DNA from: Haliotis cracherodii
Lineage: Eukaryota
DNA length: 64,000 nucleotides
Assembly (NCBI RefSeq): GCF_022045235.1
Contig: NW_027266267.1
Coordinates: forward strand, 2,232,001 to 2,296,000
Direction: 5' to 3'
Shown here: positions 1 to 64,000 of the stretch, one piece after another
Layout: each line of letters starts with the position of its first letter
Position numbering within the stretch: the first letter of the stretch is position 1
Translations under genes and position numbers: made by a program
The notes under the pieces: model-generated
The model's database searches: none
What the model was told of the DNA's origin: nothing
What the model saw: only the letters and a program-made list of their open reading frames with translations

Positions 1-1657
1 ACATACCCTCCCACATATATTTTGTGAACATCATGGCCTATTGTACAATGTCATGAGTATTTATTCCTAGACATTTACCTGCTGTTTTACTGTGTATGAG
101 AAGAAATATGTTCAACTCTCATATCTCTTGCAAAATTGCATAACACAAACATCCTAGGAACTTGAATTATTACGCTTGTATCCCCACCAATGAGTGGCAT
201 GACAACTTTAAAATACATAAATTAGAGAATAATTTTATTTTCATTTGGCTTTTGCTATTTTGTAGGAAACACTGTATTCAGAAGTGGCCAAGATATCTAT
301 TTAACAGAAAACTTACTCTGTTATTAAACATATCACCACCTCACAAAGGTTATGATATGATAGACAATTAAATAATACATTTGGGACTGATATCATGGTT
401 AGAAATTAAACATGGCAATGGGCAGTAATTACAGATAATAAGCAACACGACCATTTTTATAGGAATTGCATTTTGTCATGAGCAATATGCATAAAAAGAA
501 GAAATTGTATTCCGCTTTAGTTCTGCATTACCACTTTTATACGCTGCTATATTTAGCTGCAAATGTCGGGCATCGAGTCAGTAGCATTGCCATTGGCGCA
601 CTTTGCAGAACGGAGTAAAAATACAAAACACAAGAAGTGCAGATGATTTTGCTCTTTTTAAATGTTTGTCAATTATACACATAGTTGCATGCCACAGATA
701 TAATTCTCTACGGTGTTTATCCCAGTTCTGGTCGTATCCCAGTTCTGGTCGCTACACACGTGGAGCCGCACAACCGAGTAAACAAAGGCCGTATTACCCT
801 CACTATAAGACGCCTAGCATTAATTTCAGGGGTGATTGCTGGAAACCTCGCCTCTCTGCGTTATAACAAAATCAAGTGGGAAACATGATATTCGGTGGGG
901 AGAATACAGCGTTTTGCACGAGAAATTAAATTCGGAGAGAGGATGTCTTCCCAAGTATGTGTCTATTATGCTTCATTCAGAGTATTTGTAATTACTAGAG
1001 AAACCAGTGAACGACTATTTCACGAGTTGGAATTCGAGCATTTTACTTCAAACACTGCCCGAATGCATTTGACCCTTGACCATACTTACAGTATGAGCTA
1101 GTGTATATATATTCGTATTCCTTTGCAGTTATAAGAATAATTTTCATTAATTGTTATGTTTATGTCTAATATCTTGCAAAATAGATGTAGAAGTCGGAAG
1201 ATCATCTCAGCAACGTGTGCATGATTTTCATATGTACCTTTCCGTAGTTTAGTTATCGAATAGCACCTGATTAACATCCGTACATACTATTTGGGATTTA
1301 TTAAATACATCCATTTTGATCTTGAACGAAAATACTAATGCGAGTTCGTCTGCGAGTGGGAAAATTTAAATAATCCATGCTAAGTGACATACATTGTATT
1401 TTACCAAATCAAGAGTTTATTGATACCAATTATTGTATATTTTTTTCTATTATTTCACCATGTCACATCGAAGTGTTCATCACCTTTAACTCACAACCTC
1501 TTGCAGCAAATATCACAAGGTTTTATCGACTGTTTTGTATCAGGTTTTGGTATATGTTAAAAAACAAAACAAAATGGCAATACATTCGCATCAAGAATAT
1601 TTATTCGATTCATGAATACAAACGTGATTAAACAATGATATTTAACCCTAAACAGTT

Positions 1658-2293
1658 TTACAAAGATTCCAATTTTCTAAAGTCTCCTCCGGGCACGCCA
1701 AGCACAGATTTGCGTTTTATGTAGAGTCTTTTCACACGCTTGTTTTCTGGGTTTCTATGGTGATTTCTCCTCACGAGATGCTTCTTCGGTACACCTAAAC
1801 TGAGTAGCAATTTGCGAAACTCATTGTAACCCGTTGGTCTTTTTGACTCGGAAGAAGGGTCTAGAGTGTAATAACGAATCAGCTTCGTGAGGTTTGAATC
1901 TTTTAACACGTTTCCGTTTGGCAACACAATTTCCAGATTACCCGTCACTGTTAAGTGACCAGTGACAATTTTATGTTTGAGAAATAGAAACAGAGACATT
2001 AGTTTTCCTATAGTTCTTTTAGAACTAATGTTTTTGAGAAGATGATCGGGAACTCGCAACAAAAAGTCATTGTTGTTTACGGGTTGGTTTTCATCTCGAC
2101 CATCCCTTGTCGATGTGTTGTCCTCCGTTTCATTCGCTGTCTGAGGAGGTGTCGATGTCCGATGATTTTGATTCGCTATCGGATTGGGTGTCATCATCAT
2201 CATCTTCTTCTTCTTCTTCTTCTGTTCTTCTTCCTGTTCGGACATCAGTCTCTGGTAGGTATCCCTTGTCAGAAGAATCATCGGCTTGCTCAT
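1658..2293 (-). CDS. Conserved Polinton accessory protein of unknown function (211 aa)
   Basis: C-terminal GNLEIVLPNGNVLKDSNLTKLIRY...RPTGYNEFRKLLLSLGVP resembles a motif recurrent in Polinton ORFs (GE..G..I.GSN..DL...P.G...F...L...N.P); basic tail. Confidence 0.65.
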   Translation of the reverse strand: MSKPMILLTRDTYQRLMSEQEEEQKKKKKKMMMMTPNPIANQNHRTSTPPQTANETEDNTSTRDGRDENQPVNNNDFLLRVPDHLLKNISSKRTIGKLMSLFLFLKHKIVTGHLTVTGNLEIVLPNGNVLKDSNLTKLIRYYTLDPSSESKRPTGYNEFRKLLLSLGVPKKHLVRRNHHRNPENKRVKRLYIKRKSVLGVPGGDFRKLESL

Positions 2294-2630
2294 CGTGAAG
2301 GGTTGAGAGGTAGGATCGATAGGATCTTATGCAAATGGGTAGAATCGAATGATGCGTGATTAACAACTCCCGTTTGACGCGTCGGCCGATCGTCTTGCTG
2401 GCCAAGATACGAATGTACTTCTTGTGTCGCGACAGTCGTATTTTATCCTCTTCCGGTAAGTGTATGTTTCCTCTCAGAATGTTAAATATCAGAGTAATCA
2501 CTGCCATAAACTGGTCGCCCGACGCGTGTTTCAACAAAGCTTTTCTTTGTCCGGCATTAGCTTGGTTCAACATCAGAAGTAAAGTCACGTGTTTTTCTAG
2601 TAGCTCACTCATGTTGAGATGGTCGATCAC
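2130..2630 (-). CDS. Conserved small Polinton protein with acidic tail (166 aa)
   Basis: QRKALLKHAS...IFNILRGNIHL....KIRLSRHKKYIRILA motif typical of a small Polinton ORF found near the ATPase; Glu/Asp/Ser-rich C-terminus. Confidence 0.65.
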   Translation of the reverse strand: MIDHLNMSELLEKHVTLLLMLNQANAGQRKALLKHASGDQFMAVITLIFNILRGNIHLPEEDKIRLSRHKKYIRILASKTIGRRVKRELLITHHSILPICIRSYRSYLSTLHDEQADDSSDKGYLPETDVRTGRRTEEEEEEDDDDDTQSDSESKSSDIDTSSDSE

Positions 2631-2662
2631 AAATGTTCCAGCGTGCGTCGACCGATGTCGTT

Positions 2663-3007
2663 TTATAGCATTTTTGTTTGGTCTAACCTTTCTTGTTGAC
2701 TTTGGGGCTCGTCCACCATGTGGATATAGCTACAGTGAGGAGAGAGTCGGAAATGTTCGGTCATCGGATCATCTTCTGGTATCCAACGATGAACGCGTAG
2801 CTTGCACTTGAAACAGTAGGCTTTATCAGATTGCCCAGTGTATATAAATCCGGCCTTAGCCATGGATGTTGGTGACTGCTTCATCTGCAGTGGCCACTTG
2901 TCAAAAGTCTTTAGTCTGTCACTAAACTTTTGTCCATACACCTCAGTAGAGAGGTCTGCTTTGGCGCAGTCTGGAACTACGTCGTCAAATCTTCCACATA
3001 CATCCAT
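2663..3007 (-). CDS. Single-BIR inhibitor-of-apoptosis-like protein carried by the Polinton
   Basis: RLKTFDKWP...MAKAGFIYTG..DKAYCFKC...W...DDPMTEHFRLSPHCSY: complete BIR with C-x2-C-x16-H-x6-C zinc ligands; no RING. Confidence 0.93.
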   Translation of the reverse strand: MDVCGRFDDVVPDCAKADLSTEVYGQKFSDRLKTFDKWPLQMKQSPTSMAKAGFIYTGQSDKAYCFKCKLRVHRWIPEDDPMTEHFRLSPHCSYIHMVDEPQSQQERLDQTKML

Positions 3008-3112
3008 AATGACGACGACGACGAGAAAGGTCTGCTCGCTTCGAGGGTTGAAAGTGAAATGTTGGAACCCCGGTGCAAAATCACCTTTTTTTGCTGTTGT
3101 TGTTTAGTAACA

Positions 3113-3781
3113 TCACTGGGGCAAGTACACCGTACACACTTCATCGGGAAATATTCCAGTGCGCAAACGACCATACTGCGGATCAGCATAAGGCGAAACA
3201 TCCAAAACGAGATACCCATATTTTTTTCCCCCAACGGCATCTTGAAAGGATTCCGCAAAATATTTTGCCTGTCCCGGAAATATTTGCGATGCCAAGATTT
3301 TGTATTCGTGCGCCGAACGCGGGTTGGATAGCAGAACGAAGTAATGGGTGTTCAGAGACATGGTTCTGTTGCATTCTCCTTTGGGATAGGCGGATTGTTG
3401 TATGTTGATGACCGAAATCCCCAGATGATGCGATAGCGTGGTGTAAAGATGTAAAAACAACTGATTTTTGCAAACTTGCTGCATGAAGTCATCTGTCACG
3501 AGAAGACATCGTTTGCCCGACTCTGACGAGTAAGATTTTAGCTCGTCTTCTGTAGGTAGTGAATCTTGAAATCGAATATTTTGAATGGTTCTTTCCATGT
3601 CATTGTAGACATCTTGCCAGACGGCGTAACAGTAAATAATCAGGTTGGGTGGCGGATCAAACGTGGTATCGGCTTGTTTTAAGAGTCGAGCAGTCCAAAA
3701 CGTTTTTCCGCTCGAAGTTCCACCTAACACTGATATGGTAGCTGGTGTGTGAAAAGGTATCAGGCACTTCTTTTCTTCCAT
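3113..3781 (-). CDS. Polinton genome-packaging ATPase (A32/FtsK-HerA type)
   Basis: Walker A GGTSSGKT, Walker B LLVTDD, SHHLGISVINIQQ, RTMSLNTHYFVLL, YGYLVLD; TATA-like TATAAATA upstream (~3837-3844, minus). Confidence 0.93.
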   Translation of the reverse strand: MEEKKCLIPFHTPATISVLGGTSSGKTFWTARLLKQADTTFDPPPNLIIYCYAVWQDVYNDMERTIQNIRFQDSLPTEDELKSYSSESGKRCLLVTDDFMQQVCKNQLFLHLYTTLSHHLGISVINIQQSAYPKGECNRTMSLNTHYFVLLSNPRSAHEYKILASQIFPGQAKYFAESFQDAVGGKKYGYLVLDVSPYADPQYGRLRTGIFPDEVCTVYLPQ

Positions 3782-3914
3782 GTTATCTCTACCGCTGTCG
3801 ACCTCGGAACTGATCTGAATGACTACCGGTCAAAGTTATTTATACACAACAAAGATATGATTGGAATTGAACTACTTTATATTTTTTTATTTTTTTACAA
3901 GCACGGTAATATTT

Positions 3915-4250
3915 TTAAAAATCAATACAAGGAGTGCTCACATGAGTGCAGTATTTGAAGTAGTTACAAATGAAGCTAGTGACAAAGGCGTCATTCCATT
4001 GTAATTCATTGACATCAAACTGATGGACAATCTGGTTCAATCTTAAATGATCTTTAAATATACAAAGTAAAAAATACAAGCAGTAAAACCCACAGCCCTT
4101 GGAATCTGTAGATTGTAACTGTTGAATATTGCGAGTGTAAGAACCGACGTAGGACTTTAAATAACGATCGAATACAACGTCAACCGGTTCTGCCAAACTG
4201 TCAAACAGTTCTGCTCTGTTGTTTCCTCGGAGATACATAGCAATCCAGTG
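3915..4250 (-). pseudogene. Adenovirus-like cysteine protease (PRO), N-terminally truncated
   Basis: Frame reads HWIAMYL...ELFDSLA...QQLQSTDSKGCGFYCLYFL (His, Asp, oxyanion Gln and Cys present); sequence upstream of the His is replaced by capsid sequence. Confidence 0.88.
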
Positions 4251-4392
4251 GCGTGGAATCGTTGATTTGGCTCAAAGGGCAAACGTTGACGAAGTAATGT
4301 TTCTGAACGCTAGTCTGATAAGGGGGTAGAGTGAAGAGGTTCAAAGTTTCTGGCACCAGCTCTTCGAATTCTTTATCGTTCAACAGAGCCAT
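4244..4392 (-). pseudogene. N-terminal ~50 aa of Polinton major capsid protein (PY-type), remainder deleted
   Basis: MALL...ETLNLFTLPPYQTSVQKHYFVNVCPLSQINDSTPL matches the ELDLF.LPPTQTS...Y.P...PIEF start of Polinton MCPs; runs out of frame into the protease. Confidence 0.75.
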
Positions 4393-4400
4393 GATTACTT

Positions 4401-4796
4401 TTAACTAAAGATATCGTCTTCTTTCACCGGGGTACACTTGAGCACTTTTGCCGTCTTGGAAGGTGTGGCGTTGATGTTGTCAGTTCGACGAATTTTCTTC
4501 GTAGTGACGCATTTGACTCCTGCCTTTCGTTTTAAAGCCTTCACCCTCTTGCCTTGAGCCTCTGCCCTGTCAACCTCGCTCTGGGATTCGGAAGTCATTT
4601 GAACGACCATCTTAGATGCATCTGACCGTTGCGCTGTTTGTGCTGCTGCTGCTGCTGCTGTCGGTCGATGGGGTTGGATCACCATCCTTTGTAATTTCCC
4701 GTTGACTAGTCTAGACGACCTCTTTTTGTCAAAGTAATGTTTAAACTTGGCGTAGTCGGGAAAGTACAGCGGACGGGAAGACGAATCCATGGTCAC
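4401..4796 (-). CDS. Basic Polinton ORF between mCP and MCP (possible core/DNA-binding protein)
   Basis: 131-aa Lys/Arg-rich ORF tightly packed between capsid genes; position supports it, function is inferred. Confidence 0.55.
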   Translation of the reverse strand: MTMDSSSRPLYFPDYAKFKHYFDKKRSSRLVNGKLQRMVIQPHRPTAAAAAAQTAQRSDASKMVVQMTSESQSEVDRAEAQGKRVKALKRKAGVKCVTTKKIRRTDNINATPSKTAKVLKCTPVKEDDIFS

Positions 4797-4806
4797 AATA
4801 CTCCTA

Positions 4807-5241
4807 CTACTCCACGAAAGGATAACGTCTCAAATGAAGTGTGGCGTAGGTCTCCTCCATTAAGAATGAAGGCATGGAGGTATTTGCCGACTTTAAATAC
4901 AACTCGATATTGTCGGTTTCTTTCAATTTGATACGAATGTTAAATTCGGTACCAAAAGTGTACGAGGGTCCCTGTCTCAGATCGATACGTCTCAATAAGG
5001 CCAGTTGAGTTTCCCCCACCAACGAACTGTCGCCTAAGTTGCATAACACGTCCACGTAGGGGTCACCACCGGCGATATTTGTCCGATTAAGCTTTCCAAA
5101 ATTGAGCTCGACCAAAGACACCGTCCAGAATCCGTCGAAGGTTAACCTTTGATTTAATTTGACGCGGAAGTGATAAGGAGAATTCTCCGGAAAGGCTGTC
5201 GTTTTGGAAACGGTGCTTTTCAGAAAGATGTACTTTTCCAT
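4807..5241 (-). CDS. Polinton minor capsid (penton/PX-like) protein, short form
   Basis: YIFLKS....FPENSPYHFRVKL...L.FDGFWTVSLVEL N-terminus; VLCNL..S.VG....LLRRI; C-terminal ATLHLRR; directly downstream of the integrase. Confidence 0.8.
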   Translation of the reverse strand: MEKYIFLKSTVSKTTAFPENSPYHFRVKLNQRLTFDGFWTVSLVELNFGKLNRTNIAGGDPYVDVLCNLGDSSLVGETQLALLRRIDLRQGPSYTFGTEFNIRIKLKETDNIELYLKSANTSMPSFLMEETYATLHLRRYPFVE

Positions 5242-5265
5242 TGTGTATTTTTTTTAATTTTTATT

Positions 5266-6369
5266 TTAGAGGTCTTTCAGTTCGCTCTCTTCTACGTAGG
5301 AATCAAAAGACGAAGGCCAGCCGAGCCAACGTACGAGAGCGTAGGTTTTCCCTTTCACTTTTTTTCTCTTCAGAATTTTCTCCACCTGCCACAAGACATC
5401 CGCAGCTTTGTCGACCTTCTGCAGTTCGCTCGCGTAAAAGCTGCCTTCCAGGGGTTCGTCGTGAAAATCTTTCAGCTTGTACTGAGGGAAGGTTTGTTTC
5501 TTGTAACGTTGGGCCACTTTAAACAGTTCTTCCGTCCACTTGAGATCGAGTTCCTTGCTGAAAGGTTTCCTGAGGTATGAGATGCGAACCAGGTCGCCCA
5601 ATTTAAATAAGTATTTCTTGATGACGGGTTTGACTTTTCTCAGAGGTTCCAGATAGACGTGATTCCACACTTTCACTTCGTTGGTTTTATCGACATCTGC
5701 CGGAGAGAGACGTGGTAGAGAAGAATGTAGGGTATGATTATAATTGGATACTAAATCCGCCAGAACGTCCAGATAATGTTTGGTGTTATTGTGGGTCATG
5801 TATCTGGTGATCAGCGATTTCAGTGTTCTGTTGAAACGTTCCACGTAATTACTTTTGATGTTTTCGTTGCGAGCTATGGTGAGTTTTATCTTTTGTTTTT
5901 GTAAAAACATCTTGAACGCGCCCTTAAATTCGCTTCCACCATCTACTCTCACTTTCTCGGGACGTCGCTGCTCGAGGATTTGTTTGAAAGCTTTCAAGAC
6001 GGTTTCTGGTTTCTTATCGTTTAACGGAAGGGCGAATGCAAAGCGGCTCAGTATGTCGATGGCCACCAGCAAGTATCTCACACCATCGTTCCACTTCGTA
6101 AACCTAGACAGGTCGGCCAAATCCACGTCAAACATTTCGTGGATAGAATTCACTCTGACTTTCATTCGTTTGAAACGGTATCTGACGGGTTTGTGTAAAC
6201 TGTAAGCATCTTGATTGTTGACAAACCGTCTGACACCCCTCGCTGGAACTTTCAATTGACCTTTCAACACCTTTTTGAGTTTACCCGGACCCCAAAACGC
6301 CCCCGGATTTCTGGGAGTGAAATAATAATCTTCCAGTACTTTGTCAGAAGTTATCTCTCTCGAGCTCAT
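5266..6369 (-). CDS. Retroviral-like (rve) integrase with C-terminal chromodomain
   Basis: DVDLAD / RVDGGSEF / VERFNRTLK (DDE triad intact); C-terminal VEKILKRK....YALVRWLGWPSSFDSYV chromodomain. Confidence 0.96.
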   Translation of the reverse strand: MSSREITSDKVLEDYYFTPRNPGAFWGPGKLKKVLKGQLKVPARGVRRFVNNQDAYSLHKPVRYRFKRMKVRVNSIHEMFDVDLADLSRFTKWNDGVRYLLVAIDILSRFAFALPLNDKKPETVLKAFKQILEQRRPEKVRVDGGSEFKGAFKMFLQKQKIKLTIARNENIKSNYVERFNRTLKSLITRYMTHNNTKHYLDVLADLVSNYNHTLHSSLPRLSPADVDKTNEVKVWNHVYLEPLRKVKPVIKKYLFKLGDLVRISYLRKPFSKELDLKWTEELFKVAQRYKKQTFPQYKLKDFHDEPLEGSFYASELQKVDKAADVLWQVEKILKRKKVKGKTYALVRWLGWPSSFDSYVEESELKDL

Positions 6370-6571
6370 CGTGTAATGATAGAATATAAAGGATGATGTT
6401 TCGTTTTATATCATTGTCATCTATGCGTGTCTGAAGATGAAATACAAAACAAAACAAATTTTCGACATTGATTTTTATTTTCAATATCATACTTAAAATA
6501 AACAAACAAACATAACGAGAAAACATCTCACCATTCGGCTGTCAAAAGGTTATTTTTCTAAAAATGTACAT

Positions 6572-7402
6572 TCACATTCTTTTGTCTAACTTTAACATTT
6601 TCTCGACCCGTTCTTTCAATCCCTCCTTCCATTGAGACGTTTTAAATTGAGAGTCACGATAGTCTTTGCATCGATACGGGACCAAGTTAAAGTCCCTCAC
6701 ATCTCGAAAACTCGGGTCTTCTAGCAGCAGTTTTCTCCAGCTTTCGTGCACCTCTACATCGTCTACGTCGGATAATGTCATGTTAAAGTATTTCTCCACC
6801 AGTTGTTGTTCAGACATGTTGCAGGTGTGGTCCCGTTCACCTTCCGCATCGAACATGCACCCGAAACACAGTTCACGAGACAGTCGTTTGATTATCTTGG
6901 TGACTTGAATACAGTAGCATAAAGTCAACAGGTTTTCCACGAGTTTCATCTTCTCCGCCATAGCGACCTCGTCCGCGGACAGTGCCCAGCGAGATTTCTT
7001 GATGATGACTCGCTTCGTGACGTTGAATTCGTCTTCAAACTTGCGCTTGGCATCCTTCACGCATTCGTCTCGACTTGGAAACCATTCGTGAGATTGACGA
7101 ATGACTGCCTCGTTTAGGGTGTGCGGCATTTTCACGACCTGCTTCCAGCAATAGAAAGTAGATTTGTCTTTTCTTCCCACTCTGTTTAAAGATAGAATGA
7201 CTGAATTTAGAATTTCTGCGACAGCTCTTTGATATTTATTTATTTTATTCTTTAAAAACCAAAAAGTGACAAATACCAGCATTAACAAATTAAAAGGCAA
7301 TATCTATGTCGAGTGAATACTAAAACTATGATTAACAACTTAAAAGAAATTAGCTATGTTAATTGTAAATCAAAATGGAGTGAACACTAACCTTGTTTCC
7401 AT
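6572..7402 (-). CDS. Spliced Polinton accessory protein with C-x2-C-x9-H-x-C motif (exons 7402-7392, 7181-6572)
   Basis: LCFGCMFDAEGERDHTC motif; ATG GAA ACA AG|gttagt ... aaacag|A GTG GGA gives a phase-compatible intron 7391-7182. Confidence 0.65.
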
Positions 7403-7864
7403 GATACAGTAACCGTGTTTTTTCTGACACAACTCGAGTCTCTGAAGGTACAGGATGAAATGCGTGTGATTTAAGCGCAATGACGAGCATGACACTATTC
7501 TATTATTTCAAATTCATTGGTTGGTTGGTTAGTTTGTTGATCACGTGTTCATGAAAACCTTTGATGATTGGATCTACATGAAAAAAAACATTTCATTGGT
7601 TGTTGAGTGGGTGTTTATGTAGTATATTTATGGGTTGAATACTATTCAAACTCTCTCTGATAACCTTTCTGTTATCTCTTGTTCATAATACATCCGACAA
7701 AGAAAGACAAACACGCATGAAAAGAACACATTATTCTTTTATTCTAACTTTTATTCACACTGAGTAACAGACATATTATTTATTTACATTATATCAAATC
7801 AATTCACTGACTATGCATTGTTTCATCAATTTATGATACGTAAATGAATACTTTCATGATCTCA

Positions 7865-8854
7865 TCATATGATCGCAATCAATTTGGCCTCCAATCGTTC
7901 CTTCCTACTGGAAGTTAAAAAATGTCTGTTCAAGTCATCAACATTCTCATAAGGCAGGTTTTGAATGTCCAGGAAGTCAACTCCAGTAGAATTCTTTTGT
8001 GTCCTCGCCTCTTCAAGGATGTTGCCATGGGACACAGCTTCTAAAGCATCGTCAAAGTACATCAATGCACGTTCATCCGGCTCCATCATCAAACACTGAT
8101 GATTGCGTTGCGATGGGTGATTTATCTCACACCCATAACAATTACTATTGCACAATTCATTCACTTTGACACATAGGCGGTCCAAGTAAAGCTTTTCAAG
8201 GACCATTTCAAATTGTTCTCTGTTTGATCGAAGATTATGATTTGGTTCGGGAATACTCACTTCCCGGACGCTAATAGTGAAAGGTCCTGTTAATATATCC
8301 GCTGATGTGCTATTCCGTTGACGATGAGTTCTCAGGGTTCTCTCCAAAGATCGACATCCAGCAAGATAAGCAGCAAGGAGAGATCGTCTCGATTGTGCCC
8401 CATCTCGGATAAGTTCTCCTCTTCCCCCTCTCACCCTGTAGTGGTAGGAAGTTGCTCGTCCACTCATCCTGTTTATAGAAAAAAACATTTTTTAAATTTT
8501 TTTTTAAACTTTATATCCTGGACATTTTTTTTTTCTGTATGAGTTTTGATTTTTTTTATCAAACATATTTTGTTACTCTCAAACATATTTCTAGTGTTTT
8601 ATTTTATTTGTTTGTTTTTTGTTTGTTTTTTCTTTTGATAAAATCTATTTTCAGTTTTATGTCAAACCAATTTTTTTATGTGTTGATGTCAAACCTATTT
8701 TGTTTCTGCCATTTTTTTTCTAGCTTTCATTACTAACTGTTTTTAAATTTTTTATTTCACAACATATTTTTCCGAAAGTATTTTTAAAAACAACAAAAAT
8801 GAAATGTGTTTACTACCTTTCACGTGTCGAGGAACACTCCAGAGGTTTCATCAT
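7865..8854 (-). CDS. Second spliced paralogue with C-x2-C-x9-H-x-C motif (exons 8854-8817, 8468-7865)
   Basis: NCYGCEINHPSQRNHQC motif; ...GAA AG|gtagta ... aaacag|G ATG AGT gives a phase-compatible intron 8816-8469. Confidence 0.65.
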
Positions 8855-8935
8855 TTCGTGGATGTGGTCATTGTTTGCTAGACGATCTCATTTTTCTCAT
8901 ATTTTCTTGGAATGGTGAATGTTAGTTACAAAGTT

Positions 8936-11900
8936 CTAAGTAGGGTTGAATCCATAGGGTCGAGATTCGATGCCATCTGCCAGCAAGTATCGCTTATCAT
9001 CTTGAGGAGTTAAACCCAATTTGGTCACTTTGACTGTCAAGAGTGTGTTATGAATGGATCGAATTTGATGAAATGTTGCCATGTTTTGTTGGTGTTTAAA
9101 AAGACAATCTTTAAACATCCGGTGACGCAGATGGTTTCGGACAAAAGCTTTCTGCACACCTTTAGCAGTGCGTTTCTCTACCCTTTCACCGGGAGTTTTG
9201 TCAAAAATAAAACTATAGTTTTTGGGACGAAGTCCGACAAACTCTCTGATGGTTTTGCCATCCACTTCATCTTTCATCAAACCGATGACTTTGTGTCTTT
9301 CCATGGAATGAAGTGGGTGGTCTACAGGATAGTTTGAGGTGTCAAAGAGGTGGGTGTTAGCTGACATAAAGTCTTGAGGATCGCGGACAGGAGTACCCAC
9401 GGGGGACCAGATTTGATAAAACAAGCTATCCGTGTCTGTCATGAGGACCCTGACATTGTCACTATCGTATTCCTTCAACATGACATTGTAGTGAAAGTCA
9501 TAAAGAAGTCTTTTTGCGTGTTCCAAAATGGTGAAGCCAACGGCGACGGTTTGGTTCAAAGTCACAGACACCTTTTCCATGCTCACCACGACCAAATTTT
9601 CCGAAAAGATGTTTACACTTTTGAAATTGGGTTTTGATGAAAACCGTCGCAGTCTTTCCTCGGTCGCAATTAATTCAATTTGTTTGTAATTTCTTACATT
9701 TTGCAACTGTTTCCCATACACGGCATTTGAGAGCAGTTTAAACAAATCTTTCGAAAAGTCATCCGTGGCTTCTTTTCGTTTCTGAGTGTTAAAGTCAATG
9801 TAGGGCTTCATCCATTTGGACTGAGTAAATTTCAAAACTTTGTGTACTTTTTTCAGTTTCAAACCCAATTGTAAATATTGCTGCAAAGTAGCAAAGTAAA
9901 TTATATAATTTTCTTTGTCTTTCAATGTGCCAAAAAGTTTGGTTCCCGTGGCTTTCACCCCTTTGATACCAAGCTCTGCGAGCAATTCTCTATGATAGGG
10001 GGACATATCTTCAAAGGGAATGCTTTCTTTGGTGGGAGCGAGGGGCAGAGACTGATGGACAGAATGAAGGTGACGTTGATATTCCAAATCACACTCTACA
10101 ATGTAACCCACGCTACCTTCGGGGTCGAGTTGCAACCAATCAATAGACTCTATTTCCGTTTCGTCTACCCAGTCAAAATGACCTTGAGGTAAAGGACAAC
10201 TCATGGCTGCACCATACAAATTGTTAATGTCAAAGTACATCAGGTGAGATTCGGGTTTGGACGGGTCGAAATCGGACATGTGTTTGTTATTGGCTTGAGC
10301 GTGGCGATGATTGATACTCGCCACGCCTCCTCTCACTGCGTTTGAGACAAAGTTATACATATCTGGATCAGTCATAAGATCTAAGCTCACCCCTGTCATC
10401 AAAAGACAAGCATCCATGGCCATCCCCGGGAGAGTAAAGTACTGACACGGGTCCAATCTGTAGTAGCTCAGACACATGTCACGGGATGCTTCGAACACAT
10501 CGGTCAAAATCAAAGTGTCTACGGCAACGTACAATTCCATGAACTGTCTCACCGATGTAATTTTGAAAGTCTCCCAAATGTGACGGGCGAAGGCATAGTC
10601 TCGTTCAGAAATGGTGTCTTCCGATAAGGAAGAATAAAAGTCGTCACGACTCGGAAATTCTGTTCGATCTAATTTTTCAAAACTATCCACATACTCATAA
10701 AAGTAGGGTAACTTTCGAGTCAGCAATGCCACATGTTCGGGAAAGTTCTTTGCCAAATAGACAAATTCTTCTTCTCCTTTGCTTCTCAAATTGTTGGCCA
10801 AATTTTGTAAGCTGGTGTTTAAAAATTTGAAACTGTCCAAGAAACGAAGTTGGTCTATTTGAAACATGATGAAGTGTTCCGAATTTTGACCTATGCACGT
10901 CAACTTTCGATCGGCAAACAGTTCTGCTGCTTGAAGAATCAAATGATTGTCATACCTCGAAGCATTGTGACAAATGACATTGACAAATTTGGCTTCGTTG
11001 TAGTTGACGTTGCAGTAATTGTGACAAAGACCCCTGACTCGACCCGTCAAATGATCATGATCGATGTGTCGCTCATTCTTCTGTACTTTCTCCCCGCAAA
11101 GATAGCAATGGGTTTTCGAAACAAAAGCTAACTTTTCCTCATCTGTTAATGTCATGGGCACGGGATGATTTAAGATGTCCATGATTTGATCTTAATCCTC
11201 CAAAAGATGCGTCATGAAATGCTCTGAAGCCCATTCCCCGCTATAGGTTCTCAATGGAAACGAGTACATGTCGGGTTCCCGACATACAATTTGATAACTG
11301 TAACCGCAGGGAATGTGCTCATGGACGTGGTGGTGACTTCCTCTCCTCCCCGGTGTCTCATTATGTTCTAAAGGTGACAACACGGATTCAAAATCGCAGT
11401 AGATCACAAAGGGGACTTTGACTGTTTTGGCATAGTGGCCCAACCCAAATGTTCGAAAAGCTTTGTTTGGTTCAGGCATTTTAATTCGCTGTGCTTTGTG
11501 ATAACAGTAGGGGGTATGCCTTTGTAGTCTGTCTTCAGTGGTGAAAGACCACAAACATTTTCGACAAATGAATTTGCTGTGACAGTCTCCGGTTTTTCTG
11601 ATCAAAGCTGGCAAACTTGAGATCAGAACATAATGAGACAGTGGGGGTTCGTCTTCCTCCTCTACTTCTTGAGTTAACAGGAGGAGATCGATGTGACGCT
11701 CTTTGGGTACTTCGGACGTTATTGAACTGATTCGTAATGGAAAGATGACATGCTGTTGGTTCTCATCTTCGTCAAAACCATAGACATTGATACTTACATT
11801 GTTTGTTTTTTCAAATTTTGAAATATGACTGAGACTCATAGGAAATTCACACCCTTTCAAATCCAACTCGTGTAGTTTGTCCTTGTAGTGACTCACTTGT

Positions 11901-12805
11901 TCTCTGACTAGTTGAGACTGAACGGGGAACAGATGAGCCAAAACGCAATAGGCAAAACAGAGGTTGCCGTCCACATTTTTAATGTCTAACAGGCAGTGTT
12001 TTTTCTCTAACGAAGGGGGGAGGGGAAGATATGAACTTCCGCGAAAGGGTTGAAATTTGACCACGGATAATTTCACGCTCAACACAGTTTCAAAGTTTAA
12101 GTTTGAACTATCTCCTTCGTAATTGTCCATTAGTTTCATGATTGTATTTATGACTTCAGTGTACAACGCATCCAAATCATCAGCTTGGGTGGCTGGAGAC
12201 ATTTTGGTTCTAAAGTAAGGCTCACTAAATGTAGTCAGACCATCAGAGTTTGTTTTGCTGAATCTAAATTGGGTACAAAGTCCCCATTTAATACTATGTT
12301 TTGTTTCAATTTCTGTTTTCAAGTGATGAATCATGTCAGGTTGAATTTTCACAAAATAATAGTAGGGATCATTTCCCTCTTGGCCCTGAGGAATAAAATC
12401 AAATCCCCTGACATTTTCATTTATTGCTTGTCTGGAACATGACTGTTGATTATCTACATTTGTTTTCCTACGTTTAGCTGCCGCCCCTCCACCACTTAGT
12501 TGATTTGAATGGGTTTGTCTCCTGTGTTTAGTGAGATCTTTCACAGATGGGAAAGTGGTCGAACATGTATGACAAGTAAAAGTAAAGGTAGAAGTAGAAG
12601 TAGATGGTTGTGGATCTTTGTGTTGACTTTTTATGTGTCTGTGTAAGCTATCACTACGGTTGAATGATTTGGAACATATTTGACAATCAAAATGTTTGGA
12701 AGCTGGGCCACAATTTCTCTGATGTCTAACAATGTTCTGTTTGTTGCTGTAGGATTTTTGACAAAACTCACATGTATACACAGGTGTTGTAAATGGGGTA
12801 GACAT
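8936..12805 (-). pseudogene. pPolB: Protein-primed family B DNA polymerase with N-terminal C2H2 fingers; single in-frame TAA at 11192-11194
   Basis: The 537-aa and 748-aa ORFs share one frame (HLLED*DQIMDIL). ExoI YCDFES, EndoVII/HNH insert (CYLC...DHDHLTGRVRGLCHNYCN), ExoII HNASRYD, polymerase motifs YFDINNLYG, KLLSNAVYGK, TDTDS. Confidence 0.93.
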
Positions 12806-12862
12806 TATTTTGTTTTTACATAAAGTCTAGCAAACAATGTTCTTGGAATACTTTTTATCTTT

Positions 12863-13214
12863 CTGAAATAAATAATTAAAAATAAATAAAAATAGATTGG
12901 TATGTCTGTGTAGACTAATGAAGCCAACATGATGATTTCACAATTATAATACATCCTCAGATAATGGGTTTTTTAAAAATTGAAACTATGATATGAAATA
13001 CCTGTAATAACATAAAACGTATAATTAAAATACATTTTTTAAAAAGATATGGTCTATTAATAAAAAAAAATTAAACTCTTACCTTCACACAGAAAATATA
13101 TCTCTCCCAAATTGAGACCAAAAAGTTCTGTGGTATAGAGAATAAGCACAATGTTCATTCATGAACCAAGAGAGACCAAATGCAGTATTTTAGGTCACAA
13201 CACTGTTATTTATA
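12863..13214 (-). promoter_or_regulatory. Putative pPolB promoter (TATAAATA 13214-13207) and 5'-UTR intron (13082-12863)
   Basis: TATA box followed by gaag|gtaaga donor and ttatttcag| acceptor upstream of the ATG at 12805. Confidence 0.45.
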
Positions 13215-13815
13215 GGGTAAAAAAACCAGGTGTATTCAAATTACAGTAGGGCTGGAGTAATGGTAACTAGAGACGGTCTCAGAAACGCCCTTGTTTTTCA
13301 AGTATTTCCTTTCACAACAGTTGTGTTTACACAAGTGTTTCCTTTCAACTGTGCTGGGGAGGGAATCAGTCGTCCATCTCAACAGCAGAGGAAAAAAATA
13401 TTGAACTTGTTCTGTGTGTCTAAAACGTTCTGCTTTAATGCAATTAAAACCACTGGCTTGTTTATCTATATAACACATGCGGGTTAAGGGTGACTCTTTT
13501 AGATTTGATTTTTGGGTTAGGAAGTATGTGAACTGAGCAATGCGGTCCACATGTTGGAATTGGTTTGGTTTAGACTCAAATTCACGATGTTATCACTACG
13601 ATATAAATGATATAAATGATAACGATTTGAGAAAAAAAGACAGCTTCTGTTTTGGGTATTCTTTTTCCAAAGAGCTTCCATGAGTCGGTTGAGGTGGAAC
13701 GAGTCATGGATGTGTGTACTGCTGACTCCTCCATGGTAAATGAAAAAAACTATCACCAACTCCTGCATTTATTCATATATTTTTTTTTCATATACATGTG
13801 ACCTTTCTCAAACAC

Positions 13816-14376
13816 TAACTGGAGACGGCCTTGTTGATATGAGTAGTTCCCTTTTCAAAACAGCCTCGTGTTTACAAGAGTGTTTTTCCTTTCAACTGTC
13901 CGGGAACGCCTTGTTGATACAACTGATAAAAAATAATCTGTAGCTTCATTCGAATAACAGTAAATGGTGACGTTTCTAACACGCCCTCGTTGATTTAAGT
14001 ATTTCCTTTCAAAACAGCCTCGTGTTTACACGAGTGTTTTTCCTTTCAATTGTCCGGGAATGCCTTGTTGATACAACTGATAAAATCTAATCTGTACCTT
14101 CACTCACTCGACTAACAGTAACTGGAGACGTTTCAAATACGCGCTTTTTGATTTCAGTGTTTCCTTTCAAAACAATCTCGTGTTTACACAAGTGTTTTTC
14201 CATTCAACTGTCCGGAAATGCCTTGTTGATACAACTGATAAAAAATAATCTGAGTAACTGGAGACGTTTCAAATACGCGCTCGTTGATTTAAGTGTTTCC
14301 TTTCAAAACAATCTCGTGTTTACACAAGTGTTTTTCCTTTCAACTGTCCGGAAATGGTTTGTTGATACAACTGTTA
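13816..14376. repeat. Subterminal tandem array, four units of ~135-160 bp, plus a degenerate unit at ~13263-13355
   Basis: Recurrent AACTGGAGACG...TTCCTTTCAAAACA..CTCGTGTTTACAC.AGTGTTTTTCC..TCAACTGTCCGG...GTTGATACAACTG. Confidence 0.85.
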
Positions 14377-14927
14377 AACGAGGTTATTGGTCAAGGTTAT
14401 ACGAGGTCATTGATCGCATGACAACAACATCAACACCCCCCACCCCCCCAAGGTCAAGGTTATGTGACGTCATCAGTCACGTGAGGTTACTAGGTGCACT
14501 TGTGACGTCATCAAATGTGGATGTGTGGATGGATACTTATCACTTATCTACTACTAGCCCAACCTTCTGTTCTTTTAATTGAAAATTTCTATACTATGAA
14601 CGCATATAGTGGTAATATACTGTCAATTTTTGGGTACCGATTTTAACGTTACTTATAAATTGGGATAAAATCTGAAAGAACTTGGTTTCAACAGGCCAAA
14701 TGACACTTTCGGGATTGTTATAGGTCATTCTTCTTTATTATCACCAAATCTGAAAAATGTCGTCAGGACATTTTGGATGACAATCATTCAATGTCCCAGA
14801 AAAGGAACCGGTGTGGTTATCAAAATTGATAGCTGTGTTGGAACTTTTTAGATACACATAAACAAAATTATACTAGAATGTATTGTCCTGAGCCACAGCA
14901 GATCTCACCACGGACATAACGGGTTCT

Positions 14928-15208
14928 GGGGGCACGGGTGGCCCAGTCGTCTAAGGCGCCGCGATTCGCTGTGCAGAGTTGCGTCCTTTGGACACGCCAG
15001 AAACCTATGATTGTGGGTTCGAATCCCGGTTCGCCCCAATTATGTTTCTAGGTTTGTCAGCACCATACCCGTGCTCGTGGGTTTCACCGAAGTGGTAAAC
15101 GTCTGAGACCTGCATCACTTCAGGCTTTCCTCCCACATAAAGCTGACACGCCGCGATATAACTGGAATACTGTTAAAATCGGCGTTAAACCCAACTCACT
15201 CACTCACT
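14928..15208 (+). mobile_element. tRNA-derived SINE (family A)
   Basis: Box A-like GTGGCCCAGTCGTCTAAGG, box B GGTTCGAATCC, (ACTC)n tail; close copy at 23634-23914. Confidence 0.85.
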
Positions 15209-15410
15209 TACTGATGACGTGTTCTGAGTTACAATGGACAATGTTACAGGTAAACATTGCGGAGTTATGCCCCCTTTTGGTATGTGTACGTGTAGCCCCC
15301 TCACTCGTGTTTTCACTTGTTAACTTTATTTTCGCCACATAAAAAGAGTACGTTTTCTTAAACATAATCGTGCAATTCTAACATATCTGTCATGATGTTC
15401 GGATATAAGA

Positions 15411-15576
15411 GGGGCGGTCTGGTAGCCTGGTGGTTTAAGTGTTCGCTCGTCACGCCGAAGACCCGGGTTCGATTCCCGACATGGGTACAATGTGTGAAGC
15501 GCATTTCTGGTACCCCCCGCCGTGATATTGCTGGAATATTGCTAAACGCGGCGTAAAACCATACTCACTCACTCAC
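15411..15576 (+). mobile_element. tRNA(Asp-like)-derived SINE (family B) with 12-bp TSD
   Basis: TAGCCTGGTGG...GTC...GGTTCGATTCC head, (ACTC)n tail, TSD TCGGATATAAGA at 15399-15410 and 15577-15588. Confidence 0.88.
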
Positions 15577-15879
15577 TCGGATATAAGACATATAAGATAT
15601 ATATTTTGTTCGCTCACAGTTAACATAAAGCTGTCAAATAAAACATTTCGTCGCACTGTACTTTATCTATGAACGATCAAATGTAGCAGAATGTAAATGT
15701 TGTGTATTTCAACCTACGTTTCTTTCAATTTAGGTAAATAATTGAGTTAAGTATGGTAATAGCTCCTTAAACTAGCCAGAGCACTCTCTACTACTTCTTT
15801 TCCCCCTCTTGGTGATAAAGCTACAGGTAGTTCCTCTATCCTGGTGAAGCAGGGCATAATCAACAGCTCTGTTCCACTC

Positions 15880-16010
15880 AACAATACGCAGACGGGACGT
15901 ACCCGAGATCGACCACGCCCAGGGCAACAACGTGTGACAACAGCCAGGGAAGATTGTGCGATTGTGCGTCGGCGACTTTGCGCTGCTAGTCTACTTGCCC
16001 GTCGTCCTCA
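15880..16010 (+). mobile_element. Tc1 transposase remnant
   Basis: TGRTRDRPRPGQQRVTTARED resembles the GRPR linker region of the two Tc1 copies in this window. Confidence 0.55.
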
Positions 16011-16711
16011 CGGTTCCCGACTCCTGTAAGTTTGATGTGGAGTTACCAGTAACCAAAGTGATTTCCGATGCAATTCCCCAATTTGACTTATACCAAATTA
16101 TAACATTTGGATCTGGGAAAGGAACTCCCCTGCAAACCACGTATCGTTAAGGTATGACAAAGATCATGCACTGAGCTAATACAATTTATTTTCACTAAAA
16201 CTATTCAAGGCAAACATAAACAAACAACGACAATACATCCAGTGGTACCCATTATATCAAGAAAATATCATTGTATTTCGGGTATAACATGCATTTCAAA
16301 CGTATCTCTAATAAGCATTGGTCACTATTGAATAAAGGATACCATTTAAAGTTGTTGTATTTTTTCATTTTGGTAAATGTAAAAAAGTTTGTCATTGTCA
16401 CCTTTGTGACAAACACATCTAGCTGGCGTCTCTACAGCAACACAACCATAACAGTAGGCCGTGTATGTAATTAAGTAAATTAACTAAACAATGTTTATAG
16501 CTTTTGTATATGAAGTGTTGCATACCGCGAGGACATTATCCTAGAAGCACGAGCATTAAATATTAACAACAATCATTATACACTAAACTACATTACCAAT
16601 ACTCAAGATAGCAGTCACACGGCTTATATACGCTGTTGATCTTGATCCCCACACTGTCACTTGTATCAGTGCCATTAGATCGGGAAACGACGGTGGTCAG
16701 ACGCAAAGAAG

Positions 16712-17039
16712 TGGTCAGGTGAAATAGGGTTTAACGTCGCGTCCAAGATTATTGCTCTTATATAGCGACGTGCATGCACGTACATGTGTGTGGCTGCTTG
16801 TACTAGTCCAAACTGATGTCGATTTATAGTGCTAGCCCATTGAGTGACCATGCCGCAGTTAAACATGAACACCCCACTAAGACACAGTATACTGTATCCT
16901 AGCCGACCAGTCCTTGTTTTAGCCCCTTAATGCCGTGCGCCAGGCAGCTAAACAACAATTAGAACCTTTAAACGTCTTTGGGTTTGGCGATTGTATGACG
17001 CGGCTGGCGACGCTCTATCACGAGACCACGGAGGCGGTC
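16712..17039 (-). mobile_element. Meta-domain-type SINE (family C), head partly deleted
   Basis: Reverse complement aligns by eye to 56790-57139 (GGGGCTAAAACAAGGACTGGTCGGCT core). Confidence 0.8.
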
Positions 17040-18235
17040 TCAGCAGCAAAGACTCTGCAATAGGTTAACAGCCATGTCTCAACAAAGTAACGATCATTTT
17101 TTATATCAACCCAGGTTAGAAAAATGTAAATCCAATGTGCTCTGAATCGTTTGATAGTGTAAAGTGGTGAGCTCCGTGTGAAAAGTCAGTTTGATCTTCA
17201 ACTTTTAAGAACAATTTTATTATAATAGGTGTTTCATAGCGTGATTTCTATTTTTTTGTGACTGAACAAATTTACAAGTGAAAAAACAAACAAGCTATAT
17301 TCCAGCACATGACACAAAATATGTTTATATGATGACAATGAAACAAATATTCAATAAAGGGAGGAATTCGGACTAAATCGTTATATATCTGTTAGTTGAC
17401 AACTAGTTATAATGATCAGTTCGTCTCACACCCCATGCCAGATCACGCATGTAATATACTTCACTGGACAGTTTGTCTCCGTTATACTTAAACGAAATTA
17501 GGGGCGAACTGTTTTTCTGTAAAAATAATGACTGAAATAGCATTCGCTTATTCTAATGTTTTGAGTAGTTTGGCTGGAAGGAGTAAGCGGTAATAGCATA
17601 TCAAGAGAAAATATGTAAATAGCATAGCATGTTAAAATATAAGAATTTAATAGAACAATAAATGAACCGTGTTAGGTTCAGTTCTACGACGCCAATCTCA
17701 AGACATCACATTTTCCTGCCGTTCTATAATAACGTCATATGTACAGAAGCACCCTATTAGTGCTCAGTTGTGTCCATAATTTTTGGAATACACACTAATG
17801 GTGGAATTATTTTCGCTTGGTCCAAAACATGCTCTAATATATGCGAAGAAACACAACTTACAAATACTATGTTTACAGAATGGTAGACAGTTCTGTAATA
17901 TTTTTCAAACTATTTGACGATTTACATATTCGAACATTTAAATATACTTCAGGACTTTTACACTAAGCACCCATCGCGTATGTAAGGATATGTGTAGCAC
18001 TGAGCTTTTAATTCACAACTAGCTTTTTGTTTTACGAGACTGAAAAACTCAATAGTGTTATTTATATATTCATTATTTAATCAATTTTTAAGACATCTTG
18101 AGGACAACTTTTGAGTCTCATTGCGAAGAACACTGATGTGTAATGTACTGAGGATGATTGTGCCTACATATTTATAGACGAGCCCGGTTTTACATTCGCA
18201 GGGCATGTATGTATATGTCACAGCGAAAAAAAATG

Positions 18236-21200
18236 TCACGGCAGTGGAGATAAAGACTTGTACGGCCCAGCCGACTGCTCCGTCTCCATACATGTTCTAC
18301 TGACGTCTGAAATCATCGTCCCTTCTTGGTCAGCTGCAGAGGTGATGATTCTGTCAAGAGCTTCCAGGTGAAGCAGCTTCGTGTTGGTGTGTGTTTGTGT
18401 TTCCCCTGCATAATTCCTCACGTAACTGATGGAGCATGGTTGAATGCCAGTTTGTTCTGACATCATCTTCACAGCTTCCTGTACTCGAGGTGAACTGTAC
18501 AGGTTGGGGATGTTATCTGTGTCCTTGAACTCCCGGTCATACTCATCCAGGTATGTCAGGACCAGGTGGTAGGACGGGGCTGAAACACGATACATTTAAT
18601 CAGCACAGGCGGAATTTCACAACCCTCTATAGAATGCTTTAATGACCTACAGAAAACATCCTAGCTCATCCGACTGATCATGTGTGGATACATATTTTCA
18701 AAGGAGTGACCTTGACCGCTTACATTCGCCAATCTGAAGTCTCCTTTCTACACCATACATGGAATACGTCATTTCAGAATTATATAACCTGAACAGATAA
18801 ATGATCAATTGTTTGATAGGTATTTCTTAAAAGTTAATTTGGAAGTAATTTATTGATCTATTATTTAACAAAATTAATTAAACCAAATATACAACATGTT
18901 TGAGACATGTGCAAGTGCTCAATTAACCTCCGCGTTAATCTGGATCTCTCTCAATCACATTGCCCTTCCATATCATTTGTTAGAAACATTTAATTAGGAG
19001 GCATCATAGGTATGTTGTTTGGTTTTCAGCAGGCGCAGCATGCTGTACAACGAGAAAAAAAGTCAGCTAACTTGAGATAGGTAACACAGTTACAGGAAAA
19101 TAGGGAAACCCTGTACTGCGACGTACGAATTCACATGGGACCTTTTCATAGGTTTAAACTTACCGCCATCTCCCCCTAATCGTATGACAGCATCTATCTG
19201 ACGTTTCAGTTCTTCATCCACAGTGATGCCATGATGGAGAACCAGCACAGCACATGACACGTCCTTCCATTCCTCTTGTTGAGATAGGCCGCCTTTCACA
19301 TCCATAATTTTAGTTATCTTGAAACAAACAAATGTATATATGCTCTTAAAAAATCCTATACATCAAGATTGCAACAAAAACGGGTTGAAAGACGTCCGGG
19401 GTAGGTGGAAAGTCAGTAACGATTATGGCCTCCTCGAGCTGCTATCACCTCCAAGTCCGAATAACAGTCCAGGGGATGTTCTGCCATTCCTCCTCCAGCG
19501 CCACCATAGTTCCTGAAATGTATGTAGCGGTGGTTGACGTCGACGGACACGAAGATCCAGCACGTCCAACAGATGTTCAAGAGGGGACATGTCTTGCGAG
19601 TGGGTAGTTGCAGGATCTCGTCTCGGTAGCGTAGACCATTCAGAGCACCATCCGCTCTCACAAGTGCTGTCCGGTGACTCATCTGTAAACAGAACACGTC
19701 TCCATCTTGCTTGAGGCCATGTGACTCTCTGACGCCACCACTGCAGACGTTCAAGGACGTGATGCGCCTAAGGATGTCACGCCGTACAGGTCTCCAGGCT
19801 GGAATACCGGCTGCTCTCAGACGATTTCGAACATTCTGATCCGATATTTGACGCAGTCCCGGTACTTGTGAGGCTGTTGACGTCGCCTTGGTGAAACGGT
19901 CCCGCAGGTGTCGTGTCCGGCTGTAGCGATCTTGGCCAGGCGTTGTAACGCGAGGTCGTCTTGACCCTGGCCTGTCTCGAACGTTGCCGGTGGTGTTGTA
20001 ACGTCTCCACAAGTTAGAGATGGTCAATTTGGTCACACCCATCACCTGCGCCACATGCTGTTGTGTTTCACCCGCTTGCAGTCGGCCGTTGCGTTGATGC
20101 GTTGTGCTTCTGATAGATGTGGCCTTTTTCTGATTTGTGTCAGCAGCCATTGTCCTTGCCTTGCTGACAGAGGAATTGTCACGACAGTTCAGAAAATTGC
20201 ATGCTGCACGTTTATGGCATTGCAGCTGCGTTTGGGTGACTTGCTTAGTCGCGACGTCACAACATGACTTTTCGGGCAATATGCATGTTTACTCGATAAT
20301 TTATTAAAATTTAATGATGACTTCAAAAATTAAATTAAATTTCTACCATACAAAATTGATCGGGACCGGTGTCATCAAATTTATGCATGTACAGTTTCAT
20401 TTTTTGAAGAGTATATGAATCTCAGAAGATTTTGAAGAATGATTATATTAAAGTGTTTACATGTCTATTCGTCTATGAATGCACAATGTCGTGCTTACCC
20501 GGGCATCAAAGCGTACCTTGCCTGATGCAATAGCTTCAATATTCTCCGTTCTGAAATCACTGGATTCAAATATTCCTGGCATGTCAATAATCCAGTGATT
20601 TCCGTATTGTGAAGATTGGAGCTGTAAAATAAAGGTTTAAACATGATTATAGTGGAGTCCACTGATCCCTTTCACACATGCAATGTAAATTTCTTATGAA
20701 AACTTCGAGCGTGCAACACTCCGTTATGAAATGAACCAGATTATGATATCTTTACAATCAATTGAAAAAACAAAAATATTTATGTTACAGTAACACTTTT
20801 GGCATGTTGGCAAGATAAACATCATGAATGTTTATGGATTCGAATTCAATGAATTCGTTTCAGAAACGTAAAATGCAGGTATATGTCATTATTGTTGTAA
20901 ATACTTTCTAGTGATGTAACAGGTTATTATACTGTTAATAAATACCTAAAAGTTATGTGAAAAAATAACACAATATATATTTCATTGTATGAATATATGT
21001 TAATGAAATTAACATGTGGAGATTTAACAGTCAGAAGAATTTGGGATTGTTGAAGATTTGTTCCAGGGAAAGTACATACAGTGCTAGTAAATGAACTGTC
21101 GAAATTTCGAACTGAGAAGTAGTTGGAAAGTTCGTCAGGATCCTTCAGTGCTGATCTCAGGCCATTACAAAAGGAGGACTTTCCAGCACGGCCAGGGCCA

Positions 21201-21480
21201 AATATCAAGATCTTCGCACGTATCAGCTTCCCTTTCTTGTCATACCTGTGTTTAAGCAATTTCTTGCAGAGTCGTTTAACCTCCTGCATAGTGTGTAACT
21301 GAAAGGAAAATAAGATGCAAATGTTGAACATATATTAGTTACACAGACAGCTCTTCAGCCATATGCAAGAGTTTGATTACTATATATTCTATTCTGTTAT
21401 GTTTCGAACAATGATTTGTCTACTGATACCTGCGATGTCCGCCTTCTTTGTTCTGTCCTCTTTGGTCGCCATGAAACGTA
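18236..21480 (-). CDS. IFI44/IFI44L-like P-loop GTPase, spliced (exons 21480-21430, 21298-21080, 20621-20499, 19317-19164, 18579-18236); 5' end not resolved
   Basis: Phase-compatible GT-AG exons give SWR...KILIFGPGRAGKSSFCN (G1), IIDMPG (G3), VSCAVLV, LVLTYLD (G4-like) and VRNY...LLHLEALDRI, matching the IFI44-family pattern. Confidence 0.82.
19341..20413 (-). mobile_element. Internally deleted Tc1/mariner element in an IFI44-like intron
   Basis: Imperfect TIRs (T[A/G]CTCTT[C]AAAAAA) with TA flanks; HTH region and GGHNRY end retained, catalytic region disrupted. Confidence 0.85.
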
Positions 21481-21632
21481 CTGAAAATGTAGACCCAAGA
21501 TTTATACGTAGGTTGGCTGGGTTGTCAAGTCAGTAGATGTTAACTAGTGTGTAATCATACATTTTATTCCCTTGTCTCTCGAATACCTTTACCTTCTAAA
21601 ACCATATGAACTAAAGAGCAGAAAAAAATGTG

Positions 21633-22145
21633 TGAGAGTGTACCTAACATGTTCAAAATATAAAGGAGTATCTACCTTAGAGGCTCACCATTAACAGGAG
21701 TATCTATCTTAGAGGTTCACCATTAACAGGAGTATCTACCTTAGAGGCTCACCATTAACAGGCGTATCTACCTTAGAGGCTCACCATTAACAGGAGTATC
21801 TACCTTAGAGGTTCACCATTAAAAGGAGTATCTACCTTAGAGGTTCACCATTAACAGGCGTATCTACCTTAGAGGCTCACCATTAACAGGAGTATCTACC
21901 TTAGAGGCTCACCATTAACAGGCGTATCTACCTTAGAGGCTCACCATTAACCGGAGAGTTTCCCCGATAGGTTCGCTATACACAGGAGAGTTTACCTGAC
22001 AGGTTCACTATATACAGGAAAGTTTACCTGACATGTTCACTATATACAGGAGAGTGTACCGGCCATGTTCACTATATACAAGGGGTGTCTACCTCATAGA
22101 TTCACGGTGTACAGGAGAGTTTACCAGACAGGTTCACTATATACA
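21633..22145. repeat. 32-bp minisatellite
   Basis: About 9 near-identical CAGGAGTATCTACCTTAGAGGCTCACCATTAA units flanked by diverged CAGGAGAGTTTACCTGACAGGTTCACTATATA-type units. Confidence 0.92.
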
Positions 22146-23633
22146 CAACAATTACATGGACAGCCCTACAACAACCCAGTCCTACATATGTAGCTGTGTT
22201 TAATGCTGTGACCTACTACACGCATGTACACGCTATATCTGCATGTAAACTCTCCTCACTATTGGGCAATTGATTTCTGACACATGCTTACATGTAAATA
22301 TACCAGTGTGCAGCATTACTGGCATGGCCGAGAAATAATTGTTACGATTTGGCTTAGTATTTCGCTGCAATGAAGATGCAACAGCACAGATACATTTGTA
22401 CAAAAGAAAACAATATAGGTATAATATATCATCAATATAAACATAACTACACTTCACGAAGGTGTGCTTTTTTCTGACAAAGAGATGCAGTTTGTTCCCT
22501 CAAAAACGTGTTCAGATGCACATTACAAGATCAACACGACTGAATCCGGATACAACAACATTTGCAAAAGTATTAGTGCTTAATGTTAATATCATCATTA
22601 TTTAATAGTGTGGTAGTGTTTCATATTCTAGTGTTTTAAACTTTATGCATCTGAGTAACAAGTTATTTAATGATGTTAATGCATGGATTCCCTACACATC
22701 AATAATCATGACGTCTTGAACAAAAAATGTAAATTTGAGAATTATAAGCAATGATTCAATACAAGAATACGATCGGAGCGCCAGCAGTGGCTATTACGAG
22801 TTATGTCCCTCCTACTGATAAATCAGATTCCGCCTCTCATATCACTTGCATTTTCATTTGCTTCAAACAAAATGGCGGCGCCCAGTCAAAACGATCTCGT
22901 CTCTAACCAAGATTTATATCGTAGTATGACATGTCTTACCTTGCAACCTTGTGGGGGCCCGGGGTAGAATGTAACCCCAGCATCCCATTGCTGGTCGTGA
23001 AAGGTCGGGGAACCAGTTTGCCGTGGGCTGCTTTCCTGTGTCGGCAGCGAACGGGAGTCTGGTGGTTGAGGGCACTGGCTCAAAGAGTAGCATCCTGTAA
23101 CTGTATTTGTGATGAGTTGGGTTAGTTCTCAAACAATAATCAGAAAAGTAAGGGAGTTCTTACTTTACTTAGAAAGAGCAAAGTCGAGGTTATCATGAGG
23201 CGTACTGAGAAGTACAGCACCATTCGTCTTCAAATTACAGTTTTCCACTCAGATCACAGTTGAAATCCCCTGTTACCTTGACATGTTCACGCCGCTCGGA
23301 AAGACCCTGACGTTTTTTGCATGAAATCAGAAAGTGAATGGGACAACCGTCTCCGTGACACTTTTGGATGAACGTACGCACAAGCAATAAAGAATTTGGC
23401 AGCAAGAAAGGAAATGTATTCTGTACTGCGAGATGACGTTACATCACGTAGCTGGACAATGCTTTTTTAAACACATACACGGTGATACCATGTGCAGATT
23501 CTCCTGCATTGAATTGATATCCTTGGAGGTCTCTTTCAATTTAATCGTTGATGTTGGTTTCTCTGAAACACAAAACCTGAACCACACCAACAAATTTATC
23601 TTTCTTCATATCTTCAAAATGAGTATTGAGTGA

Positions 23634-23914
23634 GTGAGTTAGCGAGTTGGGTTTAACGCCGCTTATAACAGTATTCCAGTTATATCGCGGCGTGTCAAGT
23701 TAATGTGGGAGGAAAGCCCGAAGTGATGCAGGTCTCAGACGTTTACCACTTCGATGAAACCCATGAGAATGGGTATGGTGCTGACAAATCTTGAAACATA
23801 ATCGGGGCGAACCGGAATTCGAACCCACAATCATAGGTTTCTGGCGTGCCCAAGGGAAGCAACTCTGCACAGCGAATCGCGGCGCCTTAAGGCGATGGAC
23901 CACCCGTGCCCCCA
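23634..23914 (-). mobile_element. tRNA-derived SINE (family A) with TSD
   Basis: Reverse complement matches 14928-15208; AGTATTGAGTGA on both flanks (23622-23633, 23915-23926). Confidence 0.88.
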
Positions 23915-24415
23915 AGTATTGAGTGATCATCTCTTGACAGATAATTGGACATAGCAATCAAACTGGGCGTAACGTTGACTCACGAATCTTCAATGGGAGC
24001 TCATAATGTTTTGAGACGCTTGTAGATTTATTTGATCAGATGTGGACATGAGAGAATGTTCCTCCTTCCAAGTTCGCTTGGGTTGAACCCTGTCTGACCA
24101 TTATAATCAGGATCTAGGTGTTCCACAAGGCAAATGCGCCCTTGAACAATTTGAATACTTCACTTCACTTCAGATAACAGGGAAAGGATGAAAACACCCA
24201 AACACTTTCACGCTTAGGTAAGCGTTTTATGTGTGTGTCCGACCTGAACAGATTAAGCAACACTTGTAACAAATGTGTAGCTTGTGAGAGACTGTCACTG
24301 TTTTAACACAGAGTCTGCCTGTCCACCTCGTGGGGGGTGGGGGTGGGGGGGTGGGGGGGGGAGTGAGTGTCGTAAGTGTCATGGTGTACGTAGATTAAGA
24401 GAGTTATACAATATA

Positions 24416-25923
24416 TACTAGCCACATAAAGAAACTGTGCACGGAGAAAATATAGATATAAGGGCACACCGTCCACATATGAAATATAGGTTTGAACACA
24501 GCAATTATTGGAGACATTCAAGCGCTCATGCACGTGCCATGCGATATGACGTCATTGATGGGGGCCTATGGACGTGCAATGTGTTACTGCATGTGCATCC
24601 TGTGCAGCTGTACACAGCATGTGCAACTCAAAATTCGCTGTCACTTTGGAAAGCATGATCTGTGGTCATTCAAAAGTTCAAAACTTCTCAGGCGCAGACA
24701 CAAGCATATCACAAGCAAATCATGCCAAGATTGACAGCTGCACAACGTCATGAAGCCATTGGAATGATCCGAGCGGGAATGAGGCAACAACAGGTGGCAA
24801 CACATTTCCAATGCCATCGTAACACGATATCAGCATTGGTGAGGTGTTATCAGAACACAAATGACGTTGCCGACCACCCACGTTCAGGACGTCCCCGAGT
24901 AACGACGCCAAGACAGGACAGATGGATTCGACTTACACATCTCCGACACAGGTTCCAAACGGCAGTAACGACGTCCCAGACAATTCCTGGACTGCGCCGT
25001 ATCCATCCCAACACTGTCAGGAATCGTTTACGTCAGTACGGGATTCGACCACGACGCCCTGCCTGACGCACCGTCATCGCGTCAACCGTCTAAGATGGTG
25101 TCGAAATCATGTTCGCCAACCTCGAATATGGTGGAGAAATGTTGTCTTTACAGATGAATCGAGGCTCAACATTTCCCATAGTGACGGGCGCCAACGTGAC
25201 TACCGGCGTTTGGGATAACGTTATGCACGCAACTGTATTGTGGAGAGGAATCGTTTTGGAGGTGGCTCTGTGATGATTTGGGGTGGGATAACAGCACGGC
25301 ACCGAACCCCTTTGGTTGTTGTTCAGGGCAATCTCACCGGTGTTGGCTACACAGATCAGATTCTGAGGCCTGTGGTCATTCCTTTCCTGCAACGTCATGG
25401 CCCGGGATTGACATTTCAACAGGACAACGCTCGTCCTCACACGGCTAGGGTCCCAATAGATTTCCTTCACCATAACAATACCATGTTACTGCTATGGCCT
25501 GCAAATTCTCCAGATCTCTCCCCAATAGAGCATGTGTGGGATGAAATGGAGCGCCGTCTGCGTCGTCTTCCACATCCTCCAGATAACGTCCGTGACTTGG
25601 GACAGGATTTGAGGAGGATATGGCAAGCCATTCCCCAGGCCTTCCATGCCCATTTGGTGGACTCCATGCGTCGCCGATGCACTGCTGTGATTCACGCACA
25701 GGGTGGTCATACCCGTTATTGACTTTGTGACTTTGTCGTTTGACCCCCTACTCCATTTTGATCTTCTGACGTCATCGTAACAAATGTTGTTCAGGTCCCG
25801 TTCACATTTTCTAATGGTCCGATCATGCAGCTGCTACAGCGTCTGCATCATTTTGTTCTTGCTGTGTTGTATTTCAATCCAGAATATATTTTCTCCGTGC
25901 ACAGTTTCTTTATGTGGCTAGTA
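24416..25923 (+). mobile_element. Tc1-family DNA transposon, full length, perfect ~39-bp TIRs, TA TSD
   Basis: TACTAGCCACATAAAGAAACTGTGCACGGAGAAAATATA at both ends in inverted orientation. Confidence 0.96.
24722..25722 (+). pseudogene. Tc1 DD34E transposase with one frameshift (~25060) and one stop (25216-25218)
   Basis: MPRLT...GRPRVTT; FTDES; QQDNARPH; SPDLSPIEHVW; GGHTRY. Confidence 0.92.
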
Positions 25924-27439
25924 TAGTTGTAAGTTTTGTCATTTTTTCCGCAATATTTATATAATAGTTAACTGTGGTAATAGTCTTCATTGTGTTATAT
26001 TAAGTTAAATGTAAGGTGCTGTATTCAATCAGTCTCACATGTGAAGCTCGCAGCTATCTATAAAATTACATTACATCCTCAGAGCATAGTCAGTATTATC
26101 TATCTGTACGTGTCTCAGCCTCTATCGCAATGACCGCTTGTCAAACGTTTGCTGATACGTCCAACTCATATCAATATTTTCGGACTACTTCATCAATTAT
26201 TATTATTATTCTCGGCGCACGAACTCAAATTTTCTTATCAAGCTGATAATTGAACATGCATTAAATTCGTGACAAGTCAAGGTATCTATACTATATATAC
26301 TGGCTAGCCCCGGGGGTACCTCACTGTCGAGAAATCCCCAATAAAGGAGCTGGCCATAGACACTTTGTTTGGTTTCTTTGAAGGTAAGTCATGTTCACTT
26401 TACTATTTCTCAAAATTCATAAGGTAAATTGTTTTATAATTCGTATCGTATGTTGAGCAATATTATCAGCTGTAAAGGTGTTTAAACTTATGTTATTGAC
26501 CGTGTATAACTGCAAATATGTTAAGTGGGTTGTATCTATTTGACGGACTTATCTGTCAAATGTACAGCATATATTGAATATCAAACATGTTCTGAGTAAT
26601 CATTTAGTTAATCTGTTAGCGATGTGCAAATAACATAGGTTACTCTCTTGTACTTACATAGGTCTGAGCATAATGCATTTGTAACACAGCTTCAGCAAAC
26701 ATGTCTACATTACGAGCAATGCCTAAAATGTACATATATCCATACATTATACCATTCAGTGATGTGAATGGACATTTGTTAATGGGCCCGTTAACTCAGT
26801 GTATGTGGATGCTATCAGATACAGTTTGTTTGCTGCGGTAGTTTAGATAAACTATAGATATGGCCTTCAAGTATAACATATACCAGCATAAAACAATAAA
26901 TGATATATGTTCAGAAGTTACAGCCAACGCATGTTTTTATTTATATTTAAATCTGCGTACATTCGATACCGATATTGGGTTTAACTAGGTTTATATGTAA
27001 ATAAGACATACTTTATGGCAGTCCCATTTAGCAAGGCGTAATCATAATTAGGAGTGGCTGAAAATAAGTGTCACATAAGATTATGTAAGCTTTGTTCACA
27101 GGTATCTTTGTAGACTGACTTTAATATTGTTTTTTGCAATTGATTGTTTTATCACTTAGCCCATGATACATCGGTATATCATGACATTTACACTCTTATG
27201 TATAATCATTGTTCAATATCACGCACTATTGTGGTAACTGCGTATGCTTCTTTCATAGAAACTGTAAATGTTCTATATGACTTTGTACTTTATATGTAAA
27301 AATAGTTCTTATTTTAAATGTGAATGGACTGTCGAGAAGTACCCAATAAAGGAGCTGGCCATAGACACTGTTTGGTTTCTCTGAAGGTGATGCCCGATCC
27401 CGAGCTAATTCTAGATATTGTGACGGTTTGAATACGAAA

Positions 27440-27660
27440 GTGTCAAACCATCATACAAAGCTGAAGAGAAAGAGATTCGATTTGATTCTGAAGTGAAACG
27501 AGCTAAACGTCGATACAACAGTGACAGGATAGCAGAACTTGTGTGAAGGAAATAAGAACGAATTCTGGAAGCAGATCGGGAAAGTTGGTCTGGGACAGAA
27601 GAGACTACAGAATATTGCTATGGAGGTGAGGTTACCAGACGGGGCACTGGGATCTGACTT
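27440..27660 (+). mobile_element. Short non-LTR retrotransposon ORF2 linker fragment
   Basis: Plus frame reads ...NKNEFWKQIGKVGLGQKR..., like the FW(K) segment between APE and RT. Confidence 0.35.
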
Positions 27661-29031
27661 CGGAGCTGCCACATGTCAAGTATGATTCAGCTCCGAGGTC
27701 TGACTTGAAGGTTCGATTCTGTCGAAGTTTATTATCTCACTTTATGTTTCTTCTTCTATATGGAGCTCTCTCCCTGTTCATATAAGGAAAATTAGGTGGG
27801 ATATATATTAATCAAAATACCAAAGTCGTTTTTCTCCGACCTCATCAAAGACAGATAACCAGCTATGACGTCAACAAAAATTGTGTCAATGTTTAGGTAA
27901 TTCATTACATTTAATGATAAGGCTGTTCTTCATTAGTGATGGTGCAACATTAGCCAAGTTACAGTTACACAATCAGGTGAGTACCATTTCAAAATATCTT
28001 ATGTTTTGTTTCATACATTCACTTATACAGTTTCAATATCGCTGTATGTGTTGAAATAGTTTGATTCCTTGTGAACAAAACATCACGAAAATATATTGTA
28101 AAAGAATGACTAAGTCGTCTTATGATAGTAGTATAACTGTCATGGTAGATTATCAGTTATTAGAAGAATATAGATTGAAGTTGATTTGTATTATTTTCTT
28201 AGAAAAGATTTGTTATGAACATGACGTCAGATTATTATCTGGCTGTAAGAAAATGTTTATTCATCAGAAGCCTATGATTGCATAATTTGTTTTGGGTAAA
28301 CAGTACCTGACTGCCATGCGCGTTTAACGCATGCGCAGACATACTGTATTAAAATAGGAATGAAAAAACAGTTGTTAATGTTATCTATTGGATTCGTTTG
28401 AATCAGGTGAGGAATCAATGCATAGAAAACACATTCCCCTTGTCCCACAAATCATATAGATCATGTTGTATGTTTTGATGTATGTATCAACACACAGTAA
28501 GTTTGGAATTTAAGATTTAGAAGTCAGCAAGCCCGTCATCAGCAAAACGTCTGTTCGTTGCCGCCAAAGTTGTGAGTCCTAGATCGATGCTATTATATCG
28601 AAAATTTTGTCATAGCATGCTAGTTTAGACATGAGATGGAGGAGAAATAGTTCTTTGATAGTTTTTGCATGGAATGCTGTGTCGTTGATGCCTTTGCACA
28701 AGGTAATTTTGTCAGAATGGTATTTTAGCGGGCTATCTAAGTTGTTTAGCGGAACGCTGAGTAGGTCTATGCAGGGAGTAACGTCCCTTGGCTGTCTTGC
28801 TCACACAATTCAGACAAGGGACTCGCCGGATGATGAACAATCCTCCCGATAACAACCAACAGATTCACCTCAGAAAGTGATGATTCTGAATGCATAATGC
28901 CACATCAGTGTGACTGTTGGTGGTTTTATTATGACAGTAATCAAGTCTGAATGAATTTATGCCAAAGCACTGTGACCGACGCTGACTATACAAATCTGAA
29001 TGACTTTTGTGGTTTACTGCAGAAACATAAT

Positions 29032-32000
29032 TGACTTTGATTTAAACAGTATTTTATTTTCATTAATGTTCAGATTTTACATTAAATAGCATTACAAAAT
29101 GGAAAAAGGATTAGCAAACAGGCCATAAAGGCCTATATTAATGCTTCTCCTAATAATGTACATCATACATGTAGATTGTAATGAAGTCTATAGAGCAGAC
29201 ATTAATGAGTGACACAACATGAAATAAAATGGAATGCAAGATACCAAATGCATTTTATATTCTTAAGTTGACACATAACTTACGTAAAGCGGTTTGTTTC
29301 AATGATGTAATTGTGAACTGATTTTATAATGTATTCATTGTCTGAGGAAGATGAATCTTCATTGCCGTGGAATATAGTATGTATGCTGAGCTGGTTAACA
29401 AAAAAGTATTTATCAATTCTAAACTTGGCATAGTGTGGACAAGATAGAGAAAAGCATCTTCTCTATTTAGGCCACATGGACAGATGGGATTATCAATCAG
29501 AAATCTGTCAAATAAATGTGATTTTAAATCACCACAACCTAGCCTAAGTCTAGATAAAATCACCTGACATTGCCACTGGCCATAACTAGCAAAAGATGTA
29601 AAATGTGCAGTAAGCTTAGTTTCTCTAGAAATTAATGCTTAAACCGAGATAAGGAATCTACATTTCTAATATTAATATCAAGTGCATTCCAAGCCTGTAT
29701 AACAGATGGCAAAAAAGATCGATTATACTGGGATAAGCGTCCAGTACTGGTCTGGAAGTCAATGTCGTCTGTCGGACAGTGAAAATAAACCTGTTTCCCT
29801 ATAAAGTTTTTTGTGACTGGTTCATCTTACTGCTCCACATATTGTTTGTAGAGCATCCAAGTGTAAATTTTCTAATAGTCTTACTTGTTCATTATTACAA
29901 TTATCCCAAATATTATCACAATAATCAAAAATAGGTAAAATAAAAGATTTGTACATGGTTTCGAGCGTTCTTTGATTTAGACGGTATTTCAGGCTACGCA
30001 AAACAATTAATTAATGGGCTCACTTTACGTACAATATATTCAATGTGTTTGTGCCATTTTCCATCTTCCTGGAATACAAGTCCTACTTCACTTACTTCAG
30101 GTATAAGAATATCATTCATTCGCAGAGGTAATTTAGGACTAGGATTAATTTTAGTGAAAATAACATGGCTTCCGTTTTGGAAGGACTAAATTTCACCTGC
30201 CATTTACTTGCCCAGTTTGATAAACATTCTAAATTACTATTCAATATAGCGGCTGTGGATTCAGTATCTTCAATAATTAGAAATAAAGATGTATCATCAG
30301 CAAAAAGTTTAATATTACTCGTTATCCCATGAGTCAGATCATTAATATAAATAAGGAATAACAGAGGTCCTAAAACTGAGCCCTGTGGCACTCCGGCTAG
30401 AACAGGTTTATAATTTGACATAAAGAGATTATTTACTACAGACTGTTGTCTATTACAAAGATAACTTCCAAACCAGTCCAGAAGATTATCCCCTATCCCT
30501 GTTGACTTTAATTTAACTAATAAGCCTTCATGCCAGACACGATCAAACGCCTTACTTATATCGCAAAATATGGCGCGAACTTCCTTTCCATCATCCAAGG
30601 CTTTGGAGATCACGTGATATAATTCAGTTAGCTGATAAACAGTTGAATCTCCAGGTTTGAATCCCGATTATGAAGTGGTTATGATATCATTATACAAGTA
30701 AAAATTGTAGACATGCTTAAATACGCATTTTTCAAATACCTTAGAAAGAGAAGTTGTCAGGGCTAATGGTCTATAATTATTACAGTCATGAACACTACCT
30801 TTTTTATGGATTGGAACAATAAGAGATGTTTTCCATTGACAAGGAAAGGAGGAAAGTCGTAGCAATAAATTGAACAGTAAAGTAATGGGAGCACATAGAG
30901 GTATAGCTAGTTTTTTTATTAGCATATTACCAATATTATCTGGACCTTTAGCTTTGGTAGTATTTAGACTTAATAAAATATCATGGACTTCTTTTTCAGA
31001 CAAGAGCAAGTCGTTAAGTTTATTTACCGGCTCATGTAAGTTATTAGTTTTCTTCTCAGGTTTTTCAACTTGGGCTTGTTGAATAAAGAAGTCATTAAAA
31101 GCCTCAGCAATATCACTGGGATGATCAACAACGTCTCCATTAATCATAATAGGAGGGGATTGTGTATTTAAATTTATTTTATGCTCTTTGAATTTTTTAA
31201 TTAAGCGCCACCATGATTTAGTACCACATTCTGAATGAATAGTATCATCTAATTACAAATCATAAGCGCGCTTAGCTTTCCTTACTTCAGTAATAACTTT
31301 GTTCCATGCTAATCTGAAGCAGTCCCAATCAATCTGTAAATTTCTTCTTTTAGCAGTTGATTTCTATTCCTCATCAGCTTTCGCAAGTGGCCATTCATCC
31401 AAGAATAATCCCCTGGTCGTACAACCACTTCTTTTTGGGGTATGTACAGATCTATCAACTGTAATATTTTTGAAGTAAATAGTGAAATAGACACGTCAAT
31501 ATCAGTGTGGTCAATAATACTTCCCCAATCAGTGGCAGCAATACAATCACTTAGGCCACTGTAGTAAGCATGGTTATAATCATATATAAATCGCTTAAAA
31601 GATTCCTTACGTGCCTTTCCAAACCTGAGGGAAACGAATACTGGACTATGATCAGTGCATACTGGAGGAAGAACACCTGATTCATTTACAATGCTATAAA
31701 CAGTGGTAAAGATGAGATCAAGCAAAGTACTAGTAGTATCAGTTACTCGTGTAGGTTCAGCAACAAGTTGTATTAGGTTGTAAAATAATTGTAAATATTC
31801 AATTTTGTCTAGTATATTAGCATTAAAGTCACCTACTACAATCATTTTAGAGTATCAATTAAGTCCCAGTAGTAGTTCCCGAGATCCCTTCTATAGAATG
31901 TACCAATCAACATTGACATAATTGACTTTAGATACTCTTCCTCCATGACATTCTTCTGAGATTTTACTAAGTTGTTTAGGTCTTGCAAACACCACTTTAT

Positions 32001-32600
32001 GCTAGTTCCTCTTCTTACTTGATCAAATTTCAATTTGTGATATGTACCAATGAAATGTCATATAATCAATAAGTAAGATATTTTTTCCAAAAACATTATT
32101 TGTTTTGCTTCATTAGCATAAAGAAATATAATACTGATCAGCCATAACATAGTTGCTGAACAAATATAAAATGCACTAATACCCTGAATGTTTTCCTACT
32201 ATAAATACAGCTCACTTAACAAAAGTTGTAGTTTCACCTTAGTAGACAAATGACATTGATATTTTTTCTGTACTTTATTTAGGTGTTTTCTATGGATGCC
32301 ATTAGTCGTATGCACCAATTTGGGACAATTGTATTCTGTTTCATATTCCCATGAAACTACACTGTCCAGATATAACAAGTACTGATGCTGTTCCAAACTA
32401 ATCTTATAATCTCATCAGGGCCAAATGCCAAAGCACAAAGCCAATGACTTTCCATTTTTTCTGAGTGAGAATGCTGTTTTGCCACTTTTAGCAATATTGC
32501 AACGATATCATGGTGGGTGACACCAGCAATAAGATTCACATATTTGTACCCATGTTTTGAATCGAACTTGTGAACAATGCATGCCCACAGATATCAGTTT
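29032..32600 (-). mobile_element. Decayed CR1/L2-group LINE (APE + RT), 5' boundary approximate
   Basis: VGDFN, LLDLIF, TDH; NYRPLAL; DISKAFDRVWH; GVPQGSVLGP; LFADDT; many stops and frameshifts; 3' end AATAAAATACTGTTTAAATCA resembles that of the 49.7-kb element. Confidence 0.92.
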
Positions 32601-32861
32601 TAGGAGGATATTTACAACTAAAATAACACAGAATATTACAACAGCTATCTGATATGCACAGGCTAACATTAATAACTAGAAACAAGACATGAAGAAAATT
32701 CTAGATACCTTCAGCAACCTTCAAATTTCTTGGTATTTTCAAGATAATTTTTTTAGGTGTTTCACACTTAAGTGAACAAAATGGGAAGGTTTCCGGAAGG
32801 TTTCCAGAAGACGGAAACCTACACTTTTTTGCTGTGATGAACGCTGATGTTGTTCAGGATA

Positions 32862-33262
32862 TTACTTACTTGACTTATCGGATGACAGGATTTCCACCAC
32901 CTTTTTATGTTTCCAGTGTCTTGCCAAGTCGGCGGCTGTCATGCCTTCGTTGTCTTTGGCGTTTATGTCCATCTTCTTCAGTGAGAGGATAAACTCCACC
33001 TTCTGCCTATCTCCTCTCATGCTGGCCAAGTGAAGAATATTTCGACCTTCACCGTCCACCAGTGTCGGATTGGCTCCTCCTTTCTTCACAAGGAACTTCA
33101 TGACAGTGAAATGACTATTCTCTATTGAAGCTCTTAATGGTGTAACCCCGTTCGATCCGGCGCCGTTCACATCCAGCCAATCCATGGCGGCCCTGACTGT
33201 TTGCAGGTCTCCGAAACGGCAGGCATTTATGAATTGGTCACGACTTGTGTCTCTTCGAGCCT
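32862..33262 (-). CDS. Ankyrin-repeat terminal exon (about 4 repeats)
   Basis: ACRFGDLQTV, GVTPLRAS, GRNILHLASMRG, GMTAADLA; acceptor ttctgttatag| at 33263. The upstream part of the listed ORF is probably intron. Confidence 0.88.
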
Positions 33263-33644
33263 CTATAACAGAAAAATGCTCTTTGAACACATGCATGTGG
33301 AATTTACATTCTAATATAGTCAATGTCCTAAAGCCATTATAGTTTTGTCTCCCTGCTAATAGGCTTGCACATCTCTGATGACGTTTTCCTTTCATGTTGT
33401 TTTCTATTCATTACGAACATGCTTCTCCTTCTGCTCTCACTTTGAAAATGAGTAAATCTCAAACAAATAATAGTAGAACAAATTGTAGGATACACAACTT
33501 GATTCAGTGATATTGTGTTCTGTTCTTTTCAAATACACCAGAGGCCAAGTGAAAATCGACAGTAAACGACCTGTGAAATTCAGAGCGAATGTCTCGTTTT
33601 CAACGATATTTCATGAATTGAGGATAGATGGGCAGACAGACAGA

Positions 33645-33870
33645 CATGTGTAATTGGTGTATGATGATATACATCAACTAAGCCAGCGAGCCTGACCACC
33701 CGATCCCGTTAGTCGCCTCTTACGACAAGCATAGTAGCCTTTTACAGCAAGCATGGGTTGCTGAAGACCTAGTCTACACTGGGCAGCCTAGTGGTTAAAG
33801 CTGGTGTCCTCCTCCGTTATATTGCTGGAATGTTGCTAAAAGTGGCGTCAAATCATACTCACTCACTAAC
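33645..33870. mobile_element. Adjacent SINE fragments (V-domain-type, minus; internally deleted family B, plus)
   Basis: 33645-33780 is a reverse-complement match to 63644-63912; 33781-33870 keeps box A and the (ACTC)n tail of 15411-15576. Confidence 0.75.
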
Positions 33871-34173
33871 CACAATTTTATGATAATAAGTACATATGAT
33901 GTTACTCTGTGGACTCCCATTTATGTTGTCACAACGTTATGGGCTGACGTCTATGGTTAGAAGATGATAAACATAACGTGTAATGCGAAAAATTGTATGT
34001 GATGCATTATCCTCATACGAAGAAGATAGGTGGAAACTGGGAGAGAATCTGGTCTGATACAGGTCAGTTCACTCTTAACTTATACAACATGTTTTATGTA
34101 AACTAGCACAAATGTATCCTCATAAGATCATAATCGGGGCGAATCCGGGATTCGAACTCATTGCCATCGGATA

Positions 34174-36029
34174 ACATTTGTAAGGGTAAGGCAACAGTGA
34201 CCCTAGGATATTATTTGGTGGGAATCCAAAGAGAATAACTGTAACTATTATTTTGAGAGAGCGTGTGATCAGCCTGCATTTGATTATATATGTAATGCAT
34301 ATACTTTGTAATTGTTTTTATGATTAAGATAATTAGTAAGTAATAGTTTTAACTAGATGATATATGAACATGAAGATGGTCACGCAAAGAACGTTTCGGT
34401 TTGCATTCAGGTGTAAAACATATTGAGCAATAATTATAATGTTACAAATCATGTAACTTCATACATACGCATCGAAGATGGCGGCACTTCCGTTTCCGGT
34501 GGCGCGCGCATCCAAGATGGCGACATTTCCGTTTCCGGGAGGCGTGCGCACCTCCAAGAGGACGCCACATCAGGTTCCGGGGAGGAGGCGGCCATAAGAA
34601 GCGCTCGTAAAATATCAAAATATCAAAATTAAAAGAAGCGCACGTTAAATCCTTAATGTCCATTTCTTTCTTTTTTTAAAGGGTAGTCAGGTGACTTTTG
34701 GAGGGTAGTCAAAGCAATGGATGCACGCGTTCTTTCGGGAGAGATGGGTGGCCCTGAAAAGGGCCGTTTCAGAGAAGAAGTAGATTACTTCCTCTCCCAC
34801 AAAGGGACTGTGCTACAAAGGCACGGATGGTCTGACATCTGTCCTTCAGGACAATGTTACAGTAGATGCACTGAAATGTGCCATCACGTGCCCTTGTGCC
34901 ATGCACATAGACTAGCAGGCACCCTTTGCACTTGTTGCATTGCCATGGAGGAATTTGTTCCAAATCCCAGCGGCACCCTTTGTACAGTGGCAAAGGGTGC
35001 GCAACTGGAACCAGCTCCAAATCATCATTTTCATCATTAGTCTGCATGCTGATGATGATCTCATGGAATGCAGTCTGAGTGGCTTCACAAAAAGAACTCA
35101 CACACTCACTGCATTCTATGAAATCAACCATGTATACAACTGTGTCTCTATACAACTGTATGAAGTGCCAGACCGACAGTCACAGTTACCTACCCTGAAG
35201 TGACATGTACCGAGTGCCACACTCAAGGTCACCCCCACTAATTCTGTCCGAAGATAAGCAGTCAAGATAAGCAGAAGACTCCCAAGGGCCCATGTTACAA
35301 CTGCCAAGTCTTGGGTCATTTCGCTGCAGATTGCCCAGATCCCAGTCGAAAGAAAACTTCAGCAGCGCCGTCAATGTCGACACATGTGACACAAGTGCTT
35401 CATCTCATAGAAGCTATGCATATCCACGCCCGTGCTCTAAAAGAATGCATCGCACAACTCCATGCATCACACCACGTCTAGGGAAAAGAAAACGGGACAG
35501 AAGCCCCTCAAGAAAGCACCCTTCAAAGCACCAACGACGTCACCAGTCTGAGGAGGAGGAAGAGGTGGAGGATGAAGAAGATAGATCATCTGAACAAAGT
35601 GACTAACGCATGGGACATGCTACATGTACTTCATTGTTTTTTCCAGTTTCCAATCGTTTCCAGTTTCCAATCGTTTCCAGTGTTCCAGTTTTCCTACAGT
35701 TTCCTGCCGTTTCCAGTTTGTTTTCCAACGGCCCTTTTCAGGGCCTCCAATCTCTCAAACCAAAACAAAGAACCCACCTCCTCCTCCTCCTTCCTCCTAC
35801 CAAATCCCTCCCTCCCTCCCTCCGCCACCTCCTCCCTCCACTACCACCACTTCTTTTTTTTTTTAAAAAAAGAAAAAAATGAACACGAAGGGTTTTACCT
35901 GCGCTTTTTTTAATTTTGATATTTTAACATTCTACGAGCGCTTCGTATGGCCGCCTCCTCCCCCGGAACCGGATATGGCGTCATCTAGGGCCCATCGGAC
36001 ATTCGAAACCTACCCCTTTACTCCAAATG
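34174..36029. mobile_element. Unclassified inverted-repeat-bounded element with degenerate cargo ORFs
   Basis: ~120-bp imperfect inverted repeats at 34555-34677 and 35865-35987; weaker outer inverted match CATTTG..AGGG(G)TA.G...CCCTAG; no transposase motif seen. Confidence 0.65.
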
Positions 36030-37486
36030 GAATGAACTTAACTTGATCATATGTATGTGAGGCAAAAAACAATGTACTTTTATGTTAATTTAATTTGATG
36101 AAACTTAATTTACTGTGGAAATTTGACAGAAAAGAGTGACAAATTCGCTTTGAAAACAGGTATTCTGGTTCCCGTATCAATGTAGGACGTGTGATATGAG
36201 GAGACAAAGCCAAGCTTAAACAGTTTGATATCCTCTTCAATAAAAAAACAGTCGACAAAAACATATGATATTATATGACTGGACATTGTGATTGTCTCTG
36301 ACGATTAGGTGTGCATTGTCTTATTACTGTGTGAATTATAAAACTGTTTATCACCTGGGTTTGGGGGGTCCTCTTGAGGCTGTAGTTCAACCGGAATAGA
36401 AAACAATTATTAAAAGACGAAACAGCTGTCCACGGTTTTGAGTGAAATGTATAGGTTGAATGTTAGTTGGTCAATCTGAATAATGGAAACACAGATGATG
36501 GCGTTTAAGAAATTGTTATGCTGCTGAATTGCAAAATATATGTGTGCCATTGTCTGCTATGAAAAAGTGACACGTTTCAAGCTCTCTGTTGTCTCATCAA
36601 GTTAAAATACATTCATAGTTGTTTCTACCCTTTTTTGACCTCTCCATTAAAATGTAACTGTATATGTCGCTGTTTCAAAATGTCTGCTGACTGACAACTG
36701 TTGATTTATTTCAGTGAATCTATACCTTCCTTCACAATTAATTATGTCAAAACCAACATATGCTGTTGTAATGCCTTTGTGACCCGAGTTACCGTACAGA
36801 ATGTGACCAATGTCAAAGCATGTTTATAAATGCCAGAAACGTTATCATAATAGCAACCAACATGAGACATTTAACTGTTGTCAACGGGATCGATGGATAC
36901 AACCTTACCTACGTTTACATATGCTGTCTTGTGTGTTGTTTTTAAACAACACTAGAAGATATATTTTATAACACTAGATATTGGTGACGCCATCTGCCAT
37001 GCGATTTCCAAAATCTAAATTGGTCTAGACGGGTGTGACATGTCACTAAGTTTCAGTGCAGTCAGCAAAAGTTGATGATAGGCTGCTATCATTCTGCATG
37101 TAATGCAAACACCCCTCAAATTTACAATTGTTACTGCAACAATACAATTTGCATTTAGTGGCATGAATGATAATCTGCCGTGGCAGGGTTAGTTTTGTTT
37201 TGAAAGTCAAAGGCAGCATGGTTTGTGCCTGGTGCAAGATTTTGAGTTCTTTTCTTGGTGCGATGTACGTGAAAGTGTTTCCCAGGGGTTTTACAATACG
37301 AGAATAAAGCTTCAGGATGAACACTATGGATCTTGGATGGATAAGGCTAACTTAAAAAACCCTGGATGTGACAGTCGTTATAATAATTTAAAAGAAAGGA
37401 CATCAGGTACCAATAGATGGAACAGATGCATTACTTGGGATATTTGTGAGATAAAGACTTAATTAGTGTTGTACGAGATAATTTAC

Positions 37487-40400
37487 CTTCTCCCCTGGCT
37501 CACTATAAAGGTCAACCAATGCCTTGGTTATGGCTGTGTATCTCTCGGTATCCATGTGGAGGTATCCAGGTAAGGCCTTCCGTCTGGCTACAGTTTCTAA
37601 GCGCTCTAGCTTCTCCTTAAACAGCTTCTCATCCTTCCACGTGGACGCAGGTACAACTCCATATACGACATCAAGTGACACACCTGTCTTCTCCTTGATG
37701 AAACCCATGATGCTTCTCGTCAGTTGGGCATTGTACTCCACTGCATGCTCCTGTTTGCCTCCGTCCTCTACAAATGTCAGGATGTGCAGTGGTTGTGTGG
37801 CTCTAATGATAGCCACATCACAGATGGACATGTTAGGTAGTTTGCGACATTCAAACTTGCCAATATGAGCCATTTGATGTGCAATGTAGGCCCAACCATC
37901 ATGTTGGTATAGAACGTTCTGGATTTCTCTTGAAATCACACCTACATCGTCACCGGGGTTCTGCAATAACACATCTACTTCGTCACTGGTGTTCTGCAAA
38001 CTGAGCTCCAAATTCGCCTTTGCAGAGTGGGGAAATATTGTGTGACCTGAAACAATAAAACTATCATTAACATTTTACTGAGTGGATGGGTTGTTGAAAG
38101 TAAAAGATGATCAATATTAATATACAATGAGCTACACGTCTATAGTAGTCAATCGACACATGATCTTCTAAAAATCCAAGAAAAGGTCTTTCAAAACAAA
38201 AAAGAACAGTATGAACCTGTATATATGTTATTTGTAGACCATGAATACCTCAGACATTTGTGTGCAAATTAACAGTAATCTAAACACACACACAACAAGG
38301 AATGCCTTAGATAATAAATCTTGTGTGAAACATTGACTACACTAGTTCAGGTTTGGAATTCAAAGACAATAAACTAAATGGAAATCAGAATGCTGGAATT
38401 TCAATTATTAGTATTCAGTGGGAGAGAAATGATTGAACTTTTTGGACACAATTTGATTCTACAAATGTACAACCAGACACCCGATCACGACCATGTTCAG
38501 TTAAACCTAATGATACGAAAACCTAATGAATGTTTAAAACCAATGGAGTCATAGATCTGGACATTGGCAGAACATAAAACACACAGTTACAAATGGTTTC
38601 ACCCGTCAATACACTTCAACATACGTCACATTAGACGATGATTGTAAAGGATTTTACCTTCTCCTACTAAAATGTCATGATTGTTATATGTTCATGTGTA
38701 TTCAAATTAGGTCATGTCAAGTCTCGGGACTTGTTACATTCAGTAGGGATATATACTCCATAATAATTATTCCCCTTAGCTCGTAAGGTATTCTCTAATC
38801 AACTTACCAGGATCTGTTGCCCTCTTGAGGTCTGTCTGATTAAGTATTAAGTTTGTTTCGACTTGTTGGTCGCTGATTTCTTCTGTAATCACCTTCAATC
38901 TGTTAACAGGATGCTCCAAATGCTTCTTAGCAGATTGGGGAAATATTCTGTGACCTGAAAGAATAAAACTATCATAAACATGGTCACATGGTATGCTTAT
39001 GTATCATAAAGATAGACCGTTCAAATCAAAAAAACAATCATGGGATATTTAATAGAAACATGAATTCCTCACCGTTTGTGTGGAGATTAACTGTAAGCTA
39101 CGTGCAGAGGAAATCACTAGACAATCACCCTTGGATTTGTTATGATAATCCTTAATTCCTCCCAGCTCATTAATTATTTTCTAATAAATAAACCGACAAA
39201 ACCTTTTCCATATCCAATAGAAATCCCTGCATAAAGCAGAGTCGATTGTATAATTCCGACTATATCATGAGCATGCGTTTATGAATAACTATCAAATAGT
39301 AATGATACCAGGTGTTCGCGAAAAGGCGAGCGTATCCTGGCCCACTGGTGGAACCTGTCACAAACACATGCAAAGGCAAGTCTATTGTTCACCTGAAATA
39401 AACATGAGAAACAAATGGTACAAGTCAAAATAGGGAATAGCATCAGTTTTGTCACTGATGCGTCAAATTTGGAAATGTCCTCCTCATGTCTAGCATAAAC
39501 GTTTTTTAAAGCTTTACCGAGGCCTTGAATGTTGTAACCCTTATCAAACAACTTCTGAGCAAGAGTCGCATGACACTCTTTGAGATATTTGAAGAAAGAG
39601 CATGCTCGATTGTATTTTAAAAGTTATGAAGGCTGAAGCTGCTGGAATATTTCTTGACATGAATGGAAAGTTGACTGTTGGATAGTTGAAGTCATCCTAC
39701 TTGTCTCCTATAATCCTAGTTCAGGTGGGTAAATCAGGGAATTGGCTATTTGATTGTTATTGAACGATGTTAGATCATCGATATACCTGAAGCTTATGTT
39801 AAACGTCTTGGCTAAATTACCTTGTTTTGAATGGCCAGTCAAAACAGAAATTCCGATTCATGTGCACAAAGAAACAGATCCGCAAGAAGGGGAGCACAGT
39901 TGGTGTCCCTGGGGATGCCTACTTCTTGGCTAAATGTCATACCAACAAATTCTATATAGATCCTACCAATGAGATGTTAAAAACTGATATAGTCGGAATC
40001 GTACAATCAATGTTTTTGGCAGATATTTCTTATGAATATGGAAAGGGTATTGCTGCTTTTATTTATGAACTCATATTTATTTATGACTGACCAGGTAAGA
40101 TATTCTCTGAACAACTTACCAGGATCTGTTGCCCTCTTGAGGGCTGTCTGATCAAGTATTAATCTGCTTTCTTCGATGTCAATTGCCATGGAGGGGAAAT
40201 CTGATATGGAACAAAACATAAGTTATTGCCAGAGATTTATTATGACCATGGAAAGGGTATTGCTACTTTTATTATGAACTCATATTCATTTATAACTGAC
40301 AATGATCTGTATCCTTGTTAGGTTCTGTCTGATCCAGTATTAATCTGCTTTCGTCTTTGTCAATTGCCACGGAGGGGGAATCTGATATAGACAAAACATA

Positions 40401-40791
40401 CGTTTGTGAATACAATGATAAACAGGTTGAATATATGTCATGAACATTCATAAACAGTAAATTCAATGACAGAGTTGATGCAAAGAATCTTAACAACGTC
40501 CCAAGTGATACACCAATGAAGTTCATGAATAATACCTGCATGAAGGGTCTCCTGGTCATCAGAACTTGACGTGGACTCATTTCCGTGGGCAAACAGGCTC
40601 TTTATGATTTCTTCATCAGACTGGTATGGACTTGATCCAAGAGAACTGCTGTCATCAGTTGACTCATCGTAAACCATCTGGGCTTCCTGAATATAATCTG
40701 AACGATGAATGTCACCAAAAGGAGTCTTGGATTCACCTGGCTCTTCGGACATGTCATCGTATATTATCGGGACTTCCTTCTTATCCCCCAT
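37487..40791 (-). CDS. Acidic/repeat exons plus Schlafen middle (linker) domain; predicted to splice to the ankyrin exon (exons 40791-40536, 40381-40301, 40200-40120, 38954-38808, 38046-37487)
   Basis: All junctions are GT-AG and phase 1; ICDVAIIRATQPLHILTFV...AVEYNAQLTRSI resembles the Schlafen linker motif (CDALLI...P..LYT...Y...A..LK). Confidence 0.68.
39300..39990 (-). mobile_element. Penelope-like retroelement RT remnant (Naiad-type) in an intron
   Basis: Fragments GTNCAPLLADLFL, FNISFRYIDDL, DK*DDFNYPTVNFPFMSRNIP on the minus strand; heavily deleted. Confidence 0.75.
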
Positions 40792-40839
40792 GCTTCAAAT
40801 GATTTCAAAATAAAGTAAGCATCTAAAACTTGTACAGGT

Positions 40840-41892
40840 TTACATTAATCTTTGTAACCATTCATTTTTGTCCATTCTGCGAATTTGACCGTTTTCAATC
40901 ACGTGTGTTCTCGGTCCACGACTATCATAGAAAACAACACCTTCAACACACTTCACAGCCACCTCCAGAACAACTTTGTGACGTTCAGTTTGATGATTGT
41001 GAAATCTAATAGCAATCAGGTCAGGAGGGACAGCAGTGAACGTGTTCTCACTTCGATTCAATACTACACAGTCTTGTAGCATTGACTTGAGTTTTTTTTC
41101 TAATTTTTCCTTGGCCACTTTTAACTCAAATCCATGTACATCAGGAATAATTGTTTCATAGGGGTCAGTTTTCCCTGATTTCTTCTCACCTATTCCAAGA
41201 TAGTAGGATCCGCCATCAGGAATCTTTGACATAGCAGTTAAGTTATCCTTTAATTTAAATTGATTCCACAGTTTCTCCACAAATGTGTCGGCATTTTGTT
41301 GTATCTTGTCAGTGTCCGGGTATTTAAAGCCTTTTAACTGAATGTGAATATTTTCATGTAACTGTTGACGGTCATTTGGTATTCCCTTAAGCACAGGCAC
41401 AGAAGGTGTGCGCAACTGTGATCGCACTGTGAGTAGTTGTTGTGTTGTGGGGTTCACATTCTCGTAATCCTTCCCTAGCTTTGTATTGAAATCTGCAGTA
41501 GCTACACCTGTGACTGCTTCAATGCGTATGTGAATAAAATCAGCACTGTCTGCACAGTCCTCCAAGATATCCTGTAACCACTGACGTCTGTACGTGTTGG
41601 CGTAGACTTCTCCGGCTTCCAGCAGATCAGTCACTATACTGCCTACAACCTTGTCAAAGTAGTCCAGACATCTGTCCCAAGGTTCTGTTCCATTTACATG
41701 AACCAACAAAACACCACCACCACTGTTGCGTAATGCTGATAGTCTTTTAAGAAGTTTTTTGCGTGTCTCCTTCCTTTCTTCTGACTTCTTTAAATATATT
41801 GCCCGCTCTGTGTGGATTGAAAGTAGTTCGTGTTCAGCACTTTGTTTCCTGTAAAAAGTGTTAACCTTCTTGCATGCATCGCAACTGTGCAT
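40840..41892 (-). CDS. Schlafen core (AlbA_2-type RNase fold) protein, intronless ORF of 350 aa from the first ATG
   Basis: LSALRNSGGGVLLV; HENIHIQLK; NLTAMSKIPDGGSYYLGIGE; VHGF; VLEVAV..GVVFY..GP..H.IENGQI..M...EWLQRLM, collinear with the vertebrate SLFN N-terminal domain. Confidence 0.85.
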   Translation of the reverse strand: MHSCDACKKVNTFYRKQSAEHELLSIHTERAIYLKKSEERKETRKKLLKRLSALRNSGGGVLLVHVNGTEPWDRCLDYFDKVVGSIVTDLLEAGEVYANTYRRQWLQDILEDCADSADFIHIRIEAVTGVATADFNTKLGKDYENVNPTTQQLLTVRSQLRTPSVPVLKGIPNDRQQLHENIHIQLKGFKYPDTDKIQQNADTFVEKLWNQFKLKDNLTAMSKIPDGGSYYLGIGEKKSGKTDPYETIIPDVHGFELKVAKEKLEKKLKSMLQDCVVLNRSENTFTAVPPDLIAIRFHNHQTERHKVVLEVAVKCVEGVVFYDSRGPRTHVIENGQIRRMDKNEWLQRLM

Positions 41893-42569
41893 GTTTCTCA
41901 ACACTCATGTAGAATTCACAACATCCGTGCATGTCCAGTAATAATCTGGTACAGACAATAGTCTGTAATGTTCACAACAGGTGTGTTTGGATCACAACAG
42001 TCATGCAAAGATCAATGCAGTCTTGTGTAAATGGTAGATCTCGTGATACAGATCCCGCTCTGTGTACATTAACAGTATCTCGGTGTTTTGTTGCCGGTAT
42101 TTTGTTTTAACATTATTACACCAAGGGCAACCTTGCATGTTTCTCAATAATCTTGTAACATCCCAAACAGCGTTGCATGTCTGTTAACACGTTGGTGTAC
42201 CCCACAATAGTTTCGTTGTGTTGGATTGTCACATTTCTCACGCTCAAAGCAGTGCAGTCTTGTGTCACTCAGGTTTTAACTGATTTGTCTGGCTTGATTC
42301 ACTCGTCTTACACAATATTCTTGAATTATAACTATATGGACCAATGCCCTGAAACCAGAAACGTACACTGAGACAAACGCCGTGATGATGGTTCAGGTAA
42401 GTATTGACCCATTTGGGTTTGTTATTGAACTTGTCCTTCCCTGTATGAACCCGGATGCAAATTGATTCTATTGCTATTTTATAAGTCAAAGATATATTTT
42501 CAATAATTGAAACCTATAGTTGTTTGAGTCCCTATCAACACATGATAAACCTGGAAAAACGTGTAAGAT

Positions 42570-42590
42570 GCACACGCGCACGCACGCACA

Positions 42591-42623
<33 letters not shown>

Positions 42624-42660
42624 GCACGCACGCACGCACGCACTCACGCACACACACACT
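42570..42660. repeat. (GCAC)n/(CA)n microsatellite
   Basis: Direct reading. Confidence 0.95.
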
Positions 42661-42984
42661 GTGATTTTATATATAAAAAGATATTTTGTCCCCTAAAATC
42701 TTACATGAAAATCAGAATGATGGTATTAAATAAGCATATATCTGGTTGTGTCGCTGTAGTTGAAAAATCTAATCTCAAAACAAAATCTGTTGTTCACATA
42801 TTTATTTAATTGCTATGGCAACGTCCGTTTCAAAACATTTTTTTTCTGTACTAAGATAATCAGTTTCAGTGGAAGAGGCACATTTATACTTCCTGCTCCA
42901 GGCCTGCACGTGTACGGCCTGTAGATAAGGGACCTAGATTTCACAATGGAAATATTGAAACCAGTAACTAAAGTTATCCCATAA

Positions 42985-43340
42985 TGTCATGGCAGCCCTA
43001 CAACAACCAGGGCCTACACATGTAGCTGTGGGGAGCACTGGCACCTACTGACTCAACAACACAACAATTACATGGGCAGTCCTACAACAACCCAGTCCTA
43101 CACATGTAGCTGTGGGGAGCACTGACACCTACTGACTCAACAACACAACAATTACATGGGCAGTCCTACAACAACCCAGTCCTACACATGTAGCTGTGGA
43201 AAGCACTGACACCTACTGACTCACCAACACATACTGTTTCAGAAATACAACACATATATAAGCAACTCAACAACAACTCTGTCTTATATATGTGGCGGCA
43301 AGTGACACTGACACCTACTGACTCACCAACACAACATTTG
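42985..43340. repeat. ~83-bp tandem repeat family, also present at 22146-22220 and 60340-60465
   Basis: CCTACAACAACCCAGTCCTACACATGTAGCTGTGGGGAGCACTGACACCTACTGACTCAACAACACAACAATTACATGG units. Confidence 0.88.
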
Positions 43341-43714
43341 AATTCACATAGGAATCTAATCAACAACAGTTGGCTTTAACTATCACATGTATGCCTGCAC
43401 GTCTTAAGCAGGCTTGTAGTGATTTACAAAAAAGTAAATATTTAGATGTTTTCATTGAGCAATAGTTTTGTTGGTTCATGCTGATTGATCTGTTTCACGC
43501 AAAGATTTCGGTTGTATTCACTGTTTTGACATAGAGACACAAAGACACAATCCAGCGCATTGTGGCAAATGTTTGAAGATGGTGACATCGATTCATGTGG
43601 CAACGTTCGAATGATAGAATTACTGACAACAAACCAATCCTTTAAACTGTAGGCAATACTGACACCTGATTCACCAACACGGCAATTGCATGGACTGCTC
43701 AACAAACCAGCACA

Positions 43715-46700
43715 ATAGGGTCAGGGATAGGAATAGGGATGGGAATGGGATGGGGATGGGGATGGGGATAGGGATGGTGATGGGGATGGGGAAAGAGATA
43801 GGGATGGGAATAGGGATGGGAATAGGGATGGGGATGGGGATAGGGATAGGGATGGGGATGGGGATAGGGATGGGGATGGGGATAGGGATAGGGAGGGGGG
43901 TGGGGATAGGGATAGGGATGGGGATGGGAATAGGGATGGGGATGGGGATAGGGATAGGGAGGGGAATGGGGATAGGGATAGGGATGGGGATGGGAATAGG
44001 GATGGGGATGGGGATAGGGATAGGGATGGGAATGGGGATAGGGATAGGGATGGGGATGGGGATAGGGATAGGGATGGGGATGGGAATAGGGATGGGGATG
44101 GGGATAGGGATAGGGATGGGGATGGGGATAGGGATAGGGAGGGGGGTGGGGATAGGGATAGTGATGGGAATAGGAATGGGAATAGGGATGGGGATGGGGA
44201 TGGGGATAGGGATAGGGATGGGGATAGGAACTGGGATGGGGACGGGAATGGGGATAGTGATAGGAATGGGGATGTCGATTGGGATTGAGATGGGGATATG
44301 GATGGGGATGGGAATAGGGATGGGGATAGGGATGGGATGGGGATGGGGATGGGAATAGTCATGGGAATAGGGATAGGCATAATGATAGGGATGGGGATGG
44401 GGATGGGGATGGGGATGCGGATAGGAATGGGAATGGGGATTGGGATGGGGATGGGGATGGGGATGGGAATAGGGATGGGGATAGAGACTGGGGTTGGGAA
44501 AGAGATTGGGATGGGGATGGGGATCGGGATGGAGATGGGGGTTGGGAAAGAGATTGGGATGGGGAGGAGATGGGATGGGGATGGGGATAGAGATGGGGGT
44601 GGAGAAAGAGATGGGGATGGGGAGGGGATCTGGATGGGGATGGGGATGGGATGTGGATGTCGATGGGGATGTGGATGGGGATGGGGATCGGATGGGGATG
44701 TGGATGGGGATGTGGATGGGGATGGGGATGGGAATGGGGATAAGGATAGGGATGGGATGGGGATGGAAATGATGATATGGATAGGAATGGGGATGGGGAT
44801 GGGGGTAGGGATTAAAATGGGATTAGGAATAGGTGATGAGGATAGGGATGGGGACGGGGATAGGGATGATTATGGTGATAGGTATGGGGATAGGGATGGG
44901 AATGGGGATGGATATGGGGAAAGGGATAGAAATGGACATTGGGATGGGGATAGGGATAGGCATAGGGATAGGAACGGGGATGGGGACGGGAATGGGGATG
45001 GGGATATGAATGGTGATGGGAATGGGGATAGAGATGGGGATGGGGATGGGGAGAGGAATAGGGATGTCGATTGGGATGGAGATGGGGATATGGATGGGGA
45101 TGGGGATAGGAATGAGGATAGGGATGGGCATGAAGTTGAGGATGGAGATGGGCATATGGATAGGGATGGGGATGTGATTGGGATTAGTATGGGGATAGGG
45201 ATGGGGATAGGGATAGGGATAGGAAAATTGATGGGGATGGGGATAGGGACTGGAATGGAGATAGGGATGGGGATGGAGATGGTGATGGAGATGGGGATAT
45301 TGATAGGGATGGAGATGGGGATAGACATGGAGATGGGGATAGGGATGGAGATCGGGGATAGGGATCGGGATCGGGATCAGGATGGGGATGTGATGGGGAA
45401 AGGGATAGGAATAGGAATGAGGATGGGGATGGGGATGGAGATGGGGATAGGGATAGGGAAAGGGATGGGGATGGGGTTGATCAGGATAGAGATGGGGATT
45501 TGGATGGGGATAGGGATGGGGATGGAGATGTGGATGGATACGGGGATATAGATAGGGATGGGGATTGGGATGGAGATGGGATGGGGATAGAGATGGGGAT
45601 GGGGATAGAGATGGGGATGGGGATAATGATGGGGATGGGGATGGGGATGGAATGGAGATGTGGATGGAGATGGGGATATGGATAGGAATGGGGATGGGGT
45701 AGGGATTAGATTGGGAATAGGGATAGGTGACGGGGATAGGGATGAGGACGGGGATAGGGATGGGGATGGTGATAGGTATGGGGATAGGGATGGAAATGGG
45801 GATGGAGATGGGAAAAGGGATAGAAATGGACATTGGTATAGGGATAGGAACGGGGATGGAGACGGGAATGGGTATAGTGATAGGGATAGGAATGGTGATG
45901 GGGATGGGGATAGAGATAGTGATTTGGATAGGGATAAGGATAGGGATAGGAACGGGGATTGGAACGGGAATGGGGACAGTGATAGGAATGGTAATGGGGA
46001 TGGGGATAGAGATGAGGATGGGAATAGGAATGGGGATGTCGATTGGGATGGAGATGGGGATATGGATGGGGATGGGGATAGGAATGGGGATAGGGATGGA
46101 GGAAGAAATGAGGATGGAGATGGGGATATGGATAGGGACGGTGATTGGGATTGGAATGGGGATAGGGATGGGGAAAGGGATGGGAATAGGGATAGGGATA
46201 GGGATGGGAATATTGATGGGGATATGAATGGTCATTGTGATGGGGATGGGGATAGGGATGGGGATGGGGATAGGGATGGGGATGGGGATAGGAATCGGGA
46301 TGGGGATGGGAATAGGGATAGATATGGAGATGGTGATAGGTATGGGGATTGGGATGGAGATGGGGATGGGGACAGGGATAGGAACTGGGATGGGGACGGG
46401 AATGGGGATAGTGATAGGAATGGGGATGTCGATTGGGATTGAGATGGGGATATGGATGGGGATGGGGATAGGAATGGGGATAGGGATGGGGGTGGATATG
46501 AGGATGGAGATGGGGATGGAGATGGGGATATGGATTGGAAGGGGGATAGGGATGGTGATGGGGATAGGAATGGGGATAGGGATGTGGGTGGAGCTGAGGA
46601 TGGAGATGGAGATGGAGATGGGGATATGGATTGGAATGGGGATAGGGATGGTGATGGTGATTGGGATTGGAATGGGGGTAGGGATGGGGAAAGGGATGAG

Positions 46701-48727
46701 GATAGGGATTGGAATGGAGATAGGGATGGAGATGGAGATGGTGATGGAGATGGGGATATTGATAGGTATGGAGATAGGGATAGAAATGGAGATGGGGATA
46801 GGGATGGAGATCGGGGTAGGGATAGGAATGGAGATGGGGATAGGGATCGGGATCGGGATCGGGATTGGGATAGTGATAGCGATGGGGATAGGGGTAGGGA
46901 TGGGGAAAGGGATGGTAATGGGGATAGGAATGGTGATGGGGATAGGGATGGAGATAAGGATATGGATAGGGATGGGGATGGAGATGGGGATAGGGATATG
47001 GATAGGGATAAGGATGGGGGTGGAGATGGGGATAGGAATGGAGATAGGAATAGGGAGGGAGATTGGGATGGGGATAGGGATGGAGATGGAGATGGGGATG
47101 GGATAGGGATGGGGACGGGTATGGGGATGGGGATGGGACAGGGATTGGGATGGGGATAGGGATTGGGATAGGGATGGGGACGGGGATAGGGAGGGGGATG
47201 GTGATAGAGATGGGGATAGGGATTGGAATGGTAATGGGGATAGGGATAGATATGGGGATAGGGATTGGGATTGGGATGGGGATGGGGATTGGGATACAGA
47301 TGGGGATAGTGATACAGATGGGGAAAGGGATGAGGATGGGGATAGGAATGGTGATTGGGATAGGGATAGGGATAGGGATAGAGATGGGGATAGGGATGGG
47401 GATGGGGATAGCGATGGTGATGGGGATAGGGATATGAATGGTGATTGTGATGGGGATGGGGATAGAGATGGGGATGGGGATAGGGATTAGGATGGGGATG
47501 GAGATGGGATAGGAGGGGACGGGGATTGAGATGGGGATGGGGATGGAGATGGGGATAGGGATAAGGAAAGGGATAGGGATGGGGATTGGGATAGCGATGG
47601 TGATGGGGATAGGGATTGTGATGGGGATAGAGATGGAGATGGTTAAAGGGATGGGGATTGGGATGGAGATGGGATAGGAGGGGACGGGGATTGAGATGGG
47701 GATGGGGATGGAGATGGGTATAGGGATAGGGATAGGGATAGGGAAAGGGATAGGGATAGGGATGGGGATTGGGATATAGATGTGATGGGGATAGGGATTG
47801 GGATGGGGATGGGGATTCGGATGGGGATGGGGATGGTGATGGGGATAGGGATGGGGATGGGGATGGTGATAGGGATTGGATAGAGATGGGAATAGTGATT
47901 GGTATGGGAACGGGATAGGGATATGAATGGTGATTGTGATGGGGATGGGGATAGGGATGGAGATGGTTATAGGGATGGGGATTGGGATGGAGATGGGATA
48001 GGAGGGGACGGGTATTGAAATGGCGATGGGGATGGAGATGGGGATAGGGATAGGGATAGGGATAGGGATAGCGATGGGGATGGGGTCGGCGACGGTGACG
48101 GGGATGGGTATAGGGATGTGGCTGGGGCTTGGGATTGGGATGGAGATGGGGAAAGAGATGGGGATTGGGATATGGGTGGGGATTGGAATGGAGATGGGGA
48201 TAGGGAGGGGGGCGGTGAAGTGGATGGGCATGGGGATAATGATTGGGATGGGGATGGGGATAGTGATTGGGATGGGGATGGGGATAGGGATGGGGATTGC
48301 AATGGATATGGGGGTAGGGGTTGGGATGGGGATGCAGATGGGATAGGGACGGGGACGGGGGCTAGGACGCTTGGGCTAGGAATATGGATAGGGACAAGGA
48401 GAGAGATAGGGACACGGATATGGTTAGGTATAAAAATATAGGTAGAGACAGGGATAGGGATAGGGATATAGTTACGTTTAGGGATACGAATATGGATAGG
48501 GATAGGGATAAGAATAATGATAGGATTAGGAAAAGGGATAGGGATAGGAATGGGGACAGGCACAAGACAGGGACAGGGACAGGGATAGGAAAAGGAAAAG
48601 GAAAAGGAATAGGCATTGGGATAGGGATCGGGTTAGGGTTACGGATAGGGATAGGGACAAGGATAGTGACAGGGACAAGAATACGAATAGGGATAGGGAT
48701 AGGGTTAAGAATAGGGATAGGAATATA
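43715..48727. repeat. 5-kb degenerate (GGGATG/GGGATA)n simple-repeat array
   Basis: Continuous purine-rich hexamer array with extreme G-strand skew. Confidence 0.97.
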
Positions 48728-49901
48728 GACTTGAACTGATATAGTCAATACAGGGGTCGCTTCACGCTAGATATTATAACCCCCTTTGGCCCTCCTACAT
48801 CTCTATCAACAAGATGAACACCCACAACCTAATAGTGAGGGATACGTGAGCCAACAATTGGGCAAAATATGGCTCTAGTATTGTATTGGTAAATAATGAA
48901 TGGGGCTTCTGTGCAAGGTGTTTGACAGGTGACTCGAGAACTCTGTACTTCTATTGAACATATTTGACTTCTATGTTAGGTAAGTTTGTACTGACAGGTT
49001 ACTCAATTACTTTATTATTATTGAACGTACGTGCCTCTCTGTCAGATGCATTCGTGAAGATAATGTCTATTCCCTTTGCATAACAATGAAAGAAACATAG
49101 TTCATTCATAAACTTACCTCCTAAATTCCCTTGCTTTATCGATACTTCACGACCAAGAACACTGTCAGTGTAGTCTGTCCTCCAACGCCCTGCGCCGTAC
49201 ACTGAGCCAGGCACACCTTACTTACTTACTTATATTGGAGATTTAACGTGCGCTTTCCGACTGCAAGCGTATGTCGCACACGGACAGGCACACCTCTTCG
49301 TCCCCGTTTATAAACACTGAGGAAACATAGGGAATCCAATCAACGTGAACTGATTACGGCCTCCAATCCCTACAATCAAACGTTCTAGATATTGGTTGGA
49401 AATCCACCTCGTGATATATTGTCTACTCGTCTAGTGCACGCTGACAGGATGTGCACAGGTGCGTCCAATGACAACATCCCGTGATTGGACATTTGAATAA
49501 ATACTGCCTCATTATGGATCTTGGTTTGTCAGCACAACATCCATGCCCTTTGGTCTCAGATTGTCTCGCGTGTTGAGTCACAATTAACATGCAAAGTCAG
49601 TTGAGGAGCTCATATATATATTTATAGATTTCAGAGTGCGTGGTATGCCGTGTGTGACGTTAGGCAATATACAAACATTGACATGTTTTATGCAAGTTCT
49701 GTGAGTGTCGGGTGTGATTTAAACATATTTTATTCAGATTGAAATGGATTGGGAACAAGTTATCCAACTTAGGACTCCCTCTCCATGGTATTTACAAAGC
49801 TTGTACAGTAAATCATATACAAGAAAAACAGAAAAGAAGATGAGTGTAAAGATAACAAGAAATGTACAAAAGAGAGAGACTAGTATATGTACATTAAAGT
49901 G

Positions 49902-52900
49902 TTACCCAAATCTCTTTGTATGACTTATAAACATTTGCACTGCTTTAAAGATGTGTTGATTTTCGATAATGGACAAACATTCATTTCCGTTTAACATCAA
50001 ATTTAAATCTAATTTAGCATTTTTGTTCACGGCGTTCTGTAAAATGTCCCGAATTATTATTAACATAGTTTTTCTTTGGTGGACGTACGATGGACACTTT
50101 AATAAATAATGATATGCGTTTTCACATGGATCACCACATTGACATGTTGGATCACATTTTACCTCTATTCTGTATAAATCATAATTTAACTGGCATTTCA
50201 TGTATCTTAATCTAGTATGATAAATATTCAACTTTCTAACACCATAGGAAAAATATGGAGGTGCAATGACTTGCTCTTTTCGTATGTATGTCTTGAATTG
50301 GGATCTAGATGTACAATTTCTACCTGCTGCAGGAATAGTGTTCCATAACCTTACAGTTGATGGAATAAAAGAACACGTTGAGTGTTTTAATCTATTATAT
50401 GGAATCTCAATATTGTCTGAATTTCTTAAATTATATGATATATTTGAACCTACAGTGGTTGGTACAATGTCTTTAAGGTAAGTTGGGGCAGTATTACTTT
50501 GTATTTTGTAGAACAAACATAGCTTGCGTTTCTTTCTTCGTTCTATTAACGTTTCCCATCCTGTTTCATAATACAGATGTGTGTGCGAAGTATACTTTGG
50601 GAGCCCAGTAACTACTCTGGCAGCTTCTAGTTGGAGATTTTCTAACTGAGTTGATAATTCTATATTACACCCATCCCACACTTCACACGCATATTCGAAA
50701 TGGGGTCTTATGAAGATTGTATATACTTTATTTAATGTATTTCTGTTCAATATGAATTTTAATTTTCTCATTGAATTTATCATTTTTGATGTTGACTTAA
50801 TTATGTTCTCTACGTGGCAGGACCATTTTCCGTTTGATGCAAACGTTATACCCAAATGTTTATGATTTTGAACATTCTTAACTTTACATTCATCAAAGTA
50901 CAAGGTAATGAGGTCTGATTTATCTTTTAAGGAAAATATAACCGCTTCTGTTTTATCTGGGTTGTATTTGATTAACCAGCGTTTTGCCCAGTTACACAGC
51001 TTGCTCAGATTTAAATTTAGAGTTGATTCAACAAGTTGATTGTCTGGTGAAGAAAAGCCGAGTGCTGTATCGTCAGCAAAGAGTCTTGTTATGCAATCTA
51101 ATTCATCAGCAATGTCGTTAACAAACACAATGAATAAAAAGGGACCTAACACCGACCCCTGTGGAACGCCAGCCTTCAAAATCCTTGGCTTGGATAGGGC
51201 CCCGCTTACAAACACTGATTGAGTACGATTGCTTATGTAACTGGACAGCCATTCAAGTAAATTCCCTTTTATACCATACATTTCTAATTTGTACATAAGC
51301 CCTCTATGCCAGACACGATCAAATGCTTTTGACACATCGCAAAAAACCATGCAATATTTTTCTCTATTATCTAAAGATATACAAATTTGATTATACAATT
51401 CAATTAATTGATGGACAGTGGAATGGCCTTTCTGAAAGCCCGACTGGTATTTAAATAACAATTTATTGTCATGAAAGTAGTTATAAAGATGCTTAAATAC
51501 AACTCTTTCAAATACTTTGCCAATACAACTAATGAGCGATATTGGTCTGTAATTTGTCACAACTGAATGATCTCCTTTCTTATACAATGGCATGACATGC
51601 GCTCTTTTCCATTCTGTTGGATATGCTTTTAAAGCCAATGAATGATTGAATAACATACATAAAACAATACTAATGCGGTTTACTGTTTTCTTTAATAGGT
51701 TGTTACTTATTCTGTCTGGACCAGATGCCTTGTTAATTTGAAGACATTTTATAACGTCAGATATTTCATTTTCTGAGACAGTTAATTTGTCAAAAATACT
51801 CTTAGTGCGTTGATTGAAATATGGTAATTCTTCCCGTTCTTCTGTTAGGGTAGATATGGATTGGAAATATTCATTTAATCTCTCTGATTTTTCTAAATCG
51901 GAAAATATAGTGGGACAGTCATCGGTATCTTGTTTCCTTAACGGGGGGATGCTCGTAGATGTTCCATTGTTTTTGACGACATATCTTACTAATTTCCAAT
52001 ATGATTGTTTATTTACTATATATAGTTCCGAAAGAAATTCATCGATGTTAGAATAGAACTTTTCTTTCGCATAACTTTTCATGTTGTTGACTTTATTGCG
52101 TTGTTTTTTGTATGCTATAATATCTGTCTCCTTATTACTCCTTTTTGATTTCTTTCGTAACCTATTACGTATCCTACACTCCTTTCTTAAATGTGAATCA
52201 AACCATGGTTTGTCATTTGGTCGAATAGTGACAATTTTAGATGGAATACATTGTGTTACAAAATCATTCAATCTTTCATACAACACTTCACACATATCAT
52301 CAACATTTGTACATTCATTAAATAATACAGACCAATTGGTAGTGTTTATGAGATCATTCAATTTAACAAAGTCACCTTTGTTATAACATAAAACCTTGCG
52401 TTTATAAGCTATCTTGGTGCATATTTGTGTGTCCATTTCCATATAAGTACCTCTGTGATCAGATATTGTACTATCGAAGTCGATCACACCACTGACCTTT
52501 ACATCAACATCTTCACTAACAATGATTGGATCTAAAAGTGTGCTAGATTTAGAAGTGACTCTGGTGGGCTCATCAATTACATTCCTTAAATTTTTTCTGT
52601 GTAAAATTTCGTTTATGTAATTTTTCCTGTTAGATAATAAATTTTCATTTAAATCACCGACAATCACCATTTTACTAGATATATCCAATGCATCCTCGAT
52701 AGAAGTATCTAACCGACTCCAAAACTGTATAGAATTGTGTTCTGGTCTGTAAACAGCACAGAGTAATAAGGCCCTTGAGGAAGAAATATTTTTATCCATA
52801 TACTTTCATCAGTAATATTTTCTAGTTCGTGCATTCTCTTGTATGTTAAACACTTAGTGATGTATATCATAACCCCTCCCCCAAAAGCATTTCTATCTTT

Positions 52901-53380
52901 CCGTAATGGATTATGAAATGATTGCCACTGTAAAGTTTCATTACCTACAGATTCATCCAGATGTGTTTCAGTGAAACAAACTACATCATATTCAGACAAA
53001 TATTCTGCAAGATACCTTTGCTTATTACGGACACTCCTGGTGTTTAAATGGAAGATCGACAATGAGTGGTCAAGATTAGTTACATCACCGGTCAGTGGGC
53101 CAGGATTAAGTTCAACGTCCCCTGCAAGCTGTATTAACAATAGGAGTACGAGAATTACATTTACATTGCCGAGATAAGCCTGCAGAACACAAAGGCACAA
53201 TCGAGTGTTACAAGCTTTAACTTCTAGTGATAAAATATAATGCATTATGTCCAGCTCGTTCAAAAGAAACTTTGTGATGGAAGATTTGCAGATAAACAAT
53301 TGACACAACCGGTTAGAAGACTTTACAACACAGTTGAACACCCCGATCGCAACGCGATACTGAGATATATCGTTACCCAT
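49902..53380 (-). pseudogene. LINE ORF2: 2A-like peptide, APE endonuclease and reverse transcriptase, one frameshift at ~52772
   Basis: GDVELNPGP; HLNTRS, FTETHL, GGGV, YRP, VGDLN, SDH; NYRPISL, DVSKAFD, GVPQGSVLGP, LFADD; C-terminal CQCG...HYLLKC. Confidence 0.95.
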
Positions 53381-53874
53381 ATGTCAGTTTTAGTCTGGGA
53401 ACAATCGTACTTTTCTTCTGGGTTAACGATCGGGGAATGTTAGGACGCTGTGACAATATGCTGAGTGAGGAATCTGCGTGTACATAGCATGGCAATACAA
53501 GAACGGATTGTATATATATTTGATTTTTCATTTTCTGGGAATATAAGAGGAGAGTGAGATTCAGGGATATGGATAAAACAGGAAGTGAATGGAAAGCTAA
53601 GGATAAGGTAAGACAATATACAGATAGTATGTACAACATGACTAACATTGTCAGCCCAGGCGAAGTAATGTATGTGTTGTGTTATCATAAATATACATAT
53701 ACAGTATATACTGTGTTTAATACTCACTAATACATTCCTTGGAGTAATAAAGAAATCCTTACACATACATCCTTTGAAATGGCACATATAAATCCACATA
53801 CACTTTCGTCCCTTGCGATATCACAAGTTTATTCTTGACACCTAATGTTTTTACACAAAGCAGTTTTTGCATCT

Positions 53875-54832
53875 TTAGTTCTTTTGGCGGTATCTGTCCA
53901 AATTAGCATCACGCTGTATGTGGCGGATCTTCCCTTCTGGTTGGTCTCTGGTGTAGATTCTCCCATCAAACGTCCATGTGCCATCAAACCTTCCTTGTTT
54001 CTTTAATTCTCTGGCAGATTTGTACAGCAAGCTCCTGCGTTGAGTTAGGTCCTCATTGATGTACACCGAATTCATCTGTCCTCGAAGTTTTCTTCTGTTC
54101 ATTATCACCTGGTTCCTGTCCCAGTAGCTCACAAATTTAACGATGATAGCCCTGTTTCGTCCTGGCATCTTCTTTCCCACCCGGTGGCACCTGTCTATGT
54201 CCTGGGCCGACATCTTGGGATGTACAATCTTCAGGATGTCTTGAATTGTTTCCTCGGGTACCTCGTCCACAGTTTCCTTTAAACCGGTGATCCTCACTGA
54301 GTTTCGACGACTGTATTGTTCCAGCTCATCTGTTTTTTTCTTCTAGTTCCTGTCTCAGGTCCTCTATCTCTTTCTGTAGGGGAGCTACAATATCTTTTAC
54401 AAGCCCACTTATCACTGCTGTCGCTACGGACGTAAACGACTCTCGGAACTTGTCCTGAAGTTCTGGCATCATAAGAGCGTTGATAAGTTTCGTCGTGATG
54501 ACGTCGTTTGACGCTTCGTTAATGAAGTTGAATAGCGAGGACGGGTAGGAGACGTTGAGGGACCTTTCTTGGGGTGGATCGTTTTCACTTGCCCCAGCTT
54601 GGGGTGTGTCCGCCATGTTGGTTTTGTCGGTTGTATTTGGTGTGCTGCTCATTCCCAACGTAAACACATCAGTCATGTTTAGTGTAGATTGGACCATCTG
54701 CTTCGGGGTCTTAGGTGGTATTGAGTCCGTTGGTGATCCTGATGGTTTCCGTTTTTCACTCACACTTCTGTATTGTCTGTGTTTTTGTTGACTTGCGTTT
54801 CCTCTCTCTCGGCCCTCTCGAGTCGACATCAT
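53875..54832 (-). pseudogene. LINE ORF1 (coiled-coil + RRM + CTD, L1-ORF1p-like), frameshift in an A-run at ~54335
   Basis: ELEQYSRRNSVRITGL, IDRCHRVG, IIVKF, YINEDLT, TWTFDG. Confidence 0.9.
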
Positions 54833-55529
54833 GGCTCAATTCTGTGATTGGGTCGAGAAATCTGCTCACAAGGTATCTCTGAAGTGTACTCTGATAGTAT
54901 TTGTACAATTAGAATGTGTAATTTACTTCAGATCGTCTTTGTGTCTTCATAATTTGCAACACAACAAGGAGCGATATCACATACGACCTCCGCCTGCCGC
55001 CATCTTGTATTCCCTTATCTTATGTCGGGTGTTTACTGGTGGGGCAAGACATTCTTCCCTTTTGGCAAACTTCTGGTGTTATCACTGAATTTCAGTGATC
55101 TATTCATATAAATTTCACCACTAATACCTCCTCCCATTACAATATGCATATGACGCCGGTACTCATTTGAAGACATAACAATTGAATTGTTTCACCATAT
55201 ATCAGACCTTATTGTATCACCTACGTAGAAGCCTACAACCCAGCTGATTGAGGTGGTTGGCTGTCCCATATTTTACCACTCTGCCATCTTCCTCTTGATC
55301 TAGATGTTTTTCTTAGCACATGAATTTATCTACAAGTATTCTTGAACAAGTTCATGAACTTACTTTATGAGCCTTTAATGAACAGTTCATGATTTGAAAT
55401 TTCACAGAGCCAGAACCCCACAATGCCATGCCAGGATTATTTCTGCTCACGAACATAACCTGCATACACATGTTTCATGCGCTAACATGGACGATGTCAC
55501 AGTCCAAGTGGAATGGTCACACCTAGACT

Positions 55530-56100
55530 GGCGTGTCTAGACCTGCTTCTGGAGCGGTAGCACGATCATGAAGACCCTCTTGATCAGCCATCAACTATGT
55601 CCAAGTTCCATCTGGGAGAGGAGAAGAACTTCCGACTTGGCACCATGGGGGCTACATGTGAGCATTGGCCTCTGTACTTCATCACCATGGCCGCTTTATA
55701 GGAACTCGCCCAGTTCTTAATCGACTTCCCAAAATGAGGTTTATCAATTGTACTGTGAGCTGTAATGGAAGCACAAGCCTAAGAATGTGCTATAGGCTTC
55801 GGACACGACAGACAATTCAGACGGAAAGTCATGCATCTGATATTTCCTCACTCACTCACGCCTAAGATTGAAGCACAATGCTTTTCAGGTCCCCGCCAGA
55901 CTTTATTGCCAAGAATTAGTCATCAGGCACAGACATTACACTATCGCCTGTGGATTATCCAGACAGACCATTGTGTCCTATCAGAGCTCTGAAATATTGC
56001 ATCACATCTAACCAAACTCACAGTAAACAACGCTTTATCTCTTGAAAGCCTTCATCAGAAAGGGATATAACAAAGGCTTCAGTGTCAGGATGGCTTAGAG
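55530..56100 (+). mobile_element. Decayed DIRS-type tyrosine recombinase remnant
   Basis: Fragments PDFIAKN, RPLCPIRALKY, ITKASVSGWL; an RT-like MPFGL..RV lies at ~49540, on the other side of the LINE. Confidence 0.55.
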
Positions 56101-56789
56101 GAGATCTATTTAATCCAACTTATTTAAACATTTCAATAATTGTACCAAGTACATATTTACACCTAAAAAGGTCGTATGTGATTTCCTTGTTATCTAACAC
56201 AATACCCCATGTCATGTAGATTAATGCAGTGTAAACAAAGGTGCGGCGAAAAGCCGGGATTTCGATATGCACACTAAAACGAAATTGTGGCATTAAATAT
56301 GCCCTTGGATATGTGCCGTATTTTGGTCAAAACAGGTGCGTGTTCAGTACTTGAAATAATTTCATGATGAAATTATTTCTCACAAGTATCCACCTTGATA
56401 ACAAATGGCATGACCCAGTGGAGGATTTTGCATACAAGCATCGGACCACTTCCTTGTCTGACGTCACGTTTTATTGAATTCAAAGAAACTGGTTTCAATA
56501 AAAGCGGAAAACATGTCACCAAATATGGCTGGCAGTTATGTTAAATTTATTGAGTATGTGAAACTTTGGAAACACATTTTAATGGCATAACTCTTTAAGG
56601 AATCTTTCAAAGTTGCCCGAAAACACTTAAGACACTGCTTTTTACTGTCTACAAACTGAACAATTAGGGGAATGATGTTGGATGATAGATGAAATCTCCC
56701 CCTCGTGTCTTTTGATATCATTAGTTTTTCCACTCTTATCAACTTGTGTTGATATGTTTGATATCAGGTGAGATTCTCTGTGTAGCAAC

Positions 56790-57139
56790 GACCGCCTGCG
56801 TGGTCTTGTGGTAGAGCGTCCGCCCGGAGAGCGGAAGGTCCGGTGTTCGATCCCCGGCCGTGTCATACCAAAAGACGTTAAAAAACTGTACTTGTTACCT
56901 TGTATGGCGCTCGGCAATATGGGGCTAAAACAAGGACTGGTCGGCTCGGAGTCAGTTTGCTGTGTCTGAGTGGGGTATTCACGTTAAACTGTGGCATGAT
57001 CGCAGTGGGCTGGCACTATAAATCGGCATCAGTCCCGACTAGTACAAGCCGTCACACACACAAACGTGAATGCACGTCGCTATGTAAGTGCAATAATCTT
57101 GGGCGCGACGTAGAAAAAAACAATTTCACCTCACCTCAC
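56790..57139 (+). mobile_element. tRNA-headed Meta-domain-type SINE (family C)
   Basis: Box A/B head (TGGTAGAGCG, GTTCGATCCC), GTCATACCAAAAGAC...AAGGACTGGTCGGCTCGGAGTCAG core, (CACCT)n tail, near-perfect flanking duplication CTCT(G/A)TGTAGCA. Confidence 0.85.
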
Positions 57140-60100
57140 CTCTATGTAGCAGCACTCTGTTTCCATATGCTCTAGTGAACCGATGATGTACATGCTCTTT
57201 AATATTGTATGAAGTCCGACAAGTAGTACCAGGGGTTACTGCATGGACAGGTGCGAGATGCATGTGCAATACGTCAGAGAGTGTTTGTGTATGAGGCAAT
57301 TTCAAATTCGTTTCCCTGTTTTGTTATAGCATAACTCATATAGTCTTATTTCCAAGGTCTATCAAAGTTCATTTAACATTTCGAAAGACATGATGTTGTC
57401 AATCTTTATAAAATTGTTTGTACTTTAAAAGTCATATTTTTTCAAATGTAATGTCCCAAGTTGACGATTAATAGCATTTTACAAGTTAAGAAAATCACAA
57501 ATTTTCGACACAAAATCCCAGAAATCGTTTCCTTTAAGTATTTCACAGTCTTCAGATGAAAATTAAAAAACATGATCTAACCTTGTTTTACTTTTTATTT
57601 CAGCAATATTTTATTACTCCCCTCCATCTCCACCCTCAAAATATAATTATTGTCCCTCAAACCTGACCTGTCCTGACCTCTACCCATGTGACAAAACGCT
57701 GTCATTGTCTTGTCACTCAACTAACTGTTTCTTATAGTTGTCTCTTTGTCTAGCCAATGACAGGGATGGTCAGCATATCTTTATTTATTTAGAGACACTG
57801 TCTCTCATCAATTGAGTATAAATACCATATTTTCTCGCGTATAATGACACAAAGTTGTGTGGAGCGGGGTGCGCATAATCCTTGTCATAATGAGCAAAGA
57901 CTGTGAGTTAATGACATCAGGAATACCATGTCAACAAATCTGAAGTACATAATTTTAATATCATGTCATGGTTATAAAGAAGTGCTCATTGTATAATCTA
58001 TGTAATCTATTTTGTTAAGATATTTAATTCAATGTTTAATACATTAATTTCGGTGAAATCATGCGGGAAATGATCGGCACATAACTCATCGTTATCTAAA
58101 GCAACCACGGTCAGATTAGCGCTATTGATGCCTTGAAACAAACCAGAGGTGACGGAGAAGGGATACACATATCATAAATGCCATATTTCTCCAAAAACAT
58201 CCAGCGGTGGAATGAGAGCAGAACCAAGTGCAAATAAATTATATATGTTCATCAAGACATCTGAAAGCTGGTTAACTATTATCAGGATTATGCAAAACGA
58301 TTTTGATGTGCTTCTCTTCTCCTCTTCTCCCTTGTCGAACATTGGCTCATTGGTCTAAACTGGTCATCGAAAACAAGATTCACCTTAATTGTTTATGTAG
58401 CAGGGAAAGAAGAATACAACAATTGTCGTGTCATTTCACTTAATTGTCAGAAAGCTGGGGCAGGTACTGTCCACACCAATAACATAAGCACACGCCATGT
58501 CCTTTGCGACAGTGTAATAGGATCTGCAGTTGGAAAAATTCAGAATGGTTAACCATTTCTTTCACCAAAACGTTCTCCAAAGAAATCCTAGGATATATTA
58601 TTTTGAATATTCAGAAGATGTATGTGGTGAATGCATGACACAAAATAAAGTGTAAATGTAACTGTAATATAGTTGTTTAGGACTTCATGATACTGTGTAT
58701 TGTGAAGTGGACCAATAAAGAGAGACGGTTACCCTACACTTGTCTTCCAAATTTATACGTTCAGGTTTGTTATCGTTGGAGGTTTTGAAAACCGTATTAT
58801 ATTTTTGCAAGCAATTATGACCAAAGTTAAAGGTAACTGAAACTGTACATTTATGTTGTTCTCAATAGCACACAGCAATTTGATTTTGAGCGAAATATGA
58901 TTTTCGGTGGCTATTTTTGGCATTCTGATAAGAAGCATGTGTTTTTGTCCTCCAAATTGAAAGACGTACAGTTTTTGTGTCACTCTGAGAGTATCAACAG
59001 GACATTCTCTTATCATTGCAATCACCGGCAAGGGAAATACCAAATTATCCTGAATATTTGTTTGCTGAAATATGGTAAGACTTTCCTCTTTCCTCATTGA
59101 CACATGGTCGACAAAGAGCAGCAACAACTTCCCCGAAGCAACAATTGACATTATGTTACGTTTGAATAAGATTTTGTGATAAGATTAGTATTCACAAACA
59201 ATAATCAATGTACAATGTTTTCCTTCTTTTTTCTTCCTCGTGTACAATCTAAATTGATATTAAAGGTCACTTTCAGTTACTGTTTGTGTTGAAAGGAGTA
59301 AAGTACGCCAAAAAGATTGTTGAATATTTTATTATTTCAGATCGATTAAGGTTGTTTTATCAAATTTCAAAATCCAAAATGGGATAGAATTTTAAACAAA
59401 TAAGACGGGAAGAGTCTCAATCGAAGAACAAAGTGAATGAATTAAGACGTAAATGGATAGTAAACCTAAAATCATTGTTTTTTAAAGGCTACTTGTTTGG
59501 AATTTGCTTTACAATGATTTTTTAAACTGATGGATTTTCAGTGAGTGGTGTTCTTGAAAAAGTTGAAAAACATGCTTCTGTTTTGACCTAGCACTTGTTC
59601 CATAAATGCATGTTTTGGGATGATTTGAATGTCTGTTTGTGCTTTAGCCATGTATGACGTTGAAAAGAATTGTATTTCCCACACACGTTGTTATTCAGAC
59701 TGTGGCGTCATAATCGTCATTTTGTTGTTAACATATTTATTTCATTGCTATGACAACGTCCGTTACAAAACAAAACTAATTGTCCTTAGATATTCTGTTT
59801 CAGAGGCAAATGAAATTATATATATCCTGCTAAACGTCTGTACCTGTATTTGACATAGCTGCAAGTGTACGACCTGTAGATTAGCGACCTAGATTTCACA
59901 ATGCAAATATTTCCTTGTGCAGTGAGTTATTGAAACCAGTAACTACAGTTATCCGATAATGTCGCGGTCTGTAGTTTCAAATCAAATGTCGACCCTGCAA
60001 TGGGACTCAACAAGGAAACATAATCTAACAAGCTAAGTTACATTTCACTATTACATAAATGGCTATTAGTGTCCATATTATTATTTTCGTTTCATATCAA

Positions 60101-60717
60101 TTGTTATGTTGTTTTCATCCCTTCATCAACGTATTGTCGCAAATAATTCTTCCATTCTTCAGGACATCGACAACAGAAGAACGGGGTTTATGTGTAATGG
60201 GTTGATGTGAGGTGGGTAAAATCACATTTCGAAATTGAGTATTGTCTGTCCTGAAAAAACGTTGAACAGTTGATTCTCTCCACATAGAAAAGCCCCACTT
60301 CCTCGTGGCCCGTAGGCTATTTAGCTGTTTATATCACTATCAACAACCCAGCCCTACACATGTAGCTGTGGGGAGCACTGACACCTACTGACTCACCAAC
60401 ACAACAATTGCATGGGAAGCCCTACAACAACCACGTCCTACACATGTAGCTGTGGGGAGCACTGACGTGTTAAGCTCGTTAATGAAATGGGTCGGTAATT
60501 TAGCTTGCTCAGGGGCAGAATGAAGCTCATGAAGAGAAAATACTTCATTATAATCTTACCCATTATCTGCATCAAAATTATTAGTATTCTTTTCCTGTTG
60601 TTTATGGTATTTTTTTGAATTGAGGAACATAGTTAGATGAAGAAGAATGTTTAGCTAAAGTTTCACAAAGTTTAATAGCAATATCTGATTCATCAGTTAA
60701 CAATTCATTCCCATTTT

Positions 60718-60990
60718 GATTGGTTAGTGGGTTTGTTGTTTAACGCCGCACTCAACAATATTCCAGCTAAATGACGGCGGTCTGTAAATAATCGAGTCTG
60801 GACCAGACAATCCAGAGATTAATATCATGAGCATCGATCCACGCAGTTGGAATCGATGACATACATCAACCAAGTCAGCGAGCCTTGACCACTCGATCCC
60901 GTTAGTCGCCTTTTACAAGAAGCATAGTCGCCTTTTACAGCAAGTATGGGTTGCTGATGACCTATTCTACCCCGGCGTCTTCACCGGCCT
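60718..60990 (-). mobile_element. V-domain-type SINE (family D)
   Basis: Reverse-complement match to 63644-63912. Confidence 0.82.
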
Positions 60991-61517
60991 TCTATTTTGA
61001 TGATGGTGGATATCAGATTTAGATACCTTACCTTTGATATTTTAATCAAAACAAGCATTCTTTTCCTGCTGTTTATGGTATTTTTTTGGACGCAGGATAT
61101 GACTTATTATTTGTCACTTTTTGTGGCACATGACAACAGTCTTTTGTCAATTAAACACGTCTTCGTGCAATATTGTCTTTCGCACTTTTAACAGATGCAC
61201 TCAATTTGATGCATGAGCTTTTTGATGCAAGTGGTGATCCTTACCAAACGTTTAGTAGTATAATTGATTTCATTCACGAGATAGCAACATCTTTTGGATA
61301 CGTACATGTAGTAGATCCAGAAATTAACATCTTAAATATATATGTATAAAATTATTGTCAAAGTGTTGAAGATAAAATGTCAAGGTCACTCCTTTTGGAA
61401 TAAGTATTAACACATGATCAGTAGTATGTTTTGTTGTTTGTGATGGTCATTACAGTATACTATAGAGTCTGTTCTTGTGTAATTCCGCCTGTACCGATTA
61501 AATGTATCGTGTTTCAT

Positions 61518-61834
61518 CCCTGTCCTACCACCTGGTGCTGACTCACCTGGATGAGTGTGACCCGCAGTTCAAGGACCCAGATAATCTCCCCAACCTGTAC
61601 AATTCACCTCGAGTACAGGAAGCAGTGAAGAACATGTCAGAACAAACTGGCATTCCACCATACTCCATCAGTTACGTCAAGAATTATGTGACGGAAACAG
61701 AAACAGACACCAAGACCAAGCTGCTTCACTTGAAAGCTCTTGACAGAATCCTCACCTCTGCAGCTGAACAAGTGGAGAAGTTGATAGATTCAAAACTTCA
61801 GGCGAGCATGTATGATGATGCCCCTGACGCCTAG
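61518..61834 (+). pseudogene. Orphan paralogous last exon of an IFI44-like gene, splice acceptor mutated
   Basis: Peptide closely parallels 18579-18236; tttcag has become tttcat at 61517; no upstream GTPase exons recognised on the plus strand. Confidence 0.78.
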
Positions 61835-63643
61835 GAGAGGAAGCTGCATCTGCCGGCCGAGATATGTTGTCCGCCGTGGTTTATATGTCGGCCCAGCGAA
61901 TGTCAAACCATGCTCTGTTGTGTAAATAGAGGCGCTCGCGCATTATATTCATTAGTGTTCTTCACCATGGACATCATGGTGTCTTGAAATATTAAATAAA
62001 AACGAATACGTGCATGGCAGAAGAAAAAGGAAACAACATATTGATATTTTCAATCTTTAAACATCAAAAGACAGTTGTGAATACAAAACTCCGGCCAAAC
62101 ACATATAATTACGAAAGGATGTGATGTTTGTGACAAAACATTCTAAACTCTGGAGTACATCAAATGTAAATAGATAAACAGTTTGTTACGTTACAGAACT
62201 ACTATGCGTTATAAAATAAATCACCAGTTTGACCATTCAGGCATTTTAAGACACAATAAACAACACTTCGACAACCAGTAGATAGACTAATCTGATGAGA
62301 GCAGTATTTGTAGGTTGTGACGTCTTGTGGTGATTTGTAGTTCTGCTTCAGTCAGTGTTCTCGTGCATGCGTATAAAATAGATGTGCACCATTTAGATTA
62401 TTTACGCTCTCTGCAACATATTCTTATGATATGCATTTACACCTTATTCATTATGGCCAAACTTCTTAAGACATCGGACCGAACGAAAGCAGTTTCAGAA
62501 GAATGGAGATACCCTGTCCGATGTCACATGCGTTTTCGGCTCCTCTTTATTACACCTCGACCTACAACTTTCGGAGTATGAATGAAGTATATGGATTCTT
62601 TTCTAATCAGGGTTCAAGTTTCCATGCAAAGTTTGCTTTAATATTTTGATTTTCTGAAACATCATAACAATTTTTCGTTCTTTTTAACTTAGAACGTCAT
62701 TTCTGTACCAATTTGAGAACTGTAGTGAAAGTTTGGTTTCGATAAGGGAATTTTCTACGAAAATGTTTTGTACTTTGAAACACGTTGGAGTCGAAGTCGG
62801 GGTTACTAGTGAGCCTTTCCCCTTGATCCTAATGGTAGCCACGAATGCTGTATAATGTGTTCATGTATTAATGTTTAATGTATTAATGTTTAATGTGACA
62901 CTATTCATAAAAGATGAGTGTACTCCAAAAGTCTTCTTTCTTCATGTCACATGCTTTCTTGTTATAATCATATTATGTATTGCTGTAGTTTGTCGTGTGG
63001 GCTTGGTGTATACTTGTTCTTTCAATAAATACCATTAGAAAAATGTGTGATACGTGTTGTACATCAACACACGCGGGAAATTATTTGCAGGCGTTTCCTT
63101 CCGAGTTGCAAATATTTGAAAAAAAATGGAACAGGGGAATTAGGGAATTCCATTGAGATCATTTTGGTCATTGATGGAACAATGATTTAAAATTCTTAGA
63201 CATGACCATAAGTAAACATTGTGAAAGCTTTACTTAAGCCATCGTTGTTTTAGACGATGCTGCAGTGGAAGCCAGTCTTTATACTCCAGCAAATACATCA
63301 CGAATAGCTACATTTGTCTACCTAAAAGAAATGTCCAGCTGATTCGGCTCAGGACAGAACATTGGAGAGACATTACCAGATTTGCCCATAAGCCACCACC
63401 TGGCATGGGACTCTAGGCAATATTTAGATTTGCATAAGTTGATTTATGTAATTACATCAACAAAATGGCTTAATATGATATCTCTAACGTGAAAGCTTCC
63501 CATGCACTGGGCATTTCTGTGACCAGCTGATTGATAGAATCTCTTCATTTATTGCTTCAGAATGTATTAATTATGTAACAGCAGCGACCTTGAAAGTTAC
63601 TGTAATTGGTATATAATTCGACCTCACTGATTCCCTAGCAACG

Positions 63644-63912
63644 GACCCGTGAAGATTCCGGGGTAGAATAGGTCTTCAGTACCCCATGCTTGCCGCAAAA
63701 GGCCACTATGCTTGTCGTAAAAGGCGACTAACGGGATCGTGTGGTCAGGCTCGCTGACTTGGTTGATGCATGTCATCAATTCCAATTGCCTGGATCGATG
63801 TTCATGATTTCAATCACTGGATTGTCTGGTCCAGATTAGATTATTTACAAACCGCCGTCATATAGCTGGAATATTGCTGAGTGTGGTGTTAAACAACCAA
63901 CCGACAAACCAA
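63644..63912 (+). mobile_element. V-domain-type SINE (family D) without tRNA head, 11-bp TSD
   Basis: GACCCGTGAAG...GGTAGAATAGGTCTTCAG...CTTGTCGTAAAAGGCGACTAACGGGA; (AACC)n tail; TSD CCCTAGCAACG at 63633-63643 and 63913-63923. Confidence 0.85.
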
Positions 63913-64000
63913 CCCTAGCAACGACAAACACATGCAATATTTAGTATCATGATCGAGTATTATTCACAGACCCACAATAAATCACAAAAGTAATGATTCC

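Follow-up and report, generated by a model that had tools for sequence, protein, structure and literature searches.

A free-standing Schlafen core

The locus lies on the minus strand of a 64,000-nucleotide stretch of the Haliotis cracherodii genome (the window), where two consecutive open reading frames, ORF1 and ORF2, are separated by a short spacer. Its upstream part contains the following features:

41893..42339, minus strand: transcribed leader 5' of ORF1, at least about 450 nt
40840..41892, minus strand: ORF1, a free-standing intronless Schlafen core of 350 aa (open frame, fold and family profile)
40792..40839, minus strand: spacer between ORF1 and ORF2, 48 nt, with a second in-frame stop (TGA, 40797-40795)

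The frame of ORF1 is open over 40840-41904 (minus strand), with its first ATG at 41892, and the protein ends in EWLQRLM before a TAA at 40842-40840. RNA contigs of run X1 cover 41985-42339 and 41969 downwards, and the leader length is a lower bound. A short, decayed look-alike of the ORF1 N terminus sits inside the leader, near 42140-42020.

Searched against PDB sequences, the ORF1 family profile (A1) matched the N-domain of pig SLFN11 (7fex, E = 6.7e-7) and also SLFN14, Slfn13 (5yd0, which is Slfn13 although its sequence record labels the chain 'Schlafen 8'), SLFN12 and SLFN5. The Pfam family PF04326 was matched by 12/16 ORF1 family members (best E = 2.3e-5), while the window's ORF1 alone reached only E = 0.08, under the Pfam cut-off. 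The AF2 model of ORF1 (pLDDT 75.7) aligned to the SLFN13 N'-domain with Z = 16.4 (rmsd 4.5, 274/326 residues aligned); 15 SLFN entries scored at Z 10-16, followed by the SAMD9 tRNase (9.6) and unrelated folds (~5). The modelled fold, a two-lobed horseshoe of two AlbA_2-like lobes, spans the whole ORF1 domain, and the end of the model (residue 354) corresponds to residue 349 of the SLFN13 chain and to residues 333-352 across SLFN chains. With a sequence identity to vertebrate Schlafens of only 12-16%, ORF1 is a true but distant Schlafen core, ending at the vertebrate core boundary. A preliminary description of this DNA had placed the stop of a Schlafen core ORF at 40840, where the vertebrate core ends, and the frame, the EWLQRLM terminus, the TAA and the SLFN13 boundary all agree with it.

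A spliced partner with a Schlafen linker

ORF2 opens with an ATG at 40791, in the frame of ORF1 and past both stops, just where the preliminary description had put it. Its first seven features are:

40536..40791, minus strand: ORF2 exon 1, ATG and acidic Ser/Asp/Glu-rich N terminus, 256 nt (donor from joint 40536|40200, runs X1 and X4)
40301..40381, minus strand: duplicate mini-exon (exon 2 of the preliminary description), 81 nt, skipped in RNA
40120..40200, minus strand: ORF2 mini-exon used in RNA, 81 nt (X1 record 3, piece 40118-40200; tblastn of P0016 and P0017)
38808..38954, minus strand: ORF2 exon, 147 nt (X1 record 3, X4 record 16)
37487..38046, minus strand: ORF2 exon, predicted Schlafen linker ("GTPase-like", middle) domain, 560 nt (both joints in RNA)
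36355..36379, minus strand: microexon, 25 nt, encoding PQEDPPNP plus 1 base, phase 0 to 1
32870..33262, minus strand: ankyrin-repeat exon, 393 nt, 131 codons, phase 1 to 1, an in-frame cassette

Exon 1 carries the conserved motif SSLGSSPYxSDEE, and annotated paralogue proteins begin at the ATG equivalent to that of ORF2. Its acidic stretch might conceivably mimic nucleic acid, as the preliminary description had suggested. The two mini-exons are true duplicates, as proposed earlier: 40301-40381 is a tandem copy of 40120-40200 (181-nt period, 81% identity). The former has a weak, degenerate donor (GTCAGT), was skipped in both runs covering it (X1 and X4) and is probably decayed or rarely used. 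Exon 38808-38954 is a hybrid duplicate, its 5' end resembling exon 5 and its 3' end the mini-exon (repeat families D1 and D4).

The joints found in RNA contigs were 40536|40200, 40118|38954, 38808|38046 and 37487|36379. The last of these, seen in X1, supports the 25-nt microexon that had been predicted from its flanks, and a loose contig end at 36355 continues into the opening 30 letters of the ankyrin exon; the transcript connection between exon 38046-37487 and the ankyrin exon, on which the earlier model depended, is therefore present in contigs through the microexon. Its peptide is identical in the annotated paralogue protein P0016 and differs by one substitution in P0017 (PQEDPQNP). The lengths, AG/GT ends and phases of the earlier exon model held (256, 81, 81, 147, 560 and 25 nt, with the acceptor at 33262); the inclusion of exon 40381-40301 did not, nor did its placement of the gene end at 32862.

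The ankyrin exon passes Pfam thresholds for Ank_2 (E = 4.9e-15, 56.3 bits against a cut-off of 27.3) as well as Ank_4, Ank_5, Ank and Ank_3. A consensus donor (A|GTAAGT) at 32869 lies six bases before a frame stop at 32864-32862; left unspliced, the frame runs into that stop, which gives the 516-aa end of the preliminary description. The exon is included in P0017 and missing from P0016. Judged from these comparisons, it appears to be an optional, frame-neutral cassette and not a plain substitute for the helicase; the earlier suggestion that ankyrins replace the helicase also conflicts with a gene that appears to run on to an IFI44-like GTPase. No copy of an exon with the peptide VSGEAEPGVS... 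was found in the window. In P0016 this peptide follows the microexon, and P0017 has it there with a single substitution; loose ends in X3 and X8 read it, and those contigs probably stem from paralogues.

ORF2 exons were searched and folded one by one, rather than as a joined spliced ORF2. For the 560-nt exon, the AF2 model (pLDDT 79.7) had SLFN14, SLFN12, SLFN5 or SLFN11 as all of its top 13 Foldseek matches. Model residues 7-186 aligned to SLFN12 387-553, SLFN14 386-567, SLFN5 369-559 and SLFN11 389-580 at Z 10.9-13.1 (VIA-align), against Z 5.3 for the next unrelated fold. On the strength of the predicted fold we assign this exon to the Schlafen linker domain, in keeping with its earlier reading as a Schlafen middle domain. 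Kinship was visible only by fold comparison: the linker alignment profile returned nothing among PDB sequences, a single-sequence PDB search gave only chance-level uS12 matches, and Pfam found no PF21026 match in the window's linker exon. PF21026 was weakly matched by 5/16 linker relatives (best E = 0.0016), and P0023 reached E = 3e-5 with 24.1 bits, below the cut-off of 27.

Candidate GTPase exons downstream

Further 3', tblastn located intact exons that match the GTPase region of annotated paralogue proteins:

18236..23107, minus strand: five further candidate ORF2 exons, putative P-loop GTPase of IFI44-like type, then a stop TGA (tblastn of P0017, P0016 and P0018)
23107-22940, 21310-21083, 20624-20484, 19317-19162 and 18583-18239, minus strand: approximate tblastn limits of these exons, in open frames with AG/GT flanks

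The exon near 21.2 kb in the window carries a Walker A motif (GPGRAGKSS). For the corresponding stretch of P0018, the best-matching Atlas cluster was "interferon-induced protein 44-like" (score 0.97, 212/256 features), while the GTPase part gave no Pfam match and no match among PDB sequences. Homology suggests that the 23-18 kb exons belong to ORF2 of this copy. The 9.8-kb intron ahead of them holds reverse-transcriptase fragments, including RVT_1 at 30119-30613.

Both open reading frames on one spliced RNA contig

X1 record 3 is a spliced RNA contig of 1829 nt with one mismatch, and contains ORF1 in full, followed by the spacer and by ORF2 exons spliced at GT..AG. From 41969 to 40536 it runs without a break across ORF1, the two stops, the spacer and exon 1 of ORF2, after which it is spliced on; intron depth in RNA was zero. 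Both ORFs are thus present on one spliced contig. The RNA evidence consists of contigs assembled from short reads, in which a contig over two genes does not prove one molecule; transcripts that overlap, or a promoter inside the locus, would give the same pattern. Translation of ORF2 from the same mRNA, after a 350-codon ORF1, is putative.

A large family of core-then-linker pairs

We scanned the Haliotis cracherodii genome for the family and obtained at least 117 core matches, about 110 of the 117 being intact and nearly all of them single open frames of 350-440 aa. The core-then-linker pair occurs at no fewer than 59 loci besides this one. Partner modules differ among paralogues, with ankyrin plus GTPase here and RING/B-box or STAND NTPase elsewhere. 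Every family member is an "uncharacterized protein" in public records, and no description of a two-ORF Schlafen module was found in the literature searched. The two-component, possibly bicistronic arrangement put forward in the preliminary description is borne out to the extent that the pair sits on one spliced contig and is kept genome-wide.

One rival view treats ORF1 and ORF2 as two conventional adjacent genes, each driven by its own promoter, the 3' UTR of ORF1 entering ORF2 exon 1 or ORF2 transcription starting inside or upstream of ORF1; the assembler would then have merged overlapping transcripts, and the pairing would reflect a duplicated two-gene cassette and co-regulation. This view, which we consider rather unlikely, draws on the fact that the RNA is known from assembled contigs alone and on an annotation that keeps core and partner apart: L006 encodes the core protein P0001 without a single mismatch, and L002, L003 and L007 match the partner proteins P0016, P0017 and P0020 at 100%. 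Against it, order and strand are strictly kept, 66/68 linker-domain matches lying 1-10 kb downstream of a core match on the same strand (a downstream core was seen for only 4 of the 68, and an opposite-strand core for 1). The distance from core stop to ORF2 start is 11-190 nt overall, 11-189 nt at loci down to 32% core identity (using annotated partner starts) and 44-81 nt in ten closer paralogues: 48 nt, as here, in L002 and L003, and 44-81 nt in the eight others. Spacers of 11-81 nt are too small to hold both a terminator and a promoter, which makes overlap of the transcripts unavoidable either way, and no AATAAA was seen by eye in the 48-nt spacer.

Since both ORFs share a frame in this copy, they could conceivably be joined into one vertebrate-like core-linker chain by a mini-intron, stop read-through or frameshifting. 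A GTAAAC overlaps the stop and an acceptor-like TTTGAAG precedes the ATG, and losing the 51 nt between GT 40843 and AG 40793 would keep the frame. Such a fusion would need to bypass two in-frame stops, however, and the spacer is left unspliced in the RNA contig. The frame relation also varies among 12 paralogues (0, 1 or 2 in 6, 3 and 3), and the mini-intron equivalents in L004-L006 are not multiples of 3. Moreover, partners start at their own ATG, and the linker domain lies ~30-150 residues from the protein's own N terminus in 25/26 proteins bearing it; the exception is P0023 (451-551), which like the other nine linker-bearing proteins scanned contains no Schlafen core domain. The mini-intron at 40843-40793 is rejected in view of the retained spacer and the varying paralogue frame, and we regard a fused protein by any of these routes as very improbable.

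Active site and evolution of the core

The Schlafen catalytic motif comprises Ex4ExK plus a third carboxylate in the C-lobe (PMC13056530). ORF1 instead has Ex4QxK (E184, Q189 and K191 in 354-aa numbering), with Gln in place of the catalytic Glu, and its Glu240, at the GxxE position, occupies the site of the vertebrate Asp; the motif was placed through alignment to family members with Ex4ExK, not by residue-level structural superposition. RNase activity of ORF1 is doubtful because of this substitution, and its core may be an RNA binder that cuts weakly or not at all. The free-standing RNase core of the preliminary description thus keeps its fold and leaves its nuclease activity in doubt.

Against close paralogues, dN/dS was 0.46-0.76 for the ORF1 core (0.76 for the closest) and 0.34-0.54 for the linker exon, whose dS was about four times lower than that of the core for the same locus pairs. 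The core evolves fast, and constraint on this copy may be relaxed.

The high dN/dS against the closest paralogue and the replaced catalytic Glu are also what might be expected of a decaying relic, in which a continuous Schlafen-ankyrin gene has been broken by private stops. The window's own ORF1 protein was, in addition, absent from the protein-search results, and may be unannotated. The preliminary description had raised this possibility and pointed to conservation of the stop in relatives as a check. The end position proved to be the same throughout: 15 ORF1 relatives (349-393 aa) and likewise 51 sampled paralogues stop 0-25 aa past the conserved EWLQ motif, and this position is common to every relative found, across four Haliotis species. 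(The profile search returned Haliotis only; its scope was limited by a word index and a length window, making it uninformative on other molluscs.) ORF1 is furthermore intact over 350 codons and transcribed. Ex4QxK occurs in 32 of the 51 paralogues and Ex4ExK in 17 (whole open frames), so the Gln is not a private lesion. Together with the roughly 110/117 intact cores and the varying frame relation, these observations contradict a broken fusion, which we judge the least probable of the readings.

Comparison with known systems

Relative to vertebrate Schlafen subgroups II/III (SLFN12, SLFN5, SLFN11, SLFN13 and SLFN14), the abalone pair has the same two-lobed core fold and boundary (Z 13-16), the same linker fold (Z 11-13) and the same core-then-linker order. 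Whereas subgroups II/III carry core and linker on one chain, the abalone domains occupy separate ORFs, with stops retained in RNA, a 48-nt spacer, an own ATG for the partner and ~130 acidic residues before the linker, which places the pair outside that subgroup definition. The SF1 helicase is lacking in abalone, which has the ankyrin cassette and a putative IFI44-like GTPase instead, and Ex4ExK with Asp in vertebrates contrasts with Ex4QxK with Glu here. Vertebrate subgroup I (mouse Slfn1 and Slfn2) likewise has a free-standing core of ~340-380 aa, and some of its members have no nuclease activity and bind or protect tRNA. We know of no linker partner for subgroup I Schlafens, whereas in abalone a partner ORF with the missing linker invariably starts within tens of bases of the core's end.

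Prokaryotic Schlafen defence nucleases, whose sensor forms part of the same chain and whose Ex4(E/D)xK motif is strongly conserved (PMC13056530), similarly pair the Schlafen domain with variable sensor or regulator modules; in abalone, by contrast, these modules are on a second protein that starts with a eukaryotic linker domain. The diversity of domains attached across the family suggests an immune function. Dicistronic animal genes are known from Drosophila, for example stoned and Adh/Adhr (FlyBase rule-benders, PMC4528330), and share with the abalone locus two long non-overlapping ORFs and a short spacer, but the abalone arrangement recurs at dozens of paralogous loci and splits a protein that is single elsewhere. 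Finally, the C-terminal part of ORF2 paralogues is closest to IFI44/IFI44L by language-model features (score 0.97), with a Walker A motif in the window exon; the N-terminal half of IFI44/IFI44L is a TLDc domain, in contrast to the Schlafen linker of abalone.

A probable two-ORF Schlafen module

We regard this locus as probably one member of a large family of two-ORF Schlafen modules in abalone, with both ORFs transcribed as one unit. ORF1 would give the free-standing 350-aa core and ORF2, 48 nt downstream and spliced, the acidic N terminus, linker domain, optional ankyrin cassette and IFI44-like GTPase, core and linker thus being separate proteins from one locus. The ORF2 linker may dock in trans on the core, reproducing the intrachain contact of SLFN5/11/12/14; a complex prediction of core and linker domain scored 0.00, with the partner fold uncertain in one run, and speaks neither for nor against binding. 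Docking would couple a tRNA/rRNA-binding core to a paralogue-variable sensor or regulator module, most likely with a role in innate immunity.

A broader reading, which we offer tentatively, is of an abalone family of operon-like, obligately dicistronic immune modules. Each would produce one mRNA for a core and a linker partner that assemble in trans; swappable C-terminal domains (ankyrin plus IFI44-like GTPase, TRIM-like RING/B-box, or STAND NTPase) would serve as sensors or switches licensing the core on tRNA/rRNA, and Gln-variant cores would be non-cutting RNA-binding subunits. If true, this would be a modular split-Schlafen immune repertoire without vertebrate counterpart, and a rare conserved dicistronic organisation in a mollusc.

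Known Schlafens are antiviral nucleases of tRNA and rRNA built as one chain, in which the linker domain has no evident function. If core and linker are systematically two proteins in abalone, with partners bearing differing sensor-like domains at dozens of loci, the family would serve as a natural experiment on linker function, for example docking, dimerisation or regulation. Abalone are farmed and endangered, and are struck by herpesvirus and withering disease; the locus gives access to a large gene family, fast-evolving and as yet without a name, that is a candidate part of their innate immunity.

A Schlafen core with its own stop codon

The first frame, ORF1, is open across 40840-41904(-) and, from its first ATG at 41892, encodes 350 aa; the C-terminus is EWLQRLM, as the preliminary description had reported, followed by TAA. 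Taken alone, the protein matches PF04326, the AlbA_2-like core domain (E 0.08), and SLFN11 (E 0.52) weakly, while a 16-member family profile matches the N-domain of pig SLFN11 (E 6.7e-7), followed by SLFN14, Slfn13, SLFN12 and SLFN5. An AlphaFold model of ORF1 (pLDDT 75.7) aligned to the SLFN13 N'-domain over 274 residues (Z 16.4) and to 14 other Schlafen entries (Z 10-16) by structure comparison. Based on the family profile and the predicted fold, we assign ORF1 as a Schlafen core. The final residue of the model aligns to SLFN chain residues 333-352, so that ORF1 stops at the vertebrate core boundary, as had been proposed.

This ending is shared. Fifteen relatives (349-393 aa) from Haliotis cracherodii, H. 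rubra, H. asinina and H. rufescens all carry the conserved EWLQ motif and then 0-25 residues to the C-terminus. At least 117 core matches occur in the H. cracherodii genome; almost every one is a single open frame of 350-440 aa that no internal stop interrupts, and the 51 paralogues sampled end as ORF1 does. The preliminary description had allowed that the stops might be private mutations and suggested a tblastn search of paralogues; because relatives and paralogues end alike and the frames are nearly all intact, private mutation is ruled out, and these sequence comparisons identify the stop after the core as a family trait. The annotated H. cracherodii core protein P0001 is identical in every residue to the product of paralogue locus L006, and every public database record of the family is named "uncharacterized protein".

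Schlafen nucleases have the catalytic motif Ex4ExK (PMC13056530). The motif in ORF1 is Ex4QxK, with Glu at the third-carboxylate position, which is Asp in vertebrates. Ex4QxK occurs in 32 of the 51 paralogues (Ex4ExK in 17), and we therefore take the change to be old and conserved rather than a result of decay; since it replaces Ex4ExK, nuclease activity of this core is doubtful.

Three further features of the family were observed. A C-x2-C pair at ORF1 residues 8 and 11 (~41883-41872) is nearly invariant at the abalone core N-terminus and may contribute to a metal site; for vertebrate cores such a pair is not discussed. In 32 of 52 sampled paralogues (among loci L007-L064) the open frame lacks a Met both before the point where its alignment to ORF1 begins and in the 12 residues that follow, so many copies may be initiated in a preceding exon, in contrast to the intronless copy here. 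A few core paralogues (C67:27005103, C13:1057476, C67:50217959 and C4:31728476) occupy much longer frames of 605-684 aa, in which the core may be naturally fused to another segment.

Splicing of the partner gene

The ORF1 stop is followed by a 48-nt spacer with a second same-frame stop (TGA, 40797-40795) and then, as first described, an ATG in that frame at 40791, which starts the acidic exon of ORF2. All exon limits of the earlier ORF2 model have AG/GT ends and consistent phases on sequence inspection, and its repeated mini-exons are true duplicates:

40120-40200 (-), mini-exon copy, in tandem at a 181-nt period
40301-40381 (-), mini-exon copy, in tandem at a 181-nt period

The 147-nt exon combines the 5' end of exon 5 with the 3' end of the mini-exon in one hybrid.

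RNA evidence came from four runs of Logan contigs placed on 36340-42339. Intron bins have zero contig depth, so the material is RNA, not DNA. Record 3 of run X1 (1829 nt, with a single mismatch) covers 41969 to 40536 without a break, taking in ORF1, the spacer and both stops, and continues across joints 40536|40200, 40118|38954 and 38808|38046, each GT..AG; one contig spanning two genes is no proof of one molecule. Exon 40381-40301, the first 81-nt mini-exon of the earlier model, is skipped in X1 and X4. Record 1 of X1 contains the joint 37487|36379, and its loose end at 36355 is identical to the 30 nt starting at 33262, confirming the proposed 25-nt microexon (36379-36355) and its junction to the ankyrin exon.

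Two other transcribed features lie nearby. A short look-alike of the ORF1 N-terminal coding sequence (start, C-x2-C, TER...) lies in the leader at 42020-42145(-), ~250 nt ahead of ORF1; it may have arisen by partial duplication and now act as an upstream ORF. An interspersed repeat at 39140-39540, within an ORF2 intron, reaches RNA-contig depths of 500-1370 in each of the four runs and shows numerous irregular joints; it is an abundant transcribed element that does not belong to the gene.

The partner carries a linker domain and variable C-terminal modules

Exons were handled singly, without joining, in all searches and folds. An AlphaFold model of the 560-nt exon product (pLDDT 79.7) gave 13 top Foldseek matches that were all SLFN14, SLFN12, SLFN5 or SLFN11, and VIA-align placed it on SLFN residues ~370-580, the middle domain, at Z 10.9-13.1 (next fold, Z 5.3). 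PF21026 matches were weak, in 5 of 16 relatives; the predicted fold nonetheless marks this exon as a Schlafen linker domain, in line with the initial reading of the 37.5-38 kb exon.

When the product of the 560-nt exon was searched against 1.84 billion representative proteins, 26 matched, with the linker domain ~30-150 residues from the protein's own N-terminus in 25 (the exception is P0023, at 451-551). Annotated partner proteins P0016, P0017 and P0018 are 97%, 89% and 88% identical to the exon product. P0016 and P0017 start at the equivalent ATG and contain the microexon peptide (one substitution in P0017), after which P0017 has ankyrin repeats and P0016 has none. All three have a P-loop domain downstream, and tblastn located exons of this GTPase part that probably continue ORF2:

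23107-22940 (-), GTPase-part exon
21310-21083 (-), GTPase-part exon
20624-20484 (-), GTPase-part exon
19317-19162 (-), GTPase-part exon
18583-18239 (-), GTPase-part exon

All are open with splice-like flanks, and together they carry an intact Walker A and a final TGA. The ankyrin exon (393 nt, phase 1 to 1) has a consensus A|GTAAGT donor six bases ahead of the stop of the earlier model and is therefore read as a frame-neutral cassette; the 516-aa model, formerly taken to end there, would at best be a truncated isoform. IFI44-like clusters were the closest match to the GTPase part (score 0.97), a lead rather than proof. The last GTPase exon has a further copy on the opposite strand at 61514-61810(+); this copy is 82% identical to P0017 residues 655-745 and probably represents a piece of a different partner gene.

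Cores and linkers are paired across the genome

Among linker-exon matches in the genome, 66 of 68 lie 1-10 kb downstream of a core match on the same strand (59 distinct cores), while a downstream core accompanies only 4 and an opposite-strand core 1, indicating from sequence that the pair is conserved genome-wide and that the split arrangement is the rule in this family. The core stop and partner ATG are 44-81 nt apart in ten closer paralogues, and the annotated partner Met falls 11-189 nt past the core stop at L002, L003, L004, L007, L026, L027, L030 and L031, spanning core identities down to 32%. The frame relation of ORF1 to ORF2 is 0, 1 or 2 depending on the copy, which speaks against both read-through and a mini-intron that preserves the frame. 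Partner C-terminal domains vary (ankyrin, RING/B-box, STAND NTPase with many ankyrins, IFI44-like GTPase).

Against close paralogues, dN/dS was 0.46-0.76 for the core and 0.34-0.54 for the linker exon, and dS between the same loci was ~4x lower in the linker (0.034 versus 0.144 for L001/L002). This pattern points to gene conversion acting on the linker, or else to a mosaic history, along with fast core evolution.

Other elements in the window

A ~5-kb region (43700-48600) has extreme G-over-C skew (0.93-0.95), GC raised to ~0.53 and long overlapping ORFs on both strands, suggesting a G-rich satellite or low-complexity array. In a LINE-like element at 49902-53380(-), an Exo_endo_phos ORF lies upstream of a 965-aa ORF that contains RVT_1; the long ORF2 intron has a separate reverse-transcriptase fragment of its own at 30119-30613(-). 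At 8936-12805(-) an ORF for a protein-primed type-B DNA polymerase, which also has an Endonuclease VII domain, lies beside a C2H2 zinc-finger ORF; this fits the Polinton placed at 2.6-8.9 kb by sequence-only reading.

A possible two-protein Schlafen module

In our literature search, molluscan Schlafen came up solely as an annotation up-regulated in the gills of mussels (PMC7772429), and no account of a split or dicistronic Schlafen was found. The analysis shows two ORFs with their folds and splice joints, places both on one contig and shows that such pairs recur genome-wide. From these we infer that both proteins may be made from a shared transcript and that the ORF2 linker would dock on the ORF1 core in trans, as the linker packs in cis in vertebrate Schlafens. 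Bacterial Schlafens are fused to diverse sensors (PMC13056530). The variable C-terminal modules of the abalone partner may sense or regulate, and the role of the core-partner module would be immune.
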